From NCBI GenBank assembly GCA_964432925.1, contig CAYSPM010000001.1, positions 32,813 through 70,440 of the forward strand: 37,628 nucleotides of DNA, written 5' to 3'. Every line of letters starts with the position of its first letter. The first letter of the stretch is position 1. The position numbers and the translations under genes were made by a program. Source of the DNA: an uncultured Pirellulales bacterium. Lineage in GTDB: Bacteria > Planctomycetota > Phycisphaerae > Sedimentisphaerales > Anaerobacaceae. A model generated the notes under the pieces. That model ran no database searches and was not told the DNA's origin. It worked only from the letters and a program-made list of their open reading frames with translations. Below are positions 1-37,628 of this stretch, one piece after another.

Positions 1-86
1 AGGCCCAGAACGGATATCAGGCTAACGCAAGAACTATAAAGGTTGCCAACGATATCCTAGCAGAGTTGAGCAACCTGATCAGATAG
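1..86 (+). CDS. flgE: 3' end of a flagellar hook protein FlgE-like gene (partial; reading frame starts at nt 3, stop TAG at 84-86)
   Basis: My own translation gives AQNGYQANARTIKVANDILAELSNLIR*. This matches the conserved extreme C-terminus of hook/rod-family proteins (E. coli FlgE ends ...AQRNYQSNAQTIKTQDQILNTLVNLR). Too little sequence to exclude another rod-family paralog. Confidence 0.65.
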   Translation, partial: AQNGYQANARTIKVANDILAELSNLIR

Positions 87-98
87 CGATGCTAGGGG

Positions 99-159
99 CC
101 GGGGTTCAGGGATCAGCAGACTTGGTGAAGCCTTCTTTGATCCCCGATCCCTGACCCCC
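99..159 (-). repeat. Copy A of a ~60-bp imperfect-palindromic intergenic repeat (REP/MITE-like), inverted relative to copies B and C
   Basis: The reverse complement reads gggggtcagggatcggggatcaaagaaggcttcaccaagtctgctgatccctgaaccccgg. It is near-identical to 4161-4220 and 37357-37416. The arms tcagggatc / gatccctga can pair. Confidence 0.85.
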
Positions 160-193
160 GATTTAGAATTGCTGTCCATTTTGGAAGACTGCG

Positions 194-1501
194 ATGACGG
201 CAGAGACCATAATCATGCGAATACTTAGTACGGCCTTGCTGGGGCTAACACCTGTGGAGCGATGGCAGGCAGCCAGGCGGCTTAACAACAGCTTCATATC
301 TAATTACGGCTTTGTTCTGGTTACAGCGATCGTCCTGGTAGTATTGATTACGGTGCTTGTGTGGGTCAGTTATAGTCGGATATTACAGGGGCGCAAGGTT
401 GTAGAACAGTCATTTATCAATAATGCTACAAGACGTGGATTAAGCTCGCACGAACAAAACATACTGCGTCAGATAATAAGCCATAGCGGATTAGAACAAG
501 GCGACTCAATTTTCACTACGCAGGATGCTTTTGAAAGAGGAGTCGCCAAACTGATGCAAGCAATTGCGGCAAAACATACACCCCAAGAGAGCGAGCAACT
601 TAAGGCTGGACTTTCTTTTCTACGCGAGAAACTTGGCTTTAAACCCTCCGCCTCACCTGTCTCAGGCAATACAAGAGATGCAAGCACCAGACAAATCCCG
701 GTAGGCAAAGAGATTCAGATAGAACGCCGTAAAGCTCATGGCTCGGAAAGTATTGAGGCCGTTGTCACGGAGAACGACGATATGGCTGTGACTGTTAAGT
801 TGGCAATGTCGTTGCGGACCAAACCGGGTGATATATGGCGTGCACACTATTATTTTGGCTCGTATGTATGGGAGTTCGACACATCTGTTGTACGCTGTAA
901 TGGTGACATTTTAGTTCTCAATCACAGCGAGGATGTTCGGTCCATCAACCGTCGACGCTTCTCGCGTGTGCCTGCGAACAGACCTGCTCTGATTGCATCC
1001 TTTCCGTTTTTTAAGACGGTCGAGTCAGGTACTGATAGCGGTCGTGGCCACACCAAAACGAAACGACGCTCCGCCAGCGTCCTTAAGAGTTCCTGGGCTG
1101 TGCCGGAATTCGTTCCTGCAGTCGTTACGGAGTTAGCTGGCCCCGGTTTACGAATAGAAGCCCCGCTGGAAGTAAAGGCTGGCGATAGGCTGTTGATAGT
1201 ATTCAAATTGGATGATGAAGGGCGGAAAAATTCAACTTCAAATAAAACCTCCAAAGCAACAACCTCGAGAATTGTGGGAGATTTAGCGCAGGTTAGACGC
1301 TGCACGGCTTTGGAGAAAGGTTTCTCAATCGCAGTTGAATTAGTAGGTCTTAGCGATTCTGACATCGACCAATTAATGCAAGCGACCAAAGAAGCTTCCT
1401 CAAAGGCCAGTGCGAAAGATCAGGATACTTCTGCCCGTACCGACAGTAACGAACAGACAATGCAAGGCATTGCTTGGCCAAAAGTAATGCAAGGAGCTTA
1501 G
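194..1501 (+). CDS. Membrane-anchored PilZ/YcgR-like protein (candidate c-di-GMP-responsive flagellar regulator)
   Basis: 435-aa ORF with a predicted TM helix (FVLVTAIVLVVLITVLVWVSY). It has an RRxxxR motif (RRRFSR, nt 950-967) followed by an ExAxxG variant of the D/NxSxxG motif (ELAGPG, nt 1130-1147), with a YcgR-N-like beta-rich segment upstream. It sits between flgE and flgF with tight coupling to flgF (stop 1501, flgF ATG 1503). Confidence 0.55.
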   Translation: MTAETIIMRILSTALLGLTPVERWQAARRLNNSFISNYGFVLVTAIVLVVLITVLVWVSYSRILQGRKVVEQSFINNATRRGLSSHEQNILRQIISHSGLEQGDSIFTTQDAFERGVAKLMQAIAAKHTPQESEQLKAGLSFLREKLGFKPSASPVSGNTRDASTRQIPVGKEIQIERRKAHGSESIEAVVTENDDMAVTVKLAMSLRTKPGDIWRAHYYFGSYVWEFDTSVVRCNGDILVLNHSEDVRSINRRRFSRVPANRPALIASFPFFKTVESGTDSGRGHTKTKRRSASVLKSSWAVPEFVPAVVTELAGPGLRIEAPLEVKAGDRLLIVFKLDDEGRKNSTSNKTSKATTSRIVGDLAQVRRCTALEKGFSIAVELVGLSDSDIDQLMQATKEASSKASAKDQDTSARTDSNEQTMQGIAWPKVMQGA

Positions 1502-1502
1502 A

Positions 1503-2237
1503 ATGCCTGATAGTATCGCGCAGGTAGGTTCAAGCGTAAATGCGTTAATGCGCGAATTCAACATCATTACGCACAACCTTGCTAACGTCAGTACAGTCGG
1601 ATACAAGCGAAGATGTAGCTTGTTCTCGAAATCGCTTGAGGCACAACAGGCCAGCGGCAGCGAGGAATTATATGGCGATCTTACTTCGGAAGGGGTTCTC
1701 GATTTCTCCCAAGGTAGTCTTGTCCAGACTGGTAGCCCATTGGATTTTGCGCTTTATGGCAAAGGGTTCTTTGTGATAGAGACACCAGAGGGGCCGCTTT
1801 ACACACGAAATGGTACCTTTCACATAAACCCGACCGGCCAAATAGTGAATTCGGATGGCGGAATTGTGGCGGGCGAAGTTGGGCCAATCATAATACCAGG
1901 CAACGTATCGCAGTCTGAATTGATTGTTTCCAGCGATGGCAGCATCGGAGCTGGCAATGTTACTTTGGGTCGATTCAGATTGGTTAACTTTGAGGACAAT
2001 GAGGACAAACTCGTCTCTGTCGGGGGGAATTCCTATAGTATGCAAGAAGAAGATATCGAGCCCATAACAGCGGAGAATTTGGTGGTGAAGCAAGGTTTTC
2101 AGGAGGCATCTAATGTCGAGATGGTTGGTGAGTTGGTGAGCATGCTACTTGTTTCAAGGCTCTACGAGGCAAATGTGAAACTACTGTCAGCTCAAAAGGA
2201 TGCTACTAGCAGTATTATGAGTGTAGCAATGGGTTAG
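1503..2237 (+). CDS. flgF: Flagellar basal-body rod protein FlgF
   Basis: 244 aa. N-terminal rod signature IITHNLANVSTVGYKR and C-terminal QGFQEASNVEMVGELVSMLLVSRLYEANVK. AAGGAG RBS at 1491-1496. Lies directly upstream of flgG. Confidence 0.9.
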   Translation: MPDSIAQVGSSVNALMREFNIITHNLANVSTVGYKRRCSLFSKSLEAQQASGSEELYGDLTSEGVLDFSQGSLVQTGSPLDFALYGKGFFVIETPEGPLYTRNGTFHINPTGQIVNSDGGIVAGEVGPIIIPGNVSQSELIVSSDGSIGAGNVTLGRFRLVNFEDNEDKLVSVGGNSYSMQEEDIEPITAENLVVKQGFQEASNVEMVGELVSMLLVSRLYEANVKLLSAQKDATSSIMSVAMG

Positions 2238-2251
2238 CACAGCATTATCAG

Positions 2252-2276
2252 GTTAATAAGCCTGAGGCTTATTAAC
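2252..2276 (+). other. Perfect 11-bp stem / 3-nt loop hairpin in the flgF-flgG spacer
   Basis: gttaataagcc-tga-ggcttattaac; all 11 pairs are Watson-Crick. No downstream T-tract, so it is not a canonical intrinsic terminator. Confidence 0.6.
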
Positions 2277-2303
2277 GGACGTTGAAGTAAGGAGATTAGC
2301 GTT

Positions 2304-3086
2304 ATGCTAAGAGCGTTTTCAACTGCGGCGACCGGCATGACCGCACAGCAGATGATGTTGGACATCATTTCAAATAACCTTGCCAATGTCAACACAACTG
2401 GTTTCAAACGGAGTCAGATTGACTTTCAGGATCTGCTCTACGTCAAACTAAGGGAGCCAGGCACAGAAGTGGCTGCTGGATTAAACACTCCGGGTGGTTT
2501 GGAAGTAGGTAGTGGAGTTCGTGCTGCGTCCAACATAAAGGTTTTCACCACAGGCGAGTTCCAGAGTACAGACCGAAGTCTCGACATAGCAATCAGCGGA
2601 GATGGTTTCCTTCAGGTGATGTTACCGAACGGTGATATGCGTTACACGCGCGATGGCGCATTACAGACAAACGCGGACGGACAGTTGGTCACGACCACAG
2701 GCTATACCATAGAGCCGGCCATCGCCATTCCAACAGATGCTATCTCAGTAGATATCGGAAAGGATGGTGGCGTTAATATCGCAGATGCATCGGGTACTCA
2801 GTCGGTTGTAGGAACTATTCAGTTGGTACGATTTCCCAATCCTTCCGGTTTGTCAAATGAAGGGGACAATCTCTTGGCCGAGACCGAAGCGAGCGGCACA
2901 GCAACTACCGGCACCGCTGGAGAAAATGGTTTCGGTACAATTCAGTCTGGTTTTCTGGAAAAGTCCAATGTTCAGATGGTAACGGAGCTCGTTAATCTAA
3001 TAACTGCCCAGAGAGCATACGAGATAAATTCCCGCGCGATAAAGGCTGGGGATGACATGCTTAAAACAGCTAATAATATTGTTTGA
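2304..3086 (+). CDS. flgG: Flagellar distal rod protein FlgG
   Basis: 260 aa. The N-terminus MLRAFSTAATGMTAQQMMLDIISNNLANVNTTGFKR and the C-terminus LEKSNVQMVTELVNLITAQRAYEINSRAIKAGDDML are classic FlgG. AAGGAG RBS upstream. Confidence 0.95.
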   Translation: MLRAFSTAATGMTAQQMMLDIISNNLANVNTTGFKRSQIDFQDLLYVKLREPGTEVAAGLNTPGGLEVGSGVRAASNIKVFTTGEFQSTDRSLDIAISGDGFLQVMLPNGDMRYTRDGALQTNADGQLVTTTGYTIEPAIAIPTDAISVDIGKDGGVNIADASGTQSVVGTIQLVRFPNPSGLSNEGDNLLAETEASGTATTGTAGENGFGTIQSGFLEKSNVQMVTELVNLITAQRAYEINSRAIKAGDDMLKTANNIV

Positions 3087-3099
3087 TAAGGGGATTATT

Positions 3100-4143
3100 A
3101 TGAACAATAGAGTTCTCAGTTTTATGGTGATCTGTTGTGTCGTGATGCTGTCCCAGTTGTCTCTGGCAGTTGACAATAGCTATGTTGGTGATCCAAACAC
3201 AGATTTTGTCTTGCATATTCATTTGCCGAGGCAAGTAACAATCACGAATAACATCCTGGAACTTGGCCAGATTAGCGTAATCCGAGGCGAAGAATCGCTT
3301 GTAGCGCGCGCTCGCAAGACTACTCTCGGACGATTTTCGGTGCCAGGACAGAAAATAGTTGTGGATAGGCAAATGGTGCTGAGTAGGCTCGCTTGCAGTG
3401 GGATTCTCCACAGGACTCCTCATGGAGCTGTCTCTGAAGTGATATTTACAGGTGCCCAAGAGGTAACAGTACGAAGGCACCAACGTATCATCAAAGGCAG
3501 CGAATTCGTAGATCTCGCAACTTCATATCTTAAAGAAAACCCACCCGCCCGTTCGGCTGCCCAGTTCTCCACAGGACTTTTCACAGAGGACCCAATTCGG
3601 CCCCCAAAAGACTTGACACTACCTTGGTCCAGCAAGGAGTTAGAGTTCGTCTGTCATTTGGTCGAGAATGGTGATAAAAACCAGACTAAAGTTCAGATAA
3701 TTGTCATTGCTGATAATAAAAGGATAGGCATCCGTGAGGTGACTTTCCGACTGGAGTACGAGTCTCGGAAAGTGGTCACTAAAGCCGAAATTCCACCGGG
3801 TGGTCTTATTACCCCGGAAAACGTTGAAATAGAAAAAGGTGTATCGAATTACCCTGTTTCCGCAGATTTCAAATCACCTTATGGTCTTGTCGCCAAACGT
3901 AGACTACAGCCCAATACCGTCGTTCGTCCGGACATGGTTGGTCCTGTAAAGCCTGTCGTCGCAGTTGGGCGCAACGAGACGGTCTTGATCCGGCTTGAGA
4001 GTCCGGGCTTTCTGGTTACAGCCGTCGGCAAGGCCATGCAAGAGGCAAAGGTTGGTGAATATGTCAAGGTTCGGAATTTGGACTCGCAACGAGTCATCTT
4101 GTGTAGAGTTAGTGAGGACGGAACTGTGGAACCTATTTTGTGA
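3100..4143 (+). CDS. flgA: Flagellar P-ring assembly chaperone FlgA
   Basis: The internal ATG at 3100 is preceded by aagggga and followed by a signal peptide (MNNRVLSFMVICCVVMLSQLSLA). The C-terminal GKAMQEAKVGEYVKVRNLDSQRVILCRVSEDGTVEPI is the typical FlgA/SAF end. The track start at 3052 would overlap flgG. Confidence 0.85.
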   Translation: MNNRVLSFMVICCVVMLSQLSLAVDNSYVGDPNTDFVLHIHLPRQVTITNNILELGQISVIRGEESLVARARKTTLGRFSVPGQKIVVDRQMVLSRLACSGILHRTPHGAVSEVIFTGAQEVTVRRHQRIIKGSEFVDLATSYLKENPPARSAAQFSTGLFTEDPIRPPKDLTLPWSSKELEFVCHLVENGDKNQTKVQIIVIADNKRIGIREVTFRLEYESRKVVTKAEIPPGGLITPENVEIEKGVSNYPVSADFKSPYGLVAKRRLQPNTVVRPDMVGPVKPVVAVGRNETVLIRLESPGFLVTAVGKAMQEAKVGEYVKVRNLDSQRVILCRVSEDGTVEPIL

Positions 4144-4160
4144 GCAATAGCATTAAATCT

Positions 4161-4220
4161 GGGAGTCAGGGATCTGGGATCAGAGAAGGCTTCACCGAGT
4201 CTGCTGATCCCTGAACCCCG
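4161..4220 (+). repeat. Copy B of the ~60-bp imperfect-palindromic repeat (flgA-flgH spacer)
   Basis: gggagtcagggatctgggatcagagaaggcttcaccgagtctgctgatccctgaaccccg. Aligns position-for-position with the reverse complement of 99-159 and with 37357-37416. Confidence 0.85.
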
Positions 4221-4308
4221 ATTCCTGATAACTACTTTTTAAGGAAAAGATGACGCTGTGGTTTCTGCGATGAGCAGTGGAAAGGGAACAATTAGCGAAG
4301 GGGAAATA

Positions 4309-4938
4309 ATGAACGGTAGACAGATTTTTTTGGTTGTATTAGTGGTTGTTATGTTTGGTTCTTCGTCCTGTCTGCGAGCAGGTTCTATTTGGGCCAAGCG
4401 AGACAAGAACATGCGAGATATGTATGCCGACGATGTAGCGCGACAGATAGGTGATATTCTTACCATCAAGATTACTGAGGATAGTAAGGTTGATAATAAG
4501 GCAAAGCGGGATCTAAAGAAAGAGACCGAGCGGTCGAACGCATTTGATGGTGAGTTAGGTATCACAACGCCGAATCACAATATTCTGCCGCGCATACCTG
4601 GCTTTACAATGGACGCGCAATCCACCAATGAGCTCAAGAGCAAAGCGGACTACAAGGATGAGCGAAGCTTTGTCGACAGAGTCAGCGTCGTGGTTGTGGA
4701 CATTCTGCCGAACCGCAATCTTGTGGTAATAGGAGCTCGTGACCGTAATATCGCCGGTGACGTCCAGACTATTGAGGTCAGTGGCATAGTCAGGCCAAGC
4801 GATATTGCATTTGATAATACAGTAAAAAGTGAACAGGTCGCCAACTTTCAAATTGTAACCAGAAATAGAGGTGTGGCAGCACCGTATACCAGGCCAGGTT
4901 GGCTTGGGATGGTGTTTGATGTTCTTTGGCCATTCTAA
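4309..4938 (+). CDS. flgH: Flagellar L-ring lipoprotein FlgH
   Basis: ATG at 4309 after gaagggga. Lipoprotein-type signal MNGRQIFLVVLVVVMFGSSSC (lipobox-like SSSC). Conserved FlgH blocks DDVARQIGDILTIKITE and RNLVVIGARDRNIAGDVQTIEVSGIVRPSDI. Confidence 0.92.
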   Translation: MNGRQIFLVVLVVVMFGSSSCLRAGSIWAKRDKNMRDMYADDVARQIGDILTIKITEDSKVDNKAKRDLKKETERSNAFDGELGITTPNHNILPRIPGFTMDAQSTNELKSKADYKDERSFVDRVSVVVVDILPNRNLVVIGARDRNIAGDVQTIEVSGIVRPSDIAFDNTVKSEQVANFQIVTRNRGVAAPYTRPGWLGMVFDVLWPF

Positions 4939-4987
4939 ATTCGGTTTTTTCGTTGGTTTTGTCCGTGCTTTTGAGAATGTGTGCCTT

Positions 4988-6133
4988 ATGAAATCTAAAG
5001 TTACGTTTCTTTCATTCGCCAAACGCAGAAGCCTGTATCTATCGGTGTTGTGTTTAACTCTGTTGACTGCTGTCAACATTTGTCGTTGCGAGCGAATAAA
5101 AGATATCGTTGACATCCAAGGCGTTCGCAGCAATCCGCTAAGCGGCACAGGCTTAGTCATCGGTCTGGCTGGCACAGGCGACACTACGCTACTGTCGCGA
5201 CAGATGCTTACTAATATATTGCGCGATTCTGGGCTTGTTCTTTCTCCTTCCGATCTGACCGGAGGCAATATTGCTGTCGTCATGGTAACGGCGGAGCTGG
5301 GTCCTTTTGCTCATGAAGGCTCGCGAATTGATGTTGATGTTTCTACCATAGGTGATGCCAAAAGCCTCCAGGGCGGCATGCTTTTGCCCACGCCTTTAAT
5401 GGGGCTTGATGGTCAAGTCTATGCCGTTGCTCAGGGTGGTGTCTCAATAGGTGGCTGGTCTGTCGCAGGCAAGCAAGCTTCTGTTACTAAGAATCATCAG
5501 ACGGTTGGTCGTATTCCTGGCGGTGCGATAGTCGAGAAGGAAGAGATAGCAGCGTATGTTGAGTCTGTTGCCGGACGTAGATTTATTACATTTAACCTGA
5601 GGAACTACGATTTCTCGACCGCGGAGCGAATCAGCCAGGCCATAAATCAGACTTATCCGGGCAGTGCTACGGTGATCGACGCTGGAACTGTCAGAGTTGA
5701 AATTCCTGGTGAAGTCACTTTGGCTGAAACGGCCGGCTTTATCGGCGAAGTTACAAAGACCGAAGTTAAGGTCGATGTCCCTGCAGCGGTCATTATTAAC
5801 GAGCGAACTGGTACGATTGTGGTCGGGGAGAACGTTGGCATATCTGCAGTGGCGATCTCTCAGGGCAGTCTGGTTGTAAAGATTAAGGAAACAGCACAGG
5901 TTTCTCAGCCTGTAGCGTCTTTCTCTGATGCCGGTACAACAGAAGTTATTCCTGATACGATAGTTGGTGTTGAAGAGAAGGATGCATATTTGATTCCAGT
6001 ATCCAAGTCCGTGACTGTTTCGGAGCTAGCCAAGACCCTCAATGCAATAGGTGCGACACCGAGGGATCTCATCGCGATATTCAATGCTTTGAAAACCGCC
6101 GGCGCCCTTCAAGCTAAGCTGGTGATTATGTAA
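4988..6133 (+). CDS. flgI: Flagellar P-ring protein FlgI
   Basis: ATG at 4988 gives a signal peptide followed by RIKDIVDIQGVRSNPLSGTGLVIGLAGTGD, the hallmark FlgI N-terminus. C-terminal PRDLIAIFNALKTAGALQAKLVIM. Confidence 0.93.
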   Translation: MKSKVTFLSFAKRRSLYLSVLCLTLLTAVNICRCERIKDIVDIQGVRSNPLSGTGLVIGLAGTGDTTLLSRQMLTNILRDSGLVLSPSDLTGGNIAVVMVTAELGPFAHEGSRIDVDVSTIGDAKSLQGGMLLPTPLMGLDGQVYAVAQGGVSIGGWSVAGKQASVTKNHQTVGRIPGGAIVEKEEIAAYVESVAGRRFITFNLRNYDFSTAERISQAINQTYPGSATVIDAGTVRVEIPGEVTLAETAGFIGEVTKTEVKVDVPAAVIINERTGTIVVGENVGISAVAISQGSLVVKIKETAQVSQPVASFSDAGTTEVIPDTIVGVEEKDAYLIPVSKSVTVSELAKTLNAIGATPRDLIAIFNALKTAGALQAKLVIM

Positions 6134-6135
6134 GA

Positions 6136-6531
6136 GTGATTTCGATGGATGGAACTGCAGTGACATTTATACCGTCGGCCATGCCGCCGATGCCGCTCAA
6201 CGCTCTGAACGAAAGTCTGTCTGCCGATGAAATCGCGAGATTGCAATTCGGCCAGACCAACGCTGTATCAGAAACGAAGAAGCAGCAAGTGGCCAAAGAT
6301 TTCGAGTCTGTTTTAATTACCAATTTGTTAAATGATGTGGAAAACGCTATCGGCAAATGGGGATTCGATGAGGAAGAAGTTTCCACCCAGATAAAGGGAA
6401 TATTCAGTCTGTTTTTGGGGCGTGCCCTTGCAGCCGAAGGTGGCTTCGGATTTTGGAAGGACATATATCAATTCTTAGACGGCACCAATCAGACGAATTC
6501 AAACTCAGCGTTAGTGGATGTGGTTCTATGA
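6136..6531 (+). CDS. flgJ: Rod-binding protein (FlgJ N-terminal domain only; no muramidase domain)
   Basis: 131 aa. QQVAKDFESVLITNLLNDV ... ALAAEGGFGFWKDIYQFL matches the Rod_binding-domain pattern (FEa.f...ml..m ... GG.Gla..l..ql). The start may be GTG 6136 or ATG 6145. Confidence 0.7.
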   Translation: MISMDGTAVTFIPSAMPPMPLNALNESLSADEIARLQFGQTNAVSETKKQQVAKDFESVLITNLLNDVENAIGKWGFDEEEVSTQIKGIFSLFLGRALAAEGGFGFWKDIYQFLDGTNQTNSNSALVDVVL

Positions 6532-7046
6532 ATGCAGTGGCGACTATGGAATATAGAGTAAATGAATTGCTGGATGTTCTCGACAGAGATATCAAGCATA
6601 TACAGGATTGCTTGTGGCAGTTGGACCAGTTACGCAGTTGTGTTATTAAACGGGACGATGCAGGACTATCCAGAATGCTTGCTGAGATCCAGGCAGAGGC
6701 TAATAGTCACGCGGCCAACGAGCAAAAGCGCCACTCTATAAGAAAGTACTTGGCGCATGTTCTTGATTGCAGCGTTGACCAGATCAATTTGTCCAAGATT
6801 GAAGCTGTACTGCCGGAGCACAGAAAAGCTCAGATAGCTCAAAGAAAAGCGGAGCTCAGAGTATTGGTCCAGCGACTTAAGAGAGAGCATTTAAGTACTG
6901 CATTGCTTTTGTCGGAGTGCGCGAGATTTAATAGCTTGTTGTTGCGAAATATTTTCGGTTTTGAAGATAAAGCTGCGAACACTTACAGTCCCGATGGTTC
7001 AACAAAACGGCAAGCTAATACAACTTTCGTAAATTTGCAATATTGA
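6528..7046 (+). CDS. flgN: FlgN-family flagellar export chaperone (for FlgK/FlgL)
   Basis: ATG at 6528 overlaps the flgJ-like stop (ATGA). The protein is helical with an LLDVLDRDIKHIQ...L..L pattern and has a C-terminal N..LL..NIF...TYSPDG segment typical of FlgN. It lies immediately upstream of flgK. Confidence 0.6.
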   Translation: MNAVATMEYRVNELLDVLDRDIKHIQDCLWQLDQLRSCVIKRDDAGLSRMLAEIQAEANSHAANEQKRHSIRKYLAHVLDCSVDQINLSKIEAVLPEHRKAQIAQRKAELRVLVQRLKREHLSTALLLSECARFNSLLLRNIFGFEDKAANTYSPDGSTKRQANTTFVNLQY

Positions 7047-7115
7047 TAAGTTGCGAGTGATACTATGCCTTGCACCACATTGGAAGTCTAATTCTTGGTC
7101 ATGTAGGATTAACAG

Positions 7116-9077
7116 ATGCAGAGTTTAGACATAGGGATAAGCGGCCTTAACGCAGCCCAAGAGGCTATCAGCGTAATCGGTAATAATATATCTAATGCTG
7201 CTACCGAAGGCTACCATCGCCAAAGAGTGAATTTGGTTCCTGCTTACTCTTCGCAGGTTGGTTCCGTTCTGCAAGGAGGGGGTGTTGACATAGCTGGCGT
7301 TACCAGAATGATCGACGGGCTTTTGGAGCAGGAGATTCTCCGACAACAGTCTTCGTTGGGGGACGTATCGCAAGAACTCGCAACGCTGCAGACTGTTGAG
7401 AATGCGTTTGGAGAGCTTTCGGCTGGCAGTAGTCTGAGCGTGGCGCTCGACGGGTTTTTTAGTGCGTTGCAGGATCTGTGCACTCATCCGTCAGAGATTA
7501 TTTGGCAAAGCCAGGCCATTGTTGTCGGCCAGAGTCTGTCCGGCCAGTTTAGAACGCTGGGCGAATTTCTGTATGAGCTCGAAAACCAGATTCTTTCGGA
7601 AGCAGAAGACACCGTCGACAGGATTAATACTCTGGTAACTCAAATTGCCGAACTCAACGCCAACATAGAAAGGACAGAAATAGGTGGAGCGCAAGCAAAC
7701 AACCTGTGTGACCAAAGGGATCAGCGCATAAAAGATCTCTCCGAACTCGTATCTGTGCAAACACAAAGCCGGGAGTATAGTGTTGTTGATGTCAGTGTTG
7801 CTGGGGCACCTGTTGTTGTGGGTGCATCTACGATTGAGTTGGAGGTTAGTATTAAAGACGACAATCAAATTGGAATTTCAGCAGCAGGTGCACACGATTA
7901 CATTACAGGTGTCCAGGGTGGAAAACTAGGCGGCTTATTATCACTGAGAAATGAGATTGTAGTTGGTATTCACGATGACCTTGATGCTTTGGCGCGCTCA
8001 ATAATACAACAGATAAATCAGTATCATGTTCGGGGTGTCGGGTCGCAAGGATCGTTTAAAGAACTGACCGGATGGAGGATGACAAGTGAAGATCTGGCTG
8101 ATTTCAGTCAGGACATAACCGACGGTAAAATATATATCAGGGTCATCAACTCAAGCACCGGAGAAATAACGCGCCATGAGATTGACGTAGATGTTTCAGC
8201 GGATTCGCTCTCGACAATAGCAGCTAATATCTCAGCAATCACCGGTTTGAATGCCTCGGTACTCTCATCAAGGCTTAGTATCCAAGCTGAGGCGAACTAC
8301 GAGTTTGATTTTCTTCCGGCTGTTTTACCTGAGCCTACAGCCACCAATCTGACTGCGGCATTGCCCCCAGCGATAAGTGTGTCGGGAATTTATACAGGAG
8401 ATGAAAATCAGACTTTCACCTTTACAGCAACAGGAACCGGTTCTATAGGCAATGGTGAATTGCGTCTCGAAGTGAGAAATGGTGATGATGAGGTTGTTAC
8501 TACCCTTAATATCGGTTCTGGTTATGCAGCCAGTGACAAGCTTGATATAGGTAATGGCATCAAGATATCCCTTACCACGGGTGACCTGAACCCTGGCGAC
8601 ACCTTTGAGGCGGATGCCTTAGTAAGTTCTGATACTTCGGGGGCAATAGCCGCACTTGGCATCAATACCTTCTTTTCCGGTTCTTCTGCCAGAGATATGG
8701 CGATTTGTTCCAGCATAGTTGATTCACCAGGTCGGATCGCAACAGCTTTAGGGCCGGACCGGACCGACAATGCCAACGCTTTGCGGCTATTAGGCGTGAA
8801 GGATGAGGCAGTAGATAGCTTAAACGCAATGACACCGGCAGAGTTCTATCGTCGGCTGGTCACCGATATCGGCCAGCAAGTCTTTGTCAAACAAATGCGC
8901 TCTGATAATATTCGAACAATGGTTCAGGACCTTAGCAGTAGGCAAAGTGAGATGAGCGGCGTCAACATCAATGATGAAGCGGCTCAATTATTGATCTTTG
9001 AGCAGATGTTTCAGGCGGTGGCCAAATATCTCAGTATGGTCCAGGATTCGATAGAAACTATGATGGAAATGCTATGA
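7116..9077 (+). CDS. flgK: Hook-associated protein 1 FlgK
   Basis: 653 aa. N-terminus MQSLDIGISGLNAAQEAISVIGNNISNAATEGYHRQRV and C-terminus SGVNINDEAAQLLIFEQMFQAVAKYL are canonical FlgK. Confidence 0.95.
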   Translation: MQSLDIGISGLNAAQEAISVIGNNISNAATEGYHRQRVNLVPAYSSQVGSVLQGGGVDIAGVTRMIDGLLEQEILRQQSSLGDVSQELATLQTVENAFGELSAGSSLSVALDGFFSALQDLCTHPSEIIWQSQAIVVGQSLSGQFRTLGEFLYELENQILSEAEDTVDRINTLVTQIAELNANIERTEIGGAQANNLCDQRDQRIKDLSELVSVQTQSREYSVVDVSVAGAPVVVGASTIELEVSIKDDNQIGISAAGAHDYITGVQGGKLGGLLSLRNEIVVGIHDDLDALARSIIQQINQYHVRGVGSQGSFKELTGWRMTSEDLADFSQDITDGKIYIRVINSSTGEITRHEIDVDVSADSLSTIAANISAITGLNASVLSSRLSIQAEANYEFDFLPAVLPEPTATNLTAALPPAISVSGIYTGDENQTFTFTATGTGSIGNGELRLEVRNGDDEVVTTLNIGSGYAASDKLDIGNGIKISLTTGDLNPGDTFEADALVSSDTSGAIAALGINTFFSGSSARDMAICSSIVDSPGRIATALGPDRTDNANALRLLGVKDEAVDSLNAMTPAEFYRRLVTDIGQQVFVKQMRSDNIRTMVQDLSSRQSEMSGVNINDEAAQLLIFEQMFQAVAKYLSMVQDSIETMMEML

Positions 9078-9219
9078 AAGGTAACCGGTAATTGGTAACT
9101 GGTAGATGCGTAGATGCGTTAATTTATGGCTTAGCCACTTATTGCTTATCTACTCATTCCCTCATTTATGCATCCACAGATATTGACCATTTAACCAATT
9201 ACCATATAGAGGGATTTCG

Positions 9220-10407
9220 ATGAGCGGTTCGCTTAGCAATATTTACGACACTGTCAGCTATGCCCTATATCTGAACTCCAAGGCCTTGGCTCGTTTGCAG
9301 GAACAAGCCTCTACTGGCTCAAGGATAAATAGAATTTCTGATGACCCGTATGATGCTTGCCGCGTTTTGGGGCTTGAGTCTCATCAGAGATCCCTGGAAA
9401 CTTACATGAAGACGCTATCGGAGTTGGTCGGCAAGCTGGAGATTTCATCGTCAGTCCTTGGGGATATGACCTCTGCACTTGCTAATATTAAAGCCGATTT
9501 AGCTCAAGTTGTTAGTGGAACCTATGGCCAAGAAGGTCGGCTGAGGATCGCGGATGGAATAAATGACACGTTGGAGCAGATGGTTTCGCTGGCTAATACA
9601 GAGCACTCTGATCAATATCTATTTGCAGGATCAGATACGACTTCGGCACCCTACGTCGTGGAGCGCAATAGTGGAAAGATTGTACGTGTGACTTATCAAG
9701 GCAGCAACGAAAAGCCTAACATAGAAGTGGCACCCGGCCTTCAAGCCTCACCGTTCTACGTCGGCGATGAAATCTTTCGTTCAGATAGCCGCAGCGACAC
9801 GGTTTTTCTGGGAGATACCGGCGCCAAGGCCGGCACCGGCACATCCAGTGTTTGCGGTGACGTTTGGCTAACGGTTACTCACGACGGCAGCAACTACCAA
9901 CTGTCCATCGATGATGGAGCCAGCTACGTAACAGTGCCGTCAGGAGGTGACACCAACCAGGCTGTGACGGATTCACGGACCGGACGCGTCCTTTATGTTG
10001 ACACTACCCAGATTAATAACACCGGAACTGAGCTGGTGCGTGTACCGGGGACATACGATGTATTTGCCGCATTAATAAGCATTCGCGACATGTTAAGAAA
10101 CGAAAGGGGCCTTTCAGACACTCAATTGAGCGAGGTCCAGGATAGTTGCCTCACTTCGCTCGAAGAGATAAGAAACCTGCTGGTGCAGGCTGGAATCTCT
10201 GTTGGGTTGAAAATGGGCTTCCTAAGTGATCTAAAAGGCAATCTCGAAAATATTAGCTATAACGCGGAAGAAGAAGCGACACAACTTCAAGAAGCTGATA
10301 TCGCGCAAGTAGCCATAGACCTTTCGCGCCGGCAAATTCTATACGAGATGTCGTTATCTGTAGCTGGCAAACTCATGTCACTGTCGCTGCTGGACTTCAT
10401 AACGTAG
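9220..10407 (+). CDS. flgL: Hook-associated protein 3 FlgL (hook-filament junction)
   Basis: 395 aa. LARLQEQASTGSRINRISDDPYDA is the flagellin-N/FlgL signature, and the C-terminus DIAQVAIDLSRRQILYEMSLSVAGKLMSLSLLDFI fits. Position after flgK. Confidence 0.85.
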   Translation: MSGSLSNIYDTVSYALYLNSKALARLQEQASTGSRINRISDDPYDACRVLGLESHQRSLETYMKTLSELVGKLEISSSVLGDMTSALANIKADLAQVVSGTYGQEGRLRIADGINDTLEQMVSLANTEHSDQYLFAGSDTTSAPYVVERNSGKIVRVTYQGSNEKPNIEVAPGLQASPFYVGDEIFRSDSRSDTVFLGDTGAKAGTGTSSVCGDVWLTVTHDGSNYQLSIDDGASYVTVPSGGDTNQAVTDSRTGRVLYVDTTQINNTGTELVRVPGTYDVFAALISIRDMLRNERGLSDTQLSEVQDSCLTSLEEIRNLLVQAGISVGLKMGFLSDLKGNLENISYNAEEEATQLQEADIAQVAIDLSRRQILYEMSLSVAGKLMSLSLLDFIT

Positions 10408-10526
10408 AAAATTCGTCCGAAGTCGCAAATGGCAACTTGACTGTTTTTATGGCGCGTATGTCAGGTATTTATGCAGTTAGGTTTTGTTGCGTCCGCAGAA
10501 TTGATGCAAATGTGGATTTGGCAGGC

Positions 10527-10541
10527 GGCACGTAATTTGCA
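10527..10541 (+). promoter_or_regulatory. Sigma-54 (RpoN) -24/-12 promoter upstream of the glycosyltransferase island
   Basis: cGGCAC-GTAAT-TTGCA is an exact GG-N10-GC spacing match to TGGCAC-N5-TTGCW. It lies ~60 nt upstream of ATG 10602, with an AAGGAG RBS at 10589-10594. Confidence 0.7.
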
Positions 10542-10601
10542 CTAATTTTTTCGGGATCGTAGCAATTGGCAGCCCCCTTTGAGAAATAAGGAGTAGCGCT
10601 T

Positions 10602-12116
10602 ATGATGGCACAGGCAGATTCGAGTCGTTATCAAGAAGCAGTGGGATTAGCTGAAACCAGCAAATATCAGGAAGCACTTGTCCGCATTGAGGAATATCTT
10701 CGAGTTTCGCCTAATGATGTAGAGGCCTTGAATGATGCGGGAGCAATTTTACACTGTTTAGGACGGTCCGACGAGGCCATCGAGCATCTGGTCCGCGCAA
10801 GAAAGCTACAGCCTGATTCTGCCGAGATAGTTTGGAACCTGGCAGAGGCATACCTTGGTGCTGGTAGAGCAGATCAAATCGGCCAGCTTTATAACGACAT
10901 GGAACGAATGGGCATACTGAATGCTGATGTGCTCAACAGGACAGCGAACTTATTTTTGAACCAATCAAACAAAGCCGACGCGCTCGAAATGTTATTGCGT
11001 TCGCTGAAGCTATCACCAGATCAGCAGGTACTTGAGCCTATGCTCGAGGTGATTCGAAGCAAAAGACCCAAGATCGGCTTTTTCCGCGCAGCTAACGCGG
11101 AGAATAGATCACTTACAGATATTTGCGCCTTTGCACAAGAACGCTTCAGTGTACAGCATTTCCAGGGTCAAAGCGTGGACCAGATGTATGAATTTATGAA
11201 AACCAGTGACATCTGCTGGTTTGAAGGCTGTAGCGACATTGCCTCTGAGGCCTCGAAATTACCAAAGATCACCAAAAACATTGTCAAGCTACATGGACCT
11301 GAGCTACAAGATGGATGGCCGAGGCAGGTTCAATGGGAGAACATTGATATTCTCATCACAATTGGTAATTCCCAGTTCGAAGAGATTTTGTTAGAGCAGG
11401 TGCCTGACATTAAGACTCGAACAAGGCTCGTTACGATTCCTAAAGGCGTTGATCTTGAAAAGTTTAAGTTTGTTGGCAGAAAGCGCGGCAAGAATCTCGC
11501 CTGCATTGGTCATTTGAATATGCAGAAAAATCCCATGTTTCTGCTGCAGTGTATGCAGAAGCTGCACTACATCGACCCGGAGTACAGGCTGTTCTTCGCA
11601 GGAGCTTTTCAGAGCCCGATGCTTCAGCGGTATATAATGCACATAGTACAGGCGCTCGAACTGTCAAATATTGTGCTTTTTGATGGCTGGCAAGAGGATG
11701 TAAATTGCTGGCTGCAAGATAAACACTTCGTTGCTTCAGCCGGTATCGGGCAAAGTCAAGAGATGGGATTATTGCAAGGTATGGCTTGTGGCCTGAAGCC
11801 GGTCATCCACAATTTTCCAGGCGCTAGTGAAATGTTTCCGCCTGATTTACTGTTCAATATCTCTGAGCAATTTTGTGAGCGAATCCTTGCGGACAGATAT
11901 GAGCCCGAGAGCTATCGTAGATTCGCCGAAGAAAGGTATCCATTGAGAAATCAGTTAGAAAAAATCAACGGCATCTTCATCCAGCTCGAACGCGAAATAG
12001 ATACTCGGCAGGCTAAAAGTCCATCTAGTATCGAGTTAGAGAACAGACCAGTTGAAAACGCAACATTACCTAACGAGTTCCATTCTTTAGAGTTTAATAA
12101 TAATAGAATCTCGTGA
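10602..12116 (+). CDS. TPR-repeat + GT-B (GT1/GT4-like) glycosyltransferase; FlmG-like architecture
   Basis: 504 aa. The N-terminal ~150 aa are TPR-like (YQEALVRIEEYLRVSPNDVEALNDAGAIL..., AEIVWNLAEAYLGAGR). The C-terminal part carries the GT-B nucleotide-sugar motif region (SQEMGLLQGMACGLKPVIHNFPGASEMF). Confidence 0.7.
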   Translation: MMAQADSSRYQEAVGLAETSKYQEALVRIEEYLRVSPNDVEALNDAGAILHCLGRSDEAIEHLVRARKLQPDSAEIVWNLAEAYLGAGRADQIGQLYNDMERMGILNADVLNRTANLFLNQSNKADALEMLLRSLKLSPDQQVLEPMLEVIRSKRPKIGFFRAANAENRSLTDICAFAQERFSVQHFQGQSVDQMYEFMKTSDICWFEGCSDIASEASKLPKITKNIVKLHGPELQDGWPRQVQWENIDILITIGNSQFEEILLEQVPDIKTRTRLVTIPKGVDLEKFKFVGRKRGKNLACIGHLNMQKNPMFLLQCMQKLHYIDPEYRLFFAGAFQSPMLQRYIMHIVQALELSNIVLFDGWQEDVNCWLQDKHFVASAGIGQSQEMGLLQGMACGLKPVIHNFPGASEMFPPDLLFNISEQFCERILADRYEPESYRRFAEERYPLRNQLEKINGIFIQLEREIDTRQAKSPSSIELENRPVENATLPNEFHSLEFNNNRIS

Positions 12117-13786
12117 CTCTCTGTTTTCAAGTAATGTCAGATACGATTGAAATGATCAAAAGCTACAGAACTGATTCCGGATTGGATAAGCTGCGTGAGC
12201 AAAGCAGAATAAAGGCCGACCCACTTGTTAGTGTACTAATCCCGACCTTTAATCGACCCCAATATCTCTCTATAGCTCTTGCCAGTGTTTTGCGACAAAG
12301 TTACAGAAATCTTGAGATCATCGTCGTCAATGACGGTGGTACTGATGTCAGTGATTTAATCAATTCTTTTGATGACCAAAGGCTGATGTTTATCAATAGA
12401 AAGGAAAATCACGGAAAGGCATTTTCTCTGAATGAGGCTCTGGACAGAGCAAACGGCAAGTACGTTGCCTACCTTGATGATGATGACTTGTATTACCCTA
12501 ATCATATAGAGTTGTTGGTAAACGCTCTGGAAAATGAAACAGACTGCCAGGTTGCATATACCGACTTATATAAGAGTTACTGCAATGTGCTGCCGGATGG
12601 CAGCCGACAGATTTTGAGCAAAGTGGTTGAAATCAGCCGGGATTTCGACCGTTTCTTCATGCTATATTACAATCACGTATTACACGTATGCCTAATGCAC
12701 CGTCGAGACCTGATTGAAAAGACCGGCTATTATAATGAAAAGCTAAACATCCTCATCGACTGGGACATGACGCGTCGTCTCGCCTTTTTCTCGGATTTCC
12801 ATCACGTACCCAAAGTCACTGGTGAGTTTTACAGTCCTTGTGGTGAATGCGACAGAATATCTGTCCAGAGGCGCAAAGATAAAAGTGAATACCTCCGGAA
12901 CGTTCTTGCGATACGAACGACACGACCTGCAAAGCCTTGGCCGAAGGTCAAAGACTTGTCTGTAATTTTCGTTGCTGATAAGCTTGATAAGCAAGCTGGC
13001 AAAACCATTGGCTACATTTGGCGCTACACGTTCTATCCGTACAAGCTTTATTTGCCACTGCCTCAATCTGATCTTACCAGGCTGAAAACAGATATGCCTA
13101 ACGTTGTGCTTGTGCCTGTCTCGGCCTCTTCTTCTATTACCGAGCGAATAGATGCAGCTTTACGAAGTGCCGATGGAGACTGCATTGCTATCGTTCCCAG
13201 CGGTTTTCCAATAAGCGATATGTGGGTGGAAGAATCTGTATATGTTCTGATCAATAGTTCAGCAGGCCACGTTGCTTTTGAACTCAGAGGCACAACAGAT
13301 GTCCTCTGGGCAATAGTCATTAGAAAAGAGGACTTGTACAATGCTCGCAGGAGTTTTCCCAGCTTGTCTATAAGGCAATCCTTACAGGCATCTGGTATTG
13401 TGCAGAGAAAATTAGGTATTGAGGATACGCCTTTTAAGTTTGACGGTTTGCTTCGAGAAGCGATCTCCTCGCAGAACGATGGAAACTGGAGACAAGCAGG
13501 CAGGATGTTCGAATATATCGCGGAGCACCACAAGAATGAGTTGTGGATGAGAAGCTTGGCTGCAAAGGCTGTCTTCGAGGCCGGTGACCATGCCCGCGCC
13601 GCACAGCTCATTCACGAAGTGAACCAGCAGCGTCCCACGGTAGAGACACTTTTATTGCAAGCTAAGTTTTGCAGAGAGAATAAGAGCTTTTATCGTGCTA
13701 TCCAGTTACTCGAAAAGGCACAGCAAATATTGACTAATGAAATAGATTATTCTACAGGTTCCAAAGTCGTCAACTATACCCAGTAG
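12113..13786 (+). CDS. GT2-family (GT-A) glycosyltransferase with C-terminal TPR-like region
   Basis: VSVLIPTFNRPQYLSIALASVLRQSYRNLEIIVVNDGGTD plus the DxD motif YLDDDDLYYPNH. The C-terminal helical repeats are TPR-like. GTG 12113 overlaps the upstream stop; ATG 12134 is the alternative start. Confidence 0.8.
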   Translation: MTLCFQVMSDTIEMIKSYRTDSGLDKLREQSRIKADPLVSVLIPTFNRPQYLSIALASVLRQSYRNLEIIVVNDGGTDVSDLINSFDDQRLMFINRKENHGKAFSLNEALDRANGKYVAYLDDDDLYYPNHIELLVNALENETDCQVAYTDLYKSYCNVLPDGSRQILSKVVEISRDFDRFFMLYYNHVLHVCLMHRRDLIEKTGYYNEKLNILIDWDMTRRLAFFSDFHHVPKVTGEFYSPCGECDRISVQRRKDKSEYLRNVLAIRTTRPAKPWPKVKDLSVIFVADKLDKQAGKTIGYIWRYTFYPYKLYLPLPQSDLTRLKTDMPNVVLVPVSASSSITERIDAALRSADGDCIAIVPSGFPISDMWVEESVYVLINSSAGHVAFELRGTTDVLWAIVIRKEDLYNARRSFPSLSIRQSLQASGIVQRKLGIEDTPFKFDGLLREAISSQNDGNWRQAGRMFEYIAEHHKNELWMRSLAAKAVFEAGDHARAAQLIHEVNQQRPTVETLLLQAKFCRENKSFYRAIQLLEKAQQILTNEIDYSTGSKVVNYTQ

Positions 13787-13821
13787 GTGGGCACTTCAGA
13801 ATGTAAGGAAAGAGTATTGCC

Positions 13822-14469
13822 ATGGATAAAACGCAAACAAACGATGTTGAACAGCACAACCAGACCCAACATTATGAGGTCTTGCAGGAACTCGGTGACT
13901 GCTACACTTCTATTGGCAACTATACCCAAGCGCAACGTTGCTATGAAAAGGCTGCGTCTATAGGACCTGATGAGCCAGGTCCTTACATTGGGCTTGGAGT
14001 CGCTGCTCTACAGAAGGATCAGCTCGATGATGCTGAAATAGCCTTTAGGGTTGCTTGTCGGCTGGCTCCTGATTGTGCCAAGGCATACACCGGCTTGGCA
14101 ATGGTTGCTCAACAAAGACAAGATTACCACAATGCCTTTGATCTTTATATGAAATCCCTTGAGCTTGACGGTGACAATATAACGGCGCTCTTAGGCCTTT
14201 TTCAGACAAGTTGTAAAATGGGATCGTTCGCCAAAGTCACTTACTATCTGGAAGTCTACCTGAGAGTGCACCAAAGTGACATCTCTGTTATGTTTTCTCT
14301 GGCAGCGCTATACATGAGGGATGGTCGACTTGAACAGGCCAAAGGGATGCTCTTAGATTTATTGGCTTTGGATCCGAATAATAAGGATGCTGCTAATTTA
14401 CTTGAGGAAGTGGAACATAATATAGCGCAGACGAACAAGCAGGAAATCAAGCCGAATGAAAAAGGATAA
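13822..14469 (+). CDS. TPR-repeat protein
   Basis: 215 aa made of consecutive 34-residue TPR-like units (LGDCYTSIGNYTQAQRCYEKAASIGPDEP; AEIAFRVACRLAPDCAKAY; AFDLYMKSLELDGDN; AKGMLLDLLALDPNNKDA). Confidence 0.8.
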   Translation: MDKTQTNDVEQHNQTQHYEVLQELGDCYTSIGNYTQAQRCYEKAASIGPDEPGPYIGLGVAALQKDQLDDAEIAFRVACRLAPDCAKAYTGLAMVAQQRQDYHNAFDLYMKSLELDGDNITALLGLFQTSCKMGSFAKVTYYLEVYLRVHQSDISVMFSLAALYMRDGRLEQAKGMLLDLLALDPNNKDAANLLEEVEHNIAQTNKQEIKPNEKG

Positions 14470-14794
14470 CACTGAAATTGTTTCCTCTAATCAGGCAAAT
14501 CTCTTGGACGATTTGCAGGCACTGCTTAAAAAGCAAATAGCATCAGCTCACAACGGTTGCATTAGTGATGTTGAATCGATGGGCAGACAAGCTGATGTTC
14601 TTGTCCGAAAAATTGCTCAGATGGGTTTTTTGAATCAACCTGATTTTGAGGCTCAGCGTAAGCAACTTCAAAAGCTCTACAACGATTTATGTCTTGCCAT
14701 TACTGCTCAAAAAGACCAGACAGAACAATCACTGAACCGTATCCGCAGAGGTAGGAAGACCATAGCGACTTATCGTAAAAATATTGCATTATAG
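14456..14794 (+). CDS. Hypothetical 112-aa helical/coiled-coil protein
   Basis: The ORF overlaps the upstream TPR gene by 14 nt (coupled). It is charged and helical, and I recognise no family motif in it. Confidence 0.45.
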   Translation: MKKDNTEIVSSNQANLLDDLQALLKKQIASAHNGCISDVESMGRQADVLVRKIAQMGFLNQPDFEAQRKQLQKLYNDLCLAITAQKDQTEQSLNRIRRGRKTIATYRKNIAL

Positions 14795-14824
14795 GCAATA
14801 GGATTTTGATAAGAGTAGGTTTCT

Positions 14825-17800
14825 ATGACAAACTATGACTTAAGCAAGCGCTCTACCGTTAGCGGCGACACCACTTCATCAGCGCCAACGTTCCTTAGCC
14901 ACAAGAGCCCCATACCTCAGACTGGAGAGATTGTTGTGGACGGTCTTAGATTCGCAAATGTTAGGAGAACCAAGCATAAGAACAACTCGGTGGGGTTTAA
15001 TGACAAGTACATTATAAAGATTGAACATTACAAGCACCCGCTGAAACTTCGGTCGCTTTTGGAGGAGATTGAGATAATAAGGTATCTGAACTGGAAAGAG
15101 TGTGTTTCGTGCCCCATACTAGTTTCCGAAGGGAGGCTGAGAACCGGAGAGCGGTATTTCATACAGGAGAGAATTGACAGCCAGCGGGGATTTAATACAG
15201 CCGATATGGTGCTTTCCATACTTGAGCAGAAAAGTCTCGGGGTTTGCCAGGGTGACTTAAAAATAAAGAACTTTATATTCGATGCTGATTCGGTCTGCCA
15301 CATAATTGACTACGACCAGGCAATATATGATAAGCGATTTGTGCAAATGGGCAATACCGAGTATTTCGAATGGATTGCTCAGTACATTGTAAACAGATGG
15401 AGAAAATACGGCGTTACTGATTTTTACAACTCGCATGGATTGAACAGAGACGAGATTTTTAGTCTGTTCAAAAAGGGTGCATTTAATTTGGCTACAGTCA
15501 CGATATTCAAAGATCAAATCACCACAGATTCTGACATTGGCATCTATCACAACTTGAACACCGATAAGATTTATATAGAAGGTGCCCGCGATTTGAATCC
15601 CAGACTTGGCACTTTGGACACTGTTGAATTCAAGAAGGGAGAAATGGTTCTGGATGTTGGGTGTAACATGGGGCTGCTTGGGCATTACCTGCACGATAGA
15701 GGATGCGTAGTAACAGGCATTGATATGGACAGAAAGATTATAATTGGTGCCAAGATGGTTGCCAATATTCTTAACAAGAACATCCAATTTAAATGGCTGG
15801 ATATTGACGAAGCGAGAATAGAACAAGAGTATGACACTATCTGTCTTTTCTCTGTCATTCATCACGTAAAGAACTTTAAGCGGGTAACTGAGAATATAGC
15901 GCAAAGGTGCAACAGGATAATACTGGAATGTGGGTTGAAAGAACATGGTAGTAAGCCTACTAAGGGTGGGTGGACAGCTACAAGCGGGTGGGACTTTAAT
16001 TCTATTGGAGAGCTGGTCCACTATCTTGAGACAGCGTTTAGAGGATTTAGATTCCATGGCTGTCACGGCAGTGTGGACAGGAATAGACAGATAATAACTT
16101 TAGCAAAGAAACCCACAGCGACAACCATGCAAGTTCAGAGAGAACCTCCACGTAGCATTCAGGAAGGTGAATTTGCTGAACAGCAATTAAGCAACGAATC
16201 AAAATATTTAGTCTCAACTATTGTTTCGACGTACAACTCGGGACGCTTTATTCGTGGATGTCTGGAAGATTTAGAAAACCAAACCATCGCTGACAGACTT
16301 GAAATAATCATCGTTAATAGCGGATCAGAAGAAAATGAGGAGACGATCGTTCATGAATTTCAGCAGAAGTATGACAATATAAAATATATCAGAACCGATG
16401 AGCGAGAGACAATATACCGGGCGTGGAACCGAGCTATTAAAATCGCATCAGGTAAATATATTACCAATGCTAATACCGATGACCGTCACAGTCCGGAAAT
16501 GTTTGAAAAACTGGCTACCGCGCTGGATTTGAATGATGATATTGCAGTTGTCTATTCCCAGTTCTATATTACCAGGGTAGAGAATCAAACCTGGCGAAAT
16601 AAAACAGTTGAAAAAATAGCACAATGGGTGCAGCCATATTCGAGAGAACAATTACTAAAAATGTACTTCCTTGGACCACAGCCTATGTGGCGAAAGTCCC
16701 TTCACGACGAATATGGTTATTTCGATGAGACGTTCAAGATATGTGGCGATTATGAATTTTTTCTTCGCGTCTCGCAGACCCATGATTTTTTGTTAATCCC
16801 TGAACCGTTAGGTCTTTATCTGCTTTCACCTAATAGTCTGGGGCGTACTGCTGGGACTAGAGAGCAGGAGGACCAGAAGATATGGGAACTTTATAGGAAT
16901 AATACAGATAGAATAATCCGCGGACCTTTTGTGCCAATTGAAAGCTGCGAAGTTTCCCTAAGTGAGTCAGTTGGTAAGAAGCTCTGCTATAGTGCGAATG
17001 GGATTGCCGCAGAGCATACAGCAACAGTGGGCTCTAACAGTTCTGCTTTGGATTACTTTCTCAAAGCCAAAGACGATTTTAACAAGGGTAATTTTATATC
17101 TGCCACAAAATATATAAATCAATATAAAGCACTGATGGACTATTCTAAGCTACAAAGGTCATTAAATACGAATACAGTAAGAGAAGATAACAACATAGAT
17201 ATATCAGTAATAATAGTAACAAATAATAGAGCAGAGGAACTTCAAGATTGCCTTAAGTCTCTGTTAGAACAAGAAGCTGATTGCAATTTTGAGGTCATTG
17301 TCGTTGATAATGGGTGCGTTAATATCGAAAGTTTCATGCAATGTGTGGATCAATATATCAAGTGCCCCATTAATCTTAACCCATCTGAAGGAAGGAACAT
17401 AGGCGTACGTTTTGCAAGGGGCAATATCATCGTGTTCTTAGATGACGATGCGGTTGTTAGGTCTGATTACGTATCATCAATAAAGTGTGCATTTAACAAA
17501 TACGATATTTTTGGTCTGAGAGGCAGGACTTATCCTAAGAGCAGTCCCGTGGCTAATAATCATGTAAACATCTGTGATCTTGGAGATAAGCCATTTCCTT
17601 CATACTGTAATCAAGAGGGGAACTCCGCTTGGCTCCGTGATATATATCTTTCGGTGGATGGAATGGATCCATTGCTCTTTGGACACGAGGGAAGCGATCT
17701 TACTTACAGGATCATTCAAAAATATAAAAAAACGAATAAGGTTATCTACTGGCCCGCTGCTGTAATATATCACGATTATGGTGTGTCTGAAAAACTAAGA

Positions 17801-20269
17801 AAGAAAAGGATATTGTATCAGCTAAGTGCAAACTATCTTAAGTATAAACACGGCACCGACATATTCGTTAACTGGATGGAGATTAAAAAATATCCTATAG
17901 ACTTAAAGAAAAATTACAAGCTGCCAGAGAAAGTCTGCTCAGGCAGAGTTTCTAATCCATCTTCTGTAATATCTACAGAGCGCTTGCATCCAAGAGTTTC
18001 GATAGTGATATCTTGCTACAATTGTGCAAAATTTCTGCCGGAATGCCTCGAGAGCATCATAAATCAAACTATGCAAGAGTGGGAGCTGTTATTAATCGAC
18101 GACGGCAGCACAGACGGCACAAGAAGTATTATCGAAAAATATGCTCAGATGGATGAAAGAATCAGGCCTTTCTACTCACAGGAAAATAAAGGACCTTATT
18201 TTAGAAGGAACTTTGGAATTGAACATGCCAACAGCGATTTCATTGTTGTACAAGACGCCGATGACATTATGTGTCCGAGCAAACTCCAAATGCTTTATAA
18301 TGAAATAACCAAGGATGACCAGATCGGAATTGTGGGTTCGTTTTATTACAAATTTCTTGAGGAATTTGAGGGTTTCGAATACAGCGAAAAGTGTGAACTA
18401 GCACTTTCTCATGAAGAAATTATGCGAACTGAGCGCTCAAGATGGGACTTCTGTTGGCATGGTTCAGCTATTATCCGTAAAAGCTTGTTTAACGCGATTG
18501 GATTATACGATGAAAATCCGTTTGGCTCAGATTCAGTCTGGCTGGCTAAGACTGCTGAGTATGCGTATTACGATAGCAATGTGAAATTCAAGAACATTCC
18601 TGAGTTTTTAACCTTACGGAGGGTACATGCCGACTCACAAACTGGAATACTTCCGACCTTTGACCCTCGCAGCAGAAGAGTCAAATACGTTTCCTATTGG
18701 CAAGATAAGATTTATAAGATAAGGGAAAGAATCCAAAATAATTCAGGCGTGGATATTGCGGCCGAGCTTAGAAACTGCCAATGTTCGGATTTCACCACCA
18801 AATATGGCCACCTCTTCGATCAATGGGAGAGCGAGCCGCTCGATAAAAAAACTCTGCTTGGATTAGTTAATAGAGCTGTGGTTTTATTTCAAAGCGGTGC
18901 GTATGTAACATGTATTAGTGTGCTTAACGGCCTGGAAAGAGTTGACCGTGAGCTTGCAAATAAACTTAAAAACTTTGATTTATTAAAAGCTAAAGCTTAC
19001 TTTGCCGTTGGCAAAAAACAGCGGTGCCTTAGATACCTTGAAAAAGAAATCCAGAACCACGACAACCCGGCTGCCAGGGAATTTCTGGCTAATCAGTTTC
19101 AAAACGAACATGATACTTTTGTGCCCAGCCAAAGCATAGAAGATCATCTGCAGGTAAGTACTGAACCGGCTGGTCAAAGAGGAGAGCACACCGCACAGAG
19201 CGAACTTGTTACTCCTGACGATAGCACCACTGTGGAGGCTGGAAGGCTTAAAGACAATCTAAATGACTCTCTTCATACGAAGACAGAACCGCTTGTTTCG
19301 ATAGTAATCCCAGCCTACAATGCAAGCCGGTATATCCAAAAGGCTGTCGAAAGCGTGTTGGCTCAAACCTACAGGAATTTCGAGATCATTATTGTTGACG
19401 ATGGTTCCACAGACGCTACCAAAGACAAGGTGCTTAGTTACAACGATTCCAGAATCAACTACCTTTATAAGGACCACTCAGGCCTTGCAAGCGCGTGCAA
19501 TACAGCCATAAGAAAAATTAAGGGATCGTTCTGGATCAGGCTCAATGCCGAGGACATGATCACGCCGGACTTTATTTCCAGGCATCTGCGTGAGTTCGAG
19601 CGGTACCCTGAAGCCGACTTAGTTTACTGTGACGATTGTCTGATTGATGAAGATGGTAACTCGATCCGGATAATTGACAGGCCTGAATACACTAATCGTA
19701 CAGGTTTGATACGGGACCTTTTTCATCACGGTTTCCCAACCGTTCCGTTCGGAACGTGCATTAGAATCGATGTCTTCGATAAAATCGGCATGTTTGACGA
19801 GAGTCTGATTATTGCTGAGAACTACGATATGATGCGAAGATTTGCAAAACATGGTTTAACATCGCATCATTTAAAAGACGCATTATATTTACGCCGAATG
19901 ACATCAGATATTATTTTGAGAGACAATAGCGCCGAAAAGGCCAATTGTTATTTTGACGTGATAAAGCGATTTACCGATATGTTTAGCTGCGAAGAACTTT
20001 TCCCGGACGTTAGTTGGGATGCAATTGCCGCTGAGAAAAGAAAATTGCATGCAAGATGCTTGGCCGCCATTGTTTTTGTTGAACTCGGGCGTGCTTATAC
20101 ACAGTCTAATTCACCTAACTACGCTGGTGTTGCCTTTGATCGGGCCTGTTTTGAGATGCGTGATGCGCTCGAAATGGACCCTGAAAATACACAGATTCAC
20201 CAGTTGCTGCAGCAATGCGAGTTCGCTCGCACCGAATCCAAGAAGTTGCTGTGTGTGTCCGCTCGTTAA
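14825..20269 (+). CDS. 1814-aa multidomain enzyme: protein-kinase-like domain + class I SAM methyltransferase + four GT2 glycosyltransferase domains + TPR-like linkers
   Basis: Uninterrupted 5.4-kb ORF in AT-rich DNA.
- Kinase-like motifs: YIIKIE (Lys), LLEEIE (Glu), GDLKIKNFIF (D-L-K-x-x-N catalytic loop, nt 15251-15271), HIIDYD (nt ~15303-15320).
- Methyltransferase motif I: VLDVGCNMGLLG (nt ~15647).
- GT2 starts: VSTIVSTYNSGRF (~16205), ISVIIVTNNRAEEL (~17195, DxD FLDDDA), VSIVISCYNCAKFL (~17993, DxD QDADD), VSIVIPAYNASRYI (~19292). Confidence 0.8.
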   Translation: MTNYDLSKRSTVSGDTTSSAPTFLSHKSPIPQTGEIVVDGLRFANVRRTKHKNNSVGFNDKYIIKIEHYKHPLKLRSLLEEIEIIRYLNWKECVSCPILVSEGRLRTGERYFIQERIDSQRGFNTADMVLSILEQKSLGVCQGDLKIKNFIFDADSVCHIIDYDQAIYDKRFVQMGNTEYFEWIAQYIVNRWRKYGVTDFYNSHGLNRDEIFSLFKKGAFNLATVTIFKDQITTDSDIGIYHNLNTDKIYIEGARDLNPRLGTLDTVEFKKGEMVLDVGCNMGLLGHYLHDRGCVVTGIDMDRKIIIGAKMVANILNKNIQFKWLDIDEARIEQEYDTICLFSVIHHVKNFKRVTENIAQRCNRIILECGLKEHGSKPTKGGWTATSGWDFNSIGELVHYLETAFRGFRFHGCHGSVDRNRQIITLAKKPTATTMQVQREPPRSIQEGEFAEQQLSNESKYLVSTIVSTYNSGRFIRGCLEDLENQTIADRLEIIIVNSGSEENEETIVHEFQQKYDNIKYIRTDERETIYRAWNRAIKIASGKYITNANTDDRHSPEMFEKLATALDLNDDIAVVYSQFYITRVENQTWRNKTVEKIAQWVQPYSREQLLKMYFLGPQPMWRKSLHDEYGYFDETFKICGDYEFFLRVSQTHDFLLIPEPLGLYLLSPNSLGRTAGTREQEDQKIWELYRNNTDRIIRGPFVPIESCEVSLSESVGKKLCYSANGIAAEHTATVGSNSSALDYFLKAKDDFNKGNFISATKYINQYKALMDYSKLQRSLNTNTVREDNNIDISVIIVTNNRAEELQDCLKSLLEQEADCNFEVIVVDNGCVNIESFMQCVDQYIKCPINLNPSEGRNIGVRFARGNIIVFLDDDAVVRSDYVSSIKCAFNKYDIFGLRGRTYPKSSPVANNHVNICDLGDKPFPSYCNQEGNSAWLRDIYLSVDGMDPLLFGHEGSDLTYRIIQKYKKTNKVIYWPAAVIYHDYGVSEKLRKKRILYQLSANYLKYKHGTDIFVNWMEIKKYPIDLKKNYKLPEKVCSGRVSNPSSVISTERLHPRVSIVISCYNCAKFLPECLESIINQTMQEWELLLIDDGSTDGTRSIIEKYAQMDERIRPFYSQENKGPYFRRNFGIEHANSDFIVVQDADDIMCPSKLQMLYNEITKDDQIGIVGSFYYKFLEEFEGFEYSEKCELALSHEEIMRTERSRWDFCWHGSAIIRKSLFNAIGLYDENPFGSDSVWLAKTAEYAYYDSNVKFKNIPEFLTLRRVHADSQTGILPTFDPRSRRVKYVSYWQDKIYKIRERIQNNSGVDIAAELRNCQCSDFTTKYGHLFDQWESEPLDKKTLLGLVNRAVVLFQSGAYVTCISVLNGLERVDRELANKLKNFDLLKAKAYFAVGKKQRCLRYLEKEIQNHDNPAAREFLANQFQNEHDTFVPSQSIEDHLQVSTEPAGQRGEHTAQSELVTPDDSTTVEAGRLKDNLNDSLHTKTEPLVSIVIPAYNASRYIQKAVESVLAQTYRNFEIIIVDDGSTDATKDKVLSYNDSRINYLYKDHSGLASACNTAIRKIKGSFWIRLNAEDMITPDFISRHLREFERYPEADLVYCDDCLIDEDGNSIRIIDRPEYTNRTGLIRDLFHHGFPTVPFGTCIRIDVFDKIGMFDESLIIAENYDMMRRFAKHGLTSHHLKDALYLRRMTSDIILRDNSAEKANCYFDVIKRFTDMFSCEELFPDVSWDAIAAEKRKLHARCLAAIVFVELGRAYTQSNSPNYAGVAFDRACFEMRDALEMDPENTQIHQLLQQCEFARTESKKLLCVSAR

Positions 20270-20438
20270 CTAAAGGAGAAACAAATACTTAAGTGGACGT
20301 GACTTTCAAACGATAATATAGTAACGAGCAGTTCAAATATTACGCCGAATGCAATGGATGAACTGCAATCGTTGGCCATGTTTGAACATTAATTAGTATG
20401 TGTAGCAAAGTGTTGTAACTTATAAAAGGTGGGCTAGA

Positions 20439-22808
20439 ATGTCTACTTTACAATTTCCAGGTCTTTTTACCGGCATTGACACGGCTAAGATCATTGAGCA
20501 ACTAATGGCTGTTGAGCGTCGTACGCTCAATATGTACCAGGGCCGCAAGAGCCTCTGGGAAGAGAGAAAAGATGCCCTCAGCGATCTCGAGAGCAAGCTC
20601 GATGCCTTAAGAAGCACAATCAGCGCCCTTTCCGATGCCAACGAGCTACGTGCCTTCACAACCGCTACCAGTGATGAAGATATATTAACAGCCGAAGCGT
20701 CCTATAACGCCTTTGAAGGCAACCATACCGTCCAGATCAATCGATTGGCTACTGCCGAGCGATGGGTGCATACAGATGGACTCGAATACGCCGAAGACTA
20801 TGTCGGTGAAGGAACCTTCATTTATTCTTACAATCACAAAGAGACAGTAATCACCACTACCTCTACCACTACACTCGAAGAGCTGGTGGGGCTGATTAAC
20901 AATGAAGCGAACAATCCCGGCGTTACAGCCAGTCTGCTGCACTTTAACGATATGTATCATCTGGTCCTGAACGGCAATGACGCCGGCACCGATTTTGAAA
21001 TCTCGGTAAACGCATCCAACACGGAGGTCTGGCAGGCGGATTCTGAACTTACCGTCGCCAGCGACAACGCTACTTTAAGCACTAAGATTATTGATTTGGA
21101 CCAATTTGACGATAGTCTGGGTTCACTCGTTGGAGACGAACGTATTCGTATTACCGGCAACAAGCACGATGGCACTGCCGTCGATGTGTATATGGATGTT
21201 ACCGGCAATACGAAGCTTTTTCATATTATTGCCGAGATTAACGACGCTTTCGGAGATACTGCTACGGCAGTTCTGGAAAACGGCAAGATAGTTTTAACAG
21301 ATCATGAGTCCGGCACAAGTCAGATGACACTTACACTGGCCTATGATCCGGGCACCGGACAAACGGATATGACTTTACCGACTATTAGTCAATCAACACG
21401 GGGTGGCTCTGTCACAGCGGACCTGACTGGTTTTGCAGAAGCAAACTTTAGCGAAACCCAATCAGCTCAGGATAGCGAAATAAGGGTTGACGGCTTCCCA
21501 ATCCCACAAGCGGGAATTGCCGAGGTGCAAACGCTGGAAGCCACCACAAATCCATCTGGTGGTACCTTTACCTTAACTTATGACGGACAAACGACTGATC
21601 CGATCAATCACAATGCTAAAACTTCCGATATTGAAAACGCACTTGAAGCATTGTCAAATGTAAATCCCGGCGATATAACGGTGAGTGGCAAGAAGTTGAG
21701 CGAGAATGGTACTACGATATTTACATTCCTCGATACAGTCGGTGATGTTCCTATGATTTCGATTAATTCCGGCAACCTGACTCCCAGTGATCCTTTAAAT
21801 TACGTATTTGAGGAACAGACAAAGGGCGACAACTATGGCTGGATCAAAAGAAGCTCTAATACTGTAGACGATGTCATTCACGGTGTAACGCTGCATTTGC
21901 ACGACACCACCGACTCCAACGGCGAGGAAATAACCCTGACCAGAGATATAGAGTCGGTAAAGGAAAAACTGAATTCCATGGTTAAAGCCTATAATAGTGC
22001 TATAACCTATATCAAGGAAAAGACCGGCTACAACGATGTCCTTAAGACAGCAGGTATCCTTATGGGCGATTATGTTGTCTCCATGATCCATAATTTGCTG
22101 CGCACACCACTAATAGCCCAAACTAGTGGTTTCATCGAGGATGTAGATCCTTTGTTGATGCCCGCTCAAATCGGTCTTGAGCTCGACGAAGACGGCATGT
22201 TGAGCTTGGATACCAATGCCTTCGATGAAGCCATTGCCGATAACTATATGGGCGTTTTGGCCGTAATCGGCGCTGATAAAACCGGTAGCTCCAATAGCAA
22301 CACTATTGAATTCTACGGTGCCAGCAGTAAGTATACAACCGCCGGCGGCTACGACGTTGAAGTAACCATTAGTGGCGGTGCAATCACAAGCGCCAAAATT
22401 AAACTCTCAAGCGAGTCCACATATAGAGACGCAACTTACAGCGGCAACATCGTTACTGGTGATAGCTCCTTTGATGACAACGGTGATCCTGTATACCCGG
22501 AGAACAGTCTTCAGCTGAGTGTGGACCTGAGCCAGAATGGGACATTCACGGCTACAGTCAGAGTCAAGCAGGGCTTTACCGGTGCAATGGAAGACGTGCT
22601 TGACAGAATGCTCAAGGTAACCACCGGCTCAATACAGATCGACCAGGAACACGTCGGCGATACCATAAAGGAATTGCAGGAGCGAATTGAAATTGAAGAG
22701 GAGCGCCTCGAAGATAAGGAGGCCAGACTAATCATCCGCTTTGCCCGTCTTGAGAGTACGTTGACCTTACTTCAAAACCAGTTGGCTGCCTTAGGCTTAA
22801 GCGCATAA
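20439..22808 (+). CDS. fliD: Flagellar filament cap protein FliD (HAP2), unusually long
   Basis: 789 aa. The N-terminus MSTLQFPGLFTGIDTAKIIEQLMAVERRTLNMYQ and the central SEIRVDGFPI ... SSNTVDDVIHGVTLHL ... VKEKLNSMVKAYNSAITYIKEKT are FliD hallmarks. C-terminal coiled coil. AAGGTGG RBS. Confidence 0.92.
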   Translation: MSTLQFPGLFTGIDTAKIIEQLMAVERRTLNMYQGRKSLWEERKDALSDLESKLDALRSTISALSDANELRAFTTATSDEDILTAEASYNAFEGNHTVQINRLATAERWVHTDGLEYAEDYVGEGTFIYSYNHKETVITTTSTTTLEELVGLINNEANNPGVTASLLHFNDMYHLVLNGNDAGTDFEISVNASNTEVWQADSELTVASDNATLSTKIIDLDQFDDSLGSLVGDERIRITGNKHDGTAVDVYMDVTGNTKLFHIIAEINDAFGDTATAVLENGKIVLTDHESGTSQMTLTLAYDPGTGQTDMTLPTISQSTRGGSVTADLTGFAEANFSETQSAQDSEIRVDGFPIPQAGIAEVQTLEATTNPSGGTFTLTYDGQTTDPINHNAKTSDIENALEALSNVNPGDITVSGKKLSENGTTIFTFLDTVGDVPMISINSGNLTPSDPLNYVFEEQTKGDNYGWIKRSSNTVDDVIHGVTLHLHDTTDSNGEEITLTRDIESVKEKLNSMVKAYNSAITYIKEKTGYNDVLKTAGILMGDYVVSMIHNLLRTPLIAQTSGFIEDVDPLLMPAQIGLELDEDGMLSLDTNAFDEAIADNYMGVLAVIGADKTGSSNSNTIEFYGASSKYTTAGGYDVEVTISGGAITSAKIKLSSESTYRDATYSGNIVTGDSSFDDNGDPVYPENSLQLSVDLSQNGTFTATVRVKQGFTGAMEDVLDRMLKVTTGSIQIDQEHVGDTIKELQERIEIEEERLEDKEARLIIRFARLESTLTLLQNQLAALGLSA

Positions 22809-22813
22809 CTAAC

Positions 22814-23884
22814 TTAAGTTTTGCTTCTGTGACGTAGCCGATGCAGCATAGCCAGCACCTCAGCTACTGCTACGTACAACATCTCTGGAATGGCGCTGCC
22901 GGGCTCAACGGTCGAATATATCGTCCTCGCTAACTCTGGCCTTCTGACAATGGGCACACCGTAGGAGCGTCCGATTTCTATGATTTTCTCAGCCAGATGG
23001 TCTGCTCCTTTAGCTACCATTATGGGCGCTTCCATTGTCTTGGCCTCGTAACGTAGCGCCACAGCCACATGCGTTGGATTGACAAGGATGACGCTGGCCT
23101 TGGGCACTTCCTGACGCAGCCGTCGCATAGACAATTGAATTTGAATCCGGCGTATCCGCACTTTTAATTCGGGGGAACCTTCCGTGTCTCTGCGTTCTCG
23201 TTTGACCTCTTGGCGTGTCATTTTTAGCTCTTGGATGTGCCGCCATTTCTGATAGAATGCATCCAACAATCCAATAGCCAATAGCGCTATCCCGATTCGA
23301 ACGCACAGCCCGAATATGATCCTCGCGATAACGATGATTATCTGAAGAGACCATGCCCACCGTAGTGTCGCGAGTTTCTCAAGCATGCCCTGCAGGTATA
23401 GCCAAGCTACGAATCCAATAAAAAGCAATTTGGCTATCGATGCTCCAAGACGCACCAGCGATTGCATACTAAATAGGCGCTGCAGTACTGATGCTGGATT
23501 TATCGAGTTCCACTTGAACTGTATCGTCTTACTTGAGAGATTAAAGCCCCCAACTACAATGTTGGCCATTGCCGTTGCCACACAAAGTGCTGCAAAAATG
23601 GGGCTGATCAAAAGCAGCCAATCAATCATTCTACCGTTTGCGAAGTCTACGAATGTTTTGCTGTTGGTAAAAATGGTGTTATTGCCGGAAAGACAATCTG
23701 TAGCTTCAATCATAAAGTGTCGAAGCAGGTTAGGCGCCGATAAGGCTACTGTCAGCAAAAGGGTCATAAGGGCCGCCACAGACGCCAGCTCCTGGCTCTT
23801 TGGAACACTACCTTGCTCTTTGGCCTTTTGTAGTTTTCTTGGTGTTGGTTGTTCTGTCTTTTCAGCGGCCGGCTGCTCTGGCAT
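22814..23884 (-). CDS. flhB: Flagellar type III export switch protein FlhB
   Basis: 356 aa. AEKTEQPTPRKLQKAKEQGSVPKSQEL N-terminus, four TM segments, and the autocleavage motif NPTH (LVNPTHVAVALRYE). Confidence 0.95.
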   Translation of the reverse strand: MPEQPAAEKTEQPTPRKLQKAKEQGSVPKSQELASVAALMTLLLTVALSAPNLLRHFMIEATDCLSGNNTIFTNSKTFVDFANGRMIDWLLLISPIFAALCVATAMANIVVGGFNLSSKTIQFKWNSINPASVLQRLFSMQSLVRLGASIAKLLFIGFVAWLYLQGMLEKLATLRWAWSLQIIIVIARIIFGLCVRIGIALLAIGLLDAFYQKWRHIQELKMTRQEVKRERRDTEGSPELKVRIRRIQIQLSMRRLRQEVPKASVILVNPTHVAVALRYEAKTMEAPIMVAKGADHLAEKIIEIGRSYGVPIVRRPELARTIYSTVEPGSAIPEMLYVAVAEVLAMLHRLRHRSKT

Positions 23885-23959
23885 GACCTATCCCTGGCAT
23901 AATTCTACGCGTCAGCGACGTGGCAAAAACTAAGACTAACAACCTGATTCTGTCTGTTG

Positions 23960-24703
23960 CTATAGCGGAAGCAGCTTACCCATCCACTCGGCAAATTCAC
24001 TGACAAATCCATTAATAAAGGGTAAGAATATCGCTGCCATAAGTAAACCCAGCCCCACACGCAATGGGAAACTGATGAATAAAATATTCATCTCTGGAAC
24101 GGCGCGAGCCAAGATCGCCAACACAATCATCAATAACAAAAAAGCTGCCAGCATAGGTGCGGCTAATCTTAGCCCAGCCACGAACATTGTTGAGCCTGCC
24201 TCGACTACTCCACCCGCCAGAATTGACACCGTTGGTATTTGACCTGCAGGAAACGCCTCATAGCTTCGTGCGATAATTAGAATCAGTAGATGGTGACCAT
24301 TGGCACCGAGAAATAATAACACGAATATCATCTCTAATAAGCTGCCAAGTGGTCGTGTCCGCTCACTGCTGAGAGGGTCCATGATCTGCGCCATCGCTAA
24401 GCCCATTTGTCTCTCGATTATCCGACCGCTGAATTTGACCGCGGAGAATATAAGCGATGCAATCAATCCCAGTGCCAAGCCGTATGTTGCTTCATTGGCA
24501 ATTAATAGCACCGCTTCTATAGTGCCGACACCTCTGGCAGTAATAGTTGTAGGCGCTATAACCGAAAAAAATATTGCCAGCAGTACTGCCATCGATACTT
24601 TGATCCTGACTGGAATAGTCATCCAGCTAAAGACCGGTACCAGCAAGAAAAAGGCCGAAATTCGCGTCAGAATCATTAGAAAGATAAGCAGTTTTTCGAC
24701 CAT
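23960..24703 (-). CDS. fliR: Flagellar export apparatus protein FliR
   Basis: 247-aa polytopic membrane protein (LIFLMILTRISAFFLLVPVF...) positioned between fliQ and flhB. Confidence 0.9.
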   Translation of the reverse strand: MVEKLLIFLMILTRISAFFLLVPVFSWMTIPVRIKVSMAVLLAIFFSVIAPTTITARGVGTIEAVLLIANEATYGLALGLIASLIFSAVKFSGRIIERQMGLAMAQIMDPLSSERTRPLGSLLEMIFVLLFLGANGHHLLILIIARSYEAFPAGQIPTVSILAGGVVEAGSTMFVAGLRLAAPMLAAFLLLMIVLAILARAVPEMNILFISFPLRVGLGLLMAAIFLPFINGFVSEFAEWMGKLLPL

Positions 24704-24717
24704 TTTGTCATCCGCTG

Positions 24718-24987
24718 TTAGTGTCCGACGTTCTGGATATGAGCAAATATCTCATTCGTAAATCGAAGTGCAACCTGAAGCATCCAGCCGCCGAGTAGTA
24801 GCATTACCATGCCTACAGCCAGCAGCTTCGGCACCATAGTTAGTGTCATATCGCGTATGGAAGTCACAGCTTGAAGCAGCGTAACGGTAACACCAACGAT
24901 CATGCACGTTAACAAAATAGGTGCCGCTAATAGCAAAGCCGTCTCAAGTGTGTGTCTACCAAGATAAAGAGCAAAACTGCTATCCAT
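24718..24987 (-). CDS. fliQ: Flagellar export apparatus protein FliQ
   Basis: 89 aa. LLLAAPILLTCMIVGVTVTLLQAVTSIRDMTLTMVPKLLAV matches the FliQ core pattern. Confidence 0.93.
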   Translation of the reverse strand: MDSSFALYLGRHTLETALLLAAPILLTCMIVGVTVTLLQAVTSIRDMTLTMVPKLLAVGMVMLLLGGWMLQVALRFTNEIFAHIQNVGH

Positions 24988-25060
24988 ATTATTCTGTCCC
25001 TATCAAATTGCTAACCAGCAGAGTTTCTTTAGCTCAGGCGCAACGTTGTCATGGGTATCT

Positions 25061-25903
25061 TTAATTAAAGCCAAGACTTAGGCTCTTCGCTAATAATCCC
25101 CAGCCGTCAACAAGAATGAACAGTATCAACTTAAAGGGCAGCGAAATCATCACCGGCGGCAGCATTATCATCCCTGCGCTGAGCAAGACACTCGCGATTA
25201 CCATGTCAATTAGCAAAAAAGGTATAAACAAAAGGCAGCCTATCTCAAACGCTGTACGGAACTCACTAATGATAAAAGCCGGTATTACTATATGCAGGCC
25301 GATATCCATAGGCTTATTGGGCGTGTTTATCTTGGCCATCTGCACAAAAAGCGCTAAATCCGCTTGTCTGCATTGTCGTAGCATGAACTCCTTAAGGCAC
25401 AATCCAGCCTTTGCTCCCGCGGTTGCAAAGTCAATCTCATCTGCGAGATAAGGCTGGATTGCCTCCGTGTTGACTTTGGCGTATGTAGGAGCCATCGTAT
25501 ACAGGGTGAGAAAGAGAGCCAGACCAATAATTGCGATAGTTGGTGGTATAGTCTGCGTGGTTAACGCCCGGCGAACAAACGCAAGAACGATGACAATTCG
25601 TGTAAACGATGTCATCATAACCAAGAGACTGGGCAAAATCGCCAGACCAGTAAAGATAATCACTAATTTCATCGGCGTTGACCAGTCTTTCCCCGCAGCG
25701 TCCTTGCTTGTAGCCTTATCCAGCATAGTAACAAGATCACTAATGCTGGGCACGGCATTCGCATTCACATTGGATGCGGCACTGCTGCTTTGGGCTGGAA
25801 TGGAGATTTGCCTGAATGCATTATTAGTTTGCCCAAGCGATGGATGTGTCATTGCCAAAATGAGCAATATCACAAAGAAGGTTTTGATAATTCTACAGGA
25901 CAT
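25061..25903 (-). CDS. fliP: Flagellar export apparatus protein FliP
   Basis: SFTRIVIVLAFVRRALTTQTIPPTIAIIGLALFLTLYTMAP is the FliP signature. ATG at 25903 has a GAGGA RBS. The track start at 25915 is a TTG overlapping fliO. Confidence 0.93.
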   Translation of the reverse strand: MSCRIIKTFFVILLILAMTHPSLGQTNNAFRQISIPAQSSSAASNVNANAVPSISDLVTMLDKATSKDAAGKDWSTPMKLVIIFTGLAILPSLLVMMTSFTRIVIVLAFVRRALTTQTIPPTIAIIGLALFLTLYTMAPTYAKVNTEAIQPYLADEIDFATAGAKAGLCLKEFMLRQCRQADLALFVQMAKINTPNKPMDIGLHIVIPAFIISEFRTAFEIGCLLFIPFLLIDMVIASVLLSAGMIMLPPVMISLPFKLILFILVDGWGLLAKSLSLGFN

Positions 25904-25911
25904 AAGTCCTC

Positions 25912-26427
25912 TCAAATCACATTGTTATTTTGCTGTTGTCTTTGTAGATTTGATGCCGCGTCTGTTACATCAGCCAGGGTTGTGATGGTCTCTGCGGTAC
26001 TGCCGATGAGAAGCCGTTGGTTGCCTACCTCGACAAGATGAACGGCCTTGCGCGAGCCGAGGTGGGCTGTTTCAAGAACGTGGATTTCCCTGCCAGGTAA
26101 ATTAGTTATTCTCGGCAGAAATCTCTTGGACAGGTAAAAAGCAGCTCCACCAAGCGCGATTACTAAAATGACGGAAATCGTCATTTTGAAGAACAGTTCT
26201 TGATTGCTAAGGTTTTCTGTGAATTGCTCCGAGAAACTGTTCTTGTCCGCCGGGGCTACGCCTGTATCGAGTTTGGGGCTTTGTTGGTTTGTTAGCTGAG
26301 CGGCGGAATGAGCCCGGTCAATTAGTACAACAGCTCCGCCCAGGGCCAATAGTGCTGCGAACGCAATAGTCCTGCGTCTATATCTGGTCACGCTGCCCGA
26401 GTCAGATCGCACAAACATATATTTCAA
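25912..26427 (-). CDS. fliO: Flagellar biosynthesis protein FliO
   Basis: 171 aa. A TM segment is followed by IHVLETAHLGSRKAVHLVEVGNQRLLIGSTAETITTLADV (FliO C-terminal pattern). Lies immediately upstream of fliP. The start is ambiguous (TTG 26427 or ATG 26418). Confidence 0.7.
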   Translation of the reverse strand: MKYMFVRSDSGSVTRYRRRTIAFAALLALGGAVVLIDRAHSAAQLTNQQSPKLDTGVAPADKNSFSEQFTENLSNQELFFKMTISVILVIALGGAAFYLSKRFLPRITNLPGREIHVLETAHLGSRKAVHLVEVGNQRLLIGSTAETITTLADVTDAASNLQRQQQNNNVI

Positions 26428-26507
26428 TTTCCTCTATGGCATTTATTGCGGAAGTTACGACATTCGAATATCGGACTGCCGCAAATTGCTGCATCCACTG
26501 GTCGTTG

Positions 26508-26523
26508 TGCAAATGATGTGCCT
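26508..26523 (-). promoter_or_regulatory. Sigma-54 -24/-12 promoter for fliOPQR-flhB
   Basis: The reverse complement reads aGGCAC-ATCAT-TTGCA with correct spacing. It is ~80 nt upstream of the fliO start and lies inside the only sizeable intergenic gap (197 bp) of the minus-strand block. Confidence 0.6.
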
Positions 26524-26560
26524 GAAAGTGAAAATATACCTTTATACGCTATTAATGCTG

Positions 26561-26608
26561 GTTTTTCGTCTGGATTTTGTTGCATGACGGAGCAGACTGT
26601 CGAAAAAC
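26561..26608 (-). other. Bulged hairpin just downstream of motB2 (possible operon boundary or processing structure)
   Basis: gtttttcg (26561-68) pairs with cgaaaaac (26601-08), plus tctg/caga with a 4-nt bulge and a 20-nt loop. No canonical U-tract follows it on the minus strand. Confidence 0.3.
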
Positions 26609-26624
26609 TTGACGGTTGCGCAGC

Positions 26625-27398
26625 TCAAATGTTGTTCTTGAGAACGGCAATCAAGATTTGAGATTGTTTTGGAACAGGGCTATCTTGACCGGCCCATTGC
26701 CCTCCCGGTCCGGCCCCCCACCACAGAACGGACCATTCATGTCTGTTGCCGAGCACATCGTACTGACCCTGACGAGCTGAGTCGAATGACAATATCTGCT
26801 GCAGGAGGTCAGCTACCACGCGTGCTCGCTCAGCGGACAGTAGCCACTGTTTTTTTTCTGTCGCTTCATCACCAGCCAAGCCGAGTACGTACAGAGTACC
26901 AGGCTCGGAGTCATGGCTTTGTTGCAGGTCCAGGCAGAAATCAGCCAAAAATCGCTTTGCCGATTCATTCAAAGTTGCTTGGCCAGAGGCAAACTGAATG
27001 TCGGTTACCGCAAAGTTTGTGCTCGCCGCCACGATTTGCGATGGCATTGTCGCCATTGATTGCCTTATCCGCTCGAAAGCTCGACGAAGTTTCTCTCTTT
27101 GTTCATCTATACCTCTGGTCTCTGATATATTGTTAGGATCGCTTGTTGAGTATTTGATTTTCATTTCACCCATATCTGTTCGCATTCTTTTGCCAAGTAA
27201 CGGCCCAAGTCCGCAGTATTTTACAGACTGCCAGAATGAGTCGCGACCTTTGTTAAAAAGCTCGGGGTCCTGAACCTCAGCAAGGCTCAGCAGCATCACA
27301 AAGAATGTCAGCAGCAATGTCACCATATCAGAGAATGTGACTATATATGCTGGTACCTTAGATGACCCCTCGTCTTGTGCGCGGGAGCTGGTTTTCAA
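26625..27398 (-). CDS. motB: MotB-family stator protein, distal paralog (OmpA-like C-terminus)
   Basis: 257 aa. The TM/plug region PAYIVTFSDMVTLLLTFFVMLLSL carries the conserved Asp. The C-terminal WLLSAERARVVADLL matches the OmpA-like LSxxRAxxV. Apparent TTG start overlaps the upstream stop (TTGA). Confidence 0.8.
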   Translation of the reverse strand: MKTSSRAQDEGSSKVPAYIVTFSDMVTLLLTFFVMLLSLAEVQDPELFNKGRDSFWQSVKYCGLGPLLGKRMRTDMGEMKIKYSTSDPNNISETRGIDEQREKLRRAFERIRQSMATMPSQIVAASTNFAVTDIQFASGQATLNESAKRFLADFCLDLQQSHDSEPGTLYVLGLAGDEATEKKQWLLSAERARVVADLLQQILSFDSARQGQYDVLGNRHEWSVLWWGAGPGGQWAGQDSPVPKQSQILIAVLKNNI

Positions 27399-28096
27399 CG
27401 GTAAATGCTCCGTTCTAATATCACGATTTCGAGTCTGCGACTGTCTTTTCGATTCGTGGCATACCCTATGTTGTCCAATCCGTTTTTTTCTGGGATTGTA
27501 CTTCTTGTAGAGATGCCGAACCGCTTTTTGTCGAGCCCATGTTTATTCGTTAAGTATTCTGTTATGGCCCATGTACGTTTCAGCCCAACATCTTGGTTGC
27601 CCGTGCTGTCATGCTCGTTCTCACTTATTACGATCCTATTAGGGATCGCCTTGAGCAACTCAGCAATATCCGACAAAGTCCTCCGCCCTTCAGCCGAGAT
27701 TAGGATTCCCTTACCCCAGAAAATTCTACTTGACGGGGTCACGAAAACCTTTTTATTCTGAAATTCTAAAAACTCCGTCTCCTCTTTCGGATTAGCTTCG
27801 ATATTCCCCTCCAAAGTTGGTTTCTCACTGCCCTTGTCAATTTCTTTGTTATACTTTATCTGTTTAACTTCGGTAAAAGCCTCCCTGTCCTTAGTGAGCG
27901 ACATGCCCACTGAGGGCAACGCCTCAGCCAACGATGTCTCCATCTTACGGAAAACCTTGTCGTCAAATGAGGAGAAGGTCAAAAGCAGAACGAAGAACGT
28001 CAGAAGCAACGTCATACAATCGCTGAAAGTCACCATCCATTCAGGTGCGCCGGCAGAATCCTCATCCGCTTGTACCTTTTTACTTGTGCCAGCCAT
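27395..28096 (-). CDS. motB: MotB-family stator protein, motA-proximal paralog
   Basis: 233 aa. APEWMVTFSDCMTLLLTFFVLLLTF carries the conserved Asp. The C-terminus has ITEYLTNKHGLDKKRF and NRKDSRRLEIVI (an NRRVEI-like OmpA end). The ATG overlaps the motA stop (TAATG). Confidence 0.8.
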   Translation of the reverse strand: MAGTSKKVQADEDSAGAPEWMVTFSDCMTLLLTFFVLLLTFSSFDDKVFRKMETSLAEALPSVGMSLTKDREAFTEVKQIKYNKEIDKGSEKPTLEGNIEANPKEETEFLEFQNKKVFVTPSSRIFWGKGILISAEGRRTLSDIAELLKAIPNRIVISENEHDSTGNQDVGLKRTWAITEYLTNKHGLDKKRFGISTRSTIPEKNGLDNIGYATNRKDSRRLEIVILERSIYR

Positions 28097-28866
28097 TAGA
28101 CAGTTGCTTTCACTTCTTGGCGTCTATTTTGTGAGACGAACGCTTGTATCCTTTCCCTGACGATGGTTGGATTGTCACCTTGCGCAATGGCGCAGAGGCC
28201 CTCCGCAATCATTTCCATTGCTGTTGTCTCTTCTTTTGAGTAAATACCCAGCTTCCCTGCCAGCGGCAGAAAAATTAGATTGGCCGTCAGGGCCCCGTAG
28301 AATGTTGTAAGCAGCGCTACTGCCATTCCCCGACCGATTGATTCAGGAGACTCCAGCGTCCTTAGCATCTGGATCAAGCCAATAAGTGTACCTATCATCC
28401 CAAATGCCGGCGCTGCCGCGCCCATGAACTCCAGTATCTTCTTGCCTTTGTAATGGCGTTCTTGGAGGTGTTGAATCTCCGGCTCTAAAAGATCTCGAAT
28501 AGATTCAGAATCCTGTCCATCCACGAGCATCTGCAAACCTTTGACGAAGAACGGGTCACTGAGGTTGGCGATTTCTGGTTCTAAGGCCAAGGCACCGTCG
28601 CGCCTGTTGATGGCGGCGAAGTTGACCATTTTCTGGATCAGCTCCTTCTGTGATGGTATTTTGGTGACAATTGTCTTTTTGATTACCGAGAATATCCCCA
28701 AAAATTGTGGCAGCGAGAAATGTATAAGGGTCGCGCATAACATTCCTCCTATAGTTATGGCCATTGACGGCAAGTGAATGAATATTTGCCAGCCGCTACT
28801 GCTTACTACGGCACTTGTGATGACCATAAAGCCCAGCAGTATTCCAATTATTGTCGCAATATCCAT
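28096..28866 (-). CDS. motA: Flagellar stator protein MotA (MotA/TolQ/ExbB family)
   Basis: 256 aa. Four TM segments and MGAAAPAFGMIGTLIGLIQML, typical of MotA. Directly followed by the motB genes. Confidence 0.9.
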   Translation of the reverse strand: MDIATIIGILLGFMVITSAVVSSSGWQIFIHLPSMAITIGGMLCATLIHFSLPQFLGIFSVIKKTIVTKIPSQKELIQKMVNFAAINRRDGALALEPEIANLSDPFFVKGLQMLVDGQDSESIRDLLEPEIQHLQERHYKGKKILEFMGAAAPAFGMIGTLIGLIQMLRTLESPESIGRGMAVALLTTFYGALTANLIFLPLAGKLGIYSKEETTAMEMIAEGLCAIAQGDNPTIVRERIQAFVSQNRRQEVKATV

Positions 28867-28870
28867 ATTG

Positions 28871-29590
28871 TTACTCTCTCTCGACCACTTGTTTCAATCT
28901 CTGGCATAGAACCGCTGCAAGCTTGGGCTCAGTTGAAACTAATTCTGCTAATAGTTTGGCCTTGGTTCTCTCAGTCATATAGTGCAGTATTTTCACTGCG
29001 TCATCCATACTGTTTTGCATACCTCCACCAACCTTTGATACTTGAGACGTGCACATATTGGTCAATATCTGGCTTGCACTTGAAGCGTCCATCTTGTCAT
29101 AGGTAGCTGCGATGGACAGCAGGTTGGTCTTTTCAGCCTTGCCTATTTCAACCCTGCTCTTCTGTAGCCTGTCGCGCTCGTTCTTAAGACTGACGACAGC
29201 CGATGAAAGTTCTACTCGCAGATTGTCCAAATCTTCTATATCTTTTCGCAGTGTCTCCTGAGTGATTTGAAGTCTTTGCTCTCGCTTCTCGAGGCTTTGT
29301 AGCTTCTGGTCATACTCTTGCATCTTCTCGCGAACGTCAAAGATAAGCTCCTTTAAGTGTCGTTCCGCCAGGGTTTTCTCTGTCGTCTGCTCCTCCATCC
29401 CAGTAGTGCCGAGCGAGTCAGCTTGTTGATAAGGCACTTTCAGCTCTGCTCGGCTGCTTGCCGTTGTTGACTGTGCTGACTGACTCGGAGGTGCTGGGGC
29501 AGTGCTCTTGGTCAGCCGTGCCAGGACAAACGCACCCGAAAAACTCAACAAACCTGCCCCTGCCATTATTATTATCAGCTTTTTATTCAC
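28871..29590 (-). CDS. YlxF/FlbB-like flagellar protein (signal-anchor, coiled coil, MgtE_N-like C-terminal segment)
   Basis: 239 aa. An N-terminal TM segment (LIIIMAGAGLLSFSGAFVLA), a long coiled coil, and C-terminal IAATYDKMDASSASQILTNM...AVKILHYMTERTKAKLLAEL resembling MgtE_N-type helices. It occupies the position after fliJ, as ylxF does in fla/che-type operons. Confidence 0.5.
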   Translation of the reverse strand: MNKKLIIIMAGAGLLSFSGAFVLARLTKSTAPAPPSQSAQSTTASSRAELKVPYQQADSLGTTGMEEQTTEKTLAERHLKELIFDVREKMQEYDQKLQSLEKREQRLQITQETLRKDIEDLDNLRVELSSAVVSLKNERDRLQKSRVEIGKAEKTNLLSIAATYDKMDASSASQILTNMCTSQVSKVGGGMQNSMDDAVKILHYMTERTKAKLLAELVSTEPKLAAVLCQRLKQVVERE

Positions 29591-29650
29591 CAGTTTTCTC
29601 CTAACTGTGTTCTGCCATGTTAAAGTGGACTTTTACTTTGCCATCTATCA

Positions 29651-30100
29651 CTACCTGGCTCCTGTCTTTCGGGCATAGGTGACAGTGGCTCCTTCGTCCA
29701 AATCTTTTTGTTCAAGCTTTTCTTGTTCCTTTATGAATTCTCTTTTTGCCGTCGCTTGTAGTTTCTCGAGCCCTTCTTTGAATTGTCTTATCTTTAGAAC
29801 TTCAGCGATCTTTTGCTTTTGTTTCGATTCCAGTACGCTCAGTTCATTCTTAAGCCTCTTAATTTGATCATCGTTCGTCGTCGAGTGCCTCAGGAGAAAT
29901 TCTTGTTCGCTTAACCGCTCGTCGGCTCTCCTTTCGGCTATGTTCCTTATAATCTCTCTCAATATTTGCTGTTGTCTGAGCAGTTTACCTCGTGTCTGAG
30001 CAAGCCTTTCTGTTAGCTGGAACAGTTCTGTTCGTTTTGCCTGTTCTTCTTTTTTCTTGATGTCGAGAACACGTTGCAGACGCCATACGAATTTTTTCAT
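29651..30100 (-). CDS. fliJ: Flagellar export chaperone/stalk protein FliJ
   Basis: 149-aa all-coiled-coil protein (FVWRLQRVLDIKKKEEQAKRTELFQL...) immediately downstream of fliI. Confidence 0.7.
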   Translation of the reverse strand: MKKFVWRLQRVLDIKKKEEQAKRTELFQLTERLAQTRGKLLRQQQILREIIRNIAERRADERLSEQEFLLRHSTTNDDQIKRLKNELSVLESKQKQKIAEVLKIRQFKEGLEKLQATAKREFIKEQEKLEQKDLDEGATVTYARKTGAR

Positions 30101-30132
30101 TTAAAGGCTAAGCCTTTAATTCTTGTTACTCG

Positions 30133-31500
30133 TTAATTCTTAATACTTAGCATCTGGTCCCAGGCCTGCGTAATAGCAGTCAACTGCTCTACGGTTTCCC
30201 GAAAGCTGGTTCTTTGGCGTACCGGCTGGATGAGAAAGGCGTTTATTCTATCGATCAATGTAATCGCTCCATCGATGTGTTGATTACTGCCGGGAGAAAA
30301 TGCGCCTATGTTTATCAGGTCCTCAGCATCGGTATATATGGCGTATATTTCTTTTAGCTTCTGAGCGGCAGTTCTGTGTTCTTTGCTGACCACTGCAGGC
30401 ATTAGTCGGCTGACACTTAGCAGAATGTCTACAGCCGGATAGTGTCCTCTGTCGGCCAGTTTCCGCGACAGTACTATATGCCCGTCAAGCAAGCTCCGGG
30501 CACTGTCTGCTACAGGATCAGCAAGGTCGTCGTTTTCAACCAGCACTGTCAGGATACCCGTGATGCTGCCGTTTTCGGCACAGCCGAGCCTCTCTATCAG
30601 ACGCGGCATCAGAGAAAAAACACTTGGGCAGTATCCTTTTGTTGCAGGTGGTTCACCCGCTGCAAGACCTATCTCCCGCTGTGCTTGAGCGAAGCGTGTG
30701 AGTGAGTCCATCATGAACAGAACGTTCTTGGCTTTGTCCCTGAAGTATTCGGCGATTGTCACTGCCACAAACGCTGCTTTTACTCGCTGAATTGGTGGCG
30801 CGTCAGACGCAGCGACCACGACTACACTGCGGGCCAAACCGTCGGCGCCGAGGTTTTCTTCGAGAAATTCTCGGACCTCCCGGCCACGCTCGCCAATCAA
30901 AGCCACAACGTTGACAGCAGCTTCGCTTGAATTCGCAATGTCTCCAAGTAGCACGCTTTTGCCCACGCCGCTACCTGAAAAGATACCGACTCGCTGGCCC
31001 TTGCCGCAGGTCAGCACACTATCAATCGACCGAATGCCCAGAGCCAATGGCTCTGTAATTCTTTCCCTGCTCAATGGTGGTGGGCTGCTTATGTCTAATG
31101 GCCGCTGTTCTGTCCCTGGTAAAGGCCCTTTATTGTCTATTGGCTCTCCCAGTCCGTTCAGCACTCTGCCCAGAACAGCCTCGCTCAGGCCGATATGGCG
31201 CACAGTAGTCCGGGCTGTTATCGTATCACCTGGTGATATGCCTTCGATATGTTCCAGCGGCAGCAGAATGAGATGGTCGTTGCGGAAACCCACCACCTCA
31301 GCCAGCACACGCCTGCCATCCCGAATATGGATTCCGCAGAGCTCACCTAAGCCCACAACTGGCCCAGCCGATTCAACCGTCATACCGGACACACGCACCA
31401 CATAACCCTGGCAGTCCAGCAGATTCACGTTCTCCAAGGCTGAACGGAACTGCTCAAAATCGATCGAAGAGCTATTTGTATCGCTCGACGCCGTACTCAT
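30133..31500 (-). CDS. fliI: Flagellum-specific ATPase FliI
   Basis: 455 aa. Walker A GIFSGSGVGKSVLLG, Walker B VLFMMDSLTRFAQAQREI, and the F1/T3SS-ATPase blocks GSITGILTVLVENDD and DGHIVLSRKLADRGHYPAVD. Confidence 0.96.
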   Translation of the reverse strand: MSTASSDTNSSSIDFEQFRSALENVNLLDCQGYVVRVSGMTVESAGPVVGLGELCGIHIRDGRRVLAEVVGFRNDHLILLPLEHIEGISPGDTITARTTVRHIGLSEAVLGRVLNGLGEPIDNKGPLPGTEQRPLDISSPPPLSRERITEPLALGIRSIDSVLTCGKGQRVGIFSGSGVGKSVLLGDIANSSEAAVNVVALIGERGREVREFLEENLGADGLARSVVVVAASDAPPIQRVKAAFVAVTIAEYFRDKAKNVLFMMDSLTRFAQAQREIGLAAGEPPATKGYCPSVFSLMPRLIERLGCAENGSITGILTVLVENDDLADPVADSARSLLDGHIVLSRKLADRGHYPAVDILLSVSRLMPAVVSKEHRTAAQKLKEIYAIYTDAEDLINIGAFSPGSNQHIDGAITLIDRINAFLIQPVRQRTSFRETVEQLTAITQAWDQMLSIKN

Positions 31501-32123
31501 TATTTCACTTTCGTAAGTGCCTCAATAATTCGTTCCATGTGCTCATCGATGAGCGATTTAACTATGCCTTTCGGCGTCTCGACCAGGCATTCTGCTCGCC
31601 CGATACCTGGATCGGCAACAAACTTAATCTTTGCGAAGCCGCTGCTCGGGTCATCCTCTTGCAGCTTCTGGCATTGAACCAGGTCATCAGGATTTAGATG
31701 CACCACTATATCTTGGTGTACGGGGGCATTCTTCAGGACCTCTTTAACGATAGCTTCGATTTTGTAGTCGCCTTTTTCTATTTTCTGCATCAATACTTTG
31801 TTGGCTATCTCCACTGAAAGTCTGGCTATCTCATCCTTATGCCTAGCCAATACGTCGGTGTAGAGCTGATTGAGTTTGTCGGCGATTACGCGGAGTGTTT
31901 GATGGGCCCTTGCTAACCCAGCCTTTTGTTCTTCCAGTTCGGCGACAGCCCTGGCTTGTTGAGTATCAATGGTTGAGCTAAGCCCTTCATCACTGGGCAT
32001 GCCACCATCAGTATATGTCACGCCATTCGGACGGATGTTACTGGGGCATTCACCACTGTAATCGTTAAGGATCGTTACCGACGTTACTGGTTTGTCCAGG
32101 TGTATTTCTACGGTACCGGACAT
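31500..32123 (-). CDS. fliH: Flagellar export stator FliH
   Basis: 207 aa with a central coiled coil and a FliH-like C-terminal domain (IARLSVEIANKVLMQKIE...IVVHLNPDDL). It lies between fliG and fliI, with a 1-nt overlap with fliI. Confidence 0.75.
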   Translation of the reverse strand: MSGTVEIHLDKPVTSVTILNDYSGECPSNIRPNGVTYTDGGMPSDEGLSSTIDTQQARAVAELEEQKAGLARAHQTLRVIADKLNQLYTDVLARHKDEIARLSVEIANKVLMQKIEKGDYKIEAIVKEVLKNAPVHQDIVVHLNPDDLVQCQKLQEDDPSSGFAKIKFVADPGIGRAECLVETPKGIVKSLIDEHMERIIEALTKVK

Positions 32124-32127
32124 CTTA

Positions 32128-33129
32128 TCATTCTTCTACAAAACTGAGTTCACCTTTGCTGTTCATTTCGCGCAGAGTGCCAACGATTTTCTCCCTGGCT
32201 TCTTTAATCTCCTCCTTTTTTGGAGCTGACATGAGGGACGCTTCTTCATCCACAAGAGCCGCGGCTCTCTCGGAAATGTTGGCCCTTATCTTTTGGGTGA
32301 TATTGTCTGGAGCATCTCGTAGGGCAAGCGCCAGTTGCCGTTCGTCGATGCCTCGCAGCGCCTCTTGTAGCGGCCTGTCAGCTACCTGTGGGATATCGTC
32401 CCAGACTATCATTAAGTTGTTTACTTTTGTGCTGGCTTCGCTGTCTTTTTTCTGGATAGCATCGAGTATGCCGTCTCGAAGCTCTTTTTCCAGGTTTCGC
32501 AAGATCACCGCGACTTTACGCAAGGATTCGTCGGGACGCGCTTGCACAGCACCGTTTTTGCTCGAAGCTGCAAGTGCTTCAAGGCGCTTATTGACTGTCT
32601 CCGCTATGCGTCCCTTTGCTTCGGTTGTCACATTTTCGACACTTGTCATCCTGCTGATTGCGCTTAGTCTCATGCCCTCTCCCAACAAGCCGATGATCTC
32701 TGAACTTTTTCTGGCTGGCATTTCTGATAAAACCACAGCAACAGCCTGAGGGTGCTCATTTTCCAGCACTGATGCCAGTGTCTTTAGGTCGGTTGAACGG
32801 ATATTTATGAAAGGGTCACGCTTGTATAGTAAATCCTGGATTTGTGTCTGGATCTGCGTTGCCTTTTCGTCACCGACCGTACTCTTGAGCATTTCATTTA
32901 GAAAACCTTTGAAGTGAAATGTTGGTTGACTCTGCAGTGAACTGTAGAATTGCCTTGCGATTTCGGCGCCCTGTTTGCTGTTGTTGTAGCCCGCGGCGTC
33001 GAGATAGCTCAGTTCGACCGCCAGATCTTGAACTGTTTCTGGTTTGATACCTTTGAGTAGTTCGGAAGCGGTCCCAACATCGAGGTTCATTAGTAGCATC
33101 GCAGCTTTTTGTTTCCCTGTCAGCACCAT
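32128..33129 (-). CDS. fliG: Flagellar motor switch/rotor protein FliG
   Basis: LTGKQKAAMLLMNL N-terminus. C-terminal torque-helix region MIVWDDIPQVADRPLQEALRGIDERQLALALRDAPDNITQKIRANISERAA. ATG at 33129 has an AGGTG RBS; the track start 33159 is a TTG inside fliF. Confidence 0.93.
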   Translation of the reverse strand: MVLTGKQKAAMLLMNLDVGTASELLKGIKPETVQDLAVELSYLDAAGYNNSKQGAEIARQFYSSLQSQPTFHFKGFLNEMLKSTVGDEKATQIQTQIQDLLYKRDPFINIRSTDLKTLASVLENEHPQAVAVVLSEMPARKSSEIIGLLGEGMRLSAISRMTSVENVTTEAKGRIAETVNKRLEALAASSKNGAVQARPDESLRKVAVILRNLEKELRDGILDAIQKKDSEASTKVNNLMIVWDDIPQVADRPLQEALRGIDERQLALALRDAPDNITQKIRANISERAAALVDEEASLMSAPKKEEIKEAREKIVGTLREMNSKGELSFVEE

Positions 33130-33137
33130 GTTGGCAC

Positions 33138-34643
33138 CTACTGCTTTTCTTCGATCCAACTGGTAAACAATTGCCTGACTTGCTCCGGATTGCTTCGCAG
33201 TGCACCGGCTATTTGTCTGCGCAGCGCTAATTGTTCTGAAGCACTCTCACCGGCTGGAAGAAGACCGGTTGGCCCCTCAACCAACGGCAATTGCCCAGAT
33301 CCTGTCGCTGATGCAGCTTTTTTTCTTGCGCTGTTAAATATTCGGAAGACAAGCAACGCGCAAATAGCCATAATACCCAGGCTCGCATTGCGTGCGATTG
33401 CAATGTAGCGTGCCCAATTGGAAGGCTCTTCTTGCAACAATGGTTCAGCTTGGCGATGGAACTTAACCTGGACCACTTTCAACTCATCTGTCTGTTTAAG
33501 TCCCAGCGCATTTCTAATAATATCCTCCACGTCAGAAAGCTGCATTATTGGTGCCGCTTGGCTGGCGGCGTCCGCCTCATTTGCATCTGCCGGCGATAGG
33601 TCAACAAAGGCCGCAACGGACAAGGATTTAATCTCGCCAGGCAGAATGACCTGCTGTTTTACTGTTTTGCCAACTTCGTATTCGGTTATGACTGTTTCGT
33701 CCTTCTTTGTTGACCCGGGAGTTATTGCTCCAGCTTCTCCTGACGCGCGAGCCTGTTCGGTCTCTGAGTTTGTTGTGATTTCCTCCTTTGTGGGCACCTT
33801 TGCGCTTGGCTCGTATGTTTCCGTAACGGTATTGACGCTGTTCATATCGATAACTGCGCTAACCCTCACCGTTGCCCGGCCTGTTCCTAGAACCGCTGTG
33901 AGCATATCTTCAGCCTTTTTCGCCAGACTTGCTTCCACTCTTTCCCTGTAATCGTGCACAGTGCCAGCCCCGCTAATCATTGTCTGGTCTGAGCTGCTGG
34001 AAAGAAGGTGTCCTTGGCTGTCTATCACCGTTACATTTTCGGATTTGAGTCCCTTGACACTCCCTGAGACTAAATTTGTGATTGCGGCTATATTAACCGC
34101 GCTTAACTTATAGCCGGGTCTGAGTCGGAGAACCACCGATGCGGTGGTCTCTTCACCTGTTGATGCAAATAGCTTTTGCTCATTGCTTACTATGTGCACG
34201 CGTGCGTGGGCTACTCCGTCTATCATCTGGATGCTCTTGGCGAGCTCGTCTTGCAGTGCGCGTTTGAGGTTGACGTTCTGAACGAACGGGCTGACGCCAA
34301 TCTTCTCGTCATCGAAGATCCTGTAGCCGCTTTGCTCGCCGGTGGGAAGCCCCTCCTTTGCCATATCCAGGCGAAGCTGATAGACATTTTGCTTTGGAAC
34401 ATAAATTGTTGTGCCCCCATCTCGCAGTTCGTAAGGAACGTCTTTGTCGCTGATCTTCTCTGTGATCTTGGACGCTTCCGAGGGAGCTAATCCTTGGTAC
34501 AGCATTCTCATGTCAGGTTTACGCGCCCAATGAACGAGTAGCCCCCCGATAACCAGCAGTGTCAATCCTACCGTAATCAGAAGGGCCCGCTGGATTAAGC
34601 TTATCTTCTGCCAGATTAATGTTAGCTTTCGTAAAAGATTCAT
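33138..34643 (-). CDS. fliF: Flagellar MS-ring protein FliF
   Basis: 501 aa. An N-terminal TM segment, YQGLAPSEASKITEKISDKDVPYELRDGGTTIYVPKQNVYQLRLDMAKEGLP, and a second TM near the C-terminus. Confidence 0.93.
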   Translation of the reverse strand: MNLLRKLTLIWQKISLIQRALLITVGLTLLVIGGLLVHWARKPDMRMLYQGLAPSEASKITEKISDKDVPYELRDGGTTIYVPKQNVYQLRLDMAKEGLPTGEQSGYRIFDDEKIGVSPFVQNVNLKRALQDELAKSIQMIDGVAHARVHIVSNEQKLFASTGEETTASVVLRLRPGYKLSAVNIAAITNLVSGSVKGLKSENVTVIDSQGHLLSSSSDQTMISGAGTVHDYRERVEASLAKKAEDMLTAVLGTGRATVRVSAVIDMNSVNTVTETYEPSAKVPTKEEITTNSETEQARASGEAGAITPGSTKKDETVITEYEVGKTVKQQVILPGEIKSLSVAAFVDLSPADANEADAASQAAPIMQLSDVEDIIRNALGLKQTDELKVVQVKFHRQAEPLLQEEPSNWARYIAIARNASLGIMAICALLVFRIFNSARKKAASATGSGQLPLVEGPTGLLPAGESASEQLALRRQIAGALRSNPEQVRQLFTSWIEEKQ

Positions 34644-34747
34644 TGAATCCTTTGTCTGTTAGCAGTCACTGCTTGCCAAATGCGTAGGCCGTCGTCTATC
34701 GCCTGCACTCGCGTAACCGCAGGTGCGAGTGATTATGGACCGAAGAT

Positions 34748-35062
34748 TCACAGGGGCATATTTATTGTTTGCTTATAGGCCTCGATCAACTTATTTCTGA
34801 CGCCCACGAGAACTTTGAAGCTTACATCGGCCTTTGCCACAGCCGAGACCACCGCGGTGATGTCCGTGTTTTTGCCTGTCAGTAGCTCCTTTATGGAGAT
34901 ATCTGAGGACTGTTGGATGTCGTCAACCTTGGACACATATTTGCCGACCGTCTTTACAGCGTCAGAAAAATTCGATTGTGTAGCTGTACCATTGTCAGCC
35001 TTGGGTGTTGGCACGCCCACATTGGGCAAAACCGAATTCACGTTGGCGTTTAGGTCAATCAT
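34748..35062 (-). CDS. fliE: Flagellar hook-basal body protein FliE
   Basis: ~104 aa. C-terminal DITAVVSAVAKADVSFKVLVGVRNKLIEAYKQTINMPL matches the FliE end. ATG 35062 has a GAAGGA RBS. The alternative is GTG 35077, abutting the flgC stop. Confidence 0.85.
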   Translation of the reverse strand: MIDLNANVNSVLPNVGVPTPKADNGTATQSNFSDAVKTVGKYVSKVDDIQQSSDISIKELLTGKNTDITAVVSAVAKADVSFKVLVGVRNKLIEAYKQTINMPL

Positions 35063-35077
35063 AGTCTCATCCTTCAC

Positions 35078-35482
35078 TTATCGCAGTAACTCCAGCGCGG
35101 TTTCGACCATCTGTTGGTAACGCTTCAGAACCGCTGCGTTGGCTTGATATGTGCGGGTTGCAATACTCAGATTCATCATTTCGATTGGCAGATTCACGTT
35201 TGGCATGACTACGTATCCATGCTCATCCGCCCTTGGATCCCCTGGATCGAAAAGCTTCTGGAAATCGCTCGTGTCCTCCATGATTTCGTCCAGCATCACA
35301 CCGCTGATACCTTCGTCCTGCGTTTTCAACATAGCCTCAAGCCGTCGATATGGTTGCCCATTGCCGGCGTCAGTCGTACGGGCATTAGCGACATTTGACG
35401 AAATCACCTCCATGTGTCTGCCCTGTGCCCGCATTCCCGAGATAGCTATATCTATGGGGCCAAACGTTTTGTCGACTTCCAT
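35078..35482 (-). CDS. flgC: Flagellar proximal rod protein FlgC
   Basis: 134 aa. IAISGMRAQGRHMEVISSNVANARTT and C-terminal NLPIEMMNLSIATRTYQANAAVLKRYQQM are canonical FlgC. Confidence 0.95.
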   Translation of the reverse strand: MEVDKTFGPIDIAISGMRAQGRHMEVISSNVANARTTDAGNGQPYRRLEAMLKTQDEGISGVMLDEIMEDTSDFQKLFDPGDPRADEHGYVVMPNVNLPIEMMNLSIATRTYQANAAVLKRYQQMVETALELLR

Positions 35483-35555
35483 TTGCCGTATTCCCTTACT
35501 GCAGCTTTGAAGCTAACTGCGAATATCCTCTAAAATCTAATAATCCTTGTCTTTG

Positions 35556-35915
35556 TCAGCTTACGTCTATCGCTAATTCGATTTGCCTGAGCTTCCTGCT
35601 TAAAAGCCTAATGTATGTCTTATGTCGCAGACTGTTCTTGACCATTTCACCGACCTCGGCTTCCAAGCTAACGTCATTACCATTTGACTTCACAGGGCTT
35701 TGCATAGGTTGATGAAGTTCAGGCTCAATTTCGTTAAGATCGACTTTGCCAACTGAGTTAAGAGCCTTAGCCAGCAACTGCTCGAACTTAACATCGACCC
35801 TGCGGTATCCGGGCGTCTCAAGGTTGGCAATGTTGTTAGCAATCGCCTTTTGCCGAAGGCTTTCAGCCTGTATTCCTGCATCGAGAAGGTCAACGATGTT
35901 GTTTGTCTTGGGCAT
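35556..35915 (-). CDS. flgB: Flagellar proximal rod protein FlgB
   Basis: 119 aa. SLRQKAIANNIANLETPGYRRVDVKFE and C-terminal NDVSLEAEVGEMVKNSLRHKTYIRLLSRKL are the FlgB pattern. It is the first gene of the operon. Confidence 0.93.
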   Translation of the reverse strand: MPKTNNIVDLLDAGIQAESLRQKAIANNIANLETPGYRRVDVKFEQLLAKALNSVGKVDLNEIEPELHQPMQSPVKSNGNDVSLEAEVGEMVKNSLRHKTYIRLLSRKLRQIELAIDVS

Positions 35916-35961
35916 ATTCTTCCCGGCTTTCCAAACATAATTTCTCTGCGATTAAATATTA

Positions 35962-35976
35962 GCAACACTCGTGCCA
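35962..35976 (-). promoter_or_regulatory. Sigma-54 -24/-12 promoter for the flgB-...-motB operon
   Basis: The reverse complement reads TGGCAC-GAGTG-TTGCt, a full consensus match. The -12 element is ~47 nt upstream of the flgB ATG (35915). Confidence 0.75.
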
Positions 35977-36221
35977 GATGTCCCAGAATTGCCATTTTCA
36001 CTGCGTGAATGTCCTGCAGGCTCAAAAACAAGCCTATAAATTAGTCTTCGTCATCCAGTGTAGTCGCGGCAGTGTCAGGTTTCTATACAACCACGTGCGA
36101 TAGCTTGCGCACTTATGCTCCCCCAAACGCTGCCTTACAACACCTTCATGCCTTAGTCGTCACGTACAATAAACCACTATGAGCTGGAAGTTTTTGCCTG
36201 CATAAGGAACTATTGTCCGTA

Positions 36222-36249
36222 TTGCAAAGGTCGGGCATAATCTTTGCAA
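36222..36249. promoter_or_regulatory. Candidate enhancer-binding-protein site: perfect inverted repeat TTGCAAAG-N12-CTTTGCAA
   Basis: 8-bp perfect arms at 36222-29 and 36242-49. The centre is ~94 bp upstream of the -24 element at 36328 and ~250 bp from the divergent flgB promoter. An AT-rich tract lies between the repeat and the plus-strand promoter. Confidence 0.4.
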
Positions 36250-36327
36250 CGATTGCGGAGTTTTTTGTAATATATAACCGTTGTTCAAATAAGTACTTAT
36301 AAATCACTATGCAATCTTCTTTTAATA

Positions 36328-36343
36328 TGGCATGTCTGTTGCT
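36328..36343 (+). promoter_or_regulatory. Sigma-54 -24/-12 promoter for the terminal repeat-containing ORF
   Basis: TGGCAT-GTCTG-TTGCT with correct spacing, ~33 nt upstream of ATG 36376. GGTGAGG RBS at 36361-36367. Confidence 0.7.
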
Positions 36344-36375
36344 TATTTCTGATATGTTAGGGTGAGGTTTGCGCT

Positions 36376-37628
36376 ATGAATATGAACTTAATAACTGCAA
36401 TCGATGCTATAGTAGCAGGCACTGCTTCGACAGGGCTCGTGCAATCGAATAATGGATTGAATAAGTCTAAACCTGCGCTGGGCAGTACGGAAAATAGCGA
36501 GAATCTACCCGGTACAGCGGTTGATGAAACGTCTGATAAAATCAATAACAACGACTGCGCAGAGTTGAATGCCCAGACTTTTATCACTTTCCCCCAGACC
36601 CTTAACGAGGCAAAAGCTAAAGGACTCTTACAATCAAACAATGAGCCGAATAAGTCTGAGACTGTACCGGGCGGTACGAAGGATAACGCAAATCTGCTCA
36701 GTACAGCGGTTGATAAAACGTCTGATAAAATCAATAACAACGATTGCGCAGAGTTGAACGTCCAGACTTTTATCACTTTCCCTCAGACCCTTAACGAGGC
36801 AAAGGCCAAAGGGCTTGTACAATCGAACAATGAGCCGAGTAAGTCTGAGCCTGCACCGGACAGTACGAAGGATAACGCGAATCTGCCCAGTACAACGGTT
36901 GATGAAAAGTCTTATAAAATCAATGACAACGGTTGCGCAGAGCTGAATGCGCAAACTCTTATCACATTCCCTCAGACCCTTAACGAGGCAGAAGCCGAAT
37001 TATGTATTTGTTCAGATGACACGGTGAGTTCGGCGCAGGAACAGCTTGTCCTCGGTGTAGAAGCCGAAACACTACAACAGAATCTGCTGGATATCGTGGC
37101 TCACAAACAGGGACCAATATCTTTACCACCTGCTCTATTGGCTTCTCTTGGAACTCGCACAAATCAGGATACTGAAGCAAATGAAAAGATATTCCTTACG
37201 GACGAAAACGGTCAAATCGCGTCTGAGTATCTTCGATCGGTCTCTAGCGAAAAGCTTGACCGACCCGAAGTCTTATTGACCAAACAGTACGAACAGCTAT
37301 TTATAGAAGGCGAACCGTTAATTGACAAGCAATTGACAGCTAAGCTACTTAAAGCTGGGGTCAGGGATCGGGGATCAGAGGAGGCTTCACCTAGTCCGCT
37401 GATCCCTGAACCCCGGCTGCTGATTTCTGAAGCCAGGCCGCTGACAAGTGAAGAGAATCTGCAAGAGGCACCTCCTGCCAACCAGGACCTCATTATCAAG
37501 ACCAAAGATAGCCAAGCGTTAAGCGAGAGCTTAGACAGCAGATCAGTCCTGCCTGATAGCCAGGTAAATGCGGATGGGAAAAAAGGCTCAGGCATAGCTT
37601 CCGTTTTGGATTCTGCCGTACAGTTGGA
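36376..37628 (+). CDS. 5'-partial view of a repeat-containing protein of unknown function (open to the window end; possible FliK-like hook-length ruler)
   Basis: Hand translation in frame 1 from ATG 36376 (an in-frame TAG lies at 36358-60 upstream) gives 417 codons with no stop up to nt 37628: MNMNLITAIDAIVAGTASTGLVQSNN...DSAVQL. It is not in the ORF track because it lacks a stop. The sequence is Q/N/S/E/P/T-rich. It has an RBS and a sigma-54 promoter and is divergent from flgB. The minus-strand track ORFs here are shadows. Confidence 0.7.
   Translation, partial: MNMNLITAIDAIVAGTASTGLVQSNNGLNKSKPALGSTENSENLPGTAVDETSDKINNNDCAELNAQTFITFPQTLNEAKAKGLLQSNNEPNKSETVPGGTKDNANLLSTAVDKTSDKINNNDCAELNVQTFITFPQTLNEAKAKGLVQSNNEPSKSEPAPDSTKDNANLPSTTVDEKSYKINDNGCAELNAQTLITFPQTLNEAEAELCICSDDTVSSAQEQLVLGVEAETLQQNLLDIVAHKQGPISLPPALLASLGTRTNQDTEANEKIFLTDENGQIASEYLRSVSSEKLDRPEVLLTKQYEQLFIEGEPLIDKQLTAKLLKAGVRDRGSEEASPSPLIPEPRLLISEARPLTSEENLQEAPPANQDLIIKTKDSQALSESLDSRSVLPDSQVNADGKKGSGIASVLDSAVQL
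36442..37008 (+). repeat. Three in-frame tandem repeats of 189 bp (63 aa) inside the terminal ORF
   Basis: Units start at 36442, 36631 and 36820 (caatcgaataat / caatcaaacaat / caatcgaacaat). Each encodes QSNN..KS....T..N.NL..T.VD..S.KIN.N.CAELN.QT.ITFPQTLNEA.A. Nucleotide identity between units is high by eye. Confidence 0.9.
37357..37416 (+). repeat. Copy C of the ~60-bp imperfect-palindromic repeat, embedded in-frame in the terminal ORF
   Basis: ggggtcagggatcggggatcagaggaggcttcacctagtccgctgatccctgaaccccgg. It translates in the ORF frame as GVRDRGSEEASPSPLIPEPR without a stop or frameshift. Confidence 0.85.

Follow-up and report, generated by a model that had tools for sequence, protein, structure and literature searches.

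Putative two-part cytoplasmic glycosylation system for exported flagellar proteins, encoded between flgL and fliD in Sedimentisphaerales

Described glycosylation systems and the flgL-to-fliD locus

In Pseudomonas, two glycosylation genes, fgt1 and fgt2, precede fliC within the flgL-to-fliD cluster (PMC3927599). Five ORFs in the same interval were analyzed here in an uncultured Sedimentisphaerales bacterium, within a DNA stretch of 37,628 nt (hereafter the window; Table 1). The initial annotation of this DNA had considered their placement different from that of known islands, which fgt1 and fgt2 contradict. As in the islands of P. aeruginosa PAK and P. syringae (fgt1/fgt2 and the viosamine island), glycosyltransferase (GT) genes occupy the flgL-to-fliD part and the content is variable; the Pseudomonas enzymes modify flagellin in the cytoplasm, before its export, and the same is predicted for the products of the present locus. 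Unlike in Pseudomonas, where fliC follows the island, the genes for a 269-aa flagellin (fliC) and FliS lie ∼2.5 kb beyond the right end of the window, past the flgB operon and ∼20 kb from the locus. A search for flagellin genes elsewhere in the genome had been suggested by the annotation, and the gene was found nearby, not far off. A further difference is the order-wide conservation of a four-gene core, variation being confined to the fliD-side part; the protein families are not detectably the same beyond GT2.

The composition of the locus had also been regarded as unlike that of known islands, yet TPR-bearing flagellin glycosyltransferases are already on record, namely FlmG (PMC7591256) and Maf-1 (bioRxiv 10.1101/2023.12.03.569772), and GT41 enzymes have been reported in enterobacterial flagellin glycosylation islands (PMC4875605). 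FlmG, the flagellin O-glycosyltransferase of Caulobacter and Brevundimonas, binds flagellins via its TPR and resembles ORF1 in domain plan (N-terminal TPR, C-terminal GT-B), solubility, and membership in the flagellar programme, the likeness being one of domain plan (PMC7591256). The flagellins of the FlmG system are short, as is the one encoded here. FlmG is longer than ORF1 (596 versus 504 aa), and the sugar it transfers is pseudaminic or legionaminic acid, for which the window contains no pathway. According to one report, the FlmG class is restricted to Caulobacterales (bioRxiv 10.1101/2023.12.03.569772), and no FlmG family was among the Pfam and NCBIfam matches of the ORFs.

Substrate recognition relies on a fused TPR in Maf-1 and on GlfM, a small (89 aa), cis-encoded, helical, FliS/FliT-like adaptor, in Maf-2 (bioRxiv 10.1101/2023.12.03.569772). 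By the same logic, ORF3 and ORF4 could supply recognition for cargo enzymes devoid of a TPR. ORF4 is small and helical like GlfM, but the window holds no Maf-2 partner. Unlike in Maf systems, the MAF_flag10/DUF115 domain (PF01973) had no Pfam match in ORF1–ORF5, and neither a nonulosonic-acid pathway nor genes for NeuB/PseI, PseB/C, or a CMP-sugar synthetase were found within the window.

ORF5 has a counterpart outside flagellar systems: like WbdD/WbdA of E. coli O9a and Klebsiella, it joins kinase-like, methyltransferase, and several GT modules, here in one predicted soluble protein. After phosphorylation, WbdD methylates the phosphate, thereby capping the chain. Phosphorylation takes place at the chain end, and WbdD regulates chain length (PMC3482155). 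Unlike in WbdD, the domain order in ORF5 is reversed (kinase-like first), a membrane-anchoring or coiled-coil ruler region is lacking, and a clear match is limited to the methyltransferase part; unlike at WbdD/WbdA loci, no ABC transporter or lipid-carrier enzymes are encoded near ORF5.

Gene order, conservation, and promoters

The five ORFs (10602–20269) are all encoded on the forward strand between the end of flgL (10407) and the start of fliD (20439); ORF1 and ORF2 overlap by 4 nt and ORF3 and ORF4 by 14 nt, and spacers of 35 nt and 30 nt separate ORF2 from ORF3 and ORF4 from ORF5. The initial annotation, which had described five co-oriented, tightly packed ORFs, is borne out by these coordinates. 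Its six GT domains were recovered by Pfam (one each in ORF1 and ORF2, four in ORF5). It had seen no flagellin apart from FlgL and no nucleotide-sugar biosynthesis genes; in agreement, tblastn with the organism's own flagellin as the query returned nothing in the window, all large ORFs being otherwise assigned, and a domain search of the window detected no nucleotide-sugar biosynthesis domains. Of the four TPR-bearing proteins it had listed, ORF1–ORF3 stand; the fourth, ORF5, has weak matches only (aa 1290–1485; ANAPC3, E 0.0023; TPR_14, E 0.077). The island, treated there as a unit, comprises two parts: ORF1–ORF4 are a vertically conserved core, followed by a hypervariable cargo slot, here filled by ORF5. 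None of the five ORFs contains a hydrophobic segment, and all products are predicted to be soluble. Nor did Pfam match an initiating phosphoglycosyl transferase, flippase, permease, or polymerase in ORF1–ORF5, and no match of any ORF to Pfam or NCBIfam reached a curated family cutoff for a flagellin glycosyltransferase.

Table 1. Features of the flgL-to-fliD locus and of related promoter-like elements in the window.
Feature	Position	Strand	Basis or remark
flgL (hook-filament junction protein), left border	9220..10407	+	NCBIfam TIGR02550 FlgL, E 5e-50, above cutoff; Pfam Flagellin_N
Sigma-54-type element GGCAC-N5-TTGCA	10527..10541	+	61 nt 5′ of ORF1 start codon; sequence read directly
ORF1, 504 aa, TPR + GT-B	10602..12116	+	Pfam
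ORF2, 557 aa, GT2 + weak TPR	12113..13786	+	Pfam
ORF3, 215 aa, TPR only	13822..14469	+	Pfam TPR_2, E 2.6e-21
ORF4, 112 aa, helical, FlgN/FliT kind (probable)	14456..14794	+	Family matches of orthologues
ORF5, 1814 aa, variable cargo	14825..20269	+	Pfam and NCBIfam
Sigma-28-type promoter-like element TTAAG-N17-CGATAA	20289..20316	+	5′ of fliD; sole match in window
fliD (filament cap, 789 aa), right border	20439..22808	+	Pfam FliD_N, FliD_C
Second exact GGCAC-N5-TTGC	26509..26522	-	Precedes fliO-fliP-fliQ-fliR-flhB operon
Third exact GGCAC-N5-TTGC	35962..35975	-	Precedes operon beginning flgB-flgC-fliE-fliF

For comparison, 80 related Sedimentisphaerales/Phycisphaerae genomes were surveyed at the species level (denominators vary between 74, 54, and 78 loci). 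The synteny of flgL, island, and fliD, for which the annotation had proposed such a survey, holds across the 80 species, with flgL immediately preceding ORF1 in 73 of 74 related loci. ORF3, which is conserved more strongly than any other gene here (median identity 69%), is present in 54 of 54 loci, ORF2 in 51, and ORF4 in 49; ORF2 is duplicated in some loci and missing from minimal ones, which contain only ORF1, ORF3, and ORF4. Median identities of ORF1–ORF3 (58–69%) are similar to those of FlgK and FlgL (61–62%). The distance between ORF4 and fliD ranges from 88 bp to more than 7.4 kb, and in cargo-free loci (L031, L038, L065, L069, and L079) ORF4 is located 88–125 bp upstream of fliD. In none of the 80 relatives does a flagellin gene adjoin the locus.

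The sigma-54-type element upstream of ORF1 reads GGCACGTAATTTGCA. Compared with the consensus TGGCAC-N5-TTGCW, it (cGGCAC-N5-TTGCA) fits in the GG and GC elements, in spacing, and in strand. The window contains three exact GGCAC-N5-TTGC motifs, all intergenic, in the right orientation, and upstream of flagellar operons; when one mismatch was allowed, 20 matches were found versus 8.9 expected, a number reached in no shuffle. At a background rate of 0.058 per kb, the exact motif is present in the flgL–ORF1 spacer of 64 of 78 related loci, with one-mismatch forms in at least nine more. Dozens of related species retain the locus in the flgL–fliD interval and with the same promoter. The annotation had noted an exact motif of the type that also serves the structural genes, and had placed the genes in a flagellar operon; the former agrees with the motifs before the fliO and flgB operons, and membership in the flagellar programme, as opposed to a stray polysaccharide locus, is supported by the synteny and the conserved motif in relatives. 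The ORF1–ORF4 core is predicted to be driven by a sigma-54 promoter, the class common to hook-basal-body operons; the window encodes neither RpoN nor an enhancer-binding activator. A sigma-28-like motif, in turn, can be recognized ahead of fliD in ∼15 of 17 related loci; in L014, such a motif precedes fliC. Since fliD has its own sigma-28-type promoter, the island and fliD represent separate transcription classes.

Products of the core and of the cargo slot

ORF1 consists of an N-terminal TPR region (∼aa 1–155) and a C-terminal, GT4-like Glyco_trans_1_4/Glycos_transf_1 domain (Pfam). It has more than 1,000 homologues, the best 120 of which are 57–88% identical and derive from Planctomycetota/Sedimentisphaerales. 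The best structural matches of its AF2 model (pLDDT 77) are SPINDLY and OGT, TPR + GT-B enzymes of family GT41 (Foldseek, E 1e-14 to 1e-10). Since TM-scores are only ∼0.4 and the rmsd is high, the match reflects architecture and not close relationship; unlike in GT41, the GT domain scores as GT4-like, and Pfam Glyco_transf_41 gave no match to ORF1 at E ≤ 0.01. The two glutamates of the EX7E motif, kept in 76 and 75 of 81 orthologues, respectively, are replaced by Q384 and Q392 in the ORF1 of the window, and a few other lineages lack one of them. With both glutamates lost, this particular copy may be inactive or altered in its lineage. Overall, ORF1 is a candidate protein-directed glycosyltransferase.

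ORF2 carries a GT2 domain (aa 40–230; Glycos_transf_2, E 1.7e-28) with a DxD motif and a weakly matched C-terminal TPR (aa 450–540; TPR_19, ANAPC3); its nearest solved structures are generic GT2 enzymes. ORF3 has sub-threshold matches to LcrH/SycD-type TPR chaperones and to SctY and SicA of type III secretion, and is a candidate substrate-binding adaptor. While the ORF4 copy of the window matched no Pfam or NCBIfam family, 22 of 39 orthologues have matches to Pfam FlgN and 17 to FliT (best E 1.2e-6). ORF4 is thus probably a FliT/FlgN-type chaperone or adaptor and not an enzyme, and a candidate for either a FliD chaperone or a glycosyltransferase adaptor.

ORF5 begins with a kinase-like domain (aa 30–245), followed by a SAM-dependent methyltransferase (aa 264–430; Pfam stretch aa 264–367) and four GT2 domains (∼aa 462–690, 784–1011, 1056–1290, and 1489–1721; E 2.4e-117), with a TPR-like linker at ∼aa 1335–1430. 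The kinase-like domain matches the APH family in six of eight relatives (best E 1.4e-6) and has invariant D144-x-K146-xx-N149 and D162-Y-D164 motifs; DxD-type motifs are retained in ORF5 as they are in ORF2. Among the fold matches of its N-terminus (AF2 model, pLDDT 82), the methyltransferase part is clear, and WbdD appears at rank 49 with 25% identity. ORF5 is a mosaic, with similarity to the cargo of different relatives, and its region has a GC content of 0.38–0.42 versus 0.46–0.49 in the flanks. Hypervariability and low GC are known from published glycosylation islands (PMC4875605), and the cargo slot is alike.

In relatives, the slot contains methyltransferases, epimerases/dehydratases, RmlD, Polysacc_synt_2, CTP_transf_3 (CMP-sugar synthetase), radical-SAM enzymes, and giant multi-GT proteins, and in two of them (L009 and L010) a Maf-type MptE-like domain. 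The locus shares with flagellar glycosylation islands in general its position inside the flagellar cluster next to filament and junction genes (73 of 74 related loci) and its combination of GTs with sugar-modifying enzymes, here six GT domains, a methyltransferase, and a kinase-like domain; sugar-nucleotide enzymes occur in the slot of relatives only. The variable content and lower GC typical of such islands apply to the cargo part, the core not being variable.

Proposed role and alternative explanations

With moderate confidence, the locus is interpreted as a two-part cytoplasmic glycosylation system for exported flagellar proteins, built into the Sedimentisphaerales-type flagellar cluster. 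The architecture and fold of ORF1, which are those of TPR + GT-B protein O-glycosyltransferases, argue for this reading, as do the cargo of relatives, typical of flagellin glycosylation islands, the lack of membrane machinery in ORF1–ORF5, and the proximity of flagellin and fliS genes in the same organism. A dedicated system modifying an exported flagellar substrate had already been proposed in the initial annotation; synteny, promoter, predicted solubility, ORF1 fold, and the cargo of relatives are in its favor, and what does not hold is the island as one unit and its uncommon placement.

For the locus products, we infer the following catalytic roles, order of action, substrate, and timing. 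The TPR arm of ORF1 would pick the protein substrate and the enzyme would place the first sugar on Ser or Thr, as OGT, SPINDLY, and FlmG do; ORF2 would add a further sugar; ORF3 would act as a free-standing adaptor binding the substrate, and ORF4 as the FliD export chaperone or a GlfM-like adaptor. The slot between ORF4 and fliD would be a plug-in with species-specific content. In the case of ORF5, the four GT2 modules would lengthen the glycan, and its modification or capping would fall to the kinase-like and methyltransferase modules. Because no sugar-nucleotide biosynthesis genes are present in the window, housekeeping sugars would have to serve as donors. The 269-aa flagellin, whose gene like fliD has a sigma-28-type promoter, is the most likely substrate, and FliD, FlgK, or FlgL could serve instead. 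Since the enzymes belong to the sigma-54 class, they would already be present when synthesis and export of the sigma-28 late substrates begin.

The generic nature of TPR and GT2/GT4 domains speaks against assigning them to protein glycosylation, as does ABC-transporter-dependent O-antigen assembly, in which proteins combining several GT modules with a kinase and a methyltransferase are likewise typical (PMC3482155, PMC11231755). The altered EX7E motif of this ORF1, the missing family-level match to a flagellin glycosyltransferase, the absence of sugar-nucleotide biosynthesis genes from the window, and the non-adjacent flagellin genes of all 80 relatives also count against the proposed role. 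The locus might instead make a lipid-carried surface polysaccharide (LPS O-antigen, capsule, or filament-associated glycan) and merely have its regulation in common with flagellar genes, the ORF5-type giants being WbdA-like polymerases with a WbdD-like kinase/methyltransferase terminator. WbdD is indeed among the fold matches of ORF5, standalone homologues of its kinase-methyltransferase module are located in non-flagellar glycan clusters, the GTs of the locus match EPS, teichuronic acid, and colanic acid enzymes, and genes for capsule export of the Wza and Wzi types are found in this organism a few kb beyond fliC-fliS. However, no initiating phosphoglycosyl transferase, flippase, ABC transporter, or polymerase was found in the window or in the cargo of ∼50 relatives, and of 167 cargo ORFs of relatives 145 have no hydrophobic segment and only one has two or more. 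Four of the five proteins, moreover, contain TPR or helical protein-binding modules or consist of them, and the strict flgL-to-fliD synteny is accompanied by a flagellar-class promoter in nearly all relatives. A polysaccharide locus is considered unlikely on these grounds.

There is a similarly small chance that the core provides assembly or export factors instead of active enzymes, with ORF3 and ORF4 as chaperones for FliD or junction proteins and ORF1 as a ligand-binding scaffold in which sugar transfer is incidental or lost. The FliT/FlgN matches of ORF4 orthologues, the position of ORF4 directly before fliD and the reduction to ORF1, ORF3, and ORF4 in minimal loci, the type III secretion chaperones matched by ORF3, and the EX7E losses in ORF1 would be in line with such a function. 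It is opposed by the retention of EX7E in nearly all ORF1 orthologues and by the DxD-type motifs and strong GT2 scores of ORF2 and ORF5, and it is hard to explain without a glycan why the slot beside the core is repeatedly filled with sugar-modifying enzymes. Compared with glycosylation of exported flagellar proteins, OGT-like regulatory or general protein O-glycosylation, coordinated with motility and directed at flagellar regulators or at cytoplasmic proteins unrelated to the flagellum, not at the filament, appears very improbable, even if the best fold matches of ORF1 modify many intracellular proteins and a flagellin gene adjoins the locus in no relative. The elaborate, species-specific cargo (giant multi-GT proteins, methyltransferases) suggests a surface glycan under diversifying pressure and not a single regulatory sugar, and the locus has a constant position, flanked on either side by a filament-proximal structural gene.

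Gene order, promoters and the flagellin gene

The window (37.6 kb) is a single large flagellar cluster. Its forward strand carries, in this order, the end of flgE, a 435-aa ORF, flgF, flgG, flgA, flgH, flgI, a small FlgJ-like ORF, flgN, flgK, flgL, ORF1 to ORF5 and fliD, and its reverse strand encodes flhB, fliR, fliQ, fliP, fliO, two copies of motB, motA, a coiled-coil ORF, fliJ, fliI, fliH, fliG, fliF, fliE, flgC and flgB. The five genes between flgL and fliD are as tightly packed as the initial annotation had stated, either overlapping or separated by no more than 35 nt. Several JGI sediment metagenome contigs contain the same DNA; leftward extension yielded short contigs only.

The exact sigma-54-type promoter proposed to precede this island was found (GGCACGTAATTTGCA, 61 nt upstream of the ORF1 start). 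Exact GGCAC-N5-TTGC occurs at three sites in the window, and the other two are located upstream of the fliO and flgB operons, on the correct strand. The motif was exact in the flgL-ORF1 spacer of 64 of 78 relatives and had one mismatch in at least nine more (consensus CGGCACGGAATTTGCA), at a background rate of 0.058 exact motifs per kb; judged by this conservation, it is a phylogenetic footprint. A sigma-28-type element (TTAAG-N17-CGATAA), the sole match in the window, lies upstream of fliD and thus sets fliD apart from the preceding sigma-54 unit. A like motif can be read upstream of fliD in ∼15 of 17 related loci, minimal ones included, and also upstream of fliC, and it agrees with the sigma-28 consensus (TAAA-N15-GCCGATAA). 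Because the sigma-54 motif precedes ORF1 and the sigma-28-type motif fliD and fliC, the island is predicted to belong, with the hook-basal-body and export operons, to the sigma-54 units, and fliD and fliC to the late class. From this division, we infer that the enzymes would be made before their substrates. A scan for terminators and sigma-70 promoters stayed at chance level, with no terminator in the ORF5-fliD or flgL-ORF1 gaps. For Planctomycetota, a previous study predicted that motility genes are under sigma-54 control (PMC12316311); the sigma-54/sigma-28 promoter pair observed here is well supported and should aid in reading the flagellar hierarchy of the phylum.

That no ORF of the window except FlgL has a flagellin N-terminus was borne out, as no flagellin-like sequence was found within it. 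Contigs of the same organism continue past flgB with a FliK-like gene, two small ORFs, a flagellin gene, fliS and Wzi-/Wza-type capsule export genes, in this order. Absence of flagellin from the genome is thus ruled out; its gene sits just past the window, preceded by the sigma-28-type motif TTAAG-N16-CGATAA. The encoded protein has conserved N- and C-terminal domains only, and its short middle is Ser/Thr-rich (27 of 120 residues), the property for which the initial annotation had proposed to inspect it.

Coordinates of features in and next to the window
Feature	Coordinates	Strand	Remarks
435-aa ORF	194-1501	+	flgE end to flgF
flgL	9220-10407	+	
Sigma-54-type element	10527-10541		upstream of ORF1
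ORF1 to ORF5	10602-20269	+	
EX7E site of ORF1	11751-11777	+	residues 384-392
Sigma-28-type element	20289-20316		upstream of fliD
fliD	20439-22808	+	789 aa
Two motB paralogues	26625-28096	-	
Coiled-coil ORF	28871-29590	-	239 aa
FliK-like gene	start ∼36376		cut at window end
189-nt tandem copies	36432-36998		in FliK-like gene
∼68-nt repeat	98-165; 4161-4229; 37350-37424		three copies, one inverted
Flagellin gene (269 aa) and fliS	about 40103-41481		L014 (fetched locus) 4435-5813; ∼2.5 kb past right end

Conserved genes and the variable slot before fliD

A scan with the ORF1 alignment, at one genome per species, gave 156 genomes, of which the best 80, all Sedimentisphaerales, Phycisphaerae or Planctomycetota MAGs, were taken for a tblastn survey of the locus; the best named relatives of ORF1 likewise come from Sedimentisphaerales/Phycisphaerae MAGs (Planctomycetota). 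The synteny between flgL and fliD noted for the window recurred in these relatives. flgL was found immediately upstream of ORF1 in 73 of 74 related loci, and ORF3, ORF2 and ORF4 followed downstream in 54, 51 and 49 of 54, respectively; fliD was inside the fetched DNA of 11 loci. No fliC or fliS was detected by tblastn within 10 kb of the surveyed loci. Four minimal loci (L031, L038, L065 and L069) consist of flgL-ORF1-ORF3-ORF4-fliD. Median identity to the window's proteins was 58% for ORF1, 63% for ORF2, 69% for ORF3 and 46% for ORF4, compared with 62% for FlgK and 61% for FlgL; by this measure, the core (ORF1 to ORF4) evolves as fast as the structural genes do. The ORF2-type gene is present as two tandem copies in some relatives (L021 and L022), and in five relatives, the flgL-ORF1 interval contains one or two additional genes, for example, a methyltransferase plus GT9 protein (L007).

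The distance from the end of ORF4 to fliD in relatives ranged from 88 bp to more than 7.4 kb, and in most loci this stretch was co-oriented and more than 90% coding. Its cargo included giant proteins (1,100 to more than 2,400 aa) with GT2 domains in 19 of 24 and GT1/GT4 domains in 8 of 24, which also bear methyltransferase, FkbM, GT9 and TPR domains. Among the smaller proteins, methyltransferases accounted for 21 of 106, beside epimerases/dehydratases, RmlD, Polysacc_synt_2, CTP_transf_3, radical-SAM/B12 enzymes and Capsule_synth; the slot of one relative holds a Maf-type MptE-like domain and a CMP-sugar synthetase, that of another a dTDP-sugar set. In the window, the slot is filled by ORF5, whose GC content is 0.38-0.42 versus 0.46-0.49 in its surroundings and whose product is a mosaic, with 57% identity to the cargo of L089 over residues 16-658, ∼47% to L041, L074 and L075 over residues 723-1080, and 52% to L051 and L061 over residues 1037-1804. 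Since low GC and mosaicism are confined to ORF5, gain of the locus as a single block was ruled out.

Products of the five genes and their predicted role

Pfam scans returned the domains initially assigned to ORF1 (TPR and GT-B), ORF2 (GT2 and TPR), ORF3 (TPR only) and the multi-enzyme ORF5, and gave no family match for the 112-aa ORF4; solely the TPR region claimed for ORF5 was reduced to a weak indication. ORF1 (504 aa) combines TPR with a GT4-type GT-B domain, and its AF2 model (pLDDT 77) shows a TPR solenoid and, after it, two Rossmann-like halves. The solved structures closest to the model were Arabidopsis SPINDLY and bacterial and human OGT (E 1e-14 to 1e-10), with TM-scores of only ∼0.4; these are protein-glycosylating TPR+GT-B enzymes. 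The sequence of the GT domain is GT4-like and not of the GT41 family. A profile search against solved structures matched via the TPR part only, and tblastn against plasmids found distant generic GTs only, in unrelated contexts. The glutamates of the GT4 motif EX7E are retained in 75-76 of 81 ORF1 orthologues. In the window's ORF1, they are replaced by Q384 and Q392, together with G387E, and a homologue of 88% identity (P0002) shares the Q384/Q392 state, with D at 387. The window's copy is possibly inactive or altered.

ORF2 (557 aa) is a GT2 protein with a weak C-terminal TPR region, and its profile search led to generic GT2 enzymes. For ORF3 (215 aa), close paralogy with the TPR arm of ORF1 was not found (E 0.003 over 66 aa). 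Among 39 orthologues of ORF4, 17 matched FliT and 22 matched FlgN; given these matches and the position before fliD, the simplest reading of ORF4 is FliT. Alternatively, it might be an adaptor like GlfM, which links Maf-2 to flagellin and is a helical bundle of 89 aa with features similar to FliS/FliT (bioRxiv 10.1101/2023.12.03.569772). Searching solved structures with an ORF4 profile yielded only helical matches at chance level, such as ribosomal protein S20.

ORF5 (1,814 aa) starts with a kinase-like domain (residues 30-245), after which come a SAM methyltransferase and four GT2 domains. D144-x-K146-xx-N149 and D162-Y-D164 of the kinase-like domain are invariant, six of eight relatives match the APH family, and its weak structure-database matches were all kinases, aligned at the catalytic loop. 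Only nine homologues of the kinase-like and methyltransferase module were found among 5.8 billion proteins, all free-standing; the two looked up belong to glycan clusters on phage-like contigs. These clusters (L099, module homologue at 10001-11260, and the P0124 contig) are dense and co-oriented, and the PhoH, PD-(D/E)XK, MT-A70 and UvsW-like genes on the contigs suggest large phages with glycosylation genes of their own. WbdD, a kinase/methyltransferase regulator of O9a O-antigen chain length (PMC3482155), was among the fold matches of the ORF5 N-terminus, at rank 49 only, and a glycan-capping role would be an analogy, not a result.

As far as sequence allows, these data support, with somewhat better than even confidence, a role of the island in the cytoplasmic glycosylation of exported flagellar proteins, with flagellin, FliD and the junction proteins as candidate substrates. 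Polysaccharide export would be another use for such transferases. Hydrophobic segments were absent from ORF1 to ORF5 and from 145 of 167 cargo ORFs of relatives, just one of which had two or more, and no initiating transferase, flippase, ABC transporter or polymerase was found in ORF1 to ORF5 or in the cargo examined; four of the five products contain protein-binding modules (TPR or a helical bundle). Protein glycosylation is preferred because the products are soluble, membrane machinery is missing and protein-binding modules are present. In known cytoplasmic flagellin glycosylation, a TPR domain or a small adaptor brings flagellin to the transferase (PMC7591256; bioRxiv 10.1101/2023.12.03.569772). 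An anti-phage reading was dropped, as PADLOC returned nothing of note. More doubtful, and less likely than not, is the wider proposal of an order-wide, vertically inherited glycosylation module in the flagellar blueprint of Sedimentisphaerales, with a fixed core, a recombining slot and giant GT assembly lines. Recognition and initiation would fall to the fixed core (TPR+GT-B, GT2+TPR, a free-standing TPR adaptor and a FliT-like helical protein), which would serve the slot, where giant one-polypeptide assembly lines would build a species-specific oligosaccharide on a flagellar protein in the cytoplasm. The line encoded here would include a kinase/methyltransferase module for capping, similar in kind to those that terminate O-antigen chains, and the free TPR protein would represent a new type of flagellar substrate adaptor or chaperone.

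Most of what has been worked out on flagellar glycosylation comes from Proteobacteria, Campylobacterota and Firmicutes; for Planctomycetota, no publication on the subject was found. The placement and composition of the island, which had been considered unusual, were overstated: the slot is already known, since Pseudomonas glycosylation genes occupy the same flgL-to-fliD cluster, upstream of fliC (PMC3927599), and enterobacterial islands, hypervariable and of low GC, hold GT2, GT41 and methyltransferases (PMC4875605). FlmG shares the TPR+GT-B plan of ORF1. The locus differs from known systems in its order-wide conserved core with a conserved sigma-54 promoter of its own, in that its best conserved member is a free TPR protein, in a defined cargo slot that is frequently occupied by a single giant multi-GT protein, and in the separate location of the flagellin gene; the window differs further by the fusion of kinase-like, methyltransferase and four GT2 domains in ORF5. 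The general picture of flagellin glycosylation is unchanged. With a core conserved like structural genes next to a slot refilled per species, the locus is a clean natural experiment, suited to asking how recognition of the substrate (by TPR modules and small helical adaptors) is separated from glycan chemistry. It also supplies a catalogue of soluble multi-module GTs, which may build defined glycans on protein and would then be of interest for glyco-engineering.

Other features of the cluster

The 435-aa ORF, which is without Pfam or NCBIfam match, possibly encodes a flagellar component of this lineage that has gone unrecognised; two relatives (L009 and L010) have a 424-aa family-less gene at the equivalent place. 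FliD is unusually long, with extra central domains that weakly match MBG/Ig-like, and the orthologous proteins of relatives are similarly long. Downstream of motA, two MotB paralogues (257 and 233 aa) are encoded consecutively, and the coiled-coil ORF between fliJ and motA gave only a weak match, to the spirochaete collar protein FlbB. The ∼68-nt repeat, which looks like a REP/MITE-type element, is found twice in intergenic spacers of the flagellar cluster and once within the truncated FliK-like (Flg_hook) ORF, whose three 189-nt tandem copies are 81-83% identical and encode 63-aa repeats.

Follow-up and report, generated by a model that had tools for sequence, protein, structure and literature searches.

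WbdD of E. coli O9a ends O-antigen chains by placing a methyl-phosphate on the terminal mannose (PMC3482155). In K. pneumoniae O7, ORF6 carries a methyltransferase-kinase terminator together with two GT2 modules; its activity has been tested biochemically, and a phosphate, then a methyl group, is put on the terminal rhamnose (PMC11231755). WbdD, ORF6-O7 and WbbB all act on undecaprenyl-linked polymers (PMC11231755), and methyl-phosphate is the product of every kinase-methyltransferase pair in glycan assembly that has been defined biochemically (PMC3482155, PMC11231755). A different set of enzymes serves the flagellum. FlmG has an N-terminal TPR region and a C-terminal GT-B domain (PMC7591256), and the FlmG-type, Maf-type and GmaR enzymes, like the locus described here, represent cytoplasmic glycosylation machinery encoded inside flagellar clusters. 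They differ from it in being single-glycosyltransferase systems that add one sugar (pseudaminic acid, GlcNAc), with neither a kinase-methyltransferase cassette nor multiple GT2 modules.

We analysed an 1814-aa protein encoded in a 37.6-kb stretch of DNA, which we call the window, in which a kinase-fold domain, a class I methyltransferase and four GT2 modules lie on one polypeptide. WbdD (E. coli O9a / K. pneumoniae O3) resembles the first two domains, hereafter the cassette, in joining a eukaryotic-type kinase fold to a class I methyltransferase for glycan assembly, and its kinase, which has the same D-x4-N-x12-D spacing and a short activation segment, is the closest solved structure; however, no sequence homology was detected between the two kinases. 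The domain order also differs, being methyltransferase then kinase in WbdD and ORF6-O7 and kinase then methyltransferase in the 1814-aa protein. WbdD has a long coiled-coil ruler and a membrane-binding C-terminus but no fused glycosyltransferase, and acts on an undecaprenyl-linked polymannan in partnership with an ABC transporter; the AlphaFold2 model of aa 1-450 and Pfam scans of the 1814-aa protein revealed neither ruler nor membrane-binding region, the protein carries four GT2 modules, and its gene lies in a flagellar cluster.

The O7 ORF6 and O12 WbbB proteins of K. pneumoniae come closer in one respect, as both hold a terminator and GT2-type polymerising modules in one polypeptide. Because they fuse a terminator to glycosyltransferase modules (PMC11231755), the design principle was already known. 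ORF6, compared here by its description, runs in the order methyltransferase, AmiN-like kinase, CBM, coiled coil and two GT2 modules, with a kinase said to differ from WbdD both in sequence and in structure; in contrast, the 1814-aa protein begins with a WbdD-like kinase, has four GT2 modules, and lacks the CBM, the coiled coil and the transporter context. An initial sequence-only reading of this DNA had not recognised the fusion as a described flagellar accessory factor. The protein family had no description in the literature searched, but terminator-GT2 fusions have been characterised outside flagella. New features of the present protein are that the kinase precedes the methyltransferase, that no coiled-coil ruler is present, that the GT2 modules number four and that the gene lies in a flagellar cluster.

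The reading frame and its flagellar locus

Two features could have suggested that assembly or annotation had fused separate genes into one long ORF: the GC content falls to 0.37-0.39 over GT2 modules 2 and 3, relative to 0.46-0.49 in the flanks, and this segment is missing from the closest ortholog. Against this, the frame had no internal stops, proteins of 1000-3100 aa built from modules of these kinds were common among its relatives, and several independent metagenome assemblies (JGI 3300031620, 3300031257 and 3300031654; Logan SRR9700529) contained an identical 1814-aa product, on at least 13 contigs in total. Since the same protein occurred on at least 13 independently assembled contigs, we concluded that the ORF is not an assembly join, rejected the artefact, to which we assign a negligible likelihood, and retained the single continuous ORF of the initial reading. 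Scans for promoters and terminators gave signals at the level expected by chance. The features of the locus are collected in Table 1.

Table 1. Features of the giant gene and of the genes between flgL and fliD (window coordinates)
Feature	Coordinates	Strand	Remarks
flgL (hook-filament junction protein), left island border	9220..10407	+	NCBIfam TIGR02550, 170.9 bits vs cut-off 127.2
N-terminal TPR + C-terminal GT-B (GT1/GT4), candidate priming glycosyltransferase	10602..12116	+	FlmG architecture
GT2 with C-terminal TPR region	12113..13786	+	syntenic in L005, L011, L032
All-TPR protein, SycD/LcrH chaperone-like below cut-off	13822..14469	+	
112-aa helical protein; weak FliT match in ortholog	14456..14794	+	
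Giant multi-module glycan assembly ORF (putative)	14825..20269 (incl. stop codon)	+	ATG start, 1814 aa
Protein-kinase-fold domain, aa ~33-245	14921..15559	+	AF2, Foldseek, PDB profile search, conserved residues
Class I SAM-dependent methyltransferase, aa ~258-430	15596..16114	+	Pfam, PDB profile, Foldseek
GT2 module 1, aa ~460-700	16202..16924	+	N-T-D-D 550-553; family-wide conserved type
Linker 1, aa ~701-790	16925..17194	+	partly polar/unstructured; one TPR-like helical hairpin by eye
GT2 module 2, aa ~791-1040	17195..17944	+	DDD 873-875; variable add-on
GT2 module 3, aa ~1055-1300	17987..18724	+	D-A-D-D 1144-1147; variable add-on
Linker 2, aa ~1301-1488	18725..19288	+	weak TPR-like helical region, then ~55-aa acidic/polar tail
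GT2 module 4, aa ~1489-1720	19289..19984	+	atypical N-A-E-D 1574-1577
C-terminal helical extension, aa ~1721-1814	19985..20266	+	conserved, always with module 4
fliD (filament cap), right island border	20439..22808	+	immediately downstream of giant gene

The gene order flgL / TPR-GT-B / GT2-TPR / TPR / small protein / giant glycosyltransferase / fliD was complete in loci L005, L011 and L032, where the TPR/GT-B neighbour, which resembles FlmG in architecture, was likewise syntenic. With the window itself, the full flgL-to-fliD island was thus present in 4 of 6 Planctomycetota-type loci, and in all six a glycosyltransferase of the giant family lay directly upstream of fliD (L007 included) or, in L033, of a gene for a FliD_N fragment. 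Within the window all genes that could be assigned to a family were flagellar or encoded glycosyltransferase or TPR proteins, and five ORFs had no assignment; there was no ABC transporter (Wzm/Wzt), flippase, polymerase, ligase or initiating phosphoglycosyl transferase, and no flagellin gene. By its embedding and its conserved synteny the locus qualifies as a flagellar glycosylation island. The original proposal of a single-polypeptide, multi-module glycan-assembly enzyme inside a flagellar cluster found support.

A kinase-fold domain paired with a methyltransferase

AlphaFold2 modelled aa 1-450 with a pLDDT of 85.7 and a pTM of 0.83. When this two-domain model was used as a Foldseek query only methyltransferases were returned, and for this reason the kinase domain was modelled alone (aa 30-258, pLDDT 82.2). 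In a search of 350,542 PDB chains with the latter model, the top 40 matches (E<=0.001) were all kinase-fold proteins, as expected of a bilobal kinase fold. Ranks 1-5 were WbdD structures (4azw, 4azt, 4ax8, 4uw0, 4azs; E 2e-5 to 3.5e-5), followed by eukaryotic-type protein kinases (VRK, PRPF4B, CK1, TTBK) and a lanthipeptide-synthetase kinase, with APH(2'') at rank 46. The likeness to WbdD was modest, with a query-normalised TM of ~0.4 and 10-14% identity. The catalytic residues were all identifiable: K65 (in YIIK), E81, D144-L-K-x-x-N149 (GDLKIKN, aa 143-149), and D162 as the DFG equivalent (IIDYDQ, aa 160-165). These five residues were kept in 70-77 of 84 family representatives and were invariant or nearly so in family alignments A1 and A2, and the D-x4-N and N-x12-D spacing was the same as that of D351, N356 and D369 in WbdD (PMC3482155). 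The kinase-like module with an intact catalytic loop that had been read from the sequence was accordingly borne out by residues, model and structure search.

Sequence searches of the same region were less informative. Pfam gave APH at 14.5 bits (E 0.031) against a cut-off of 23.2 and Pkinase at 11.0 bits (E 0.28) against a cut-off of 31.7, both below threshold, and no NCBIfam model matched; a precomputed PF01636 match is present in some homologs. Searching PDB sequences with the kinase domain, as a single sequence or as a profile, gave marginal kinase matches only (E 0.013-0.04), and the profile search returned almost only kinases, aligned at the catalytic loop and DFG region; WbdD was not among the 60 matches listed of 114 at E<=10. 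These matches back a kinase fold qualitatively and point to no particular family. The domain is short (~215 aa, with ~80 residues after the DFG-equivalent Asp) and has no APE motif or full-length activation segment.

For the methyltransferase the evidence was direct, and the initial assignment from VLDVGCNMG was confirmed. Pfam Methyltransf_12/23/25/31/11 scored above their cut-offs over aa ~264-367, and Foldseek gave methyltransferase matches at E 1e-9. Motif I occupies aa 275-283 and is accompanied by D300 and D326; D277, G279, G283 and D300 were invariant in alignment A1. The best Foldseek matches of the two-domain model were small-molecule methyltransferases, with WbdD absent from the top 50, and the top PDB sequence matches included phosphoethanolamine and alkaloid N-methyltransferases, while WbdD was one among many PDB profile matches (E ~1e-4). 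To judge from these comparisons, the methyltransferase is not specifically WbdD-like and its resemblance is that of a generic class I enzyme. As phosphoethanolamine N-methyltransferases were among the best matches, other methyl acceptors are possible.

The cassette of kinase and methyltransferase (~400 aa) had 161 representatives among 1.84 billion proteins and is described by no Pfam or NCBIfam model. The methyltransferase followed the kinase-like domain directly in 80 of 84 full-length family members, and the four exceptions were proteins of 220-268 aa that stop at the end of the kinase domain. Elsewhere the cassette stands alone or is fused to other glycosyltransferases; its setting was in every case one of glycan synthesis, with fused GT2 or GT41 domains or with GT2, GT4 and Wzx genes alongside, as in a Wzx/GT4/GT2 cluster of Desulfobaculum. 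The Thiorhodococcus version carries a fused Capsule_synth domain. The two domains are thus an obligate pair and a mobile unit. Since polysaccharide-type clusters house it in other phyla, the cassette is not intrinsically flagellar. The 80/84 adjacency together with the confident, rigid packing of the two domains (pTM 0.83) suggests consecutive steps on one substrate, and the view that the kinase and methyltransferase make two separate decorations was revised to that of one two-domain cassette, the nearest structure being WbdD. Across at least six phyla or classes, this family probably installs a terminal, phosphate-based glycan cap.

Four divergent GT2 modules

The cassette is joined to GT2 module 1 by ~30 residues (aa 431-460) that are disordered in the AlphaFold2 model. 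PF00535 matched the remainder of the protein in four separate stretches (389 bits when summed, with the cut-off at 23.3; overall E 2.4e-117), with modules starting near aa 462, 793, 1058 and 1491. Each module alone matched solved GT2 structures (E 2e-8 to 6e-28), among them K4CP chondroitin polymerase, SpsA, GalT1, PglI and GmaR; K4CP, a dual-GT2 polymerase, was the best match for three of the four modules, and the GmaR GT2 domain was a weak match of modules 3 and 4. When excised and compared, the modules were 23-28% identical to one another, and comparing the whole protein with itself by BLAST revealed no internal repeats. At this identity they are not recent duplicates. Recent internal duplication was rejected, and the question whether the modules are duplicates or distinct clades was decided in favour of distinct clades. 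The protein thus carries four divergent, inverting GT-A/GT2 modules. All four expected from the sequence-only reading were found, but the opening signature they were said to share is approximate, being VSTIVSTYN in module 1 and ISVIIVTNN in module 2.

A DxD-type motif was complete in modules 1-3 and atypical in module 4. The motifs reported earlier for modules 2 and 3 and the variant in module 4 stood, and a DxD equivalent was added for module 1, where it was kept in 144-148 of 148 homologous modules. In module 2 the motif was kept in 14 of 14; this module is missing from the closest ortholog and lies in the stretch of lowest GC (0.37-0.39). Module 3 contains the best Pfam GT2 stretch (1059-1225) and its motif was kept in 4 of 4. 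Where module 4 has its variant, 91-92 of 93 homologs have D-[AS]-D-D, and no other homolog shares the variant; the invariant last Asp (D1577) is retained and two positions are unique substitutions. Given this replacement of D-x-D-D, module 4 may be weakened or altered. With a variant unique among 93 homologs, the proposed tetrasaccharide scale of the glycan is unproven. It is also possible for a GT2 module to transfer two or more sugars or to work as a polymerase.

The TPR-like linkers of the earlier description found weak support: in the region aa 1291-1492, around linker 2, ANAPC3 (E 0.0025) and TPR_14 (E 0.08) scored short of their cut-offs, but Pfam gave nothing for the other linkers, with no family above noise in linker 1. 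Coiled-coil families were not among the linker matches. The extension linked to module 4 matched no Pfam family and was the last part of the protein in 87 of 89 homologs.

A variable family of giant glycosyltransferases

The 1814-aa protein is one variant in a large Planctomycetota family of giant glycosyltransferases, 1000-3100 aa in length and built from shuffled modules. The members, uncharacterised MAG proteins with 45-60% identity, share a layout in which a module of the GT2 module 1 type is followed by module 4 and its extension, terminal in 87/89. Other modules in the family include a GT9 heptosyltransferase, pyruvyl transferase, FkbM methyltransferase, sulfotransferase, radical SAM, MptE/Maf-like and GT4 domains, and the cassette is present in only a minority of members. 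In the closest syntenic ortholog, of 1035 aa, the cassette is accompanied by just two GT2 modules. A search of public genomes for the same architecture, as had been suggested, retrieved the identical protein and related giants but showed that the architecture is not unique. GT2 module 1 and module 4 with its extension form the conserved core, and the cassette and modules 2 and 3 are exchangeable add-ons; lineages would therefore be expected to differ in the flagellar glycans that they make. The literature searched held no description of the giant family or experimental study of its members, and nothing on Planctomycetota flagellar glycosylation, a methyl-phosphate flagellin glycan or giant flagellar glycosyltransferases.

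Proposed mechanism and alternatives

We propose that the 1814-aa protein is a soluble, cytoplasmic, single-polypeptide assembly line for lengthening a glycan attached to a flagellar protein and closing it with a methyl-phosphate cap, a proposal to which we give an even chance and for which we infer both the target and the product. The FlmG-like TPR/GT-B neighbour, perhaps with the GT2-TPR enzyme, would initiate the O-linked glycosylation of a flagellar protein, most likely flagellin and possibly FliD, prior to its export. The GT2 modules of the giant enzyme would lengthen this glycan from nucleotide-sugar donors, the kinase domain would phosphorylate a hydroxyl on the non-reducing terminal sugar, and the adjacent methyltransferase would then methylate the terminal phosphate, as in WbdD. 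The methyl-phosphate cap would stop elongation and so set glycan size without a coiled-coil ruler. Somewhat doubtful, though we put it forward tentatively, is the fuller departure from known systems: carrier-free cytoplasmic assembly directly on the flagellar protein, a cap made by an undescribed cassette family that is WbdD-like in fold only, and a hypervariable, module-shuffling locus. Capping would then determine how large a protein-linked flagellar glycan becomes, with neither a coiled-coil ruler nor a transporter checkpoint, and the giant fliD-adjacent locus would diversify the Planctomycetota flagellar surface much as O-antigen loci diversify LPS.

The assembly line might operate as proposed and yet leave no methyl-phosphate cap, if the kinase and the methyltransferase make two independent decorations. 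Examples would be an O-methyl sugar together with a phospho-sugar, or a phosphorylated, N-methylated substituent of the phosphocholine type. The generic class I character of the methyltransferase, with phosphoethanolamine and alkaloid N-methyltransferases as its best PDB matches and small-molecule enzymes as its Foldseek matches, would suit such a scheme, as would the weak APH match (E 0.031) and the PF01636 match of some homologs. The adjacency in 80/84 members and the rigid packing (pTM 0.83) suggest consecutive steps instead, the nearest solved kinase structures are WbdD, and the biochemically defined kinase-methyltransferase pairs acting on glycans make methyl-phosphate (PMC3482155, PMC11231755); we therefore consider independent decorations unlikely. 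That the kinase fold belongs to a protein kinase, or to a pseudokinase scaffold, with a flagellar protein as its substrate or binding partner or with a regulatory role towards the glycosyltransferase modules, is highly improbable. The Foldseek matches after WbdD (VRK, PRPF4B, CK1, TTBK) are protein kinases, and a D-L-K-x-x-N catalytic loop is typical of Ser/Thr kinases; however, the domain has ~215 aa without an APE motif or full activation segment, and its methyltransferase partner (80/84) and contexts, non-flagellar ones included, speak for glycan synthesis. A pseudokinase was rejected, as all catalytic residues are kept (70-77/84).

The remaining alternative concerns the product. WbdD, ORF6-O7 and WbbB all act on undecaprenyl-linked polymers (PMC11231755), three GT2 modules of the giant protein match K4CP best, and the Desulfobaculum and Thiorhodococcus cassettes have polysaccharide surroundings, so that the protein could build a lipid-linked surface polysaccharide (O-antigen, capsule or EPS-like) with the cassette as terminator, its flagellar position being incidental or a matter of co-regulation. 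In contrast, fliD directly follows the giant gene in 6/6 loci, with the full island in 4/6, and a FlmG-like TPR/GT-B protein is encoded inside the island. The window contains no transporter, flippase, polymerase, ligase or initiating transferase, and the protein has no coiled-coil ruler and no match to a membrane-anchor or transmembrane family in the Pfam scan. On these grounds a surface polysaccharide seems to us an improbable product, and we prefer capping of a glycan on a flagellar protein.

To our knowledge, capping-based chain termination has so far been known for lipid-linked O-antigens; if the proposed mechanism is true, this form of chain-length control reaches protein-linked glycans too. 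It would also supply a compact, soluble, ruler-free terminator and naturally recombined GT2 modules of possible use in glycoengineering. The conserved but module-variable giant enzyme beside fliD is a pointer to the core of flagellar glycosylation in Planctomycetota, and hundreds of MAG proteins annotated just as 'glycosyltransferase' gain a concrete functional hypothesis.

The giant gene in its flagellar setting

The last gene of the island between flgL and fliD had been read from the sequence as one uninterrupted ORF of 1814 aa, and this was borne out: it starts with ATG, contains no break, and three JGI metagenomes and one Logan run together supplied at least 13 contigs that encode its product residue for residue. 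As these came from several independent assemblies, an origin of the ORF by assembly join is ruled out. The product qualifies as a genuine GT2 protein and class I methyltransferase; a Pfam scan placed class I methyltransferase families and four separate stretches of PF00535 (GT2) in it, all far above curated thresholds. In an NCBIfam scan it resembled named GT2 enzymes only below threshold, and thus none of its GT2 modules counts as the equivalog of an enzyme already known. It is almost certainly a multi-module glycan assembly enzyme.

The entire window is a flagellar supercluster (see table). FlmG, whose TPR and GT-B architecture is that of the first island gene, is a flagellin glycosyltransferase (PMC7591256). 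Island genes 3 and 4 may encode chaperones that hold the glycosylation substrate.

Features of the window (nucleotides) and of the giant protein (aa)
Feature	Position	Strand	Description
435-aa ORF	194-1501	+	left cluster edge; no Pfam/NCBIfam family; PilZ match at noise level
flgF/G-type rod genes, flgA, flgH, flgI, flgN, flgK, flgL		+	left of island
131-aa ORF	6136-6531	+	between flgI and flgN; weakly like FlgJ N-terminal (rod-binding) part only; muramidase domain absent
flgL	9220-10407	+	above NCBIfam cut-off
Island gene 1		+	follows flgL; TPR + GT-B protein
Island gene 2		+	GT2-TPR protein
Island gene 3	13822-14469	+	all-TPR; resembles SycD/LcrH class II type III secretion chaperones (E 1e-15, below cut-off)
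Island gene 4	14456-14794	+	112-aa helical protein; overlaps gene 3; ortholog with weak FliT match
Island gene 5 (giant gene)	14825-20269	+	last before fliD
Methyltransferase families	aa ~264-367		
GT2_1	aa ~460-700		DxD-region motif N-T-D-D, kept in 144-148/148 homologs
GT2_2	aa 791-1040		D-D-D, kept in 14/14 homologs
GT2_3	aa 1055-1300		D-A-D-D, kept in 3-4/4 homologs
GT2_4	aa 1489-1720		N-A-E-D, sole case among 93; others D-[AS]-D-D
GT2_4 motif	19541-19558 (aa 1573-1578)	+	L-N-A-E-D-M vs L-D-[AS]-D-D-M in 91-92/93 homologous modules
GC dip	16900-18400		GC 0.37-0.39, the region's lowest, vs 0.46-0.49 in flanking flagellar genes
fliD	20439-22808	+	right of island
Two tandem MotB-like genes	26625-27398, 27395-28096	-	following motA; both with MotB plug; OmpA-like peptidoglycan-binding match in first only
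motA	28096-28866	-	
239-aa ORF	28871-29590	-	between motA and fliJ; no family assignment; weak matches only (spirochaete flagellar collar protein FlbB, E 0.002; MgtE_N)
flhB, fliR, fliQ, fliP, fliO, two motB-like genes, motA, fliJ, fliI, fliH, fliG, fliF, fliE, flgC, flgB		-	opposite strand
Two small ORFs	36357-36776, 37212-37595	-	past flgB; 139 and 127 aa; no Pfam family

The kinase-methyltransferase cassette

In the N-terminal module, where the sequence-only reading had seen a kinase-like domain with D-L-K-x-x-N and IIDYD motifs, Pfam gave APH and Pkinase matches over the catalytic loop, both sub-threshold, and PDB sequence searches gave marginal kinase matches. Twenty homologous segments were aligned (A1), and the AlphaFold2 model of aa 1-450 built from them had a pLDDT of 85.7 and a pTM of 0.83, with disorder at aa 1-32 and 431-450; from this confident model we conclude that the kinase-like and methyltransferase domains pack as one unit. 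Foldseek results with this model were dominated by its methyltransferase half. The kinase-like part modeled alone (aa 30-258, pLDDT 82.2) gave 40 PDB matches at E<=0.001, every one a kinase fold; the five WbdD entries (WbdD being the E. coli O9a O-antigen chain terminator) took ranks 1-5. Behind them came protein kinases of the eukaryotic type and the kinase domain of a lanthipeptide synthetase; APH(2'') ranked 46th, slightly above E 0.001. The catalytic residues form a complete canonical set, K65 (YIIK), E81, D144-L-K-x-x-N149 and D162 (IIDYD). These positions vary little or not at all in the close alignment, and 70-77 of 84 family representatives conserve them. In the distances from Asp to Asn and from Asn to Asp the domain equals WbdD, for which N356 and the DFG residue D369 are given (PMC3482155). 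The kinase-like assignment was thus upheld by fold matches and conserved residues: structure and catalytic residues place the domain in the kinase-fold superfamily; Pfam thresholds do not. At the level of sequence, both the predicted kinase active site and the predicted SAM site are shown to be intact. The domain runs on for only ~80 residues past the DFG-equivalent Asp and lacks a full-length activation segment; this short region, common to WbdD, would fit a non-protein substrate, and a sugar is the likely one.

The cassette (query aa ~32-430) recurs among giant-protein homologs at 45-77% identity, and its place varies, being N-terminal, central or C-terminal in proteins that otherwise differ; some carriers are TPR and GT41 (OGT-like) proteins of ~1015 aa. 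When 1.84 billion representative proteins were searched exhaustively with a profile, only 161 reached E<=0.001 and 124 reached E<=1e-10, and by such profiles the family is small and sharply set apart from ordinary kinases. The methyltransferase lay directly downstream of the kinase-like domain in 80 of 84 full-length representatives, the four exceptions being proteins of 220-268 aa that terminate at the kinase-domain end; coupling of the two predicted domains is shown to be obligate. Most members stand alone at 380-540 aa, and about one in ten forms part of a fusion protein of ~1000 aa or more. Among species-representative genomes they occur in Planctomycetota, Bacteriovoracaceae, Nitrospirales, Bacillota, Anaerolineales, several Proteobacteria and Desulfobaculum, and neighbors, where examined, were glycosyltransferase or other glycan-synthesis genes. 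The Desulfobaculum cassette lies in a cluster with Wzx-type flippase, GT4 and GT2 genes. In Thiorhodococcus drewsii AZ1 (locus L023, 370-7083 and 9116-12892) it lies within a 1258-aa protein that also has Capsule_synth (PF05159), adjoined by a TPR-FkbM methyltransferase and by a protein of 2237 aa in which TPRs are numerous and Pfam matches GT41 in six stretches; this cultured purple sulfur bacterium could be a tractable test bed for the cassette.

The four GT2 modules

Pairwise identity among the excised GT2 modules was only 23-28%, and self-comparison of the whole giant protein detected zero internal repeats; the modules are therefore distinct, old lineages rather than recent duplicates, which decides between the two origins considered earlier. 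Each independently matched solved GT-A/GT2 enzymes (K4CP chondroitin polymerase, SpsA, GalT1 and PglI), and modules 3 and 4 additionally matched the Listeria flagellin glycosyltransferase GmaR. Comparison with homologs confirmed that the DxD motif is clear in modules 2 and 3 and variant in module 4, where the double substitution was found only in the window protein among the 93 modules compared. The identity of the protein between assemblies excludes a sequencing error, and the module is not decaying, since the final Asp of the motif and every other conserved charged residue are kept; activity or choice of donor may have changed. All four GT-A modules look intact, one with an atypical motif.

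Proposed mechanism and alternatives

We propose that the FlmG-like neighbor would start a glycan on a flagellar protein, most likely flagellin, that the GT2 modules of the giant protein would extend it, and that the kinase would phosphorylate the terminal sugar, after which the methyltransferase would methylate the phosphate and the chain would end. WbdD phosphorylates the terminal sugar and then methylates the phosphate (PMC3482155), and the same reaction has been defined for ORF6 of K. pneumoniae O7, a terminator fused to two GT2 modules (PMC11231755). The window protein would work in like manner to such terminator-polymerase fusions of ABC-transporter-dependent O-antigen synthesis, but it falls outside the WbdD family because its kinase domain has no sequence homology, its domain order is reversed, it has no coiled coil and no transporter lies nearby. 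As only ~30 disordered residues, and no coiled coil, separate the cassette from GT2_1, size control would come from module number and order plus capping, not from a ruler.

The product might instead be a lipid-linked surface polysaccharide whose genes are merely housed in the flagellar cluster, a reading supported by the non-flagellar contexts of the cassette in other phyla; however, in 6 of 6 loci examined fliD directly follows the giant gene, and ABC transporter, flippase, polymerase, ligase and initiating phosphoglycosyl transferase genes are all absent from the window. On balance we favor a flagellar protein as the target of the giant enzyme. Obligate pairing with a methyltransferase, a truncated C-lobe and conserved catalytic residues all argue against the kinase-like domain being a protein kinase or pseudokinase. 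Methyl and phosphate could also be independent decorations, or the methyl group could go to another acceptor; the methyltransferase is only generically like known enzymes, and its top sequence matches are phosphoethanolamine N-methyltransferases. Methyl-phosphate as the exact product is a tentative proposal that may well prove wrong.

Our literature search found no description of this cassette-bearing family, nor of flagellar glycosylation in Planctomycetota. The main points of note are the undescribed kinase-methyltransferase family and a hypervariable giant gene adjoining fliD; cap-based chain termination possibly extends to protein-linked glycans.

Module shuffling upstream of fliD

The position of the island in the flagellar cluster is conserved. 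Its complete flgL-to-fliD order was repeated in three related loci, with giant proteins of 1035 aa (L005; only the cassette, GT2_1, GT2_4 and a C-terminal extension), 2293 aa (L011; cassette in the middle) and 2922 aa (L032, Sedimentisphaerales; methyltransferase and GT4 domains, no kinase domain). At locus L007 the gene of a 2539-aa giant protein lies directly upstream of fliD, and at L033 the giant gene is directly followed by a short gene whose only match is to FliD_N. Across ~90 homologs the conserved core is a GT2_1-type module, then GT2_4 and a ~95-aa C-terminal extension; in 87 of 89 proteins this extension finishes no more than 40 residues from the C-terminus. The cassette, GT2_2 and GT2_3 are additions that vary among homologs and are found elsewhere in other combinations. 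Relative to its closest syntenic ortholog, the window protein carries an inserted block of linker 1, GT2_2, GT2_3 and linker 2 (aa ~700-1488), and the GC dip covers the GT2_2/GT2_3 block missing from that ortholog, which suggests acquisition by recombination. Such shuffling of catalytic modules at a fixed fliD-adjacent locus resembles the diversity of O-antigen loci. At L032 (4770-7977) the giant gene is preceded by an additional gene of the UDP-GlcNAc 2-epimerase type and by a fusion of GT4 with a methyltransferase, illustrating the variability of the island between lineages.
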